A stretch of 64,000 nucleotides of DNA from NCBI GenBank assembly GCA_951804945.1, contig OX638158.1:44888001-44952000 (forward strand). Reading direction: 5' to 3'. Under the pieces are notes generated by a model that worked only from the letters and a program-made list of their open reading frames with translations, was not told where the DNA came from and did not search any database. Source of the DNA: Podarcis cretensis. Taxonomy: Eukaryota. The position numbers were made by a program, and so were the translations under genes. Shown here piece after piece: positions 1 through 64,000 of the stretch (within the stretch, counting starts at the first letter, position 1; each line of letters starts with the position of its first letter).

Positions 1-188
1 AGCGATGTGTGTCATCAGTGGGGTTCAAAGTATGAGATAATGTCACTTGTTGTGTGACACCTACCAACCTGCACAGTGAGCCTTTGTGTTTGGCAGCAGG
101 CTGTGTGTGTGTGTGTAGAAGGTCTGATTTTAAAGTGGGACCCATGCCAGTGGCCATCAGTGGAATCCTAGCTTTCAGAGGTTGAGTA

Positions 189-429
189 CAGTGGTACCTC
201 GGTTCTCGAACGTATTCCATTCTGAAAGTCCGTTTAACTTCTGAAACATTCAAAAACCAAGGCGCACCGTCCGATTGGCACAGGAACCCAGGAAACAATA
301 GCCAACAGCCACATCGGACATTTGTCTTCCGAAAAACGTTTGAAAACCAGAACACTTACTTCCAGGTTTTCGGCTTTCAGGAGCAGAAATGTTCGAGTAC
401 CAAGGCGTTCGAGAACCAAGGCTCCACTG
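189..429. mobile_element. Tc1/mariner (Tigger/pogo-like) MITE
   Basis: TIRs CAGTGGTACCTCGGTTCTCGAACG / CGTTCGAGAACCAAGGCTCCACTG; TA TSD. Confidence 0.88.
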
Positions 430-597
430 TAGTTCCAAATGAATGCACAGAGAGAATCACTAGTGACATATCCACTTTCAAAGCAGAGAGAGAATGAACA
501 TACTCTTAGACCCCCTGGCCACATCATAAAATGCTTCCCCCAAATTTTAAGATGGAGTACTGTTGTGCTCATGTCCAGTTTATGGACTACTCATGGT

Positions 598-676
598 CAC
601 CTGCTTGGCCACTGTGAGAACAGGATGCTGGACTGACTGGGCCATTGGGCTGATCCAGCAGGCACATTTTATGTTC
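598..676 (+). mobile_element. Short 3' tail fragment of the old CR1-type family
   Basis: TTGGCCACTGTGAGAACAGGATGCTGGACT...GGGCCATTGG..TGATCCAGCAGG...TTATGTTC. Confidence 0.6.
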
Positions 677-1985
677 ACAAGTTTCTTTCTACGCCAACCA
701 CAATGAATGGACAGGAAAAACTGGGTCCAAAAATTCTTCCCAGCTCAACTTAAAAATCCTCCTGAAAGAATGGGGTTTAGAAGTGCTTGAAGTCAGCTGG
801 ATCATTCCTGGTTTTCTTAAACATGGAATGATGTATGTTTGACACAAGTATGAAAATACTAGCTTAGACAGGCTAGTATTTACCTTGCTAGGCAACTCTT
901 GACTTAAAAAATGCATGTTTGAGTAATGTCCGTCATTAAACATTTACAAGTGACACATTGAGGCCACACACAGAGATGAAATTGATAGGCTTGGCTGTCT
1001 TTATATGCACAGATATGGCAAAACCATTACGTAGGCACAGCCAATTGATGTGATAATATTGAATAATGTGAGCTGCATATCAAGATTGGACAATTTAACG
1101 ATGCCTGTATTTCAATGTCATTTTAGTTGTTGGCACTTTTACAAAGGCAAGCGTAACAAGTTTTCTGCTTTTGACCCTTACACAATAGGGACCTTTACTT
1201 TTTATGACAAGCTGTAAAGTATGTCTCTGCCATCATAGTCATATTGTAATTTTCTTACTGCCAAATACCCATGTTTAAGTGAAATATAAATTCAATTCAG
1301 TTTTAAGAATGTAGTTTACGTTATAGTAGCACAATATGAGTGAATAATTTTTATTTACACAGCAGCTCACTCAGTTGCATAAGGATGGTATATGACAATA
1401 TACCGTCTTTTGGCAAGTAAGTTATTCGTGTGACAAAAATTAATTTATGAAGTCCGTTGTCAGCTCTCGCATGATACCTTGGGAAGATGCAGAATAAGCC
1501 AGCAATGTTTTTGCTATTATTTACTCAAATTGCATTTTTCCCCAGTCAGACTAAATAGGGCGTCAGCAAAAGATACATTTATAATGATTCTTCAGCACAG
1601 GGAACAATAGGCTGGCAACTCTGATTTCAGCATTGCATGACAGGGAAGGAAGGGTACACTGCATAGAGGTCAGTGTCCATTGGCAGTCATTAGAAGGATG
1701 AAAGAATGGTGGCATCACGCTAGCATGGAACTGCAATAATTCCTTGCCACCCTCTGCCCCCATACTTGTGTCAATGTAGGTGGCAAAGGACCTTCGGGAA
1801 AGGGTGGGGAAAGCTCAAAATGCATGAGCCAAGTTCAAAAAAAATGAAATAAACTTTTATAGGACACACACATTTTCGTCTCGTATTTGTTGCTAGCTGG
1901 TTTAGGTTTCTAACTGGTCCTGGGCTACATTTAAACCAGACCATATGTTGTTGAGCATTTAATTCATGCAGAATGTGTCTTTTTT

Positions 1986-2127
1986 CATAGAATCATGTTG
2001 AAAGGGACCCTAAGGATCATCCTCTAGTCCAACTCCCTACAATGCAGGAATATACAGCTGTCCAACATGGGAATCAAACTTGCGACCTTGGTGATGTCAC
2101 CACCACGCTCTCATCAACTGAGCTACC
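1986..2127 (-). mobile_element. tRNA-Ile-derived SINE with CR1-type 3' tail
   Basis: Minus strand GGTAGCTCAGTTGATGAGAGCGTGGTG...CCAAGGTCGCAAGTTTGATTCCC resembles tRNA-Ile; tail ATTCCTGCATTGTAGGGAGTTGGACTAGA...GGTCCCTTTCAACATGATTCTATG. Confidence 0.72.
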
Positions 2128-2564
2128 TCAATTTCTATATTTTATTCTATATTGCAAATAGGACTGGGGGAAATCCTTGTCTCTAACACTGAAAAGCAGA
2201 TGCCAGTCAGTATATACTGAGGTGACTCAGCGTTTCATATGTTCCTAACTTATTAGATGAATCATGATACAACCCCCTTATTTATTTTTCTTTTCTTTTT
2301 CAATTCCCTGGAAGACAGTGTGCCCTTCTCTTCAGTACTGGGAATGCATATCTGCTGGTTTTCTTTTGTTTTAAAGGCAAATAGTCCATCCTCCCCCTGC
2401 CCAACTATATACACACACATAAAAAGGAACTTGTGGGACAGGGTCTAAAGTGCATTTGGGATCCACCTTGGCTATGCAGAAGAGCCCTAAGAAAGTTACA
2501 GGATTTTACTGGGCTGGACAACAATAGTTCAGTGGTCACAAGAAAGAAAGACAAATATATTTAC

Positions 2565-2712
2565 ATTGAAGATGTTGTAGTTTTCTGTGCGGTCCAACAA
2601 TTTATCTAGTGGATAAAGGGCTCGGCTGGCAGCATGCCAAGGCAGAAATTCCTTTTCCTTGGATAGGTATCTGATAATCTCTAGTGGAATGTTCTGAGGC
2701 AAATAGCCAGCT
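2565..2712 (-). CDS. TRHDE: TRHDE coding exon (148 nt, ~exon 13): (R)AGYLPQNIPLEIIRYLSKEKEFLPWHAASRALYPLDKLLDRTENYNIFN
   Basis: ttatacag|AGCTGGC...TTCAAT|gtaaat; phase 2-0. Confidence 0.95.
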
Positions 2713-5700
2713 CTGTATAATCAAAGAAGTTATTGTGAATCATTAATTGGAAAAAGGTCGTGGTGACACTAGAAACTGAGGTAAGCTTTTCCTTGTGCAG
2801 ATACAAATAAAAAACTATAATCATTTCATTATATTATACAATGAGGTCAATATTCTTTTTTTAAGTTTTCAAGTACAGAGTGTTCTTTAGAAATGAATCT
2901 ATGCATCATAACATATAATTTAAATGAACTCATGTCTGCAAGGTCAAAAGGATAAAAAAAAAAGCCTGATGATAGGAACTGAACAGTCACAAACATTTGT
3001 TACAGAAAATATTTATAAGGTCATTATGATTAAACAGGAAGAAGCTAACTCCCAAGATGCCATTTTTCATTATAGTCCCATCTTGCTCCAACATTCTCCC
3101 AACAACATTTATTAATTCAACGGAGAAGACATAGGCCACATTCAACCTTTTAATGTTGCCATGATAGTTGATATAATAGTAGCTTGGAATAATTATGAAA
3201 GCAACATGTTTCATATTTATTAGCTATTATTAGTTTGCTAGCAATTCCTATGAAACATGGGGAGATTTAGAAGGCATAATCCCAATCATTCGGTGGAGAA
3301 GCATCATGACTGTTTCAGGGGGGGAAAACAATTAAATGAAAATACTACAGAATACTTTCAATTAATTCACAAAAAAAGAAAAAGAGAACCATAACATCAT
3401 ATGAATAGCAAGATTCCTAACTGATTGACACAAAAATAAATATTTAAATTGCTGAAATCATTATAGGAGCTTTCAGTGAGTTAACTAAAGACCACATATC
3501 TAATTCTTAAGGGACGATTTGTGAGTTGTGCAGCTGCATTCTGACCTTGGTTTCTTCACTTACATTGAGCGACTGAACTCACAGATAGAGCTCAGTACAT
3601 TCATTTTCCCCGTAGGGACAAAGTACCAAATGGTAGTGTAATTGCCAAGGGAAAATTATTACTCCATTCTGAATTATTTCCACCATAAATCCAAAACCCG
3701 TCCAACAGACTCTGTCACAAAAACAACAGTGTTGCAGTAAAGTGCTGAGAGTCCCACATACAAGTGAGCCATAAATTCATGAGCCCACCGTCCACCAGAG
3801 CCATCCTGAGATGTGCTTAAATCAAAATTAGAAAACCCAAGCTGGTCACAAACTGGCTGGCAGTGTTGAGACAATGGGAATGAGGTGATTTAGTTGCTAC
3901 TGTTCTAAAAGGCACTCTGCATCATCTGCTTCATATGGGATGTACAGAACGTAAGTAGCTTATGGCTGTTCAGATATATCCCCACCTCCACTTACAAAGT
4001 GACAACTCCTACTTTTTCTTATGTAAATCTGTAACAAAGATTGTTTCGTGCCTACACTGTTGTGTCTGTGCATTGTCATGGAACACAAGAAAATGACACG
4101 AACACAAAATTCAGTGGAATTTGTTGTTCAGAGATTTTTCCTCTTGAAAATAAAGCAAAGGATAAGGCTATTTTTAGTGCAATGCGTGTTAAATTCATAC
4201 ACTGCATTGGGTACGACATGAAAGGAAAGGTGCTACATTTCACTCTAATGATTCAATGGTTATGCACAGCTCTTTTGTATTACTGTATAGTAGATGATAA
4301 TGGCATGAGTGTTGAGAATGACACAGAATTATGAGTTATTGGCAAATGTTAAGCCCCATATTTTCCTGGTGCTTCTTTTGCTGCTCATCACAGCTACGGG
4401 AGCCATGGACAAACAGTATAGGCCTTGGAAGGCAACGGTGAGAAGATGAGATGTCATGGGCAGTGTCCCTGCTGGTGCCTGTGATGGACAGGCCCTGGGT
4501 CTGCCTCCAGTGGGAACTGGCAAGTCAATCAGCCAATCAGGAGATAGAGGGTGGAATTTAAGTTGGATGCAGACAATCTGAGAGCACAGTCAGGGCTTGC
4601 CTGAACGTTAAACCTGGGATTAGAGATAGGGACTTTCTATCTGGTTGGGCAGAATGGGGGTGGCAGCAGGTCAGCCAAGGATCCACTAGATCCTAAACAG
4701 ATTGTGCAGCCAGATAGAAGCCCAATTCAGGCCCCTCTGCTGTGTCAGTCTGGAGCTGATACAGCTAAATTTAAGAAAAATACTCTCCAGCCACTTTCTG
4801 ATCTGGTTGGTACAAGAGATATGCCTTTGGATGAAGTAGCAGCTCCACTGCTCCATCCAGCCCCGGTGCTCCATGGCCAGGTGTTAGGATGGCTCCCCAC
4901 AACATTAGAAGAAAAGATGACACTGACATAATTCATCAGTGTTTAGTAATGATGGAACCATATTTTACTGACAAGGTTCAGCCTTGGAACATTTATTTTA
5001 AACATGTTTATATCACCCTTCGTGGAAACTGATTCCTGGATGGATCACACAATGAAGAATATCAAAAGACTATAACCACACAATTAAATAAAGTATCAGG
5101 CCAGCATAACTATTAGCAGTATCTAAAATCAATCGATTTATTACTGCCTTTGGCAATTCATAGGAAATAATTGGAGATTTTTTAAAACCCATTGACTGTG
5201 TTGGAACATGTGAAAAGTATTAAAGTCAATGCCTAACTAAGTTGTGAATCACACATTAGATTGCTATGGATCATACTAGTGCATAACAGAATTCAGAAAG
5301 CTATTGAAAGAAAAAGCTGCTCTCCTCAAAGCAATTAGTTCGCAGTAATCCCACTCAACTAAATTGTTCACCATTGAGGGCTGTGGTCTTGATTTTCAAA
5401 CTTTAATGTAGAGGCAATAATGAAGGTTAAATACAAGATAAACAAAATGTTCATTTACACAGAAACCGTATTATTCCTTGTGAATGCATTAAGAGAACAT
5501 TATCAACAACTCTGCATGTGAGAGCTGATATTTGGGAAGGTTTTGGATGTGTTTCACTGGCTTTGGTGGAAACCTTGAATGTTCTTGCAGTCTATTGCTC
5601 TAATTTCTGATGCTTAAATTGGTCTGAAAACCCTGACTTTTCTGGTCATTAGTTTGAACAGGGGTTTAAACAACATCATTAGGGGATAATATGGATCCAA

Positions 5701-7800
5701 TTACCTTGAATATGCTTGAAGACTTTGGATGTTGTAATGAATTAAATTTGGCTCTCTGGGGAAGGATTAGTGTGATAAAGATGACTACAAATTCACACTT
5801 TAATTTTGCTACACAGATGCTCCCATCAGACAATTCAGGGAACTATCATTTCCAAAACACGGAGAGCATTTAAGGGGTTGTATGTTTCTTTCATATAAAT
5901 GAAGGCATAACATTTAGCTACTGTAATCAATGAGCCTATGTGAACCAGAGGAAGAATGTGTTGCACTCTGTATCTTAGAGGTCAGTTTTCGAGTCCGAAA
6001 TTATCAGTGAACTAGACAAGTGCTTATAATTAAGCTGAAGTTACCCACCAGTGAAGTCCAAAATAAAATAATAACAGCCACTTACTACAAAGTATTGCTG
6101 TGAAAATAAAGAAGGATATATCAATAGGCTTATGACTTACAAGCTTTTGCTCCTTACAATAGACATTATTAAAATGTTTAGTTCAAAATTCATTCAGTGA
6201 AATTAATATAAATAAAGATCACTTAGGTGTAACCTTCTGCACCGAAGTACAATAACAGATGCTTTGTATGCATTGTTAGGTAAGAGAATACCTTATGAAG
6301 CAAGTAAGCCAGCTTTCCCATTCCTTTCAATCAATATTGTCACATTGTGAGTAATATAATCTAACAAGCATTCCCAGTTCCTCAAATTCCCACACTTTCC
6401 CACATGTCTTTCCAAGGCCTTTATGATTTCCAAACAGTCGAAATGAAGGTCAATCTAGATGAGGCTTTTGGAGATCTGTGATTGGATCTCCTAAGGGGTA
6501 GGTGTGCCTGTGTGTTTTCAGTTAAAAGCAGTTTCTGGCAGAGATTGGGTAGGAGCTGTGTTCCTGAGAGAAAGTTAACACTTTCCCCTATACTGTTTCC
6601 CCCCATTTAAATCCCCTTCTCCCTACCCAGAAGCTGCTTTTTGTCCATGAGGAAATCATACAAGAATCATGTGTGTAAGTCAAAACTGACAGTACAAAGT
6701 CAGTTTTTGACTTACAAAGCCATAAATAAATCACTTACAACCTTTTTCATGTGCCTCATTGTGACCCATAAGGTGCAAGTCTCTTAAGAATGCCATCCTT
6801 ACATCAATTTCAAAGAAAGGGCACTTAAAGAAAGAGCCCTGTGGCTTATTAATCACGAAACTCTATTAAGGTTTGGAAAAACCTCGAGCCTTTTCAGGAA
6901 ACAGTTTAAGAATTCTTAATTTGGGGCTGGCATTTCCTGTTCTTAGTCAACTTGTTCCTACACTTCACAACTTTTATTACAGTGCAAAATAGAAAAGTAA
7001 GCAAATTAACATTAACTGATGTTAATGTTATAATAAAATATATTCATTGCTTTGACAAGTGAAACAGAACACAGCAACACTAAACCCCCCTTCAGACACT
7101 ACAACTAGGAGTGAAATAAATACTTCTACATGCATTAGAGCCCCAATAACACATGGGCAGCCCTGTTATATCATAGCACACACTACTGCAGTCATTGTCC
7201 ATAAGTTAGAAGCAACCAGAATAATGATGGTAGGCAGAGCTAGTGTATCCCTCCCCTATTCTCCTCCTCATGTGTTCACCCTAACTTTAGTGTCAGAAGA
7301 GGGCTAAAATTATAACTTATGAAGACAGAAGACACATGCTTTAATAACAGTGTTTTGGGGTTGTACTTAGCCAGATAAGGGTGAAAAATATGTGCTTTAG
7401 TGCTCATCCTTTAGTGCTGCATTTCTAGTTCTGTGCTTTAAAGTTCTGTGTCCAAGTGTTATCTTTTCTCCCTGGCACTTTCCATGCAAAAACATGCTCT
7501 TTACCACTGGAAACCATTCCACAGGAAACCCAAATTGTCATTTGTTCCAATTCACCATTAAAGAGTGGGTTGACACGGAACAGGAAATTGTGGGGCAAAA
7601 GGTAAGTGTGGGTGAGCCCTTAATCCAGAAAAGATGGGGGTGATGGTTCCAAAACAGAGTGTTCTAGGCTATGTGAACATAACTGTAACCAGTGAGAGAT
7701 CTCTAGCACCACAGGAACCTTTAGGGAACCTGAAGATGCTACTGAAAACAGTATTGCTACTGGGAAAATGATAAAAATACATACAATTCACTTCCTTTTT

Positions 7801-7802
<2 letters not shown>

Positions 7803-7835
<33 letters not shown>
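7803..7835. repeat. (AC)n microsatellite
   Basis: Direct read. Confidence 0.95.
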
Positions 7836-7837
<2 letters not shown>

Positions 7838-9368
7838 GGAATACACGGCATGTGTGTGATCATCAAATACTTTATCGTAGAAAGTACTGACCACCATTCA
7901 CATTTAATTAGCATTTATTGAAAGGTCTACATTACCTTAGCTATATAACACACATAACTCCCATTCAAAAGTCCCTCACCTATCGTCAACAGACAATAAA
8001 GAACTCTGTATTGTGGCATGCAATAGCACTGAGAATATAGTACCTGTAGTCCACAGAGTCATATATGGCACTCTCATTCCTCCCAAAGTATACAAAACTC
8101 ACTCTGCTGAATTTTTACAAGTGCTACAGTAAGAATTCCCCTTTCCTCCTCCCTGTGGCTGCCTGACAAAGTCTCCAACTTAGGAATGCTTGACTACTTC
8201 ATTTGTACTGGAGCTTTTGAAACACCACAACCAGTGCTGGAATTGCATCCATGATTGAGGTGGTCCTCGGGACTTCTGAGACTTCCTTGGAGACAGCTCA
8301 GAAGCTGAGAACAGTGGGGAATGCACAACCTAGTACCTGACAGGAGTGGGGAGGCAGCAGCATATCTGAGTAATATTGCTATAGTTGTATTGGCTACCAA
8401 TTTGGTCATGAGACAATTCATCCTGTTTTATAAAAAAATTTAGGACCTAGCTCAGAATTTCTCCATACTGAGAAATCAGGCCTGTGTCAAGAAAAATAAT
8501 GATCTCTGCAGTAGCAAGCAAAATATGGCACTACTCTCTTTTTTTGCCAAATTTTTGAGAACCATTAATTTATGCAACCCATTTTGGATGTAGACAATAA
8601 ATATACATATTATCATTCATATACACACACCCCACCCCACAATTTTAGTAATATAACAGTATTAGAATATATACAAAACTGAATCAAGCTTATGAACGTG
8701 TGATAAAACGTAAAAATATATAAATAGTAAATAAGATTATGAATATGAAATGTTTATTTAAATAATTACTTTCCATACTTAATATTATATATATTACATC
8801 AGCATATAATTGAACTCTGTTCCAGCTATTTATGACTGTTTTTACATATTCTATGAATGACTTCCATCTATTTACTACCCTTTTATACATGCCTTGCTTT
8901 CTTCTCATTATTCTTGAGGATTGTTTCTGCATTGGATAACCAAGTATCATAAAGCAGAGCAAGAAATATGTATGTCAGAGCAGGGAGGGGAAATCTGAAG
9001 CTTGAAGATTTTTATCATCAGAAATTATATACTGCACAAATATCATTTGGGGACAAAAAGTCGATCATTAGTGAAATGGGAACACGTTATTAATCTCCAA
9101 TGTATTAAACTGACTTTAAAGGGAAATTAATCAAGCATCTATACACAGAAATACCCTGAGGCTTTTATCGATCAGGAATGAGGAAAGTGCAGCTGATGGT
9201 GTTTGTGCTTCGTCTCATGGAAAGACAGAAAATTGAAGAAAGCTGGGTGGGATTTGAAACACGTTTTAAAAGATAGGTTCAACCTTAAAGCACGCCTAGG
9301 CTAACCAGGCAAATATAGGAGTATTACAGGGAGGTGTATTAGAATAGATTATCTACAGAAAAACATAC

Positions 9369-9424
9369 CTGGCTAAATTGAATGCATCATCGATCAAACC
9401 TGCACGATTACTGACAGAGATTAC
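9369..9424 (-). CDS. TRHDE: TRHDE coding exon (56 nt, ~exon 12): VISVSNRAGLIDDAFNLA(R)
   Basis: tcatag|GTAATC...GCCAG|gtatgt; follows a 105-nt intron; NRAxLIDDAF motif; phase 0-2. Confidence 0.95.
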
Positions 9425-9529
9425 CTATGAGGGTAAAGGAGAAAAATTGAACACGTCAGGATAACACAAAAACAGCAGGGATTTCAGAAATCACAAAAAT
9501 ATTCAGGCAATATGATGAAATGGGCTTAC

Positions 9530-9663
9530 CTTATGGTTCCTCATCAGTTGGTCAATTAATAATCTCCAATTTCTAATGTCATAGTTAACCCTAAAATAGC
9601 CAGTTTGATTGATGTTCCCCAGCAGCCAGTTTCCATCATGAAGGGAAGCAATCCTGTGATGCT
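9530..9663 (-). CDS. TRHDE: TRHDE coding exon (134 nt, ~exon 11): (E)HHRIASLHDGNWLLGNINQTGYFRVNYDIRNWRLLIDQLMRNHK
   Basis: tttgcag|AGCATCAC...CATAAG|gtaagc; N..GYFRVNYD motif at the start of the ERAP1-like C-terminal domain; phase 1-0. Confidence 0.96.
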
Positions 9664-10539
9664 CTGCAAAGAAAACACAGGGAGGGAGGGAGGAACTTAA
9701 AATTACTGGTTCAACATTTTATATTGTACCTAGAATATAATTTACCAGCTTTTTTCAGCACAGTAAAATGTTTTAATTTGAACAGGCTACTTTAATTTCT
9801 CTCATAAAACACTGTAAATGAAAAATTCCACTCTTTCAAGAGGACAGTTATTGATATTAATATCCAGATAGATATGGTTTGGGCTGACTATAAAAATGCT
9901 TTTCTAAATTTGCAATGGAAATATAGAATGCATTTAGTATATTTTTTCCCCTAGAAAAATCTGGTTATCATGGATGCTACTATCAAAAACTGAAGCCCAA
10001 ATGCTAGTTCTCTCTAGACAACAAGATTTTAATAAACTCCAAACCAGGTAGCTGGCTTTAATTCGGCTTAGGACAAAATTCCTACATTCATCTCTGATGT
10101 GATAAATATGTTACAAGATAAAGCTCTACCTCATCAGTTTCATGTGGTGAATATTATTTTATAAATGCACCCTCAAATGGTGACAGCTAGTATTTATCAC
10201 ATCAGGAAGCTTGTTAGTTCTCAGTGTCTACCACTGAGGCGGCAAAGACCAACTGTTGCCACGACAGAGCTCATTCATGAAGAATGTTCACCACATGAAA
10301 CTGATGGAGGAAAATTATATCATGATGACTTAATTGCATCCGAAGTGAATAAAGGAATTGAACCATAGTCACTAAATCGGCTGGACAATGCTTGCTTAAT
10401 TCTAAATATCCGATTTGGTCAGGCTGGAATGCAAGGGAGAGGGAACCTTTATGACATATGGATTGCAAACAAAATGCAGTTTCGCTTGGAGTTGATTTGT
10501 TGCACCTCACCCACACTATATGCAGCCCAAGTATAAAGT

Positions 10540-10675
10540 CAGGCATAGACAAACTCAGCCCTCCAGATGTTTTGGGACTACAACTCCCATCATACGTAGC
10601 TAAAAGGACCGGTGGTCAGGGATGATGGGAATTGTAGTCTTAAAACATCTGGAGGGCCGAGTTTGCCTATGCCTG
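10540..10675. mobile_element. 136-bp palindromic hAT MITE
   Basis: TIR CAGGCATAGRCAAAC; 8-bp TSD TATAAAGT. Confidence 0.9.
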
Positions 10676-10689
10676 TATAAAGTGATAGG

Positions 10690-11420
10690 AGAACTATCAG
10701 GCCAAAGGCCCATTTAGTGCAAAATCCTGTACTCACAGTGACCAACCAAATGTTTATGGGAAGCCTGTGAGCAGGACCTCAACACAACAGCATTCCTCAT
10801 TCCCGTAGTTTCCAGAAACTGGTATTCAGAAGCATACTGCATCTAACCATGGAGACAGAACATAGCTATCATGGCTGGAAGCCACTGAAAGCCTATCCTC
10901 CATGAATTTGTCTAATCCTCCCTTAAAGCCATCCAGGTTGGTGACAATCACTACACCTTAAACTCTGTGCTTATATGAATGAAATCTTTCTTTTGTCTGT
11001 CCTGAATCTTCCAACATTCAGTTTCACTGGATGGCCATGGGCTCCGATACTACGAGAGGAAGAAAAACAAATCTATATTCGCTTTTCCCACAGCATGCAG
11101 GTTCTCATACACCTCTATGATGTCCCCCTTTTTTTCTAAACTAAAAGTCCCATCTTTACCTCATGGGGAAGTTATTCCAGCCCTTTGATCATTCTGGTTG
11201 TGCATTTCTCAACCTTTCCCAGTTCTACAATATGCTTTTTCAGCTCAAGCAATCAGAACCGTACACAGTATTCCAAGTCTGGCCATACCATAGATTTATG
11301 TAATGGGGTTATGATATTGAAAGTTTTCTTTTCAGTGCCCACTCCTAATAATTTATAAAATGAAATTTCATTTTTTTCACAGCTGTTGCACACTGCTTCA
11401 TCCAAATATTCATTGAGCTA
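10690..11420 (-). mobile_element. Old CR1-type LINE 3' fragment
   Basis: Degenerate CR1 ORF2 end (...AGAACCGTACACAGTATTCCAAGT = LEYCVxF on minus) and the characteristic 3'UTR. Confidence 0.7.
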
Positions 11421-13454
11421 TTCCCAAAGTCTCTTTGGGGCATGCCCTTTGCCTTAATGGTTAACAAAAAGAGAGTGAAAAACAATCATACTACACATGG
11501 ACTATTAAAGATGGTCAACACCATGATTTTATCCCTGCTTTATTTAAATTTCTGCTGCAGCTTCATAATTTCCCTTTCAGTGTTCTTTCACCCATGTTTT
11601 ACTCGAACTTATGCTGTAGCTTAAAACCAACACTTTGCCCCTTTTAGTGGGGAACTTCACTGACAGAGAATTTCCCTTAACCCCCCCCCATCATTTACTG
11701 CACATGAATTTCCTCCTTTTTCATTTCTTTGTGCCCCCCCTCCTGTTTCATGCACCCTTTAGAACCTTTAGAAAAGGCCATTGAAAACAGTTTGATGCTG
11801 GACTAGCAGTAAAAATATAGTATATAGAGATATATAAAAGTGCAGATTCATTTATTAATTTGCTTTGTCAGTGCCCCCAGCTTTCTATGCATGTGTTTTC
11901 TATTGTTAAGTGTTTTCAAAATGCAGTAAACATTTTACACACATTAACTGATTCACTTTTGGAACTTTTAAGAAACCTACAAAGGGTTTTTAAAAATCTA
12001 AAAAGTCACCGTAATGTTAACAGAATCCAGTCAGAGCCTGGAGCAGTTCCAGGCCAGGTTTGATGGAAAAGACCAGGAGCCAATGTTACAGTCCAGACAA
12101 GGAGCACGTGAACAAACTTTTATTTTCATCCAGACCTATTCTTGCAGTTTAACAGAGTCCTAAAACAGCACTTGACCTAGAACCCCTTCTCAGAAACCCC
12201 AGAAGCCCAGATTTCCTCTTCTTTCACCAGAGTTCTACTTAGTTTTAACTTAAATGGATAGTAACATATCAACTAAGGCAGGCTGTAAATTGACATAATT
12301 AAGGCAGGATAAGATTATTCACACCTAGGTCTTGAGGCTGTTGAAGTGTGCTCCAGGTTGTTCTAAATAAAATGGTTTGGTCACCACCCTTTATGTAAAG
12401 AATACATCTTCATCGTTCTGCACTCAGGCATAAGAACATAGAATTGTAGAGTTGGGACTTCCGGAGGCGGCGCGAACGGCAATGGCGGTCCTTTTCCTTT
12501 AGTGAAAGGGAACTCTGCGGAGATCGGGTCTTCCGCTACGGCGAAGCGGAGACCCGCATCTGAAACCCACAGGCAGCAAGAGCCTGTGGTCCTGGGACTC
12601 GGCGGGCGCCAGGAGCGACCCTCAAAACATTGAAAAGACCCCGTAAGGAGCCTCGGATCGTGGAGGGGGTTGCGGCGCTGTGAGTCGATCGCTACTCTGC
12701 AGAGTGAAGCCGCGCAGCTGCTGCCGGTGAGCGCTGACCTTTTTTCCTTGAAACGTTTGGAACTGAAAAGCAACAACCCGTGAGTAAGGAAGGACTTTTT
12801 AAAATTGGAGTCTAAATTAATGGAAATTTGGCTGAAAGCGGAGAGATGTTAAAAGGAAGTCCGTCTTCCGCTGCTATTTAAATTTCAAAGCAAAAAGAGC
12901 TGGAGGAGTGGAGCCACTGTAGAGGTTTTTTAAACCATCTGATTTGAGCACCCATTGAAGCTGCTTTGAGACAAAGTAAAGATTTAACTTAATTACTGGA
13001 TTTAACCTTTACTTGGACTGTGATAATCTTCTGCTATGGGAACTATAGATTTTGACTGAGAAGCCCAGGTACTTGAGCTGCCTGAACAGTAAAACTGTCA
13101 GTTTGCAGACTTGGCTATTGTGTATTTGGACTTGCAACACTTAGAGCATTTTAAGACTTGCTACTTTGAAACACCAGTTGACACTTGTCAGAAACAATGT
13201 TTTGCTGTCAATTCTAACTCTGCTAAGCACTAGCTACTGAAGGTCTATGGACATTAAATTTGACTTTATTGATTTTATTTTATTTGACTTCTTCTCTCAA
13301 GACATTGCAAGCTCCCTCTAGAGGATTCTGGACTTACAGCAGTGACATTATTCTACTTTCTCTTTCCTTTCCTCCTATACGATTGTTTACTCTTGGGCTG
13401 TAGCATTCTCATGGGAACAACTCAGCTTGACCTTGACTGTTAGATAAAGTTGGA

Positions 13455-14516
13455 ATGAGTGGCACAAGAAAAAGGGGAGCAAGAACTAGACAAACAACTT
13501 TAACCTCAGCATTACAGACACGTAGATCATCTGTACCTACTCTGCCGGTAGCAGGGGAGGAAGAAATTGTATCTACTCTGCCGTTGGCAGGGGAAGAAGA
13601 AGAAACTGAGCAGTTACAGTTAGAAGATATGGCCTCAGGAGCAACTGCTTCAATCCTAGAGAAAATTTATGAAAAATTGGAATCCTTGGATAAAAGAGTA
13701 GAATCTCTGGACAAGAAAGCGGATGAACAAACAGCTAAAATTGATCAAAATACAGCTTGTCTAAACAGAATAACTGGACAGGTGGCACAGAACGTACAAG
13801 CAATTGGGCAGTTAACTGAGGCCTCTGAAGAGAATCGTAAATTGGCTGAGGCTACCAGCCAAAAAGTTGAAAAATTAGAACAAGAGGTAAAACCATTATG
13901 TAAACAAGTTGGAGAACATCAGATGTATTTGTCTATGATAGAACTGCGGAACCGGGAAAATAATTTAAGATTAAGGTCAATACCAGAAGCTGAAGAAGAA
14001 AACCTAGCTGAGTTCCTGACCAAAGAATTTTCCAAGTTCTGGTCTATACAGGAAGAAAAGGATTTTAAAATTGTATCGGCTTTCAGACTTGGAAGATTTG
14101 CAAAGAAAGATAAGCCCAGAGATTGCTTGATAACTTTGAGATCGAAGGAGGAAAGGGACAAGATTTTGGGATTACACTACGAAAAGTCACTGGACATTTT
14201 GGATAGAAGAGCAGAAATTTACAAAGATATCCCGAAACAACTGCTGGACCTTAGATCCGCCTATCTTGAATTGGTGAGACTGTTAAGGAGTAATTCAATC
14301 ATTTTCAGGTGGGAATTTCCTCAGGGATTATCCTTCACCTTCAGAGGGAAGAAAGTCAAGATTAAAACATTTGAAGATAGAGATAAATTTTTGATTGCTT
14401 ATGGAGAGGACCTTCAGAAAGGAATCGAAACACCCTTGGGGCCTGGAGCATCTGCTGTACCTTCTCCCTTGGAACCTGAAGATCCAGAGAAAAAGATACC
14501 ACCCCCTGAGAAATAA
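13455..14516 (+). CDS. L1 ORF1p (353 aa): coiled coil, RRM and C-terminal domain (Transposase_22-like)
   Basis: Uninterrupted ORF; heptad-rich central region, then RENNLRLRSIPE...FRLGR...PRDCLITL motifs typical of L1 ORF1p. Confidence 0.9.
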   Translation: MSGTRKRGARTRQTTLTSALQTRRSSVPTLPVAGEEEIVSTLPLAGEEEETEQLQLEDMASGATASILEKIYEKLESLDKRVESLDKKADEQTAKIDQNTACLNRITGQVAQNVQAIGQLTEASEENRKLAEATSQKVEKLEQEVKPLCKQVGEHQMYLSMIELRNRENNLRLRSIPEAEEENLAEFLTKEFSKFWSIQEEKDFKIVSAFRLGRFAKKDKPRDCLITLRSKEERDKILGLHYEKSLDILDRRAEIYKDIPKQLLDLRSAYLELVRLLRSNSIIFRWEFPQGLSFTFRGKKVKIKTFEDRDKFLIAYGEDLQKGIETPLGPGASAVPSPLEPEDPEKKIPPPEK

Positions 14517-14530
14517 CAGATTTGCTCAGG

Positions 14531-15496
14531 ATGTCTCTGCAACTGTTGAGCTGGAATATTAATGGGTGCAACTCTCCGGAAAAAAGGAGGAAATTATTTC
14601 ATATATTGAAAAAAGAACAATTGGACATTATCTGCCTGCAAGAAACACATGTGACAAGGCTCCATAGAAAAGTGCTAATAAATAAAAGATTAGGCCAAGA
14701 ATTTATATCTTCGGACCGAGTGAAGAAAAGAGGAGTGGTGATCTATGCAAAGGAGAGCCTATCACCTAAATTTTTATTTAAAGATGAGCAAGGAAGAATT
14801 TTGGCAATAGAGATACATTATCAAGGAGAGAAGTTTTTGATACTAGGAATTTATGCACCAAATGAAGGGAAATCGGAATTTTATAAGAAGTTGCATGAGA
14901 ATGTCCTGGACTATCTGGACTATGACAACATCATTATGATGGGAGATATGAATGGCGTGGTATCAACCAACATGGATAAGTCACAAAATCAAAATCTTAC
15001 AAAAGATGGAAGACTACCAAAGACCTTTTTTGAACTAACTGACAACATGGACTTGATTGACATTTGGAGGACAAATAACTCCTTGGGAAGAGAAGGAACA
15101 TTCTTTTCTGAAGCCCAACTGACATGGACGAGAATCAACCAAATATGGATATCTAGAGGTCTGGCACCTAAGACTGGAAAGGTGGAAAAGGTATTTAAGT
15201 ATACCTTCCCTAAGAAACCAGAGGCCTTCCTTTTGGGCATTGTTGACCAGAGGGTGCTAAGGAATGACCGAACATTTTTTATGTATGCAACAACAGCAGC
15301 AAGGATACTCGTTGCTAAGCATTGGAAAACCCAAGATCTACCCACACTGGAAGAATGGCAGATGCAACTGATAGACTATATGGAACTGGCTGAGATGACT
15401 GGCAGAATCCGAGACCTGGGAGAGGAGACGGTGGAAGAAGATTGGAAGAAATTTAAGGACTATTTGCAAAAATATTGTAAACTGTATGAATGTTAA
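14531..15496 (+). CDS. L1 ORF2 derivative: truncated APE endonuclease fused in frame to the ORF2 C-terminal ~100 aa; RT and CCHC domains absent
   Basis: ATG at 14531, 14 nt after the ORF1 stop; SWNING, LQETH, GIYAPN and GDMN motifs, then a jump near 15185 to KVFKYTFPKKPEAFLLG...EDWKKFK, homologous to the end of ORF 19132..20448. Confidence 0.88.
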   Translation: MSLQLLSWNINGCNSPEKRRKLFHILKKEQLDIICLQETHVTRLHRKVLINKRLGQEFISSDRVKKRGVVIYAKESLSPKFLFKDEQGRILAIEIHYQGEKFLILGIYAPNEGKSEFYKKLHENVLDYLDYDNIIMMGDMNGVVSTNMDKSQNQNLTKDGRLPKTFFELTDNMDLIDIWRTNNSLGREGTFFSEAQLTWTRINQIWISRGLAPKTGKVEKVFKYTFPKKPEAFLLGIVDQRVLRNDRTFFMYATTAARILVAKHWKTQDLPTLEEWQMQLIDYMELAEMTGRIRDLGEETVEEDWKKFKDYLQKYCKLYEC

Positions 15497-15858
15497 GGAG
15501 GATGCTTGATCACAAACAACTTGGCACCATTGAATTAGATAAACTGAACTATGAAGATAAGCTAAATTTAGGAAAAAATCAACTTTTAGATAATGATTAG
15601 GCTAAACTAAAAAGTTTTAAAAAGTCAAATGAATATATCTAAAATTCAAGATATAACATTGGAAAATTAGATAAGGTGGGGACAAGGTGATAAATTGCTG
15701 AATTAATTTTTATATTTTGGAACGTAGGAGAGGGAGATGTGAGGAAGTCCAAAAAGGATAAGAAAATATGTTATGAAATGTGATATTTTTTGTATGTTTT
15801 GTTTATTATGTTATAATTTAAAAAAAACTATTAATAAATATTATATATATATATAAAA

Positions 15859-15991
15859 ATAGAACTGTAGAGTTGGAAGGAACCAAGAGGGTCAACTAGT
15901 CCCACCCTGCAATGCTGGAATCTTTTGCCTAATGTCAAACCCACAACTCTGAGATTCAGTGTCTCATACTCTACCAAATGAACTATCCCGG
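15859..15991 (-). mobile_element. tRNA-Lys-derived SINE with CR1-type 3' tail, interrupted in its tail by the L1 insertion
   Basis: Minus strand CCGGGATAGTTCATTTGGTAGAGTATGAGACACTGAATCTCAGAGTTGTGGGTTTGA resembles tRNA-Lys(CTT); tail ...GACTAGTTGACCCTCTTGGTTCCTTCCAACTCTACAGTTCTAT. Confidence 0.75.
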
Positions 15992-16318
15992 TTGTCTCCC
16001 CACACCAAACTGTCTACAACCATCAGTACTCTTATATAATAAATTATTCCAGGTCAAATCAATCTGCAAGCACTATTTCCATCAGCATCTGTATCAACAA
16101 GTTGCCAGATTCATAGGATCTGAAAATAAACACATGTCCCAGCATGCCTTTCTATAAAGTCACTCCCTCTTCTTTTTTAGCATAATTAATTATCCTATTT
16201 AGCCCATCAAGCTTTTAATGAGTGGTAACTGCTTCAGGATTGGAAAACACTTCTTTTTTTTAAGTAATCTTTATGATCCTCTTTCCCTTCAAAGCCCCCC
16301 ACCAAAAATGATGTAAGT

Positions 16319-16320
<2 letters not shown>

Positions 16321-16358
<38 letters not shown>
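16321..16358. repeat. (AC)n microsatellite
   Basis: Direct read. Confidence 0.95.
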
Positions 16359-16360
<2 letters not shown>

Positions 16361-18387
16361 TTGTCTGGGGGTGCTCACCTACACAAATAGGCACTTCAGT
16401 AAAATTTAAATTCAGTAAATCAAATAAAAATAGGCAAACAGCTAATTGGGGAAGACAAACAGTGTCTTGGAGCTTAGTTTAAAAGTACAACATGTCTGTG
16501 AGATGGGAAAGCATGTGTTGTTTTTTTAAAAAAATGGGGGGTGGGATTATTTTTTAAAAAATGCTTGACATTCTGCAAGATCCAATTCGAAATATTGCAA
16601 CAAATGACACCTCACCCCCAAAAATTAGCCTACTGAAATAGAGAAAATAGGAGTGGGACAGTATCCAGAAGTAGATTTTTGTATGGAAAGACAGTGAACT
16701 TTGCTCAGTTCTGGAACTCAGAAAAAATCCATGGCTCCAGAATTCTTTCATTCTAGGTGCTTGTCTTATATACTAGGCTTCAGTAAAATCTTTCTTTCTG
16801 ATTTTTTTAAAAAAGTAGATTCTACAAGCCTGAAGTCTGCCCACCTCCCTTCCAGTCCTTTACCGAGAAATGAATATGGCATAATGACAGTTGTATGCAT
16901 ATAACCTTTGTAGATTAGATCAACTGAATATTGGCCACAAACTATCTAGAGTCTAGCTACCTAGATTCCAGACTATTTTCATACATGTTATAAAGTAGTA
17001 TGAAAACCTGCCAGTCAGAGATGACAGCTTCAAAACACCTATTTCATCACTACACATTTCTTTGATAAAGGAAAGCTACAGCAGTATCTTTAAAGAAAAG
17101 AAAAAGAAAAGTGTTTCTGTTATCATGGTTTTCAGTAAGTTTTCAGTACAATCACAATCCATTATTATTTTTTAGATAAGGGCATGATTATTTTGACCTT
17201 TTCCTACAAAGGAGAGTAGGAATCTTTTCATGTTATTCTAGTTCAAATAAGTAGGAGGTTATTGTAAAGGTTGTCTGATGAATGTTCTTCACAAAGTTCT
17301 ATATAATTTACTAGAATTTTATGTCTGAGCCTTTCTCAACATTTCTATAGATCGCACTTTCTTTACCAATGCCTCTCTGGTGTGCTTACTTCATTGAAAT
17401 CATGTGCAATTTCTCTAATTATCAGAAATATTTACTGAAAAGTCATGTTGGCAACAAAAGAAGGTAGAAGCTCATTTTATCAAAAAATAATATTTATCCT
17501 ATGCATAGAATTGTTGCAAGATATAAATATCTAATATTGGTGACTAACTTTTCTTTGTTATTTTTGTTTGTTCAGAATATGGAGGGTGGTTTTAGAGTAT
17601 TGTCTGAAACTTCGTTTATCAGGACATGAATTTGGGTCCATTTGTGCTTGCAAAAAACATGCATTCTAGAATACATGGGCATATAGCTTAGTCGTTTTCT
17701 AGCAGGCAAACACCTTCCAGAAGTGTATGGAACAAAATGACTAGTATTTTGGATATTGGAAGGACAAATGCTTGCCGTTACATTTGATAAGCAGCTGACC
17801 TACCACTCTTCATTGTACAGGGACAACTCTGTAAACATTAGGATTGTGCATAAACTCTTAGCAACAAAGCTGTTTTTTGAATTTCCACAATCCAACCCTA
17901 CTCATCTCCCTTACAAATGTAAGATGTTACATTGTATGTAATTCATACAAAACTGTTGTTGTAGGCTTCATGAAATGTAACACTGAGAACCCTACATGTG
18001 TGTAATTAAGTTACTGCATGAGAAATATTTTACTAACCCTTTCGTGCAGCGCTTCATGATATCCATATGGTTCAGGAGGACCCCCTGACTCTCAGCATAG
18101 GCACCTGCAACCTTCCGCTCCAACCTATAGTAATTTACTCTTTGGTCAGTTGATACATGTACAGTGTAAGTGCACGCACATTTACTCAGGAGTAGCTCCC
18201 ACTATGTTCAGGGGGGCTTAATTCCTAGTAAACATACATTTAGGATTAGTGTTAAAACTACTATAAAAAACGCTGTAAGGTAAGTGTAAATATAATTTAT
18301 GCATTTTGAGTTCACTACACACTGATGCAGTGGTGTACAATACTCTCTGTTTAAAATGAATCTAGCCTTTCAAGTAGTAAACACATA

Positions 18388-18614
18388 CAGTTGTACCTTG
18401 GTTCTCAAAGTTGAACATTTTGGCTCCCGAATGATTGAAAACCAGAAGTGATTGTTCCGGTTTTCGAACATTCTTTGGAACCTGAATGTCCGGCATGGCT
18501 TCCTATTGGCTGTTGCAAGAGCTTCCTGCAGCCAACCAGAAGCCGCTCTTTAGTTCCCAAACATTTTGGAAGTCGAACAGACTTCCAGAACGGATTCCAT
18601 TCGACTTCCAAGGT
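18388..18614. mobile_element. Tigger/pogo-like MITE, right end incomplete
   Basis: TA-CAGTTGTACCTTGGTTCTC start; internal motifs shared with 189..429. Confidence 0.75.
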
Positions 18615-18881
18615 TATTTATTAGTTATTTATTGCATTCAGGGGGGATTCTGATTGATAAAAATCTTACGGAAGAGAAGATGCTCTTTCACAAGATTGGG
18701 TTTCAATCACCCGTCTATCAAAACCCACAAAGGGAATGTTTCCTTACGCCTTTTCACTCATTACCTAATTAAATAAAGCTGGGGGCAGGGAGTAGAGTGG
18801 GGGTAATGAAAAACTGTGGCAATAGGAAGCTCAAAGGAGGTAGAGTTTGAGCATGATCCCCTGATGTCAAAAGGCCTTTCA

Positions 18882-20517
18882 TTATTATTTTTTTAATAAT
18901 TTTTATTTGTTTTTCAAACAGATAACAAAAACAATACAAAACAATATAACTTCAAACTCATCATTTCATACCCTTCTTTCTTTTGACTTCCCCATACCTC
19001 CCCATCCCTGCATCCTTGTTTGATGGTTCTTTAGCAACCCTTAGGTCCATTATCTTAATTCCCTTTCATAAAGATTCCTTTAGTTTTTTTTGATTACCGC
19101 TGCAATTCTTTACCTCTTACCCCCTGACATCTTAACATTCCTCAATTTTACAATTATTTTTAAGATATATTTTAAATTTCTTCCAGTCCTCTTCCACTGT
19201 CTCTTTCCCCTGGTCACGGATTCTGCCCGTCATCTCGGCCAGTCCCATAAAGTCAATCACCTTTGTTTGCCATTCTTCCAGAGTAGGTAGTTCTTGCGTC
19301 TTCCAATACTTTGCCAGTAGAATTCTTGCTGCTGTAGTGGCGTACATAAAGAAAATCCTATCCTTCCTTAACACCACTTGGCCAACCATGCCCAAGAGGA
19401 AAGCCTCTGGTTTCTTAGGAAAAGTCCACTTAAGGACCTTCTTAATTTCATTATAGATCATTTCCCAGAAAGCTTTAACCTTTGGGCAGGTCCACCAAAG
19501 GTGGTAGAAAGTGCCTTCAGTCTCATTACATTTCCAACACTTATTATTAGGCAAATGGTAAATTTTTGCAAGCTTGACTGGGGTCATGTACCACCGATAG
19601 ATCATTTTCATAATATTTTCTTTTAAAGCATTACATGCAGTAAATTTGATACCGGTGGTCCATAACTGTTCCCAGTCAGCAAACATAATATCATGACCAA
19701 TATCTTGTGCCCATTTAATCATTGCTGATTTCACCGTTTCATCCTGTGTATTCCATTTCAACAGCAAGTTATACATTTTTGATAAGTTCTTAGTATTGGG
19801 TTCCAACAGTTCTGTTTCTAGTTTTGACTTCTCTTTCTGAAATCCTATTTTCCTGTCCTGTTTAAATGTCTCATTTATCTGATGGTAATGCAACCAATCT
19901 CGAACCTTAGGCTTTAGTTTCTCATAACTCTGAAGTTTCACCCTTTCACCATCATATTCTAGAATCTCATGATATTTTGGCCATTTAGAGTCCATATTAA
20001 GCTTTTTTACTTCCCTGGCTTCCATTGGTGACACCCACCTGGGGGTTTTACTTTCCAGCAGATCTTTATATCTAATCCAAACATTATACAATGCTTTCCT
20101 TACAATATGGTTTTTAAAACTTTTATACACCTTTACCTTGTCATACCATAAGTATGCATGCCAACCAAAGTTATTGTTGTACCCTTCCAGGTCCAAAATG
20201 TCAGTGTTCTCAAGAAGTAGCCAGTGTTTCAACCAGCAGAAAGCTGCCGATTCATAATAAAGTCTTAAGTCCGGCAGGGCAAACCCCCCTCTATCCTTTG
20301 CATCAGTTAAGATCTTAAATTTAATTCTGGGCTTTTTGCCCTGCCAGACAAATTTTGATATATCTTTCTGCCACTTCTTGAAACAGTCCATCTTGTCCAA
20401 AATCTGCAACGTCTGGAATAAAAACAGCATTCTAGGCAATACATTCATCTTAATAGTAGCAATTCGGCCTCACAAGGAAAGTTTCAACCTTGACCATATT
20501 TCCAGATCCATATTTCC
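18882..20517 (-). mobile_element. 5'-truncated L1-clade element (ORF2 C-terminal third, 3'UTR and A-rich tail)
   Basis: 438-aa open frame 19132..20448 with GGFALPDL and the zinc knuckle CWKC...HLWWTC; AATAAA at 18902-18907 (minus strand); 10-bp TSD AGGCCTTTCA at 18872-18881 and 20518-20527. Confidence 0.93.
19132..20448 (-). pseudogene. L1 ORF2 C-terminal fragment (post-RT region, DUF1891-like and CCHC)
   Basis: Open for 438 aa; just upstream the frame reads LSL*GRIATIKMN (probable TGG>TGA); 5' part missing. Confidence 0.85.
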
Positions 20518-22006
20518 AGGCCTTTCAAGTTGATAATGCTATGTGCTTTTACAGTACAAAGCTTGTAGGATGTGGAACCTTGCACCAGCAGGAAGTCCTT
20601 CTGGGAGTCTCTACCTATCGGAAGTGATGCCCTGGTGTTTATATTTTCTGGTGGTAGTAATATAAATGGGCTGCTAGTGCTGATTCAAGGAAGCTGCTTG
20701 AGGCCTGAAATTGCTGAAGTCCACCATGTAAAAGCATACCAAATTTTTTTCAATCCAGCCACTCTCAAAAAAAGAATGCACTCTTCAAAATAATAAGGGA
20801 ACCTTTCTAAATCTGTAAATGTTAAACTACTACTAAATGTGGTACTGCAGATGTTATATTGAAGAAAGGGGAGGTGAGAATTTCAGTTTCCTCTAATCTC
20901 CTTTGATATTTGTGAAGTTTCAGAAGGATCCCACACCCAGGAAGGCTGTCACAATCAATATGTTAGCATTTCCAAATCTGCTAGCAGGACTACCACTCCG
21001 ACAACCACTCCTTACCCAAAGGTATGTAAATTTCAATAGAAGCTGTATAAAGGGAATTTATTAAACATGCTTGGTTATCCATACAACACAACTGTCAGGG
21101 AGAGTAATCCCTACAGACCATCCTTTTCCCATATACCTAATATACCCATATATTAGAACCTAACAATCTTATCATAAAGTTATAACTATGGACATCTAAA
21201 TACCCCTCCCAACCCAGAAGAAAAATTCATTTTTGTCCCTTCTGTTCTTTTACCAATTGGGCACTTTTTACCACTCAGTAACAGCTTGCGGGACTTCTCA
21301 CTTATTACTGGGCTAGATCAGCCAGCCATTTGTTCTATTTGTTGTATACACTGACTAGCATTTAAAATCACAGTTGCTATTGATTTTAACTTTGCTCATA
21401 CTTAAGATCCCATGGTCCTTTCTAACCCACTCAGGCTATCTGCATCTTGATTAGCATATAAATGAAGTTAAAGGAATTGCTCATGAATAAATACTGCTTC
21501 CAAATGAATTAGTTTTATTCACAGCTTGATAACTTCTTATAAACTTTCTTAGAAATATATATAATAGTTGATCAGTGACTGCTGTGATCCTAGTTATTGT
21601 TGGCTTGTTGGGTTTTTTTCTTGATACCATCAGTGAACTTGAATTCTGAGAATGTGAAATATGTATGGATTAAGCAAATGAGGGCAAGGAAAAAAGACAA
21701 AGCAACAGATTAACTGAAAGCATCAAGGCTGGCATATGATATAATAATGGCCAAATAACCTGACCCAACCTTCTGCAGCCAAAGCCATACCTTATTCGTT
21801 CAATTAGAAAGTTTGTATTCTTAGATCTCACTTATACATGAGAGGACACAATGAGATATTATTACTACTTAATGGTCTGTTAAAGAGCAAAAAGACATTC
21901 AGACTAGGTGATTGCTTCCTTTCACCTAACTTCACTGAGGAAGAATTTTTTACATAACTTTTCTATTCTATGAAATGAGTTCAGTTTTTTCCACCTATGG
22001 GAAGGA

Positions 22007-22081
22007 ATTATTATTATTATTATTATTACTATTACTATTATTATTATTACTATTATTACTATTATTACTATTATTATTATT
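22007..22081. repeat. (TTA/CTA)n microsatellite
   Basis: Direct read; explains the poly-Leu ORF 21975..22286. Confidence 0.95.
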
Positions 22082-23386
22082 TGTATCATGCCATTCGAAC
22101 AGACTGTGCCACTTCAGCTGCTATATAAATTTAGTAGCAAAAATGAGAAAAACAGCAATGAGAAGCAGCATATACCACTTGCAAAATGAGTTTCCTTTCT
22201 GTTTCAGAGTAATACAAAAGCATAATCTGAAAGCAACACCAAGCATCATGGAATTGATTTGTTATTACAGCTATATCAGAGCCTAAAATGCCTGGTGGTG
22301 GCAAAAGATGGTTGTAAGAATGTGAATGTCATAAAGCCCAACATCCAGTAACTATGTTAAGGCCAGTAGTAGCTCTTTGGGATATCAGTGGACAAGGAAG
22401 AGTCAGCAATTCTCTGTAGCCTTCCTGGACTAATAATGATATGGATTTTTATGAATTTTAGACTACATTACACTGGTCATGAGCTAGGTACATTATATTG
22501 TTTTGTATATTTATTGCCCCAACTATATTTTATTCAGTCTCTGAATTAAGTGAAGTAAGTTTCATGTAAGAACTCTGTACATGGGGTCTAATATAGGATT
22601 ATGAGTTTGTGGGGAGGAACGTAGGCTGTAAGTGAGATACTTCAAACCCAGCAAGTGTTAAAATACAAGTCAGGCTATCTTCCTGTGTTGAAGTGATAGA
22701 CTGGGTGATGGGCCATTAAGGAAACAGAAGAAAGGGGCTTTGTGTGAGATGGCAAATGAATGGCACCCCTCTCCTAGCTCCTGGTTAGTTAGAAGACGAA
22801 GCCAGAGTTTAGAGTTGAGTTGCAGTAATGTGACCTGGAAGTAAAGCAGCAAACTAGAGAGAGCAATGTCTGATTACTGTTTGACTCCAATAATGTAGCT
22901 ACTGGAGAAGTAAGACCCCTTTTGGGATATTAATGCAGTGAGTCCCTCTATCACAGGCTTAGGTTGCATATATGTATAAATAAATAAAGACACCACAGTC
23001 TTCACTGTGCCTCATTTTCAAAATGAAACACAAACTCTCTATAAGCATCCACTATACTTTATTCAGGGTCTGGATTAAGTGAAATGAGTTGCATGTAGGT
23101 GTTCCATGCATGGGGCCCAATATAAGATTTCACCTTCCTCAGAGTATCTCTGCAGTCTAAAGCCTCTTCAATTTATTCTTTGACTTTTGTTAAAATTAAC
23201 AACACTCTTCTTTCATTTCCTCCTTTAAAACAAAAATGTCTTTCTTACCATTCATTTTTCAGCAGCAGGAATAAAGTTTAGCACAGCTAATCAATGTCCT
23301 AAGATCAATTGTGAAGAAACAGTTCAGGAAAAAAAAAACACATGAATGCTTTATGAGATTCCACTGGGAGGAAAGTTTATTTTTAC

Positions 23387-23475
23387 CTGATTTGTTAGAC
23401 ACCCATATAATTGCCTCTGATGAGATGTGGCTCGTATTTCCTACTGCAATTGTTAATGGGATCTGCCACAAGTAG
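23387..23475 (-). CDS. TRHDE: TRHDE coding exon (89 nt, ~exon 10): (S)YLWQIPLTIAVGNTSHISSEAIIWVSNKS(E)
   Basis: Inside ORF 23259..23663; tcttgcag|CTACTTG...TCAG|gtaaaa; phase 2-1 fits its neighbours. Confidence 0.95.
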
Positions 23476-24369
23476 CTGCAAGACAAAGGAGGGCGATCTA
23501 AGAACAAAAATACTGAACTGGTTCTTCTCACTTTACAGCAATCAGGGATTACATCAAAGGAATCAAACAATTTCAGTAGTAGAGCAAAGATGTTGATTCG
23601 AATGTTACTTTGCCTTTTAAATAAATTTGCTATTGGCAACAAAACAATAAGAATGTCATTCATCTTTCAAAAAAGACAGTGATGCCCCCTTTTTTTACAT
23701 ACTATCATTACAAGATAGTTTCTAGTAAAAAAATAAAGTTACAAAACAGAGGAATGCTTTCCAATAGTAAGAAGAGTATAACTGAAATTAATTTAGGGAG
23801 AAGATAATCTAGAGCAAGCATATGCTTTGGTTTTAGTGACAATATACATTTCTACTACTGCCATTTTTAGTATCTTCTTAAAGGCTGCTGACAATAAAAT
23901 TTTATCCTCAATTGCTTACAGCCTTGTATAATTATTCGTATTTCTGTAAATCAAGTGTAAAATGCTACAGTTTATACCCATTTTACACAGATGTAACATA
24001 CTGGTGAAATCAAGCTCTAGTTTATTAATAGTATAAAATTCATACATGAATAATGGACCCAAAGCCTTATGAAGTCATTTGCAACAGGAGTTGCTTTATA
24101 CTGAATACCCTTTTTAATATTTGACGTGGTTTCTGCAGGATGTTGTACACTCTATCCTCGTAAGTAAAAGATAAAAAAGAACATATCCAGCCACAGTAGT
24201 TCTTCTCCAAAATGTATCAACCAAAGTGAAGGGCCATGCACACAATCTTAAATAGCATTACAAATACAGTTGTATGTAAACATACAGGTGAGGGTCACCA
24301 ATTTGTATTTAAGGAGATTGTATATGTCAATATGTGGGAACAAGATTCTCAACAATGTTATCTTGGTTG

Positions 24370-24635
24370 TGAGACCTGGAAGACCTGCTCTCAATGATTC
24401 CAGCTACAAAAGCTGAGGCTGCTGAACAGACCCTTGGGCTGGGGTGTTGGGAGTTTTTGTTGGGAAAGGGGTTCTTGCTGTGATTTATGTGAAAATCATT
24501 CAGTTTTGTTCAGCTTTTATGTTTTATTCATTGTTTATGACGAATTGTGTTATGTTGTAGTTAGGTCTTTTTTTCATGTTGTGTGCCACCTTGAGCATGG
24601 TTTGAACTGTGGAAAGGTGGAATACAAATAAAATT
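24370..24635 (+). mobile_element. Probable L2 3' end
   Basis: T-rich tract followed by TTGTGTGCCACCTTGAGCAT...GAAAGGTGGAATACAAATAAA, resembling L2 3' termini. Confidence 0.5.
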
Positions 24636-24767
24636 ATGTGTGCATGTATGTTGGACTACAACTACCATCAGACCCAGCTAGCATGAGCAAAAATTGGGCG
24701 AGATGGGACATGTAGCCAGTAACCACAGGAAGAGCCACAGTTTCCCTAGCCCTACTATAGACTAAAG

Positions 24768-25318
24768 CAGAGGTCGGCAACCTAAGGCCCATGGCCGGTT
24801 CCAAGGACCGGCATGGGGATTCCGTAGGTTTTTTCCTGCAGCGTGGGTGCCATTCCCCCCCCCTCTCCTTCACTGCAGCAGAACCTCTTCCCTCCTCCTG
24901 GTGCAGCAAATTGCTGGCCAATTGCCTGCTAAGGTTTGAAGGCCCTGGCCAATGGCTGCACGTGGCTGAGAGGAGGAAGGGGACTGGGCTGAGCTTGCCG
25001 AGCGCATTTCCAGCAGCCCCTTGTCAGAGCAAGCTGTTTGCCACTGCCGCTCTGCCAAGCGTGGCTCCTGTGCCTGCCCTTGTGAGTGGCAGAGGCTGGC
25101 GGCAGCAGAGGAGGAACGAACAGCCCAAAAGCAGCCCTTTCGGGCTGCTTGTTCCTTTGCCGCTGCCACCAGCCTCTGCCTCTCAGCAGCACCCTAAGTA
25201 GGGGGTGGGAGGGGCTGGGGAAGAGAGGGGGGAAGAGAGATAAGCCCCCTCTTCCTTATGCCAGGAGGTTTGTGGTGTGGTGAACCGGCCCACCCCCCAA
25301 AAAGCTTGCCAACCCCTG
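24768..25318. mobile_element. GC-rich non-autonomous hAT (Charlie-like) element
   Basis: TIRs CAGAGGTCGGCAA / TTGCCAACCCCTG; internal inverted repeats at 25088-25180; TSD only partly matching (GACTAAAG / GACTTTGG). Confidence 0.7.
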
Positions 25319-25805
25319 GACTTTGGGCGAAAGGACTTTGGGCCAAAGAGCAGTATCTTTGTTTGTTCATGTCATAAAATTTATATACCGCTTCATTGTA
25401 GGGGGGACACACACTCTCAAAATGCTTTACAAAATTCATAAATAAATAATTTAAAAAGTGAACCAAGGAGCTCTTTTCCCATTCCTTGCTGTAGGCTGGG
25501 AAACATAGGATTTCTTAAGTTCTGGTGGCTATAAATATGCAGCACAGAAGTGATGCTCTACAATTGCATAGGAAATCTAGAAATGGAACCATATGTTTTG
25601 AGGCAAATACCAGGTCCCCAGCCTTAAATTTAACTTGTAATGCTGATGGGGAAGTGCCATTTGCAGGAGATAATTAGCAGGAGGAAGGTCATACTGTATT
25701 TTACTTTAATACAACAGCAGCAGCAACCCAGCTTAGCTTCAAGACTGTAAAATTAAAAATCCCACTTACTGATTCTCCCCTATAAATGATCCAGTCTGTC
25801 TACGT

Positions 25806-26186
25806 CAGGGGTGGCCAGCTCCTAAGAGACTGTGATCTACTCACAGAATTAACAACTGGCAGTTATCTACCCCTTTTTGTCTACCCCCTTTTATGGGGTT
25901 CAGGTCAAAGTTGTTTAGCTTTTTTTAGGGAGGAAGGATGCCCCAATTTTTGAGAATTCAAGCCTAAACTCAAGGGAGAAAGGGGAACGCCACTCACCAA
26001 CAGATCGCTGGGGAAACAAACAGCCTCACTGAGTAAACTCCGTCTTCCATTCTGCAGATCGTGCAACAATGGAGGTCGGACCGTATTTTACATACGCTAA
26101 GGAAAGGGACCCCGTGATAACTGCAATCTACCAAAAGTTCCTGGGGATCTACCAGTAGATCGCGATTGACCTGTTGGACATCCCTG
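25806..26186. mobile_element. Non-autonomous hAT element
   Basis: TIRs CAGGGGTGGCCA / TGGACATCCCTG; TSD RTCTACGT at 25798-25805 and 26187-26194; GATCTAC subterminal repeats. Confidence 0.8.
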
Positions 26187-28589
26187 ATCTACGTCATACT
26201 ACCCTGGCAAGCACAGGTTTGGGGACAAATACTTGCCAGTGTAAAATGTAGCTCTGACCCAAGACATAGAAATTTAATTTAGTACAATGAATTTTTGATC
26301 ATTAGAATAGCTAGCTAAGAGGAATCTGATTAATTCTACTGTTGGGAAATGTTCTCAACAGGAGAAATAACCACCTCAGATGATTGGCTCTTTGTGACTA
26401 AAAGATGAATATGCGGCCATATTATTCACACACGCCCTGCCCTCCCTGCCAAATGCAAAGGATAACGATGAGCCAAGTGGGATTAACAGAAAAGAAACAA
26501 TGCTATTAAATTTACTGAGAGGTCAGTGACTTTGGATTATTAGGAAGGACTGAAAGAGCTAAGTAGTCAGTATATTAAAATACAAAGCAGTAAAGGAGAA
26601 GACATGATCGTGTATCGGTATGGCTGGCTTTTTACTATAGCTGCAATTCAGAACATGGTTATGTGCTTAAACTTCATTGATTATACTGGACTGCAGTCCA
26701 TCTTTTATTGCCACTTTAAGATGAACTGCAATGTAACAGATTTTAAATTGCATCCAGTTATATAATAAAATACATAATACTGTCATAAATTTCCATTAAG
26801 GTAAAATTTACTTTTTGAAAAAAGATGTTTTAAGTGATATTGGAGTTAAAAATATGTCTGCAATAATTTCTGTACTTCAGTATACCATCGTATATCTTAC
26901 TAAAGGCACTGGCTGTTGAATATGCTAGCATTGGTGAGTTTTCTGACAGATAGCCATCACACAGAGATTTTCTTTTCTTCTTTTACTCTACATAGTAATA
27001 TTATATTACTATATAATGTAGGGTGCAATCATATACATAAAATCTACTGGATGAAGGGCTGTAGCATTTGGCAGCAGCTCTTCTGTACCAGTGGGATTTG
27101 AGAATAGCTACAGGCATTGTAGACGCTGGCAGAACTTCTCAGATATGCCAGAAGAATGACAGAAGTGGAGAGGAATTTGTTGGCATGATGCCGCTGTCAG
27201 AGGAAAATCATGGAATGACAGTGCAACTTAAAGGCAGTAGATACACTCCCTGATGTAACCCAGCATTAATTACCTACTGAACCCACATTGAACACAAACC
27301 CACCAAGTTACATGTTATTGGCTATGATGGGCGAAAGCCAAGACTACATGCGGTTGAAACGTATTTTCCACATCCTCAAGCAACAACAATTGAAACTGAT
27401 CCCACAAAGTCTGACTTGCCGCTGCTCTGAACAACTCCACAGGGATCGTATCAAGAAGAGAATCCCATTCCAAGCAAATACAAGTGACTTTATTCTCAAC
27501 GTACTTTACAAACTTAGAACAGCAGGCTTCCAAAGATGCCATTCCCCTCTCCTCTGGGCTAGTTCTCAAGAAAGACTTCATCACTTGGGACAGTTTGGCT
27601 GGGCGGTTCCTTGGGAATGCAATGGAGGCAGCAAAATAGGATTTATTTTCTCTCATCACCACCACATTATGTCCTCTCACTTTTGTCTGGTTGCATTCAT
27701 TGTGGTACTTGCCTTGCTTAAGCTATATCTCTCTACTGGGTTGATTTGTTGTCTTTTAACTCCCCACAAAACGAAGGGGGATCACAGTCTTTACCACACC
27801 TGAGAGAGCACTTAGGAGTGACTGTATTGAAAGCCTGTTCCATCTAGGGGCAGGCCATCTTAAGAGGCTCCCAGCACTGCAGGAGAGAACTGTTCTTGGC
27901 AGTCCAAATCTTACCTGGAAGTAGTCTGACTATGACAACTGAGTTATTCAACCTCCCCCAATTCCATCCACTCTTCATCTGCCCTGTGGCAAAGCCCAGT
28001 TCAACGTCCCAGGTTAGCGATGTGTTGAGACAGCATCATGGTTTTGTCATGGTGGCCATGAAATCCCAAGCTGTACTACTATGGCAGCCCAGCAGGTCCC
28101 CCATAACACCACCCTATCTGTGCCAGCTTGAATAGAAAGGGTGCTTGGCTGGGCAGCAGGGAGGGTGGTACATGAACATTATTTCTACTCCACCTCTCTG
28201 ACCAAACTTCAGATACAATCCCTTAAATCTAAATCCCAAGTGGTTAGGTTTCCTGGTGATGGTGATTTATTCATCAAAGATGATGGTGACCCCTCCACCC
28301 CTCTAGGCTGGTGATGGACAAGAACCCCACCAAGTACCTAGCTGGACTGACCTGGTTGTCACCAACCTAGAAGCACCACTAGCCTGGAAGGCTGGTTGAA
28401 AGGACAACATAAATCTTGTTGGCTGGGAACCCAGAAGAGGGATAGCTCTTACTTACTTACCCTTGTTCTCCTTTCCTGTAACACTCTTGGCCCAAAACAA
28501 CAGAGAGCAGTGCTCCTCACACAAAGGGGAGGCACTCATTCCTGCACAAAGGTAAGTTGTCTATTGGCAAAGGTCAAGCACTTCACAGG

Positions 28590-28790
28590 GCTATCAATGG
28601 TTACTAGCCATGATGGTTGTACTCTACGTCCACAGTTGGAGGAAGCAATGCTTTGGAAGACCAAAATGTTCTTGTGCTCAAATCCTACTCGCGGGTTTCC
28701 CATAGGCATCTGGTTGGCCACTGTGAGAACAAGATGCAGAACTAGAAGGGCCATTGGCCTGGTTCAGAAGGCTCTTCTTGCCTTCTTATA
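28590..28790 (+). mobile_element. 3' tail of the same old CR1-type family
   Basis: GGCATCTGGTTGGCCACTGTGAGAACAAGATGC...GGGCCATTGGCCTG...TTCTTAT; shared with 598-676 and 10690-10760. Confidence 0.65.
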
Positions 28791-31700
28791 TTGATGTAAA
28801 ATGAAAACCCATACTAGGAATTGTTACTTAAATGGCCAATATTGTGATGTCTTTCTATACAACCATGGTGCTGCTGCATTAAGATTACTGTGTACAATTC
28901 TAGTTGCCAAACTCTTTTTTTTTTTTTTTTTTAAAAAGGATTATAGAACTGGAAATTTATGGGGGAAAGGTGGTCAAAAGGGTTAGCGTTTCAGCTGTTT
29001 AGTTTAGAATGAAGGATGACTGGGTTTGTGTGTAGGAGGAGAATAGGACGTGCTATAAATGTTTATTAAACAATGCATGGTGTGGGGAAAGTGAATATAA
29101 ATAAATGTGTCTTCCTGCCTCATTATGTCAGAATTCAAGGTCATATAACAAATTTGATTAGCATGAGATTCAGGACAAACAAAGCCCTTCTTCATACAAC
29201 ACATAATTAACTTATAGAATATACTGCCAGAAAAAGTGGCGATAGTGACTGGCTTAGACGGCTTCAAGAGGGGATTATGCAACTAGGATTAATGCCTGTA
29301 ACTGACAATTGACGTTGCGTCTGTTATTTGTGTTTTCTTAAAATTCTGTATAATTCAAAATCTACTGACTACATCAAAAAGAGGGGCAATTGGAGACATC
29401 CAGTAGTGGCTGGGACAGAGACACATTCCCAACACCAGCATCACTGCAGCTTACCTGGACACTGCTGGAATGGAGCAGGGTGATGGTAAAGTTGTGGCTG
29501 TGCAGATGCATTGGCAAGAGCAGCCGAGTGAATCCACCAATGGGCCTGTGAAGTCCCAACCTCCCCACCCTGCTCCAGTGCCATCTCTGCACTGCAGTGA
29601 CGGTGTTGGGAGGCCCCACCATACTGGCCACCACTGGACAAATCTCTGGTGGTTTTCAGGTGGCAAAATGGAAGCTCCAGTGCACCACTGAGCATTCAGA
29701 GCTCTGGCATTTATGGTCTGCTTGTGAGCTTCCCAGAAGCAAGCATCTGCTGCAGCACTGGGGAACCTGTGCTTCAGCAGATTGTGTTGGACTCTTAACT
29801 CCCATCAATCCCAGACAGCATGGCCAATGTTCAGGGATGATTGGATTTGTAGGCCAGAAACACCTGGAGGGCCTCAGGTTGTTCAGTCCTCCTCTCATGG
29901 AATCAGAATTCTGAGTGATGGATTTTTGGTCTGAACTGAAGGATAACTATATAGCAAATATTAGTTTTTCACTGACTGTTCATCACCTATTCTGGCTTGT
30001 TGTACATCAAGAAAGGAAACTTGCCTCCTGGAGGTACATGATAGTACTAACGACTAAAAGTTTATGTCATTGGACAGTTCTGTCTTCAGAGTTGTGAAAC
30101 ACTCAGCATACTATTCTAGGAATTTGAACTGCGGCTGATCGTGGGGCAATTAATTTTAATTGCTATAACAATTTGCCCGTATACTTGAATATTGCTTAAG
30201 TTATATGAACAGCTGCTATAAACTATTAAAGAAACATGAACGCTACTGCCTTTCAGTTAAATGGTAGGCTGAATTCTTGAAAACAAAACCATGCAACTAG
30301 GAAAACAGAAACAAGCAGAAGCAACTGCCGAAGAATTGCTGTAAAGCAATTAATGCACGTCTCTTGGTGGTTCCTCTTTCCTTCACCTACTCTTTAAAGA
30401 TTAATTAACCCCTGCCAATAATTTAAGCTTATTACAGAAATGTTTTTCAGTTTAAAAAGCAATGCACCAATCCTAAAGAATAATGGGAAACTGTTATTTG
30501 CATTAGAACACGGCTGCTATAATTGATCAGCGCTTCTGCACTAAAGCATAAACATTATGGCTTGGATCCAGACTTTGCACCTGTGGGTGGTGCTATCGCT
30601 TGAATGGAAGGATCTCAGGGAACTTCCCACTGGGAGAGGGGGAAACGTGGCTCTTGCCAATTTCTACTTCCACTCCAACCACTGCCTCCTACACTGTTCC
30701 AGAGATGTAGGTCCCTTCTGGAACTATGTGGGAGGTAGCATTAGGGCTTCCAGGGAGATGGAAGATCAGCTGAAGTTGTGTCTCCCCCTCTGTCAGTAGG
30801 ATCCCTCTGCTGGATCAAAAGACTTTCCATTCACAGAAGATGACATCGGGATGCAAACCAATGGTGGTTTGCTTTAATTCAGCTACAGTTGAAAGAAACT
30901 CACAGGTCCTTGCATGTACATATTAGTGCTCTGCTTAAAAATCCTCCTGACCATCCATTTATAAAGAAAAGAATTCTATTTGAAAAATTATTACAATTAT
31001 TAAAATATCATGGGTTGCAAGGTTTTTGCTTTGCTTACCTTGCTTTCAAAGTAACCAAGAGATGTTAGAGTGTCTCTGCAAAAGAGGCACTTAGCCATTT
31101 CAATAGAGTTTGGATTACCATTGCAACATGGGTGGCGATGGGCATCTGCAATTTGCCCAGAAGGTTGCTTGCATGCCAGAATCTTTCTTGCCAAAGTGGG
31201 GTTGGTTTTCTCTTTCAAGTCATTACTGTCTTCATATTTTTCCAATATTACTTTGCTTTTCATTGAAGCTATTCTATTTTCCACTCCCCCCCCCATATTC
31301 TTTCCTACTTCAAAGACCATTTTCTTCCGCATTTTCTGCTTATTAGAGCATGTAGCCAAATTACTGATTACTGTTTATTATAAGCACTTCAATGAATATG
31401 ACTACTCAAGAGTCAATGGCATAAAATTCTGGGATAAACAGAAAAATCTAGGATGCACAGAAAGAGAGGGTTATAATTAATACAATTTCCTTGTTTAAAT
31501 CAATAATAGCTGCACCCTTTAAAAAGAGCTTTAACAAATATGAAGGCAAACTACATTGGGGTCTTTGGTCTGTTTAAAATTCCATACTTCAAGGGAAGCC
31601 ATGTCAAATTAAAGAGATAGACAAAGGAAAGTTTGGGGCTGTGTTTGCATGTTTATTATTTTTCATCATCAAGATTAAAGATAAATAAAACTAGAGTTCA

Positions 31701-34700
31701 GGAACTGTCAAAAACTCATGCTATTATTTCTTTTTCATCATGGTGGAACACTCACTTAAGATCATTAACAGGAGAATTACTAGACATTTGAACCTTGTCA
31801 TTAAACTTGTTTTTAAAACAGAAGGAATGGTCAAATTCTTGCTGGGGGGAAATTCATGTTATCCTGAAACAGGAACAGAATGTGAAAGCATTCAGCTAGA
31901 CATCTGTGGGCTTTGCTGATGTTAACTATTATTGAAACTATGGACTGCTTCAAAATTCTGAAGCTCTGTAAAATGGAGCAACCATGTGGACTCAATGACA
32001 TGGAAAAGCACCTGACAAAACACAATTACATATACAGGTGCTGTTCCCCAGTAGTCACTTGTACTACTGAGGTGGCTAAAAAAGGGCTTTTGTGCTCACA
32101 TGGCAATAAAAGGAGCCTGCATTCTTGGAAATGCTGGGACAGATGCTACTTTCTCCATATCACTGCCGCCATGGATCGCTTTGCATGGAGAAATTCTAGA
32201 TGTCCGAATCAGCAAATTACTGACATGGAAAAGGAGAAAGATAAACAAGTAATACTGAAACTAGATGTTATAGAGGATGTTTGGTTCCTGCTGAAAGCAG
32301 CATCCCTATGTCTCATCTCTGTCTTTATAATGTCGAGAAATGCGGAACATGTTGTGATGTCACATGTTCCAAGTTTCTTTGAACACATTGCACTTCAGTG
32401 GTTGCCATTTGCAGAGGCTGGGGAGCTGAATGTGGTATCAAATTGTAGTACTTGCCATTACAAGAGACAGGAGGACATATGATGCATTCACTCACTTTCA
32501 GCCCATGGATCTAATGAGGCTTGTTGTGGGTCCCAATTTGGCCTGTGAGTCAGTTTTCCCCAAACCACACCCGCCTGCCTCACATCTGACACCATGTGTA
32601 AGGATGTTGCTACCAATCAAGAGCTTAAAGCGAGCTCCCAATTGTTCCTTTCCAGGGCTGCTGGAATCATATGTACTCAAGAATTCCCCACCAGGAGCTC
32701 CCACATGCAGCTATGGAGGCTCACCGCCAGCGCTAATAAGCTGACTGGCCTCCTTTAAGGTGTGCTTTCAGTAACTATCAGCTGTTTGCTGCTGAAAGTA
32801 CATCATCAAAGGGGCTCACTGTTAAATCCTGCTTTGTCTGTTTGCAGGTATGGTTAGAGTCAAGCAAGCAAACAGCCATTTTTCTTCTGTCAAAGGCCTG
32901 TGGGGACAGGGGCAAGTTGGGATCTGGCCTAGTGGCTGGACCAAATTCCCAGTTTATAAATAAACTGATTCTATATCTGCTTTCCAACAATAGTATAAGT
33001 CAAATCACTGGGAGCATTCTCAGCAGCATAGCTCTTTATTTTTCTAAATCTCCAAACAACTATTTTTTTATTCTCTCATAGATTTTTTTTTTTAATTATT
33101 TGGATTCTGGCTGAAAACCAAAACCATGGCGAACTATTCAAATTATTTATTGCAGTGACACATATATAATTTTGGAAAGCATTGTATCTTGGCTTGGCAG
33201 GTATAATCTTGAAAGGTATAACCAAGAAGTTACCTCTTGGGGACACCCAGCTCCTATGAAGACTCCTTTGACATTATATTTCTCAATGTGCATTTTGAAT
33301 ATTATTTAAGGAAGTGGCTGAAAATGATCTCAAGACGTGCATTTTTGTAATGTTTAACTGTCAGGAGTTTCTACCACACAGTTTAGGATGATTGTTGAAA
33401 ACAGGATTTCACAGGTGTAGCTATAACAGTATGGCTGAAACAATGCAGGTACCTATTCAGACAAGTAGCTGATGATGTTGAGATGTACCAACACAGTTTG
33501 AGAATGTGATACAAGCAACACCCAGCATAATTTGTAAACTACATATTTGAAGCTAGGTTAGTCCACCTCTTTCTGTTCTTAAGACAATTTGGCTGCCATA
33601 TCAAGGAGAGAGAAAGAGCCTACATACTCCCACTGCTGCCAAAACTAGAGCAGAGAAATGCAAAACTGGATGGTTTCAAAGACCTTTTAAAAAATCTACA
33701 ATATGCTTTCTTAAAACACATTAAGCTTAGTATATTTATTTTATCCCATCAAAAGAACAGGAAGCCTTATTCTGTCAACAGTACACTTATACCTCATTAA
33801 AAGGGATAGTTCTCCTTGTAAATGCTGCTCCTCTTGAAGAAGAGCTACAGAATGGATCCCTTGGGTAACCATAAAGAATTTACAAGGAATTATATCTATG
33901 ATTCACTACAGCAGAGTCAACAAAAGTGAACAGTATTGAGGGGGGAAATAACACACAAAGTATACTAGTTTGTACTATGAAGGCTTTCAGTAGTTATATA
34001 GGACGTACAGACTCTTAAATACTGACTAGATATCACTCCCTAATGTTAGAGAGATTTAAGTTACAGTCCTAGACAGGGGAGAACCAGAGGTGTAGCTGGA
34101 GAGGTTTTGAAAGTTTTTATTGCAGATGATTATCACTAATGGTGGAGAAATTCAGAAATTGCAGGGGAGGTTCTCAGTATGCCTAGAATGAGGACTGTAA
34201 CCAAAATAGATGGGACTAGGAAAACAATAAGTGTTACTGAGGCAGATACGTGCTGCCTGAATTCGGAATAACTATGAAGTGCCTGTAATGTCCAGAGTTG
34301 AATTTACATTGACACCTGTGCACTTTCTTCTGCCCTCAATCATGACACCTCATGGCACCCCATTACCTAGGCCAGGTCCATGAACACCAATATCATAATT
34401 GGAAGCTGCTCAGCCCAGAGCACCAAAGCGTTGGAAATTCTGGGGTGACTTGCTCCTGACTTACATGTCCTTGGGTTTCATTGTTACTGCAAAAGGTCTC
34501 TAAGTGCAGAATTGATAATTCAAGTAAGAAGATGTGGTGGGAAGGAGTTCTCTTAAGTTGAGGCCTGCCCTCTTCTTCCTGCATGACCACTTGGAAAGCG
34601 ATAGACCTCTGTAGATGCCATAAACTCTTCTCATAGGGAAGGAAAGCTCTCTCTTTCTCATTAACCCCAGTCATAGGAGAAGGAAGTATTATTTTGGTGG

Positions 34701-36408
34701 CAGCACAAAGCTGTAATGGGGGATGATGTCTATATGCTTTGTGGATCAGCGACCCTCACTGGAGCCTCACCAGCTCCTAGCACCGGGAAGAAGTACAGGA
34801 TTCTCTCTCATCTCTCCCCCTTCCCCCATTTTTATGTCTCCAATCCTAAATCCTTTCTATGATAAGCGGGTGGAGGGAAGAAATAAAACTAGCTTGAAAG
34901 GCCTGCTGGAGTGAGCACTCCAGGGAAATCTACATAAACACTGCTTTCTGTCCAAAAGATGGGCTTGTCTGGGAGGATGGGAAGTCAGAAGAATTATGCT
35001 ATCTTCCAACAAGGGTATGGTGCCTTGGACACCACAGAGAGAAGGAATTTCGAGATATGTGGGTTAGAAATTGCTAGTAACAAACTTGAAAGAAAGACAC
35101 TCTAAAAGTGCTATCTTACTCTGCACAGATCAATAATTCGATTCATGGTTAGTGTTGGCAGTGTGTGAACTGCACAAAGATTGTGCTTTTTTGGACTTGA
35201 TTTTTTTAAAAGTTTTTTTTAGTACCTAGAATGTACTAAATGTACGTAGAACAAATTATACTATTCCCGAGTAATCCCTTAATATTTCTTTTGAATTACT
35301 TACATGGCTGTGTGGACAATAAAGACGTGGAAATGGTTACTAAAATACGGACCACAGCTAAAATCGTATTTGCATTGTACTGCAAAAATCGATTACCCTG
35401 CCACTGTTGGACTTAAAAATATTGGGCTTGGCAGCTTATGTTCAAGCTAACAAAGTATGTGTGGGCTTGAGAAAATCATTATCTTGAGAATGAGTATGTG
35501 CAGAAATGGGCAACATTCCCTGTATTTTAGAAATATAGGTTCCAAAGTAACATTAGACTCCACTCATTATTTACAATGATTTGAACATTCTTCTCAGAGT
35601 TATGGAGACTGGTGATTAATGCACAATGTTATTTAATTTTCATTTTTCGTATGTAACTTTGTATGATAAACTACTGAAAGCACATGTCTACTGAATGATA
35701 TGCATGTGGCTATCATGAATGTTTCATGTCTGTAGCAGTTTCTAATCTTTATAAAAGTGATAAAAATAAAGCATATACATGATTTCAAATATTTTGAAGT
35801 AAAGCATGTTTCATCTATTTTTCATGGTGAAAGAGCTTTTTATCTATTAATGAAACTGAGCTCAACAGTCAATCAAATGAGAAACAAAGGAGAGAGAGAA
35901 AATGAACCAGGACCAAATACTGAGGATGACATTGGCATTGCTAAGTTTAATTGGGACATTTTCTACCATGTAGAAATCTTCATAATCATAGATAAGCTAT
36001 GAGATAACCAAACCTGCCCTTGTGAAGACTAATCTACCAAATATCTACCTCCCACATTCTTATTTTTGCATTTCATTAATGAGGTGCGGTGACAGCTGAC
36101 TGAAGTGACACTGCCACATAAATCAAATCAGAGGATTGCCACTACTTAGCCAGCACTACCAGATCATCTAGCAGCAGGCAGGGATGGGGGAAAAACATTA
36201 TTTCTGAATTATTGTGGGCTTTAACACTGTTTTATTATCTTCGTTATATTCTACATTTGGTTTCTGTGCACTGCTCTGTTATTCTCTGACTAAAACACTT
36301 TATAAATGCTAAAATAAAATAAAACAGGAGAAACTCATGGTTTTATTACAAATGAATTAGCAAGGTGCTCACCAAGTAATGGAAATGTACATGGAAACAC
36401 ATCCTATA

Positions 36409-36550
36409 GGTTTTGCATGCACAAGGTCCCAGATGGAAACTCAACATCTCTCAGTAGGGCTGAGGATGCTCCCTGTCAGAACCCTGAAAAGTCATGGCCA
36501 GTCAATATAGACAATGCGCTACATGGACATATGGTATGACTATGTTCCTA
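36409..36550 (+). mobile_element. Degenerate tRNA-derived squamate SINE (Squam3-like)
   Basis: TTTGCATGCACAAGGTCCCAG...ACCCTGAAAAG...GCCAGTCA...TATGTTCCTA; a similar fragment lies at 2160-2248. Confidence 0.5.
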
Positions 36551-36756
36551 GTGGTACCTATGTAATCAGGAGGTCTTTTTGCTTGAACTGAAAACCCTTC
36601 TCCTCCATTTTGGACCAAACATACCTTCTGCTCCAAAGTGGCAATTAACCCCAGCAGGGGAAGCGTCCGTTGCCCCTCTCCAATGCCCCACGTAGTCACA
36701 TCTCTTTCTGGATTAAGCCCACCCCTCCCTATTTTGCTCAACCTAGTATAAGGGGC

Positions 36757-37119
36757 GGGGACGCAGGTGGCGCTGTGGGTTAAAGCCTCAGCGCCTAGGA
36801 CTTGCCGATCGAAAGGTCGGCGGTTCGAATCCCTGCGGCGGGGTGCGCTCCCGCTGCTCGGTCCCAGCGCCTGCCAACCTAGCAGTTCGAAAGCACCTCC
36901 GGGTGCAAGTAGATAAATAGGGACCGCTTACCAGCGGGAAGGTAAACGGCGTTTCCGTGTGCGGCTCTGGCTCGCCAGAGCAGCGATGTCACGCTGGCCA
37001 CATGACCCGGAAGTGTCTCCAGACAGCGCTGGCCCCTGGCCTCTTAAGTGAGATGGGCGCACAACCCCAGAGTCTGTCAAGACTGGCCTGTACGGGCAGG
37101 GGTACCTTTACCTTTACCT
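36757..37119 (+). mobile_element. Sauria SINE, full length
   Basis: GGGACGCAGGTGGCGCTGTGG A box, GGTTCGAATCC B box, (ACCTTT)n tail; 13-bp TSD TAGTATAAGGGGC at 36744-36756 and 37120-37132. Confidence 0.93.
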
Positions 37120-37275
37120 TAGTATAAGGGGCACAGTTTACAGGCCATCTGTAGGCACAGGCTGTGCAGCTGTGATGTTACAGAAGCCTCCAAGTGCCAG
37201 GCTTCAGGGAATCCAACCCCGCTCCCTCACAGCAGGCTGCCAGTAATGGAAATACAAGAAGCTCTTACCAAGGTA

Positions 37276-37642
37276 AGGTAAAGGTAAAGGTACCCCTGCC
37301 CGTACGGGCCAGTCTTGACAGACTCTAGGGTTGTGCGCTCATCTCACTCTAGAGGCCGGGAGCCAGCGCTGTCCGCAGACACTTCCGGGTCACGTGGCCA
37401 GCGTGACAAAGCTGCTCTGGCGAACTGGCATCAGAGCAGCACACAGAAACGCCGTTTACCTTCCCGCTATAAAGCAGTACCTATTTATCTACTTGCACTT
37501 AAGGGTGCTTTCGAACTGCTAGGTGGGCAGGAGCTGGGACCGAACGACGGGAGCTCACCCTGCCGCGAGGATTCGAACCGGCGACCATGCGATCGGCAAG
37601 TCCTAGGCGCTGAGGTTTTACCCACAGCGCCACCTGCGTCCC
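37276..37642 (-). mobile_element. Sauria SINE, full length
   Basis: Reverse complement of the same family; 13-bp TSD TCTTACCAAGGTA at 37263-37275 and 37644-37656. Confidence 0.93.
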
Positions 37643-38389
37643 ATCTTACCAAGGTATTTTATTCAATATTCACAGAGAGAGACACAGGATGCTGTCTCTA
37701 GGATAATGGTGTTGATCCAAGTAATATCCTCCCCCACTTTACTCTCAGTCAACAGCAGCTCCACCCCTTATACAGTGGCTGCGTGAGGCCCTTTGTCTAT
37801 TCGCTTTCTGTTTTCCCACTTTCACTGCCTTCCTGGTCCTAAGAGAAGGGGGGTCAGGAATGCTTTCTAATGATAACGTGTCAGCCAGCTGTTCTGGCTC
37901 CCTCTTCTTCTTCTTCCATTATCTCCCAGCTTTGTCCTTCTGTCTCAGAGTCATGACCTTCTGCCAACCACCGTTGTAAATCTTTACTGTCCTCCTCCTC
38001 CATGGAAGGTTCAGAAGGAGGGGGGCGGCCTCCACCATTCTCCTCAGTCCAGTCTCTGAGACCAAATCACCGTTTATTGAAATGACCCATTCAACTATTG
38101 GAAGAGCTGCTGGGATACTGCAGGATGTTCTGAAACATCCATACATCTCAACAGTAAACAACCTACACAAGGAGCCTATCAACAGAACAGGGTTTGTGCG
38201 CTCTTGATAAAGTTGTAGAGCTTGGAGAGATGTTCAGGGCTCAGATTCTGCTTCTTGCACTTCCTTTGGTGGCTGACATCATTATTAGCTATGGAGAGGT
38301 CCTTTGCATTCACCCATTCATAAATTTGTAATGGCACATGTGTCAGAAGATACAGGGAGGTCATGAAGGTTGAATTTAGAGTAACTCGC

Positions 38390-38716
38390 AAGTGGTGCCT
38401 CGCAAGACGAAAAGAATCCATTCCGCGAGTCTCTTCGTCTAGCGGTTTTTTCGTCTTGCGAAGCAAGCCCATTGGCGGATTAGCGCTATTAGCGGTTTAG
38501 CGGCTTTTAGTGGCTTATCGGTTTAGCGGATAAGCGGCTTAGCGGCTTAGAAAAAGGGGGGGAAAGGGAAAAAAACCCACAAGAACTCGCAAGACATTTT
38601 CATCTTGCGAAGCAAGCCCATAGGAAATTCGTTTGCGAAGCACCTCCAAAACGGAAAACTCTTTCGTCTAGCGAGTTTTCCGTCTTGTGAGGCATTCGTC
38701 TTGTGGGGCACCACTG
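38390..38716. mobile_element. Tigger/pogo-like MITE with internal (TAGCGGYT)n repeats
   Basis: TIRs AGTGGTGCCTCGCAAGACGAA / TTCGTCTTGTGGGGCACCACTG-TA; left end disturbed. Confidence 0.8.
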
Positions 38717-38739
38717 TAGATGAAACCCTTCTGCTAATT

Positions 38740-38876
38740 CAGGCATAGGCAAACTCGGCCCTCCAGCTGTTTTGGGACTATAACTCCCACCATCCCTGAC
38801 CACTGGGTCCTGCTAGCTAGGGATGATGGGAGTTGTAGTCCCAAAACAGCTGGAGGGCCGAGTTTGCTTATGTCTG
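38740..38876. mobile_element. Palindromic hAT MITE (same family)
   Basis: TIR CAGGCATAGGCAAAC; 8-bp TSD TGCTAATT. Confidence 0.9.
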
Positions 38877-39557
38877 TGCTAATTTGTGTACTTACTTGTA
38901 CTTACAGGAAATCCTATTTCAGCCAAGTACTTTAAATAGGAGTGACATGACAAGATAGGAATAAGGTCAATAATATCCAACAAGCTTGCCTGCATCCTTT
39001 TGTTTCTAATAAAATGCTTAAGCGCTCTATTTAATGGACCTAGTCTTGTTTATCACTTACATATTGCTGCTGAATAGAGTATGAGCTCAAGACTGCAAAA
39101 TCAAGAAAACTTTCCCATTCATATGTAATCTATGTTTAACTATTCTTTCTTTAAATCCTAGCCCGTTGGCATAGTGAACAAAAGGATAAGGTGACGGGGA
39201 TAAGTTAGAAGTACCTGTTTCTGAGAACAGTATTCTGCAGCTTCTGAGAATAGTATTCTATTCTCAGAAGCTTTAATATGTGCAAAAATGTTCTGGAGTA
39301 TAGACTTCCATCTGGATGTGCATTTTACTTCTATACCTGTATCTCTCTTAATAGACATGCAGCAGATCAAAAGCAAAAATAGTGTTCTGATTTAACTTAT
39401 TTAAGGAATGTGGCTTAATCACAGGAATGCCATACTGTGCTATCAATTCTTTAGTTATAATTTTTCATTTAACAAGTTTTGTGAGAATACATTATCGCAA
39501 CACAATGACATCAAAATAAGGTAAAGCATAATTCTTTTAACAATAAATGTTGAGTAC

Positions 39558-39745
39558 CTGTTGTTTCCAAGGCCACGGTCTTTGGTTTTAACATCAAGGT
39601 CATAAATAAAGTGTTCTTGGGAGATTCCTACAATATTTTCTGCAGTTTCATTTCCCTTGATGGTGATAACAGGATAACCCATCTGCAGTGTCCACTGATC
39701 CATTACTTCTTGGATATTCACAAATTTCCCAACCTTCTTCAGTGC
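39558..39745 (-). CDS. TRHDE: TRHDE coding exon (188 nt, ~exon 9): ALKKVGKFVNIQEVMDQWTLQMGYPVITIKGNETAENIVGISQEHFIYDLDVKTKDRGLGNN(S)
   Basis: Inside ORF 39455..39775; ttttgaag|GCACTG...AACAG|gtactc; contains the MxxWTxQxGYPVI motif of M1 aminopeptidases; phase 0-2. Confidence 0.96.
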
Positions 39746-39909
39746 CTTCAAAACAAAAATATGATAAAATTTCATTCAATATATTCAGGGAGTACTGCCA
39801 GTATTATGTTACCTTTCAGGGCGGGCGGGGGGGGGGGGGAGAATAGAGGACTACTACTCTTTGCTTCACTTCAAAAAACAACCATTCACAAAATAACATA
39901 GGGTATTCA

Positions 39910-40030
39910 TGTCTGGGGTAGGAACCTCTGCTTCTTCAGATGTTGCTGGACTACAATCCCGATTATACCTGGCATTGGCCACCCTGGATGGGGCCAATGG
40001 AATCTGCCAAGCCACAGGTTCCCCAGTCCT
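39910..40030. mobile_element. Degenerate older relative of the palindromic hAT MITE
   Basis: CAGATGTTGCTGGACTACAATCCC core and ...CCACAGGTTCCCC end; similar relics at ~24648-24750 and ~29750-29895. Confidence 0.5.
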
Positions 40031-40381
40031 ACAACAGAGGCTAGCCCATTGCTAGCAACATATTAAAAGGAACTAGACAGAAAGTGGACACAGGACTGTA
40101 ATTTGACAATTTTAATTACCAAATTTATACAAAGAATTTAAACCTTAGTCATGGTGGAACCCGGAGCTGCCTTCACTGCAGTTAAAATGGTGCTGACGTA
40201 ATGTTTAAATGGCACTAGACAACTGTTCTCCAGAAAAGGGAGGAACTAGAGGAGGAAGTACATAATATTGCATTCTTTTTCTGATCCAAGAGAATTCAAA
40301 TCTTGTGTCTGCCCTGCTCAAACGATGCGTGTTTTGCAAACCCTTTCATCTCAATGAAGTATGGCCCCTTCTTTAGCAATG

Positions 40382-40431
40382 AGCATTTAGAGACATATTC
40401 CCTGCCACAGCATTTAGAGACATATTCCCTG
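40382..40431. repeat. Perfect 23-bp direct duplication (27-bp period)
   Basis: AGCATTTAGAGACATATTCCCTG at 40382-40404 and 40409-40431. Confidence 0.9.
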
Positions 40432-40924
40432 GTTCATCTAGTCATGTGGGACTAGAGCTGTATTGGGGCAAAAGTATATCCATGGAAAGAGCATTTTGTT
40501 TCCCATGCCCCTTTGCACATTATTCAATATGATTTTAATCTGTCTTTCTGTTTGTGAAGCAACAGCTAGCACATACATGCTCTTTTCCATCATGACTGAC
40601 ATTACAGTTATTTGGCTGCCCAGAATACTTATAGTTGACTGCACCAAATCATAAACAGCTTCTCGTTTAGTCCATTACACTTCTATGTTGCTTCCTGCTT
40701 CCCTTCAGTTCATCTCAAAGGAGCTGATATCTGGATCCATTTGTTTTGATTATCCATTTCTAGATACTCTGTCTTTCACGTTCCATAAATTTTTATTTAA
40801 GGATTTTCCAAAATGATATACAGCCACGCAAATAAAACACTCATTAACAGGAATATGAGTTTCAGGATGGGATATTTACTCCTCAGGTTAACCCAAGTTC
40901 CCTGAAAACTTTAAACTGTATTAC

Positions 40925-40990
40925 CTCTGACAACGTGTTCCATAGGTCCTTTCTGGCAGCATTGCCATACTTGTGAATGGTTAGATAATC
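40925..40990 (-). CDS. TRHDE: TRHDE coding exon (66 nt, ~exon 8): DYLTIHKYGNAARKDLWNTLSE
   Basis: tttgtag|GATTATCTA...TCAGAG|gtaata; phase 0-0. Confidence 0.95.
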
Positions 40991-41232
40991 CTACAAAACA
41001 TATGTAAACGAGTCGTTATTGTAAAAAAAAAAAAGCAAACTTATTCCAAGTCAAACTATGGTGCTCTATTAATACAACAATTAAGTATATTCTCATACAC
41101 AAATCATATACATGTATCTTATAAGTTACAACAATAAGTTACAACAATATTATTTCCTAATTTGGGGCTGTGCCCCTGTTCACTCCACTCGCCAATCCCC
41201 TCAGCCATCCCCTCCATATTAACTCCCTAGAG

Positions 41233-41368
41233 AAGTGGTGGCCAAACTTGGCCCTCCAGCTGTTTTGGGACTACAATTCCCATCATCCCTGACCACTGGT
41301 CCTGTTGCATAGGGGTGCTGGGAGTTGTAGTCCAAAAACAGCTGGAGGGCCAAGTTTGGCCACCACTG
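41233..41368. mobile_element. Palindromic hAT MITE (same core, different TIR)
   Basis: TIR (C)AGTGGTGGCCAAACTTGG; 8-bp TSD CCCTAGAG. Confidence 0.9.
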
Positions 41369-44300
41369 CCCTAGAGCTTCCCCTTACCACTTCATAAAAC
41401 TACTATGCACCCTTTTCACCTTCTGCACAGAAGCCACTACAATCTCTTCTACCCTCTTTCCCCTGCCTCCTCTTTCTTCCTTTTTTCAACTTTCCCTTGC
41501 ACGCAGACACCCCCCCCCCACACACAAACATTAGTTTGTTCAGTTAGAAAAGGTTAAGTTGATGGATGTTGTACATATATGGGTGTTTGCTTGTCAGTCA
41601 AATACTACATTGAATCTGGAACTTCATGTTGAAGACAACACATGGTATTAAGAGTGAAATACAATATGTAAACAAAGGCAGGGATAAACAACTTTCAAAA
41701 CTATAATTCGATGAACGAACTTTTTGCTCTCAAATTAATTCTCAAACTTTTAAATTTTCAGACTTTTTAAAATGAAAAATAAATAAATTACAGTTTCTGC
41801 AGCAGTTTCCAACTCTGGGAAACTTTCCAAAGATAGGTGCTACTTATTATTTCAGCAGACTGTTTTGTGGTTTGTGTCAAGAAACCACAGACTCTGGTTG
41901 ATAGCTAAATCTGTTATTAAACATTTTTAAAAGGAACAGTCTATTCAAGACTTATGTCTATTAAGGTTTTATGGTCTTGCAATTTGATTCTGCAGAATTT
42001 TTTATGCTATCAAACCAAGTGCACAAATTTTAGTTTGAAACTTCTCTTAAAGAAGTGGGTTTCATCTCACAGAACAGAAGCTTCTTATGTGCAAGGGTTC
42101 TACTAAATGCTAAGGCAATTGTTAGATCAGCAAGTGTCTTTCAATGAATGTAATTAAGGTTTCTGACAATGTAAGTTCAATATTGATTTCTTTTGTCCTT
42201 TTCATTCCTAAGTTTTATCTCCCTACCTACACCATACTAGGGCTAGGATTACATTTTATAGATCCAGCTTCGTTTTGTTCAGTGTTCTGGAGTTCCATAA
42301 AGCATATTAAATTGGATATAGAGCAAGAGATTTTCTACTTGATCTAAGCATAAAATGTGAATACATTAAAATGCATTTTATTTACCAGGTAAAAAGCAGG
42401 ATTCCCATACATGTGAATGTTCACCACCTTCACTTAAGAAAAGCAGTAGAAGGCAAGCCCTAATTTCAAGCAAAATCATTAAAAATTGTGCTGACTGTGT
42501 TTTCTGCATGGTATGTGCATGAACTAGGTATTTCAATGGTAATTAGTGTTTGGGGAGCAAACATCCTGATGCACAAATTGGAAGCACTCATGACACATTT
42601 AGCTTTAGTTCTGTGAACTCGCTGTACAAGAAGCAGAAACTCCCATATAATCACAGCTTAGAAAAGTTAAATGAGAACACTGACTCACTTTAACCACAAT
42701 GCATAGTTTTTTAAATGTCATGAAAATAAGCCTTAGAAAAGATAGCAGAATATATGCTCCTCCAACATACTGTGCTAATATCTAAAAATAAACAACTCAA
42801 TGGTTTCTCCGGGTGAACTGATAATTTTTATAATAAAAACACCCACAGTAAGCATATAAACAAGATGGGTTATCTAAGTCAGCCCCACTTATAAGAGGGT
42901 ACGACTGGTTTTGTTTCCACGTTAGTTGCTATAACCAGTAGATGCATATGTTGGAAGGGTTTTCAATATTTGCCTTTCTCAACTGCACATTCTAAGCTTC
43001 ACATGGAAAATTCTATGCTCAGAAGATCACTGCTAGCGATGATATATTGTGACCCAGTTCCAGCATATGCAATTAGGGGATAACTTAAAAATGTATCCAT
43101 GCTAATGCTAAATGTTACATTAGAATCAGCCCTCAGTGTCAAAGGAAGAAAGACCAAGATCTTGAAATGTATGAGGAACTTTTCAAATCCCAACAGACCA
43201 CAATGGTTGTCAGGAATTTATGAAGTTCAGTCTTAAAGCTAATTTGACTGCTATGCTGCCATGACTGATAGAAGAAGAGTATTTCACTTCTGTCATTGAT
43301 GTTCTCCTGATGTTGGCATGATCTTGAGTTGTATATTGGCCATGTTTTACTGTACACAACAGGTGTGAAGCACCTCCAACATTTACGCCAACAAGTCAAT
43401 GCATGTTTCTTAACAGTCTACATTAGCCACTACATCAGCTGCTACCGTTTCTTTTAATTCTTCCTACAGAACATTCGTAGGAAGAAGAAAATGTTTTTTT
43501 CTTTGGTATTTGTTTTATATACCATGGAAGCTTGAATTTTCCTTTTAATTTCCAAATATGCCATTTTAGTAAAAAATAATAATATGTAGAGCTTATATAA
43601 AGAGAAAATAATGACACTTGAAATGAACTGCAAGTTACAAACTCATGATACACAGCACTATTCATTATATTTTGGTGTTTTTGTTTGTTTGTTTTTTGTT
43701 TTTTTGCACTATTCAACTGCTCTAGGGCTAGATTGATTTTGTTCCACACACTGCCTTTAACAATCAAGTGGCTTGTAAAATTAGCAACTGTAGAACTGTG
43801 CCTCTTGCAATGCCAGGTTCTGCTGGGCAATCCACAGGGAGATTATAATGAACACAGTACAAATTCCTCCTCCCAAAAATTCTAGCTCAAGTACCTTGCT
43901 GTGAGAAACAGCAAGGAAATATAATGGAATCCCCCAAATCCCATCTTTGTGGAAAGACTATGAGCCAACACAAGCCAACATTTTTGCACACACTCTACCA
44001 CAATCTTTTTCATATTCTAGGTCTTAAACATGTTTTCACATTACATTTAACAGTTCTTCCAGGAAGTCCATTAATACCACAAAACATTCAAAAGTACATC
44101 TCAATCCATTTTATATAAAAATGAAGAACATGCAGAAAGGCTGTATTTACTATACAATGCCATAATTAAAATAATAAACTATACAACTAAAGAATTAGAA
44201 AGGTTAACTTTTTCTACTCCCCACAGAGAGAGCTGCTGTAAATTGAGGATAGGTTCTCCAAAGTGGGTAATCACTGAGATAATTTCTTTTAAAATTGTAA

Positions 44301-47300
44301 ATAAATAAACCAACAGACAGGTAAATTCTTTTTCAGTTGTTAAAATCCAGGACACCCATGGATCTAGAAAGCTCTTATTTTTGCATATCCAATAAATTTA
44401 TCTAGTTTTTGTTTTTTTACCTTTATTAATGAACTCCTGGGGGAGGGCAGGAAGGAGAATTCCTCATGACAATTTGATCTTCCAAGCTTCCCAAACAATG
44501 CTGTTGATAAAGTGACTAAGTTAGAGATCAATTTGTTGCCCATGTACTTATGGAAGGTCTTTACAATGGAAGAGGAGTGGAGGTGAATTTTGCAAATTTG
44601 CAGCCTCTTGCACACACAAACACCCATCATGCTCTGGAGAGCATCCTAACTCTCCAGAACCAATTTTTGTGGGGTGCTGCTGCAAGTAAGTGGAAGAATT
44701 GGCACAAATAATTTCACCCTTCTTCTGTTAGCAAAGCCATCCACTAGATCAAAAAAGGGCTTCACATAGGCACAAGGCAACCACCAGATTCCATCCTAAA
44801 GAGAGAATTTTATCTTCTTACACCTGCCAGAACAAAATGTTCAAGGTTTCCTTAGAAAATGACTTCCTCAGTGATTACCTATTTTAGGGAATCTGTCCTC
44901 AATTTAAAGACAGCTCTCACCTGGCCTGCATACAGACATATTTGGGATTGCCAAACCTCCTTCTTTAGCTCAGTTGTAATGGCTTTTATTCACCCAAAAT
45001 GAAGCCATTAAGTAATTTTTCCATGCTTTCAGTTTTTTTGCTCGAAGACTTATAATGACACTACTTGAAATAAAATATTGATTCTAAGTAGAATACTTAT
45101 TTTAGTGGTTGTAATCCTGCCAAAGAAGCATAATTTCAGCTTTCCACACACTTAATATCTTGCTTAATGGTTAAAAAACACAAACCAACTATTATTTCTC
45201 TCCTCAATCTGACACAGATTCAAAACAATTATAATTACCATGTATTTCCAAAACATGATTTGAGTCAATTGAGTACGTTTCGGAGTTAACCATATCAGGG
45301 TGGCTTTAAACAGCTTGAGTTTTTACCATCATTAATTTTAAACTAATTTCCAAATGCAATATAGTTCCATACTCTTGAAGTTCATGTTGAATCTCTCCAG
45401 AATAGTTCTTCTGGCCATCTTTAAGTAATGCAGATTTGACACATTGCTTAATTGTATTATGATGGGGTCAGCTAAACATCTAACAGGGGAACGCCTATCA
45501 CTTTTCACTTGTTAATTGAACAACTGTCCCATTCAAAGAGGCAACTGCTCCCAATTGTGATATAATCCCTCAATTATTTTAATGAATGTCCCAAGCCCAC
45601 CCTTGTAACCTCTTAATAACCAGGGTTACATTTACGAAACATTGAACAGCTGCCTAATATTATCAGAGACCAGTCCATTAGGTAAGAATCCAAATAGGAC
45701 ATTGCTAATATTTATCTACATATCTTCTCCATTTACACATAAAAGGGAGAAAAGGATATGTTTAATATTTTATATGAAAATGGATACATTATCCCCCGCC
45801 GCCGCTATATTAATTCCTGGGACTCGGCTACTTCAAGTGCCAAAATGGTTCACTTCTGATACCACAGTCAATCTGGGAGAAATGTTATTGGTGTGGGGAG
45901 AGGGGCTCAGTACTCCCTATCCATATATTCATGTAAAAATTAAGTCCTCTTCACTTTATACTTGAATGGGGCAGAAATATGGAGAGCAAATGTTGGTGTC
46001 CCCATCACATCTAGTTTAGCCCTAAAGCCTCATTTTTTGTGAATCTTTTGTGGTGCTAATATTCCAGAAATGTTGTTTTAAAATTGTCAGTATATTTATA
46101 TCTACTATAATGGGATAGTAGGTTGCAGTAAATGGAAATGGAAAGTAGAAATAGCAATAAATGGAAAGAACTACTACACTGTAGGACATCCATTTAAACT
46201 TTTATCTCCTCAAAGGACTTTCCTGCCACTTACTTATTACTCTTTCCAAGATTTAATTGTGCCTCACAACTTATCCCCACCCATCCTGCCTTCTCAATGT
46301 CAAGACTGATTCCTCAAAGGCTGATCTGAGATGACAGACCACATAATTCTAAGTGAATGAGTAGCAAAACAAAGTAACTTGTTGTGAGGTGGCTTGACAA
46401 CTCAGTTCAGGGAGTACATTTGTGTCTGAATGCAGAAAGGCTGATGCAAAAATAAAATTGGCAAACTACTAGGAGAATAATAAGTCAAGCAGAGAGCAAT
46501 TATTTTAACTTATCTTTTGAGGCACGCATGCACACACTAATGTCTTCATCCACCTGCCAGGCCAGCTGTCAATCGTATCCTATCCCCTCAAGAGACCATT
46601 CTGGAAAATCCAGCTTTCTACAACATAAGGATACCTCAAATGTAGCCATAATTTTCATAAATGGGCCCTATTTCATGCAGAAGACCCTATGTTGTGACCC
46701 AATTCACCAGAAGCGAATTTAAGCTATTTAAGCTGATTACAATTAAAGACACTTTAGAAAGCTGAAGCAGGGGAAAGAAACCTTAGCTTAGCTGAATATA
46801 TAAATAAACTGGAGAGATGGATCTTGTTCTTCATAGTTTAACTTCATCATGGTTCTGTTATTATAACATAATTGTATTTTGTCCTTTCTCCAAGGAGCTT
46901 AGAGCAATATTGCTTGTATTAAGAGATTCCAGGGGGGAATGTTAGATGAAGACACGGTGAACCTAGGTTTCCCAAACTGAAACTGAACTGCTAGCCACTG
47001 CAACCTCTGGCTCTGTTTAAATTCAAAGCATCTGAGTTCAGAAAGCAAAAAGACGTGTGAGTATATTCTCCACAGACTCGGTTACATTTCTGGACATCAT
47101 TCTCTCTTCCTCAAAGAACAGCCCTTTGAACCACATGGCAAACCACAATCCAAAAATGGTTGCTTTGTAGTGTGCTGAAAGCAAAAACAGAAAGCCATGC
47201 ACAGTTGACCTTCTGTAGGCCAAACTAAAAGTGGCAACATTCAGATGTGTATTTATATTTCTTAACATCATTAGTCAATTTATAAAAGCACCTCACAGTG

Positions 47301-48861
47301 ACCTACAAGTAATAGTAAGACATTCAATAAAGAATACAATATATGTAAACGATATAATTGAAAATAATCACAATGAGGAATAGCAAAACCACAATCCCTC
47401 CATATTCCAACAACACATGACCCTCAAATGAAAAAAGAAAACATCACCAACTGTTGCAAATGAAAAGGGGAATTAACAGTCAAATGCCTGGGAGAAAAGA
47501 CTTTGCCTAGCACTGAACATTCCATAGACTAAGTGCTGAGACGGAAAAGGATGTTTCCTTGTTACCAAACTTCAAACAACCGTAGGAGCAACTGTGTGGC
47601 TTTGAAAGGGTAAGTGGTAGGCGTGAAGGCCCCAGTCTGGATTGCGAACCTGATGGGGCAGAAGAGAGTTTAACCTGGTTGCCTGTGTCAGTGGTTTTAA
47701 TAAGGATTAGAACACCATCCCTACAATATGCACTGAAAGGAAGGCTCTAACTCAAGCCAATAGAACCTTTCTTTTCAGCAAGATAGATAGCAGCTGTAGG
47801 GCCCCTATACTAGATAGGGACAAGTAGTGGAGATATATATTTTTTATATATATAAAGCCTGCCTACCCCACCAGGGTCCAGATCTGAGCTTAGTTCACTG
47901 CATCTGCCAATTACACTAAAAAAAAAAAAAAATCCTCTACAAATACAGTTCAGGGAATTGCTAATTGCATGAATTGTGTGACATTCAGTTTGACTCCCAC
48001 ACTGTAGCCATAACAGACACACCTGCAAACCAGCCTCCCACAAGAGAAACAAAGAATGTGTATTTGATGGTTTCTCTTCACACATAGCATTATTTCTCTT
48101 AAAGAATTGCCAAAGGTATGAATTTGACGACTTCTTTTTATAGAAGTACAATATACCTAGACTATAGATGAAATGATTAGGATTATGTTGGCATGAGAAG
48201 TATTCAATAATATTTTAATCTAATGGGATTTTGCATGTTACTCTTTTGTTTTTATGACACATGCAAGGCATTTTTATCTAATAGGGTAAGATAAAAATAC
48301 GATAATCACCGTCTTTTTCTATAACCACTTTACTATGTTTTATTGTAGCAGTTCTTATTAATGTATCACGTTTATAAAATATGGAGCCTACAACAAAACC
48401 AAGATAATACAAATTTTCCAACACATTAACCTATTGGGATTGGCATTTAAAAATGGCTGCATTGAACTAAAGACTAACAACATCGTTTGAAGATCACAAA
48501 ATGTCTGCATTGTGCCTCTATCTTTCACACATCCCTAGACATAAAAAATAAAACTGCAAAAGCTTGTCAAATTATAGTCGGTCTCTGAAGAAAATTAAAA
48601 TGCTTAAATTATCTGGAAAGTATGTTACCTGAATACTGAGGCAGATGGCTTGAATATTTGAAGAGAAAACAGAATAAAATCTCCTAAAGGTTTCTGACAG
48701 ATGTTTGTAGCAACAGTGTTTCTGAATAAGTTTACAAGTCCTTTTTAAAGTGTGTGCTTGTGCTTAGGAAAAACCTGTCCACTCATACTGAAGAAGGCCT
48801 TTATCCCTTTGCTATGTTCACTCTCAATTCTACCTGACTCTTCATCGAAACAAGATGATAT

Positions 48862-49201
48862 AAGGTAAAGGTAAAGGGACCCCTAACCATTAGGTCCAGT
48901 CGCAGCCGACTCTGGGGTTGCGGCGCTCATCTCGCTTTATTGGCCGAGGGAGCCAATAATATGTGGCCAGCATGACTAAGCCGCTTCTGGCGAACCAGAG
49001 CAGCGCATGGAAATGCCATTTACCTTCCCGCTGGAGCGGTACCTATTTATCTACTTGCACTTCATGCTTTCGAACTGCTAGGTTGGCAGGAGCAGGGACC
49101 AAGAAATGGGAGCTCACCCCGTCGTGGGGATTCGAACCGCCGACTTTCTGATCGGCAAGTCCTAGTTTCTGTGGTTTAACCCATAGTGCCACCCGCGTCC
49201 C
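48862..49201 (-). mobile_element. Sauria SINE (different subfamily)
   Basis: AAGGTAAAGGTAAAGGGACCCC tail and ...GCCACCCGCGTCCC head; TSD AAACAARATGATA at 48848-48860 and 49207-49219. Confidence 0.92.
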
Positions 49202-50139
49202 TTTTTAAACAAAATGATAGATCATATCAAAATTAGGTTTCAAGTGAATTCATATGTTTTAAAGCACAAGGAAAATATCAGAATTATGTAAATTATAAAA
49301 ATGATTCAACTTCCTATTTTTCCCCTCTGCACAGATCAACTTGGATCAGTGAATTCACTCCATATTCAAAGTGTTTCCAGATGTTACTCCAAACAAGGAC
49401 AGTAGCTGTTAATCCAACCCAGCCAGGCCCAAAGTACCAGTGGAATTTAAAAATCCCAGGTCAACCAGGATTAACGAAAACACATATGACAGCCGTGGTG
49501 GAAGTATTTGGCTCTATCTAACATTTGTCTACAGGGAAGCTTATTGTCGGTCAGAGAGTCTTTTCATAAGGCAAATAAATTGCATGGATTATGCCCTGGC
49601 TGATAAAATATTTGACGTACAGAGAAAGGCCTCCTTAGGTGATAAAAATGATGGGAAATATCTTGTTAACAAAAAGGCAGGCCTTTTTTGGTGACTCATC
49701 AGCTGATGAGTCAATACTATTGACTGTGTTTACCAGTGACTAATTTTTAAGGATACTAATGATGTTCCCCCTTTACGCGAATAACAGGGATACTGAAAGG
49801 ATTATATGTCTACCTCTTAGAAACACAGTTATGTCTTGCCTGGTAATTCAGAATGGGTCAGGATGATTTTACTCTTAAGTACGTTTGTCAGAGGGCGCTT
49901 AGGATGATGGATACAAGAGAGCTTGGAGGAAAACTGAAAAGCAGGGGCAGGGTCCCATTTTTCCTTGAGGCTTCCTTCCCCCCCCCCCCAATGTTAATGG
50001 GGGGGTTGAACTGAAGAAAACAAACTCCAAAGAAAAATGTTGTCTGTTTGGATGAGTAAAACGATTTTAACAGTTTTTATTTGGGAATATACAGCATTAG
50101 AGAATGATAATTCTTGTACATACAGCATTAGAGAATGAT

Positions 50140-50678
50140 CATAGAATCATAGAATTGGAAGAGACCACAAGGGCCATCGAGTCCAACTTCCTGCCAAGCA
50201 GGAAACACCATCAGAGCACTCCTGACATATGGTTGTCAAGCCTCTGCTTAAAGACCTCCAAAGAAGGAGACTCCACCACACTCCTTGGCAGCAAATTCCA
50301 CTGTCGAATAGCTCTTACTGTCAGGAAATTCTTCCTAATGTTTAGGTGGAATCTTTTTTCTTGTAGTTTGGAACCATTACTCCGTGTCCGCTTCTCTGGA
50401 GCAGCAGAAAACAACCTTTCTCCCTCCTCTATGTGACATCCTTTTATATATTTGAACATGGCTATCATATCACCCCTTAACCTCCTCTTCTCCAGGCTAA
50501 ACATGCCCAGCTCCCTTAGCCGTTCTTCATAAGGCATCATTTCCAGGCCTTTGACCATTTTGGTTTCCCTCCTCTGGACACGTTCCAGTTTGTCAGTGTC
50601 CTTCTTGAACTGTGGTGCCCAGAACTGGACACAGTACTCCAGGTGAGGTCTGACCAGAGCAGAATACAGTGGCACTAT
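50140..50678 (-). mobile_element. CR1 LINE 3' fragment
   Basis: ORF 50211..50735: [25 protein letters not shown]...[12 protein letters not shown]-like...WNLLP; (ATTCTATG)n tail. Confidence 0.95.
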
Positions 50679-51223
50679 GATGATTCTTGCATATGCAGTA
50701 CAACACTCAAAACTGCACCTAGAAGGTGGTGCCATCTTTAGGAGAAGAGCATAAAGGATCTTTGTTGTTTGCTGCTTGCCTTTTTCTGAGAAGCCTCAGG
50801 GTAGTTTGGAGATACTACATATGTTGCTTCTGTGGTCTCTGACCTGGCAGATCCATTATGGTTAACCTTTTTACCTCTATCCTCAAATGACTTGTGATAT
50901 GAGCACTCTGCTACAGACTAACAAACAAGCAGCTTATTGCCCTGCCTTGTAGGAGGATAAAAAGGTCAGAAGGTCATAGGACAGAATCTACAGCAGACTA
51001 GTTGCATGTAAAATCAGAAAGTATGGTTGAAAACTGAGCTCTAGCCAAGACCCACAGAAGGAAGTGGAATACAAGTTGGTATATTTGCAATTCTGCATGT
51101 ACAAAACTATTTTTAAATGTCATTAATATGCCACATGGCACAATTGTGTATTATAACTAAGTTATACGTGTTGCAACTTTTATGTTGTTCAAGGGGGAGC
51201 AAGATTTGGGTTTGATAAGAAAC

Positions 51224-51644
51224 TTGTTGTTGTTTAGTCGTGTCCGACTCTTCATGACCCCATGGACCAGAGCACGCCAGCCTTCCACTGCCTCCCGCAG
51301 TTTAGTCAAACTCATGCTGGTAGCTTCGAGAAAACTATCCAACCATCTCATCCTCTGTCGTCCCCTTCTCCTTCTCTTTCCCAACTTCAGGGTCTTTTCC
51401 AGGGAGTCTGCTCTTCTCATCAGGTGGCCAAAGTATTGGAGTCTCAGCTTCAGGATCTGTCCTTCCAGTGAGAACTCAGGGCTGATTTCCTTAAGAATGG
51501 ATAGGTTTGATCTTCTTGCAGTCCATGGGACTCTCAAGAGTCTCCTCCAGCACCATAATTCAAAAGCATCAATTCTTTGGTGATCAGCCTTCTTTATGGT
51601 CCAGCTTTCACTTCCATACATCACTACTGGGAAAACCATAGCTT
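51224..51644 (-). mobile_element. BovB (RTE-clade) LINE 3' fragment
   Basis: ORF 51157..51660: AMVFPVVMYGSESWTIKKA...IDAFELWCWRRLLRVPWTARRSN; (CAA)n tail. Confidence 0.95.
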
Positions 51645-51776
51645 GCTCTCCCCACCCCACCCCAATAACTGTTAGGAGAAACCTTTTCTTTCCCCCTATG
51701 CTTCACAGGTTTCAGAAAATTTCACATCTCTAAGATCCAAGTTTCCACTCAGACCCAAATGTGCAGGTGTCTAGGG

Positions 51777-51912
51777 CAGGCTCCCTCAACCTCAGCCCTC
51801 CAGATGTTTTGAGACTACAATTCCCATCATCCTTGACCACTGGTCCTGCTAGCTAGGGAGCATGGGAGTTGTAGACCAAAAACATCTGGAGGGCCGAGGT
51901 TGAGGAAGCCTG
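51777..51912. mobile_element. Palindromic hAT MITE (same core, third TIR type)
   Basis: TIR CAGGCTYCCTCAACCTC; 8-bp TSD GTCTAGGG. Confidence 0.9.
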
Positions 51913-52362
51913 GTCTAGGGGATGGAGCTGGCAGGGCATTCATGTTGATAATGGGCCCATAATGAATGTATAAGGGATGAGCACTCGAACCCTCTTCCCA
52001 ACATGAATGCCTTCCAGCTCCATTCCCAAGATACCTGACGAGTCATGTGTCTGAAGGAGAAACCTATGTAAGTACAGGTATATGCATATAAAACTCCTCT
52101 TAACGATTGGGAGCTCTGCACTATCAGGTACTCTCACTGATCTTAGCGTCTTATTTCACAACTGAACTGAATATGCCAAGGTTTGGGGACTGGGACTGGG
52201 ATGGGTATTAATGTTAGGGGCATGACCAGTGCACCAGCCCTACTTGCTTCTGTCACGACTGAAAATTGGCCGCTGTTTCTTTAACGCTTAAAAAGCTGGT
52301 CAGCATGAGTCAGCGGCCTGCGCCCTATATATAGAGTGAGAAATGTTAGTTTGTTGTTGGGC

Positions 52363-52398
52363 TGGTTGGTTGGTTGGTTGGTTAGTTAGTTAGTTAGT
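52363..52398. repeat. (GTTG)n(GTTA)n compound microsatellite
   Basis: Direct read. Confidence 0.9.
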
Positions 52399-52692
52399 GA
52401 AAGCTGGTAGTGTTGATGTATGTACAGTTGGTCAGTCGCTTTTGCAGAAAGACTTTTAAGAATAAAAAGCAGAAAGTACTCTGCAAGGATACTTTTCTTG
52501 TGGACTCTTTTAGGCCGACAAGGGTCCAAGGATCCGGCTGAGGCGACAAAGGGAGGTCAGAACCTTTTTTGTTTTTCAAAAACACTGACAGCTTCTTCAC
52601 AGTTCTCTGGATGTGCACAGGCAAAAGTCTGAAAGGGGCTGCAGTAGGCATATTGTTAAGCTAGATGCTTCAGATATCCTGAGAACAACTTA

Positions 52693-52949
52693 CCGTATTT
52701 TTTGCTCTATAAGACTCACTTTTTACCTCCTAAAAAGTAAGGGGAAATGTGTGTGCATCTTATGGAGCGAATGCAGGCTGCGCAGCTATCCCAGAAGCCA
52801 GAACAGCAAGAGGGATTGCTGCTTTCACCGCGCAGCGATCCTTCTTGCTGTTCTGGCTTCTGAGATTCAGATTTTTTTTTCTTGTTTTCCTCCTCCAAAA
52901 ACTAGGTGCGTCTTGTGGTCTGGTGCGTCTTATAGAGCGAAAAATACGG
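52693..52949. mobile_element. pogo-type MITE (CCGTATTTT termini)
   Basis: TIRs CCGTATTTTTTGCTCTATAAGAC / GTCTTATAGAGCGAAAAATACGG; TA TSD. Confidence 0.88.
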
Positions 52950-53743
52950 TATTTGTTGTTGTTCATCATATTAGGGTTTTCTTTCTGGCTGCATCTATTA
53001 GCCTTGGGAGTATAAAAAAATAAACATAACCCTAGCAACAAATAATATTCACCCCACCACTAATATTTTGCAATAGAAACTTTAAAAAGACCAGGCTATA
53101 ACATGAGAATTGTGGTCTTCTGGATCAACTTGGTATTCTGAATCTACTGTGAGAAGAACGAACTGATTTGGCTGATAGGCACAAGGATAAGAAACGTTAT
53201 GGGAAATGGAGGAAGAAGACCCACATGAACTTATGACATTGTTTAAGGTTCCCAGATAAGGATAAGGAAAAAATGAGCCCAAACAAGAAAGCAGCAATAC
53301 AGCTCAATCAGAGCAGGCAAGTTGAAGGGCATTTAATTATTACAAGGAGAGGGCAGGTCAAACTTAGAATAAAAATATTACAAAACCAGGACTGGCTGAG
53401 CAGAGGCTTGCTTCCCTTGCAGTTGTTCACCGCACCATAAAATGCCTTATGGCATACTGTAAGATCACTAGGTTTATTCCATGCCTTTATTTTTTAAAAA
53501 AATGTTTCAAATTCAACAGTGAGTGCAATTAGAAGCAATAATAAAAAACACTTTGCTACCAGAAAGGCATATGTGCAATTAAATTATTATCCTCAAACAA
53601 GCAGCTTTAAGTACTAAAGCAAGAGAAATGATACTAGTATCTTATAATTCTTTCTTGAGCCAGCACTGATACATAAATTTGTTGAATTATAGTTTGGATA
53701 ATTCTTTCCCTCTTTGCAATTTACAGTTGATAATACACTGTCA

Positions 53744-53784
<41 letters not shown>

Positions 53785-53790
53785 TATTAT
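53744..53790. repeat. (ATT)n microsatellite
   Basis: Direct read. Confidence 0.95.
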
Positions 53791-54419
53791 TTTAAAAAAC
53801 CACCTAAATGTGCCCAACTTAAAAATCAGTGTTAAGCTAGGGTGGCTATTTGTCCTACTTTTTTCATTAAAGTTTTTCTCTGCTTGAAGAGCAGTCTGGT
53901 CCAAGTCTGGTTTAAAGATAAAGAACCACTGAGGGAGAGAGCAAGGTGTCCATCAACAGGCTGCACCTGGAGAGCATGCTGAGCAGGCATGCAGGAAGTT
54001 TTCACCCCTACCTTGAGATGTACTGTATTTCTATTTATAATACAGTAATTCTTTCTGATTTTTTTAATCTATACCCATGAATTAGCACATGCATATTTTA
54101 TGGAAACCTGTGTCCTATTTTTGTTGACATGCTACCTTTTGGTGAGGTAAAGTTATGTGGCCACCATATATTACACTTTTCTTAAATCTGAAACACATTG
54201 CCTTCAAAAAGATTAAATGTTGTAAATAAATAAATATAAATAAATAAATGCAATTCTTTCAGAAAGATGTCTTAAGTTTACCCCAAGTGATCCTCACAGG
54301 CACTGTGGGAGGGCTAAATTGGTACCTCATCCCACTCTGTCCTACTCCTCTGCCCTTGTCAAAACAAAATAAAAAATTCCTTCCAGTAGCACCTTAAAGA
54401 CCAACTAAGTTAGTTCTTG

Positions 54420-54456
54420 GTATGAGCTTTCGTGTGCATGCACACTTCTTCAGATA
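54420..54456 (-). ncRNA. Second copy of the minimal hammerhead motif, on the TRHDE sense strand
   Basis: Minus strand TAT-CTGAAGA-AGTGTGCATGCACAC-GAAAGCTC^ATAC; stem I only 3 bp. Confidence 0.65.
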
Positions 54457-54463
54457 GTGAAGT

Positions 54464-54501
54464 GTATCTGAAGAAGTGTGCATGCACACGAAAGCTCATA
54501 C
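54464..54501 (+). ncRNA. Minimal type I hammerhead ribozyme motif (Penelope-associated)
   Basis: GTAT-CTGAAGA-A-GTGTG(CATG)CACAC-GAA-AGCT-C^ATAC: stem I GTAT/ATAC, CUGANGA core, stem II, GAAA, palindromic AGCU in place of stem III, cleavage predicted after C54497. Confidence 0.75.
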
Positions 54502-56329
54502 CAAGAACTAACTTAGTTGGTCTTTAAGGTGCTACTGGAAGGAATTTTTTTATTTTGTTTTGACTATGGCAGACCAACACGGCTACCTATCTGTAACTCT
54601 CCTCTGCCCTTGTTTCTCTCTCTGCACCTCACTGTCACTCCATCCACAAATATGTCTGACACAGTCTATGTGATCCCATATCCCACTTTCATGAACCAGT
54701 TGGAATTGTTTCAGCGTTTGGGGGCATGGCTACCTCTGGCCTTGTTCTGCATTCACCACCCCAGTTTTCCAAAAATTTCTCTTGTTGCTGTTTCCTTTCA
54801 ATTACACAAGGCAAACAACAACAACAACAACAACGTCACACACAAAACAAATCCAGCACCTGAAAATGGCTATGGCTCAACTTACTCCTTAATACAGGAA
54901 CTTTTCTTCCTAGTGCAATTTCTGGTTTTTCTCCCTCCCCTCTGCCCTCAGATGAATTAATGTGTACCTGAAAGAGCTAGAGATGGCTCGGATAAAGATA
55001 GCACCAGATTTGAAGAGGATTGGGGATGGGCAGTATAACATTAAAATCTTCCTCTGCAGATGATGTAGTAGGGCAGAGACAGTAACCTGACCTTCTACCA
55101 GGTGAGTCACTGCTGCTTACCACAAGGCAAGAGGGATGGGGTGAACCGGCGGCAACTTCAGCGAGGAGGAAATCCACCAGAAGGGACATCAAATTAGCTC
55201 AGTTGGTGTGTTCGTTCAACACTACCACACCCTCTGGGGAAGCAGCAGCGACTCACCAGCTGGTCTCAGGTAAGCACCTCGGTCCCACCATACTATCTGT
55301 TACTTGTCTTCCTCCTAAAATGTGCTAGTGCGTTCTTTGCTTACAAAGGTGGATTTAGGGGAGCATGACTGGTTCGCCTGCCCTGGGCACCAAGCTGAGA
55401 GGGCACCAGAACAATGATGTCAAATGGAAGGCAAGAGCGGGTGTGCCAAACGTCGGGTGCCGCTGAAATTTGAAAGCCCAAAGTCCACAACTGTTGCTTA
55501 TAGCAGATCTCTAGAACTTGTGGGCTGCCAAGCTGAGTAAAGTCCATCTGCCCTTGCATTGTGCCCCCTTTTCGCAGTCCCATACTGATTGCAAAGAAGG
55601 GGTGCTTACTGGGCACTGTGGCCATAGGATGTAGATGGTTATTTGCAGGTTGTCTCGAGTTGTGGAGGCCTATCAAATAAAGGCATGCTGGTGGTCCGTT
55701 CTGAGCCCCACAGAGGTAATAAGTGAGGGAAATGTCTCTCTGTGTGTTTACTAATGAACATTATGGATTAGCAACCCTTCATTATGGCTACATTAACAGT
55801 TAAGTAATCAGTGAACACTGAAAACAGCAATGCACTAAGATCTGAACCAGGGCCCCAAACTGAGAAAAACACAGAATGTATCATTTATGAAGTCATACAC
55901 ATAGTGATTTAAATAAAATGTTTGCAGTTGTGAAGCTCTAAATTTGAGAGACCTGAAGGAAGTACCGTAGCTGTGTCTTCCCCTCAGAAACCAGCAACTC
56001 AACATCACAGAACATGCAGAGAAAAGACAGAGGAAGACTGTCAGTCAGAATAGATAGGTCAGCTCTGTTCAGGTGGTTCTTTGACAAGTTTCTTTGTAGG
56101 AAACGTAGTTGATGTAAGAGACTTTTAAGATATCATGCTAAACTATAGTTTGGTGGTACATGAATGAGTCTGGGGCTCATGAATTCTTCCTGCTCCTCTC
56201 CTCTTTTGCTGCAGGCATGAGGAGAATAGAAGCATTTGTTTCCATTTTCAACTAACCACTGTTTGTAATTATCTCTGAACTGGGACAAACTGTGGTTAAT
56301 CTTAGCAATTGTTTTGGGAAAACAAGCAA

Positions 56330-57520
56330 ACAGCAGATGTTTTCTAAAATTTGTATAGCTGTTTATCTCCTCAACATCTGATGGGAGGACATTCCACAAG
56401 GTGGGCACCACTACCAAGAAGGTCCTCTGCCTGGTTCTCTGTAACCTCACTTCTCTTAGTGTGGGAGCCACCAGAAGGCACTTGAAGCTAGATCTCAGTG
56501 CCCGGGCTGAACAATGTGGGCAGAGACACTCCTTCAGGTATACTGGGCCAAGGCCATTTAGGGCTTTAAATGTCAGCACCAACACTTTGACTTCTGCTCA
56601 GAAACGTACTAGGAGCCAGTGTAGATCCTGTAGGATAGGTGTTATATGGTTCTGTCAGCCGCTCCCAGTCACCAGTCTAGCTGCCAAATTCTCGATTAGT
56701 TGTAGCTTCCAAGTCAACTTCAAAGCTAGCCCCACATAGAGTACTTTGCAGTAGATGAAGCGGGGGATAACCAGTGCATGTACCACTATGGTGAAACAGT
56801 GTGTAAGCAGGTAGGGTCTCAACTAACGTACCAAATGAAACTGACAGACAGCTACCCTGGACACAGAAATGACCTGAGCCTCCATGGACAGCTGTGAGTA
56901 CAAAATGACTCCAAGGCTGCATACCTAGTCCTTCAGGGGCATAGTTATCCCATTCAGGACCAGGAATCCCCCACCCGCCCACCCTCTATCCCTCAGAAAC
57001 AGGACTTCTGACTTCTTGGGAGTCAACCTCAATCCATTAGGACCAGTGGTTCCCAATCTTTTTTTGGTCATGCCCCACCTAAGCATCTCTAAAATCCTGA
57101 TGCCCTCCCCGTGGCATATAATTCCTATTATTCAAAAAGTGAACTCCTATTCACATGGAGGAAGCCCAAAAGGCCATTAACTGTTAATAACTCATTCTCA
57201 AATTGCTTCCCTTAAAAATCAAATTGCCCCTCTGTATGGTGTGTGCCCCACATTGGGAACCACGGCATTAAACATTATCCATCCTCCAATCGCCTCCAGA
57301 CACTCACACAGGACATTCACTGTCTTCACTAGTTACAATATAAAGGAGAAGTAGAGCTGGGTATCATCCGCATACTGGCGAACACTCAGCCTGAACTCCC
57401 TGATATCTCTCCTAGCGGCTTCATATAGATGTTAAAAAGCATGGAGAGGTCAGAGCCCTGTGGCACCCCACAAGTAAGTGCCCTGGGGTCCGAACACTCA
57501 CCCCCCAAACACCACTTTAT
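56330..57520 (-). mobile_element. Degenerate L2 LINE fragment (RT and C-terminus), interrupted by a hAT MITE
   Basis: Minus strand GVPQGS (~57460), QYADDTQLY (~57350-57378) and LVLTFKALNGLGPVYL...PTLWNVLP (ORF 56133..56585). Confidence 0.85.
57044..57265. mobile_element. hAT-type MITE nested in the L2
   Basis: TIRs CAGTGGTTCCCAA / TTGGGAACCACGG; imperfect TSD (CATTAGGAC / CATTAAAC). Confidence 0.75.
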
Positions 57521-59229
57521 ACAAAAACTTGTATCTTCAAGTAAGCAGCATGTACAATTCTAGGGTCAAGCAGACTGAGAAGAGACAAATAATATAGTAC
57601 ACGGTGTATAGTAGCCATGGGACAAAGAATAAATTAGCTGAACTATTAGAAACAAAGGTATTATATTCCTTCTCATATAGTGGTAATGTCTCTAAGAAAC
57701 AGAGCAGGAAAAAATGATTTATTAATTTTTCTTATTGAAATAAGATGAAAACCTGCCATGCGGTGCACTCTGCCCAACCACCCAGGACTTTTTTATAATC
57801 AGCCTCAGTTTCAAGTATTACTAGACAGATCTTAACAAGCAATTGGATATCTTAATAGATTATCATGCATTATTGAAAATCCAGGCAAGAATACACAAAC
57901 AGAAAGCGAGAGTGTGTGTGTGAGAGAAATGTACAGGAAATGTACAGAATATTTTCAATTTAGCTATAGACCACCCCCAAAAAACTAAAGTGCCTACCAA
58001 TGGATAGGAAAAAAGAAGACTCAAGGAAAATTAAAATATCATGCGTGTTTTAAAGACCCAAGCAGTGGTTTCCAGGAAGCAAAATAAATAATATTTTGTT
58101 ATGTGCAGTGCTGATTTCCTGCAAGTAATCTAGCCTTATTTCTTACTGTTTGCATTTGGTTGGGGGACTGGTTAATTGCAGTAATGTCCGTGCACATTCC
58201 TGCACCAGTAGAGAGTAAGTACTAGATTATGATGGAAAAAAGGAGTCAGGTCTGACCTGGGGGTGGAGTGGAGGAGGGGCAGCATTGCTGTGCTGCCACC
58301 CCTCTCCTGTACAGGCCTGTGCGGCACCCAGCCACAGCTCTGCTCCTGTGTCACTTCTGACCCAGGAGGCAGAAAGAAACAGGGGCATCGCAGCAGAGTT
58401 GCTGCCCCTCTCCTCAGCTAACCCACTGAGTGGGGGTTGGAGGCTTGGAGGGCAATTTTCGCCCTCCATGCTCCCCGCCGCAATTGCTAGAAAGCCTTCC
58501 AGGAAGGCACTCTGGCAATCCTCAAAGGGACACCTGTGCATCCCAGTAGGCCTGGACGGATTGGGGGGCATTGCGTGTGTGACGGCACACACACACAACA
58601 CCCCCCCCCAATGTTGGGTCACCTGATCACTCCTAAGTAACACCACCCAACAATTAAAACTCAATTGCATCCCTGGTTTTCTGGGATTTTGGGGAGGGGG
58701 GTGTTAATGAAGCAGTTGAGGAGACAGGAGGAACACAAATGGAATGAAACTCAAAATGAGTCCAGCTGAACACTGGCTTTCAGTATCCCAGGCCACTAAA
58801 TTCTTGTGAACCAGCTGATAGAGATGGGGACTGGGAACACGGTGCTCATGGTTTCACTCTTATGAAGATGTCAGATTCCAAAAGGTGATGGCAGGGGATT
58901 TTAGCTTAGTGCTGTGGCATGTTTCCTATGCTGTTTTAGAACATAGGAACTGGGTGGTATCATGGCAACTAACTATCTTCACTTGTAATCTGATCTAGGA
59001 GTATCCATGAACAATCCTTAGCATCCTCGTCACCATTTTACAAACATCAGCTAATGTATATCCTGTGATCTCTCCTGCCTCTAATTGTTTTTAATACTTG
59101 AAAATTCTCTGTTGATTTTATTGATTTTTGGCTTTACCTGCTATTGTATTTTACTGTTTAGGTGTGAGTGTTTTCCTACTGCTTTTATGGATTTTATCTT
59201 TTATTTAGGGGTTTCATTAATTGTAAGTA

Positions 59230-59466
59230 CAGTGGTACCTCAGGTTACATACGCTTCAGGTTACATACGCTTCAGGTTACAGACTCTGCTAACCCAGAAA
59301 TAGTACCTCGGGTTAAATAACTTTGCTTCAGGATGAGAACAGAAATCTCACGGCAGCAGCGGGAGGCCCCATTAGCTAAAGTGGTGCTTCAGGTTAAGAA
59401 CAGTTTCAGGTTAAGAACGGACCTCCGGAATGAATTAAGTACCGTACGTAATCAGAGGTACCACTG
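59230..59466. mobile_element. Tigger/pogo-like MITE
   Basis: TA-CAGTGGTACCTC...GAGGTACCACTG-TA; internal 17-bp tandem repeat TCAGGTTACATACGCT(T). Confidence 0.88.
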
Positions 59467-60199
59467 TACTGTAAGATACCTTGAGGCAATGTGTGAGAAT
59501 AAACAAATAAGTAAGCCCAATCACATAACTGGAAGTGTGGGGTGTATCTTGGAAGTCCTAAGCATATATGGGTCAGTTCTGTGAGAAAGATTCATGTGAT
59601 AAGCTCATGCGGTTTTATAAATTACATATTTTCCCAGCAACTTGGGTGGCATTCCTTAAAAATACTTCCCAGGCAGCTAGGCTAACATTTAAAGGGTCTC
59701 TCAGCTTTAAGTGTCTGTCTAGTAGAGTGGATAAAAGGTCCTTGGCATGATGTATACAGTACAACCAAAACCACAAAAGATGTTAATTTATCACAGAGAC
59801 AGGAGATCCCACAGTAAACTAATGCAAACTGCTGATGATGCACTAAATCAAAGTGAGTGATGAACACAAATATAGCAGCAACTGAAGTTCAAAAGGATAC
59901 AGATTTGTGTGATCAATGAGCTGCCAAATGGCAAATGAAATGTAATGTAGACAAACTCACAGAAATACACATTGGTCTAAGAATAATCAAATCATGCAAA
60001 AGATAAATGCAAAAGGACTCTAAGCTAGCTATCCCCTCAGGGATGGATATGACAGCATATACCTCTTTAAACAAAGCCATACTAAGGTATATTTGATCTT
60101 CAACAACTATAGTTACAACCCATGTCCAAAGCGCAATATGAATATAGAAACTGATTTTTCTTTAAAAATAATAATGTATGGATTTTTTTAAAAAGTGTT

Positions 60200-60202
<3 letters not shown>

Positions 60203-60256
<54 letters not shown>
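60203..60256. repeat. (TC)n(AC)n compound microsatellite
   Basis: Direct read. Confidence 0.95.
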
Positions 60257-60257
<1 letters not shown>

Positions 60258-60549
60258 ATTTTACTAGGATACTTCATTCTTAAAAACAGGCCAAGTTACC
60301 TACCAATGTCAGTTCATGTAAGGAATAACCACAAACAAAACTATTTTAAATGAAATCATCACACATCAGTCAATGGCCGTCAGCCAGGAGAGAGAGAAAA
60401 CTTTCCCCTAATGGTTTGATATAGACATCCATTTACAGTGATGTAAGGAGGGCTTTAGAAGAATGCTAACCATTTCCCCATCCCACCCACCCCCATCAGC
60501 TGCCTTATTACCTTTAAAACTTCTACCAGAAATAGACACTGCAGAGACA

Positions 60550-60866
60550 GCTTAATGCAGTGGTGAATGCTGGACTAGGAACTGGGAGACCAGCACTGCC
60601 ACTCGCAAGTGTCGCCAAAGCCACCTATCGTCTGTCCCCTCGCCAACAGAAGCCAACAATCACCCGCCCAATTGCCACAGTGACAACCAATCAACACCAG
60701 CCCTTGCCTCAGCCACCAATAACATGCCCAATCACCACTCACAATCTCCTGCTCTTGGCAGTAACCAATCCCACGCCCCCCCCCCATGCACTATCCATGT
60801 ATAAGACAACCCCCAACATAATTTTAAAATAAAAAAACCCTTGTCTTATACATGGAAAAGTACGGT
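60550..60866. mobile_element. Probable truncated pogo-type element (right end only) with low-complexity CCA/ACC-rich interior
   Basis: GTCTTATACATGGAAAAGTACGG terminus, plus inverted subterminal copy CCATGTATAAGACAA at 60795. Confidence 0.45.
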
Positions 60867-62233
60867 GTTATTAATTACAACAACCTCCAAATACTTGAAA
60901 ATGATGTTGATGGGTTATACCATATTATCCTCACAGCAGCAGTTGGACTAGGGTTAGGGTGAGACATAGTGACATAAAAGTTTACTTGCTGAGATTTGTA
61001 GGTAGGGAACATTTGAACCTCAGTCCCCCAGTGCTATAAAGCCATACTAGCTGTCTATTTCTACCTTCTATTTCTTCAGGTAATCATTTCCATTTATTTA
61101 TTTAATATGTTTTTGCACATTTATAGCACCAGGTCTTTCAAGGTGGCTTCCAGTGTATTAAAAAGACACGGAATATCCAACAAACACTCAAATGTAACCA
61201 TAAACTGCCATATATTCCCAATTTAACAGTAAAAACAGGAGTATCAATAGCAACAAGAACATCCAGACAAGCATAACAATACTAAAACCAAAATGCAGGT
61301 AAACATGATTAGTTTAGAATGGGTATATTAACCATTTTTAAGTTCCTGCACACAAGTTTCTGGTGGGTTCCCTTCCCCTGAGGCAAGCAAGCCTAAAAAG
61401 AAAGGTCTATATGCATACATATTATAGAAACAAGAAAACCAGATGTTTGGAGGCAATTCAACAAAACTCTATTTCAAAACACCACCAATCAAAATCCTGC
61501 CAAATTTCTGGGAGAGAGAAAAAGTATTCTGATATTATTTCAGTCATTGCCATATTACACACATCTTTATATGGTACAGATGGTATGCTTATTTAACTTT
61601 TGTTTTCTATTTTACCTTCCAGTCTACAGGGTTGAAGATAGAATTACCATGTTAAAATATGACCTGATCCCAGATGTAGTTTATTTAAATTTCAGATTGA
61701 AAAGCTTACTAAGAACAGATAAGATTGATTGCTCCTTCCATTTTAGCATAATTGTATTTCAGGTGAACATCAATTTACTTTAAAGGACACCTCTAAGTAA
61801 CAGACTGCATCATACATAATTCATCAATCACAGCTGCCTGTTACATGATTTACTTAAACAGATTTCAATGGAATAAAGGGAGTTGCATTGTTTTTCTGCA
61901 TTGGCTTGTTTGCTTTTAAATTGTTTTGGAAACTTTAATTTACTTGGAATTGTTCTTGGAAAGAGTTTATCCTTGGCAAAGTGCAAGCTAACATTCACAC
62001 CATTCAAAATTTCATCCAGATGTGCTGGCCATTAATTTACTGTTAAATGCAAAGTGAGTTTCCAAAATATCATTAAGGCAATGAAGAAATCGTGCTAATC
62101 AAAAGCAAAAGGGTTTTGATGAGAGAGAACTATTTCTTCACAATATTATGACAGTTTTTTAAAAATATAGCTTGCGTTTTCATTGCTTTTGTACTTTAAA
62201 AATCTAACCCCATTCCTTCTGAAATCACTTAAA

Positions 62234-62237
<4 letters not shown>

Positions 62238-62276
<39 letters not shown>
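62238..62276. repeat. (TA)n microsatellite ~270 nt downstream of the 62548 splice donor
   Basis: Direct read. Confidence 0.95.
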
Positions 62277-62279
<3 letters not shown>

Positions 62280-62547
62280 TGAAGATAGCAATTTTTCTCA
62301 AAAAGGTGCAAGTTCATGATGGATTCACAAATGGATTAAAAAATGGCGGAAGGCACCTTTATTTTCTTAAATGGCACAAGGTTTTACACTGCACTATCTA
62401 TTTTTTCCTGCTAAAGCTTGTCTTAAATATATATCAGCAATGCAACAGCTGTAGTTTCAAAAACTAACAGAAATATATGCAACAAAAACACAAAGGCAGA
62501 AATGCAAGCACAAGCACACAAGAAAAGAAGGAATGTTTTCTACATAC

Positions 62548-62613
62548 TTGTAGGCCCATCTGAAACACTGAGTGACCCATAAAATTAGCCAGCATTCGAA
62601 TTAAAGCTGCGCC
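62548..62613 (-). CDS. TRHDE: TRHDE coding exon (66 nt, ~exon 7): GAALIRMLANFMGHSVFQMGLQ
   Basis: ttcacag|GGCGCAGCT...CTACAA|gtatgt; phase 0-0; M1 peptidase KGAxxxRML motif. Confidence 0.95.
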
Positions 62614-63153
62614 CTGTGAACATAATTCATAAAAGGAAATGTTGAAAAAAAATTACACAAACATTCTTACAGCAATAGCATATGCAATATACATTTAGTC
62701 CCTTTAATGATTATTATAGGCTTATCATAAATAATTACATTTAGAAGCAGGCAATTTTTTATTCAACATAAGCCGAGTATGAACTCACACATGCTTTGTG
62801 GAAGCAAGAGATAAAAGAAACATATTATCTGGAAGTGGGAAGCTAATAAACCATAAAACATAAATATTACCAAATGTAGTGACATGTTAGAAAAGCACAT
62901 TATTTTCATTAGCTAGCACAACACTGTTTCACCTTAAGAAGAAAAGTGTAATGAGATGGATGAAACAAAAATAAAATATGACAGGTGCAACACACATAGA
63001 GTATATCAGATTGAACTAGGCTAAGAAAACATGGCTGATTGAGGTCCAGTCACAAGCCCCTATGTAATGTTAAATTATGGGTTGACATTACATACATGAG
63101 TCATGGGCTCCTGCCCTCTGCCCTCCTCCTTGGGTGCAGCTCTTTTTAACTTA

Positions 63154-63240
63154 CCGTATTTTTCGCACCATAGGACGCACTTTTTCCCCTCCAAAAATGA
63201 AGGGGAAATGTGTGTGCGTCCTATGGTGCGAAAAATACGG
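63154..63240. mobile_element. 87-bp minimal pogo-type MITE
   Basis: Perfect 27-bp TIR CCGTATTTTTCGCACCATAGGACGCAC; TA TSD. Confidence 0.9.
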
Positions 63241-63363
63241 TACATTGGTTACCTGTTTTGTCTAAATGCAGGCAGAATGTGGTTAGCCTTATCTATGATT
63301 TAGGAAACAAACAGACTTCAAACCACGTTCATGATACTGGCATGCTGTGTGAAGGTAACAAAT

Positions 63364-63790
63364 AGCCATCATGACTATTCTCAATTGATAGCCCTTGTTG
63401 TCCTCCATCATTTTTCTTTTTCCCATTTTAAAGCCATCTAAGGTGGTGGGCAGAACCACACATTATAGCAAATTCCACTATTTAACTATGCGCCGTGTGA
63501 AGAAGTACTGCCCATTGTCTGTCCTAGATCGTCTACTCTTCAGATTCATTGGAGGCATTATGAGAGAGAGAACTTATTTTTCTCCACCTTTTTCATACAT
63601 GTCAATAATAATGTTATACACATCTAACAAGCTTCCCACCTCTTCCCCAAGCCCAAGATGTTGTATGCTTTCATTATAGGGAGTTTGTCCAGCCCATTGT
63701 TCATTTTGGTTGCTCTTTTCTGCACCTTTACAGCTCTACAATATCCTTTTTGAGATGTGGCAACCAGAACTGTTTACAGTTGCATGTGCA
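63364..63790 (-). mobile_element. Old CR1-type LINE fragment
   Basis: Collinear similarity to 10860-11280 (AAGCCATC..GGTGG, TGTCTGTCCT, ACCAGAACTG..ACAG). Confidence 0.65.
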
Positions 63791-64000
63791 CCAGAGCAAT
63801 CAGAATACACTCTTGAGCTTCAAGTTGGTGATTATAATGTTTAGCTTGTCAGAGGCTTCAACGGTGACCAGATTGGACATTTTATCTTGTGGCAAGCCCA
63901 ATGCAGTTTGCAAAATGGGTTTTATTTTATTTTTAAAGACAACTTTGCAAAAGTAAGAAAAAATGTCCACCTTTTAATCATATTAAACAAACACATTTAA

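Follow-up and report, generated by a model that had tools for sequence, protein, structure and literature searches.

The window analysed here, a 64-kb stretch of DNA, carries on its forward strand an L1 element of 3403 bp that retains an open ORF1 and a short, open ORF2. The element is best read as a young, non-autonomous copy from a multi-copy L1 family of wall lizards (Podarcis). Its parts are as follows.

12438..12455 (+), upstream copy of the target-site duplication (TSD), ATAGAATTGTAGAGTTGG, by direct-repeat detection and sequence
12456..15858 (+), the whole internally deleted L1, 3403 bp, bounded by the two TSD copies
12456..12780 (+), CpG-island 5' end, presumed promoter part of the 5'UTR, by base composition
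12781..13454 (+), rest of the 5'UTR, A+T-rich and family-specific, by sequence
13455..14516 (+), ORF1, 353 aa, open, with a coiled coil and an RRM-CTD of the L1 ORF1p type, by ORF listing and profile search
13532..13601 (+), 36-nt tandem duplication, in frame, in the N-terminal region of ORF1, by repeat scan
14531..15187 (+), ORF2 part 1, APE-type endonuclease (EN), aa 1-219, ending before the last catalytic motif, by Pfam PF03372
15137..15139 (+), AAC, Asn203 at the position of the human catalytic Asp205, private to this copy, by HMMER alignment trinqi / skidhi
15186..15188 (+), deletion junction, AAA common to both breakpoints (3-nt microhomology), by loose ends of contigs of full-length relatives
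15188..15496 (+), ORF2 part 2, the last 102 aa and the stop codon, helical end of the C-terminal domain 3' of the CCHC motif, by nucleotide match to 19440-19131(-)
15497..15858 (+), 3'UTR and tail, with AATAAA at 15833-15838 and a short A8/(TA)n/A4 tail ending at 15858
15859..15876 (+), downstream TSD copy, ATAGAACTGTAGAGTTGG, by direct-repeat detection and sequence

Insertion, 5' end and ORF1

The original prediction described a 3.4-kb element with a CpG-rich 5' end, a 353-aa ORF1, a 3'UTR, a tail and an 18-bp TSD, and we recovered every one of these parts in its predicted place. The TSD copies (ATAGAATTGTAGAGTTGG vs. ATAGAACTGTAGAGTTGG) are 18 bp long and identical at 17 of the 18 positions. 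Insertion took place by target-primed reverse transcription, as evidenced by the TSD, the complete CpG-island 5' end and the 3'UTR with its tail; the TSD and the A-rich 3' tail make up the L1 insertion signature. The repeat scan also marked an (AT)n array at 15834-15855. Two samples of organism A each have a 5' flank contig that crosses into the element and extends for 25 nt, as far as 12481, indicating that the insertion is real. Joints of the 12455->15905 type were considered as empty alleles and rejected, with 14-40 unrelated letters lying between the two sides of each. Given these intervening letters, the joints stem from further copies of the interspersed repeat into which this L1 was inserted. 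The contigs of organism C give a hint of an unoccupied site at this locus.

The 5' end (12456-12780) has a G+C content of 60% and a CpG observed/expected ratio of 1.03, compared with 0.08-0.11 in the flanks. Its summed depth in the Logan contigs exceeded that of the adjoining 5'UTR segment approximately tenfold, and the CpG-island module is thus apparently common to other repeat families. The summed contig depth of 12781..13454 in organism A was about 90-165 times the flank depth, a value that does not equal copy number.

The closest relatives of ORF1 are Logan-contig proteins (72% identical) and Podarcis ORF1-like proteins, one relative bearing the source name 'L1 transposable element RRM domain-containing'. 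A profile built from 16 relatives matched the L1 ORF1p chain 2ldy at positions 159-289 with a modest E value of 4.9e-4, and it matched coiled-coil chains at 50-144. ORF1 shows the order expected of an L1 ORF1p, a coiled coil and then the RRM and CTD. Pfam alone assigned no L1 family to ORF1. Some family contigs differ around the tandem duplication (13532..13601), including a 3-nt deletion at 13593. The only private change listed for ORF1 against the family contigs is synonymous.

The ORF2 remnant and its deletion junction

ORF2 had been predicted to be only about 320 aa long, without a stop or frameshift, and to join the EN in frame to the C-terminus. The remnant indeed runs uninterrupted from the ATG at 14531 to 15496, encodes 321 aa and keeps the last 102 aa of ORF2. 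Pfam Exo_endo_phos (PF03372) covers aa 9-221 (E 3.6e-11), and the best PDB matches of the EN part were human L1 EN/ORF2p (E 5e-27); the frame begins, as in an L1, with an APE-type endonuclease related to L1 EN. Pfam found no RT family in the 321-aa frame, and the RT domain that marks the ORF2 of an autonomous L1 is absent. The program-made ORF list begins the same frame at a TTG at 14522.

To set the breakpoints, we used the contigs that full-length relatives yield in four public runs; in runs X1, X3 and X6, contigs break off as loose ends at 15186 and 15188. Contigs fitting up to 15188 continue with TCTGCCCAAAGACCTGCT, the full EN (..EICPKT..), and in contigs whose fit begins at 15186 the preceding letters are ..ATGATCTATAATGAGTTGA, which belong to the full ORF2 C-terminus (..MIYNEL..). 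The junction had been proposed to lie near 15185, in GGAAAGGTGGAAAAGGT; it is there and is now fixed to 15186-15188. On the 1049-aa relative P0074 the breakpoints are about 925 aa apart, so approximately 2.8 kb is missing, in agreement with the proposed in-frame loss of 2.8-3 kb. The missing part of ORF2 comprises the tower, RT, wrist and CCHC motif. Depending on the register within the AAA overlap, the deleted segment starts with TC, AT or AA and ends with AA or GA; neither GT..AG nor AT..AC occurs at its ends in any register of the 3-nt ambiguity. The choice between microhomology and GT-AG sites, which had been posed for these breakpoints, falls to a 3-nt microhomology, and splicing was therefore not the cause of the loss. 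An in-frame fusion happens by chance one time in three.

The HMMER alignment of the remnant EN with human L1 EN (1vyb) spans residues 9-226 and stops before S228-D229-H230. The Podarcis relative P0001 runs on past the EN breakpoint (...KKAEICPKTCSDH) and relatives keep ..CSDH..; the last catalytic motif of the EN was taken by the deletion. At the Asp205 position, the first letter of the codon (15137) is G in 47 contigs of run X1, accounting for 441,894 of 442,154 summed depth, and in every contig of runs X3, X5 and X6. D205A is a standard EN-inactivating mutant, and D205A/H230A is likewise inactivating (PMC4837594). This copy does not have the complete catalytic set (the equivalents of human D205 and D229/H230). 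Since the D229/H230-equivalent motif is deleted and an Asn occupies the Asp205 position, the EN-tail polypeptide is predicted to be unable to cut DNA. The endonuclease originally proposed thus held as far as the presence of an APE-type domain (PF03372), but the domain is incomplete and mutated.

Compared with almost all family contigs, the window has private letters at 14402, 14594, 15080, 15130 and 15137. In ORF2 they produce L22 (I in the others), S184 (P in the others) and N203 (D in the others) along with one synonymous change, a ratio of 3 to 1 that, judged from the sequence, would be expected without constraint. The idea that the short ORF2 might be useful lost ground on three counts: the EN has no last catalytic motif, an Asn stands at a catalytic Asp, and the private changes are mostly non-synonymous.

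The tail (window positions 15188-15497) shares 78% of its nucleotides with the second L1 fragment of the window (19440-19131, minus strand), and the dN/dS between the two is 0.10. The AlphaFold model of the tail consists of three helices (pLDDT 78.7). Its residues 1-78 superpose on human ORF2p (9hdr_A, 1159-1239) with a Z of 4.7, an rmsd of 3.1 A and 21% identity, a weak and collinear match; a Foldseek search of the tail model against the PDB gave no significant match. In the structure model of the fusion, the joint is ill-defined (pLDDT < 50 at aa 224-245). A retained CCHC sequence in the remnant was considered and rejected as chance similarity (EGTFFSEAQLTWT / EGTFYHLWWTC). BLAST extends the alignment of the tail into the EN part, pairing aa 130-220 with the CCHC region of P0006.

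Origin of the deletion

The element probably results from a one-off, microhomology-mediated deletion in a single young L1 copy. The deletion would have arisen once, through microhomology, and two routes can be envisaged. While the element was being inserted, reverse transcriptase may have skipped about 2.8 kb of the RNA that it was copying, or end-joining or replication slippage may have removed the segment after insertion. Internal deletions also form during insertion, as reported for twin-priming events (bioRxiv 10.1101/2024.08.27.596794), and large internal deletions are a recognised decay path of L1 inserts (PMC5872511). After such a deletion, the element would still be able to make ORF1p and perhaps the 321-aa EN-tail polypeptide, which would not cut DNA. 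It would be incapable of reverse transcription and could move further only with ORF2p supplied in trans by an autonomous L1. Because ORF2p shows cis preference, attaching to its own RNA during translation, the efficient spread of RT-less copies is disfavoured (PMC10830420). That both ORFs are open counts against a one-off event; under this explanation, the open frames would be a sign of youth and not of selection.

Alternatively, the element may belong to a non-autonomous family of transposing copies with this deletion, a reading that we regard as unlikely though well worth weighing. Such a family would descend from a master copy that had the junction, its own CpG-island promoter and its own ORF1p to coat the RNA, and that borrowed ORF2p from autonomous L1s sharing its 3' end type. 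Both ends are complete and flanked by the TSD, so the deleted form may itself have been the inserted RNA, and ORF1 is intact, with its single private change silent. In addition, run X1 has contigs without G at 15137 whose summed depth (about 260) is fivefold that of the flank (53); a few copies sharing the Asn variant could account for them. HAL1 also provides a precedent for the amplification of ORF1-only L1 derivatives (PMC5753468). However, no second copy of the junction occurs in the 64-kb window, and a contiguous EN-tail fusion protein was found neither by a word search of 5.8 billion clustered proteins nor by a search of 1.84 billion representatives, two collections in which the lizard's L1s are thinly sampled. 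Given this thin sampling and a nearest ORF1 that is only 72% identical, the absence of look-alike proteins is weak evidence. In X3, X5 and X6, no contig has the window letter at 15080 or 15137, so no abundant subfamily carries these letters. Moreover, a one-off deletion accounts for every feature.

The Logan contigs give the breakpoint sequences of the parents and cannot count the junction, and the private letters of the window are mostly missing from them. Seven matches of the representative search that combine an EN with a C-terminal stretch (P0053, P0063, P0068, P0077, P0086, P0088 and P0111; 457-728 aa) were considered as relatives of the fusion and rejected. They are 28-43% identical to the tail and belong to other families, each with its own junction, and several begin within ORF1. 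All seven resemble gene predictions whose splicing crosses decayed L1s. No RNA run containing this stretch was found among public runs, and a metagenome scan for relatives returned two distant loci (21-29% identical). That the junction is common to a small, recently mobile family, a lizard 'two-thirds L1' with a promoter, a working ORF1p, a translated but dead EN-CTD stub and borrowed ORF2p, is doubtful.

It is very unlikely that selection holds the frame open because the EN-tail fusion is useful, for example as a dominant-negative or an RNA-binding helper. In favour of selection are the open, in-frame state of the fusion, the strong conservation of the tail from one L1 lineage to another (dN/dS 0.10) and the in vitro RNA binding of the human C-terminal segment (PMC3821027). 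Nevertheless, chance alone preserves the frame in one case of three, and the conservation of the tail is a property of autonomous L1s and not of this copy. The EN has three private amino-acid changes, including one at the catalytic Asp and one at a conserved Pro, against one synonymous change, and the low-confidence joint of the model gives the fusion no defined structure there.

An assembly artefact, in which two parts of a full-length element were collapsed into the junction, is also very unlikely. The junction was seen in the assembly alone, and none of the listed contigs bridges 15187. Yet the breakpoints share 3 nt, far below what misleads an assembler, the reading frame is preserved, and the join of flank and element was confirmed in two independent samples.

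Larson et al. (2018) reportedly described spliced integrated retrotransposed L1 elements (SpIREs). SpIRE junctions are splice sites. A SpIRE-like retrocopy, its RT region removed as an intron from the L1 RNA before reverse transcription, would resemble our element as a retrotransposed L1 copy without an internal segment and would explain a clean, internal loss in an otherwise complete element, but the lizard junction is a 3-nt microhomology and no register of the deleted segment has GT..AG or AT..AC, which makes this origin extremely improbable.

Relation to other L1 derivatives

HAL1 (half-L1) elements are mammalian non-autonomous L1 derivatives that encode only ORF1p (PMC5753468). Our element resembles them in being L1-derived, in keeping ORF1 and in having lost RT, and its mobility would rest on ORF2p supplied in trans (PMC5753468). 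HAL1 is, however, defined by amplified families, whereas here one copy is known, from a lizard, and two pieces of ORF2 are fused in frame. If the junction occurred at several loci, it would represent a new non-autonomous L1 architecture, ORF1 plus a dead EN-tail ORF, and would provide a natural setting in which to ask how far cis preference shields L1 from its own deletion derivatives. A small family, if real, would amount to a bicistronic non-autonomous L1 design unlike mammalian HAL1.

As it stands, the element is an ordinary defective L1 copy. It shares with internally deleted L1 inserts a complete 5' end, a TSD, a tail and the loss of an internal block (PMC5872511). It differs from the usual inserts of this type in the large size of the loss (about 2.8 kb), the lack of an inversion, the preserved frame, the two open ORFs and its youth. 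Its descriptive value is that of a clean, dated case of microhomology-mediated internal deletion with both frames open.

Structure of the element and its fused ORF2

The original prediction described an L1 element with a target-site duplication (TSD), a CpG-rich 5' end, an open ORF1, a 3'UTR and a tail. All of these were recovered in the window, which contains no N bases.

Features of the element (window positions)
12456-15858, + strand: whole element, 3403 bp, between two 18-nt direct repeat copies
12438-12455 and 15859-15876: direct repeat ATAGAA[T/C]TGTAGAGTTGG (TSD), 17/18 letters identical
First 325 bp of the element: CpG island at the 5' end, G+C 0.60, CpG observed/expected 1.03
13455-14516, + strand: ORF1, open, 353 aa
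ATG 14531 to stop 15494-15496, + strand: ORF2 remnant, open, 321 aa
3' end: 3'UTR, AATAAA at 15833-15838, short A8/(TA)n/A4 tail

The CpG observed/expected ratio was 0.17-0.34 in the remaining element and 0.08-0.11 in the flanks, versus 1.03 in the island. Downstream of the island, the 5'UTR is A+T-rich and is followed by ORF1; a 14-nt spacer separates ORF1 from ORF2. The ORF caller started the ORF2 remnant at TTG 14522 (324 aa), and the ATG at 14531 gives 321 aa.

Protein relatives of the element came from Podarcis lilfordi, P. muralis and Logan contigs. ORF1 contains a coiled coil, and a profile of 16 relatives matched PDB 2ldy, an L1 ORF1p-type RRM-CTD, at positions 159-289 (E 4.9e-4). Its N-terminal region carries an in-frame 36-nt tandem duplication (13532-13601; VPTLPVAGEEE / IVSTLPLAGEEE), across which family contigs differ; one variant is a 3-nt deletion at 13593.

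The N-terminus of ORF2 is an L1-type APE endonuclease (EN; Pfam PF03372), with human L1 EN/ORF2p as the top PDB matches (E 5e-27). Residues 1-219 of the fusion are endonuclease, 79% identical to residues 1-218 of the P. lilfordi relative P0001; the EN part was 91% identical to a second database relative, P0002. Residues 220-321 are the final 102 aa of ORF2. At the protein level this tail aligned to the ends of relatives P0006, P0008 and P0010, and window 15188-15497 showed 78% DNA identity to 19440-19131 (-), the sole other L1 piece in the window. Past ...KKAE, P0001 reads ICPKTCSDH, and upstream of the tail P0006 reads ...CWKC...H....C...FWEIIYNELKKVFKY, indicating that the segment missing from the fusion begins with the last EN strand and ends just past the CCHC motif. 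In the 1049-aa relative P0074, EN ends at residue 127 and the protein's own end (...FWELIY) falls about 5 residues short of the right breakpoint, which places the loss at ~925 aa (~2.8 kb); the parent ORF2 would be ~1250 aa long. The proposed in-frame joining of EN to the ORF2 C-terminus without RT was thus borne out, and the estimate of removed DNA agreed with this comparison.

The tail was modelled as three helices (pLDDT 78.7). Residues 1-78 of the model superposed on human ORF2p 1159-1239 with Z 4.7, rmsd 3.1 Å and 21% identity, a weak match, yet collinear with the sequence prediction. In the whole-fusion model the EN core was confident, and pLDDT was below 50 at residues 193-200 and 224-245, leaving the joint poorly defined.

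Breakpoints and origin of the deletion

Contigs from four public runs (two samples from organism A, one from B and one from C) were aligned to 11400-16900, and the parental breakpoint sequences were taken from the loose ends of aligned contigs. Contigs matching up to 15188 go on as TCTGCCCAAAGACCTGCT, which continues EN (EICPKT...). Contigs matching from 15186 are preceded by ...ATGATCTATAATGAGTTGA, which encodes the C-terminal domain (MIYNEL/KKVFKY, the slash marking the breakpoint). Alignment of the left parent (GGAAAGGTGGAAA/TCTGCC), the right parent (GAGTTGA/AAAAGGTATT) and the element (GGAAAGGTGGAAAAGGTATT) revealed an overlap common to both parents, AAA, which fixes the predicted junction at 15186-15188. 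Microhomology and GT-AG splice sites had both been envisaged at the breakpoints, and it was a 3-nt microhomology that was found. No GT..AG or AT..AC signal occurred in any register of the AAA overlap, indicating that the missing block was not spliced out. Reverse transcriptase may have jumped intramolecularly along its template, deleting the block, or the block could have been lost from DNA by end-joining or replication slippage; the microhomology fits both routes, and a single copy does not discriminate between them. A random deletion retains the frame by chance in one case out of three.

As the most likely origin we favor, with some reservation, a single deletion, mediated by microhomology, in a young L1; copies with internal deletions are an established type of defective LINE (PMC5872511). 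A small deletion family carrying the junction, similar to HAL1 (PMC5753468), appears less likely. Neither end of the element is truncated, and in X1, one of the contig sets, ~260 summed depth at 15137 lacked the usual G, five times the flank depth; both are hints of such a family. Against it, the junction was found once within the 64-kb window, and cis preference opposes such families (PMC10830420). In addition, a contiguous EN-tail protein was absent from a word search of 5.8 billion clusters (candidates of 178-567 aa) and from a HMMER search of 1.84 billion representatives of any length, which is weak evidence because protein databases sample P. cretensis L1s sparsely (the closest ORF1 relative is 72% identical). 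Contig assemblies lose rare variants, and junction copies are uncountable from them.

Seven proteins with EN and a C-terminal stretch within 457-728 aa were rejected as the same fusion, being distant, having other junctions and resembling spliced gene models. Five of the seven, from another taxon (P0053, P0063, P0077, P0086 and P0088), carry ORF1, EN and the ORF2 C-terminus in a row and lack RT, with junctions all different. They probably represent gene models whose splicing runs across decayed L1s, and such cases call for care when 'RT-less' L1s are sought at the protein level.

Insertion, age and coding constraint

A 5' flank contig of single-copy depth enters the element by 25 nt, to 12481, in both organism A samples, so the insertion is no assembly invention. 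In organism C, the flank contig match ends exactly at 12455; the 11 letters that come next do not resemble the element, which would be consistent with an empty site there. The TSD copies differ at one letter, the CpG island is retained and private letters (bases differing from nearly all family contigs) are few, all of which points to a young insert, in which open frames are expected without selection. A function of the fusion protein maintained by selection is unlikely, even though RNA binding in vitro is described for the human C-terminal segment (PMC3821027). The low tail dN/dS (0.10 against the other L1 lineage in the window) stems from selection on autonomous elements rather than on the deleted copy.

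In the alignment to human L1 EN (1vyb), TRINQI of the window lies opposite human SKIDHI, which puts Asn203 at the position of human Asp205. The alignment stops at human residue 226, directly before S228-D229-H230. D205A and D205A/H230A are standard EN-inactivating mutants (PMC4837594). The endonuclease of the element is predicted to be dead, doubly crippled by Asn at the Asp205 position and by loss of the last catalytic motif. At 15137, G (Asp) accounted for 441,894/442,154 summed depth in X1 and all depth in contig sets X3, X5 and X6, so Asn203 is private to the element or to very few copies.

Other private letters
14402: ORF1, synonymous
14594: EN, Leu22, others Ile
15080: EN, Ser184, others conserved Pro
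15130: EN, synonymous

Among the rows listed, which leave out 212 others, EN carried three private amino-acid changes versus one silent; in this tiny sample, the 3:1 ratio is as expected without constraint.

Host repeat and shared modules

The L1 insertion site lies in a high-copy interspersed repeat (12320-12455 and 15877-16000), and depth at 15816-15999 was ~130 times flank depth. This repeat matched no Rfam family and had no second copy within the window. Many contigs link 12455 to ~15905 via 14-40 unrelated letters and risk confusion with empty-site alleles.

Summed contig depth over the CpG-island 5' module (12456-12871) was ~10-fold that over the neighbouring 5'UTR segment (12872-13239) in each of the four runs, and the module is probably shared with other repeat families of higher abundance. 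Contig joints that leave out 69-211 nt within 12490-12702 hint that the module varies in length. Summed depth in X1 reached 4.06 million over the ORF2 tail (15264-15447), with 0.25 million over EN and 0.02-0.11 million over ORF1, an excess beyond the expectation from simple 5' truncation. The tail may be common, at 90% identity or more, to many L1 lineages or derivative families.

The second L1 piece, 19135-20511 (-), belongs to a different L1 family, is truncated at its 5' end and shows 78% nt identity to the element tail. Starting at an internal Met (MNVLPRMLFLFQ...), an open frame of 438 aa matches P0006, a P. lilfordi 'hypothetical protein', in length and at 82% identity. This match identifies the annotated Podarcis 'proteins' P0006, P0008 and P0009 as L1 ORF2 C-terminal fragments.

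Follow-up and report, generated by a model that had tools for sequence, protein, structure and literature searches.

The stretch of DNA analyzed here, a window of 64,000 nucleotides (64 kb) from Podarcis cretensis (contig OX638158.1), carries part of the gene TRHDE on its minus strand, as seen from an exon at 39554-39712 (-) that shares 92-94% identity with TRHDE of the lizards Zootoca vivipara and Rhineura floridana, as would be expected of a lacertoid lizard. Protein mapping identified a GT-AG intron of 21,557 nt at 40991-62547 (-), and, because its flanking exons at 62548-62616 and 40916-40990 (-) carry consecutive residues, the insertion described below lies inside this intron, as the original prediction had proposed.

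The insert occupies 54360-54598 (239 bp; predicted to be ~240 bp) and is flanked by a 15-bp TSD, the copies of which (54345-54359 and 54599-54613) match at 15/15 positions and cannot be extended on either side. Most of it consists of an inverted repeat in which 54360-54456 (97 nt) pairs with 54465-54562 (98 nt) with no substitutions and a single T indel located in a T run, which agrees well with the near-perfect repeat of ~99 bp around an 8-nt loop that had been anticipated. We note that the left arm (54360-54456, -) is an inverted, 5'-truncated 97-nt copy of the element end without a tail and is sense on the TRHDE pre-mRNA strand, and that the right arm (54461-54562, +) is a direct copy of the element end of pLTR type. 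The 8-nt spacer (54457-54464) is composite: 54461-54464 belong to the right arm, because loose ends of other family copies before 54461 continue into shared upstream sequence (4/4 of the runs described below), and 54457-54460 are 4 extra nucleotides that match no traced source. Further, the right arm is followed by a one-sided unpaired tail of 36 nt (54563-54598, +), which did not feature in the original prediction, has the 30-40 bp length of the one-sided tail of EN+ Penelope-like element (PLE) insertions, and is bounded at both sides by hotspots of family ends. The minus strand of the insert folds at a predicted -188.9 kcal/mol (z -29.65), and none of 200 shuffled sequences folded as well.

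Two features at the outer end of the insert deserve mention. First, an ATG at 54566, in a strong-looking start context, is followed by 11 open codons to the element end (54566-54598, +); by analogy with the coding tail of rotifer elements in the available part of PMC3846280, we guess that it could be the start of the PLE ORF. A protein search with the 40 translated residues across the tail returned a single match, a spurious ORF from another palindromic copy (P0121). Second, 54336-54344 resembles the last bases of the element (54590-54598), so that, with the TSD included, a 24-nt direct repeat of 83% identity is formed; this is possibly a second similarity between target and template at the outer junction, or chance.

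The window is rich in other repeats. Four related palindromic elements of ~140-150 bp (10540-10678, 38737-38876, 41227-41374, and 51771-51918; mean column identity 74%) are MITE-like and have no hammerhead, and, since two of them share the TRHDE intron with the insert, the pre-mRNA already has other fold-back repeats. Two ~360-bp repeats, which we presume to be Sauria SINEs, lie inverted and tail to tail ~160 bp apart at 36758-37121 (+) and ~37280-37642 (-), with 81% self-match over 908 columns, and form a long potential double-stranded RNA in a TRHDE intron; a third copy is found at 48861-49201. We also observed an inverted pair of a 310-bp repeat (15188-15497 and 19131-19440; 78% identical, 3.6 kb apart), three short self-complementary elements (25083-25185, 52788-52866, and 63152-63242; 78-83% self-match), and, near the insert, a 21-nt inverted repeat (55101-55121 and 55237-55257; 90% complementary, 115 nt apart). 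Decayed open frames at 50211-50795, 51157-51702, and 56133-56597 (-) had no Pfam match; we take them to resemble the 3' ends of LINE reverse transcriptases (CR1, RTE/BovB, and L2-like).

The insert carries one minimal hammerhead motif on each strand

A relaxed motif scan of both strands detected exactly two minimal hammerheads in the whole 64 kb, with cores at 54468 (+) and 54453 (-), and a strict scan found no motif in 20 Markov shuffles. A minimal hammerhead on each strand had been predicted, and both were recovered, although they are unequal. The plus-strand motif, a minimal type I hammerhead at 54464-54501, consists of a CUGAAGA core, an extra A, a 5-bp stem II with a 4-nt loop, GAAA, and a palindromic AGCU; its stem I has 4 bp, and the cut is predicted after C54497. 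Its minus-strand counterpart (54421-54456, core from 54453, predicted cut after 54424) has a stem I of only 3 bp. Both motifs have CUGANGA with an extra base, a G-C pair closing helix II, GAAA, a palindromic helix III, and a UH cut site; a helix I of 4-5 bp, however, is present only on the plus strand. Because TRHDE is on the minus strand, its pre-mRNA carries the left-arm motif with the 3-bp stem I and not the copy cut at 54497, which is antisense to TRHDE. The original placement of the cut after C54497 is therefore right for the plus strand but concerns the wrong strand for the TRHDE pre-mRNA.

The two cores are 14 nt apart and fully complementary, and, as the window has one motif per strand, neither has a sense-strand dimer partner within the 64 kb. 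Cofolding of two hammerhead copies is predicted to favor an intermolecular helix II duplex, which says little about a catalytic dimer. Among the family variants listed at a frequency of at least 5%, none falls in 54462-54496, and C17 is U in 8-16% of the depth. Rfam returned 27 matches up to an E value of 10, with no hammerhead family among them; the best were generic hairpin (miRNA) models below their gathering scores. We rejected a miRNA gene because these matches stem from the perfect hairpin and occur alike on the two strands. With exact and degenerate hammerhead patterns, no match was obtained in viral, metagenome, and prokaryote contigs, as expected for a vertebrate repeat.

The motif agrees with the consensus of metazoan PLE minimal hammerheads given in the available part of PMC4209133, with which it shares CUGANGA plus the extra base, the G10.1-C11.1 pair, a short helix I, and a palindromic helix III, and it resembles the turtle row of the alignment in that source. 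The same excerpt describes pairs of opposite-strand hammerheads 100-700 bp apart in Schistosoma and similar motifs in turtle and snakes; compared with those pairs, the predicted hammerheads studied here have cores just 14 nt apart that are fully complementary, and one helix I has 3 bp. It also reports that a single minimal PLE hammerhead did not cleave in vitro and that dimers cleave weakly.

The insertion is younger than the split from a related species

In organism C, a related species, a 2,302-nt contig joins 54344 straight to 54599 with a single copy of the TSD and differs from the window by 10 substitutions in 697 aligned letters (1.4% flank divergence). In organism A, contigs from 3/3 samples start in the left flank and reach 28, 39, and 28 letters into the element; the 31-letter rule is passed by the 39-letter contig alone, all three samples come from one study, and one is possibly the source sample. 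The presence/absence comparison suggested with the original prediction thus gave an empty site in organism C and a filled left junction in organism A. No empty allele of organism A is found among the best 15 of 405 joints. The empty site establishes that the insertion is younger than the split between A and C. Further, the junction contigs of organism A carry 0, 2, and 3 flank differences from the window, and the insertion is probably older than some of the variation within organism A. The event had been called very recent; it is young, given the empty site in a species only 1.4% divergent, but "very recent" is too strong in view of these differing haplotypes. The pattern makes this copy usable as a simple lineage marker.

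Copies of the family share two 3' hotspots and one 5' hotspot

In four runs (X1-X4, which share loci and are not independent), 10,724-29,649 contigs per run were placed on the stretch, nearly all of them on the element (4/4 runs), which is not a copy number. The results below draw on the best 15 of 405 joints, 12 of 331 rows with inserted letters, and 24 of 889 loose ends. The family is interspersed and multicopy with variable 5' truncation, many 5' ends being seen in 4/4 runs. Among the 24 of 889 loose ends listed, 3' ends cluster at 54598 (55-69 per run, 4/4 runs), which is the main 3' end of the family, and also at 54559-54561 (25-47 per position; 34-47 at 54560 in 4/4 runs). These two hotspots are the two ends of the tail.

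The same rows (24 of 889) place a cluster of 5' ends at 54464, with 37-52 per run; the flanks there are unrelated, and the last consensus letter is G in 4/4 runs. A preceding G is also present in 3/3 of the inserted-letter rows that end at 54464 (among 12 listed of 331). In the upstream consensus of run X2, TATATAAG starts 31 nt before 54464, although the TATA motif is clear in only one of the four run consensuses (agreement 0.82; 0.54-0.69 in the others). A TATA spacing of ~31 nt and an extra G are expected of a capped polymerase II start. This suggests that 54464, which is the first base of hammerhead stem I, is also the start of the RNA. TATA and Inr-like motifs are described for the pLTRs of EN+ PLEs in the available parts of PMC3846280 and PMC8557442, and we count them as common to those elements and this one. 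We considered a splice acceptor at 54461-54462 as the cause of the 5' hotspot, as in Drosophila virilis, where an intron ends at helix I (PMC4209133, available part), and rejected it because the letters before 54464 agree at just 0.37-0.38 and a shared first exon would agree.

The best 15 of 405 joints, in which intronic and intergenic copies are pooled, all run from an antisense arm into a sense arm (15/15), at points other than that of this insert, and in 11/15 one arm starts at 54460-54471 or its mirror. None of the 15 has two complete cores, and 4/15 leave the whole ribozyme uncovered. Outside these joints, 10 contigs in X1 and 11 in X4 have a centre that differs from that of this insert by one missing letter, so that doubly complete centres are probably not rare, and P0121 spans a further head-to-head copy, whose antisense arm is longer. 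Breakpoints at the position of ribozyme cleavage are not apparent: 2/15 listed joints (of 405) are compatible with it within microhomology, which is about chance, and 0/24 listed loose-end rows (of 889) fall there. Among the 12 listed of 331 inserted-letter rows, we also observed head-to-tail joints of 54598 and 54562 to 54464 with one G between, which suggests that a ~135-nt unit also occurs in short tandems, from which ribozyme dimers could arise at other loci.

The insert is most likely a stub of a Penelope-type element

On the basis of its anatomy and hammerhead motif, the insert is most likely a stub of a very abundant lizard repeat of Penelope type, and the Penelope-type origin put forward originally is borne out by both. 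In EN+ PLE insertions, inverted 5'-truncated copies, a one-sided tail of 30-40 bp, and a TSD are standard (PMC8557442 and PMC3846280, each in its available part). In the insert, likewise, a direct copy faces an inverted 5'-truncated one head to head, and the 15-bp TSD is confirmed by the empty site in organism C. The closest likeness is to Pen2a_Av (PMC3846280; overview in PMC8557442), which, in the text available, shares the head-to-head inverted 5'-truncated pLTR, the one-sided tail of 30-40 bp, and the flanking TSD; in contrast to the rotifer EN+ PLEs of PMC3846280, this insert has no ORF, both of its arms are stubs of ~100-140 nt, and its TSD has 15 bp rather than 8-10 bp. No contig linking the pLTR to an RT or GIY-YIG ORF was found by pattern scans of viral, metagenome, and prokaryote collections or by protein search, so the PLE identity is drawn from anatomy and motif; Pfam likewise had nothing in six ORFs of the window and nothing in P0121.

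We also considered that the palindrome itself might be mobile, as a MITE-like or retrozyme-like non-autonomous element that is copied whole. Its terminal inverted symmetry, the very high copy number of the family, and the 10 and 11 contigs of X1 and X4 whose shared centre differs by one letter would fit such an element. However, the ends are asymmetric because of the one-sided tail, and the junction points vary widely among copies (joints listed, 15 of 405; P0121). DNA transposons have fixed short TSDs, and a TSD of 15 bp is unlike these. A MITE in the strict sense, which would have symmetric inverted repeats at its termini and the same interior in every copy, is rejected on the same one-sided tail and varying junctions. 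Non-LTR retrozymes share with the insert a non-coding, hammerhead-bearing sequence related to pLTRs, but, in the available part of bioRxiv 10.64898/2026.07.22.740005, they are head-to-tail tandems able to dimerize, whereas the arms here are head to head with one ribozyme per strand. A retrozyme would have at least two hammerheads head to tail on one strand, and the 64 kb has one per strand, so this class was rejected as well. Overall, we consider a palindrome that is copied whole to be very improbable.

The mirror shape probably arose during integration

We think it probable that the locus records a single PLE-type insertion and that its mirror shape comes from integration, with both ends of a staggered cut priming reverse transcription near the 5' end of the RNA. 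The arms end at the two 3' hotspots of the family (54598 and ~54560), and neither stops more than 3 nt from the 5' hotspot at 54464; relative to the predicted start, the right arm runs 3 nt past 54464 without an extra G, and the left arm is 1 nt short. The element nuclease would cut the two target strands 15 nt apart, and the bottom strand would prime at the outer initiation site and give the tailed arm. At the inner site, the top strand would pair through 9 of 11 nt and prime the second arm. Each cDNA would then extend to the capped start of the RNA, or close to it, and the two would be joined head to head with 4 extra bases. Twin priming is known from LINE-1, which this scheme resembles; here, because both primers copy the same stretch, the product would be a mirror, unlike that of LINE-1.

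In support of priming from the top strand, the last 11 nt of the left TSD are complementary at 9/11 positions to the element just beyond the end of the left arm, a level reached by 23 of 127,978 window 11-mers, though this concerns one locus and a length that was chosen after the fact. The match is possibly a primer-template microhomology; it is equally compatible with fold-back and joining by microhomology, and it is unlike the in vitro priming, which was non-homologous (PMC11167929, available part). That source describes Poseidon of Anolis carolinensis, a squamate PLE with a hammerhead near the 5' region of its RNA, which in vitro cuts and extends both target strands and initiates reverse transcription at two sites that delimit the tail; the family 3' hotspots at 54598 and 54560 match these two sites. 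The likeness is one of description and not of sequence, and the in vitro priming was non-homologous on AT-rich targets, whereas the site here is C/T-rich with a 9/11 match.

The main rival is that one cDNA reached the 5' end of the RNA, snapped back, and copied itself, after which its new end joined the top-strand overhang through the 9/11 match; in a published variant, the template for self-priming is antisense, and Arkhipova et al. 2013 read head-to-head junctions as self-priming (PMC3846280, available part). This explains the present copy nearly as well as twin priming: the arms are without substitutions, the microhomology at the junction fits end-joining, and the 4 spacer nucleotides (54457-54460) could be additions at the turn. 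However, the left arm ends at the inner 3' hotspot, which corresponds to an RT start site of the anole element in vitro (PMC11167929, available part), and the arms differ by one T in a T run. Further, most of the 15 listed junctions (of 405) start their arms tens of bases apart, and this is not expected of a tight snap-back. We therefore judge self-copying of one cDNA to be unlikely, and prefer priming from both cut ends.

Extending the preferred reading to the family, we tentatively propose, as a possibility on the doubtful side of even, that the palindromes are a record of twin target-primed reverse transcription. The RNA would be capped at 54464, so that the ribozyme would remove a 34-nt capped leader (a decapping switch), and the cut strands would prime run-off cDNA from both tail boundaries, the inner one by base-pairing; the thousands of resulting hairpins would explain why, among the LINE-like repeats of lizards, Penelope alone is massively edited. 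The head-to-head pLTR architecture, opposite-strand pairs of minimal hammerheads, and A-to-I editing of lizard Penelope are already published. A search of the PLE, pLTR, and lizard-repeat literature, outside most subscription journals and the repeat databases, found no paper on this family or on a capped start at the ribozyme, and none that states the capped start together with twin priming.

The ribozymes are predicted to be buried in the hairpin, probably incidentally

Folding predicts that transcripts of the insert form a 97-bp hairpin that excludes the hammerhead fold. In the full palindrome, the hammerhead is predicted to account for ~1e-41 (+) and 5e-44 (-) of the ensemble, compared with 0.056 (+) and 1.7e-4 (-) in single arms. 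Minus-strand transcription would make the antisense arm first, and the hairpin would zip up as the core emerges. The proposed sequestration of the ribozyme by the antisense arm is thus supported by folding.

Protection of the TRHDE pre-mRNA, which had been suggested as the function of this burial, fared differently. On this view, palindromic copies would be favored in introns for masking, with their antisense arm, a ribozyme able to cut the host pre-mRNA. The complete sequestration predicted by folding fits it, and tandem hammerhead retrozymes are in fact depleted from Xenopus introns after size normalization, which indicates that intronic ribozymes can be under selection. However, the only hammerhead on the pre-mRNA strand of TRHDE lacks a partner and has a stem I of 3 bp, and, in the available text of PMC4209133, lone minimal hammerheads did not cleave. 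In that of PMC11167929, RNA-seq gave no read ends at the cut site of the anole hammerhead, which required the element protein. Selection for covered ribozymes also sits poorly with the listed joints (15 of 405), where 4/15 leave the whole ribozyme uncovered and 0/15 have two complete cores, with the 42-44% of Xenopus retrozyme copies that are still intronic, and with the several other fold-back repeats that the TRHDE gene already holds. A host safety lock is, in our view, very unlikely. Being a single copy with a 3-bp stem I, the hammerhead in the TRHDE pre-mRNA probably lacks activity in any case, so that the lock is probably incidental, a by-product of element copying, and the insertion probably near-neutral.

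The hairpin is also a plausible substrate for ADAR. In the available part of Porath et al. 2017 (PMC5625713), lizard Penelope is massively A-to-I edited, with more than 40,000 editing sites, and, together with the palindromic Harbinger of frog, provides examples of short self-folding repeats in transcripts that are ADAR substrates. The editing of lizard Penelope is not tied there to its palindromes. Over 54360-54562, the minus strand of the insert offers 65 adenosines as candidate sites.

Discussion

Overall, we conclude that the insert is a real, young, and ordinary PLE-type stub. As a locus it is minor: stubs like it are very numerous, and the intron around it holds other fold-back repeats besides. 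Taken as a group, such minimal insertions offer a clean read-out of the unsettled integration mechanism of PLEs: the two RT start sites, and probably also the start of the RNA, can be read from the stub ends, and mining these genome-wide could separate twin priming from fold-back. Further, such stubs are good candidates for the double-stranded RNA behind the heavy A-to-I editing of lizard Penelope.
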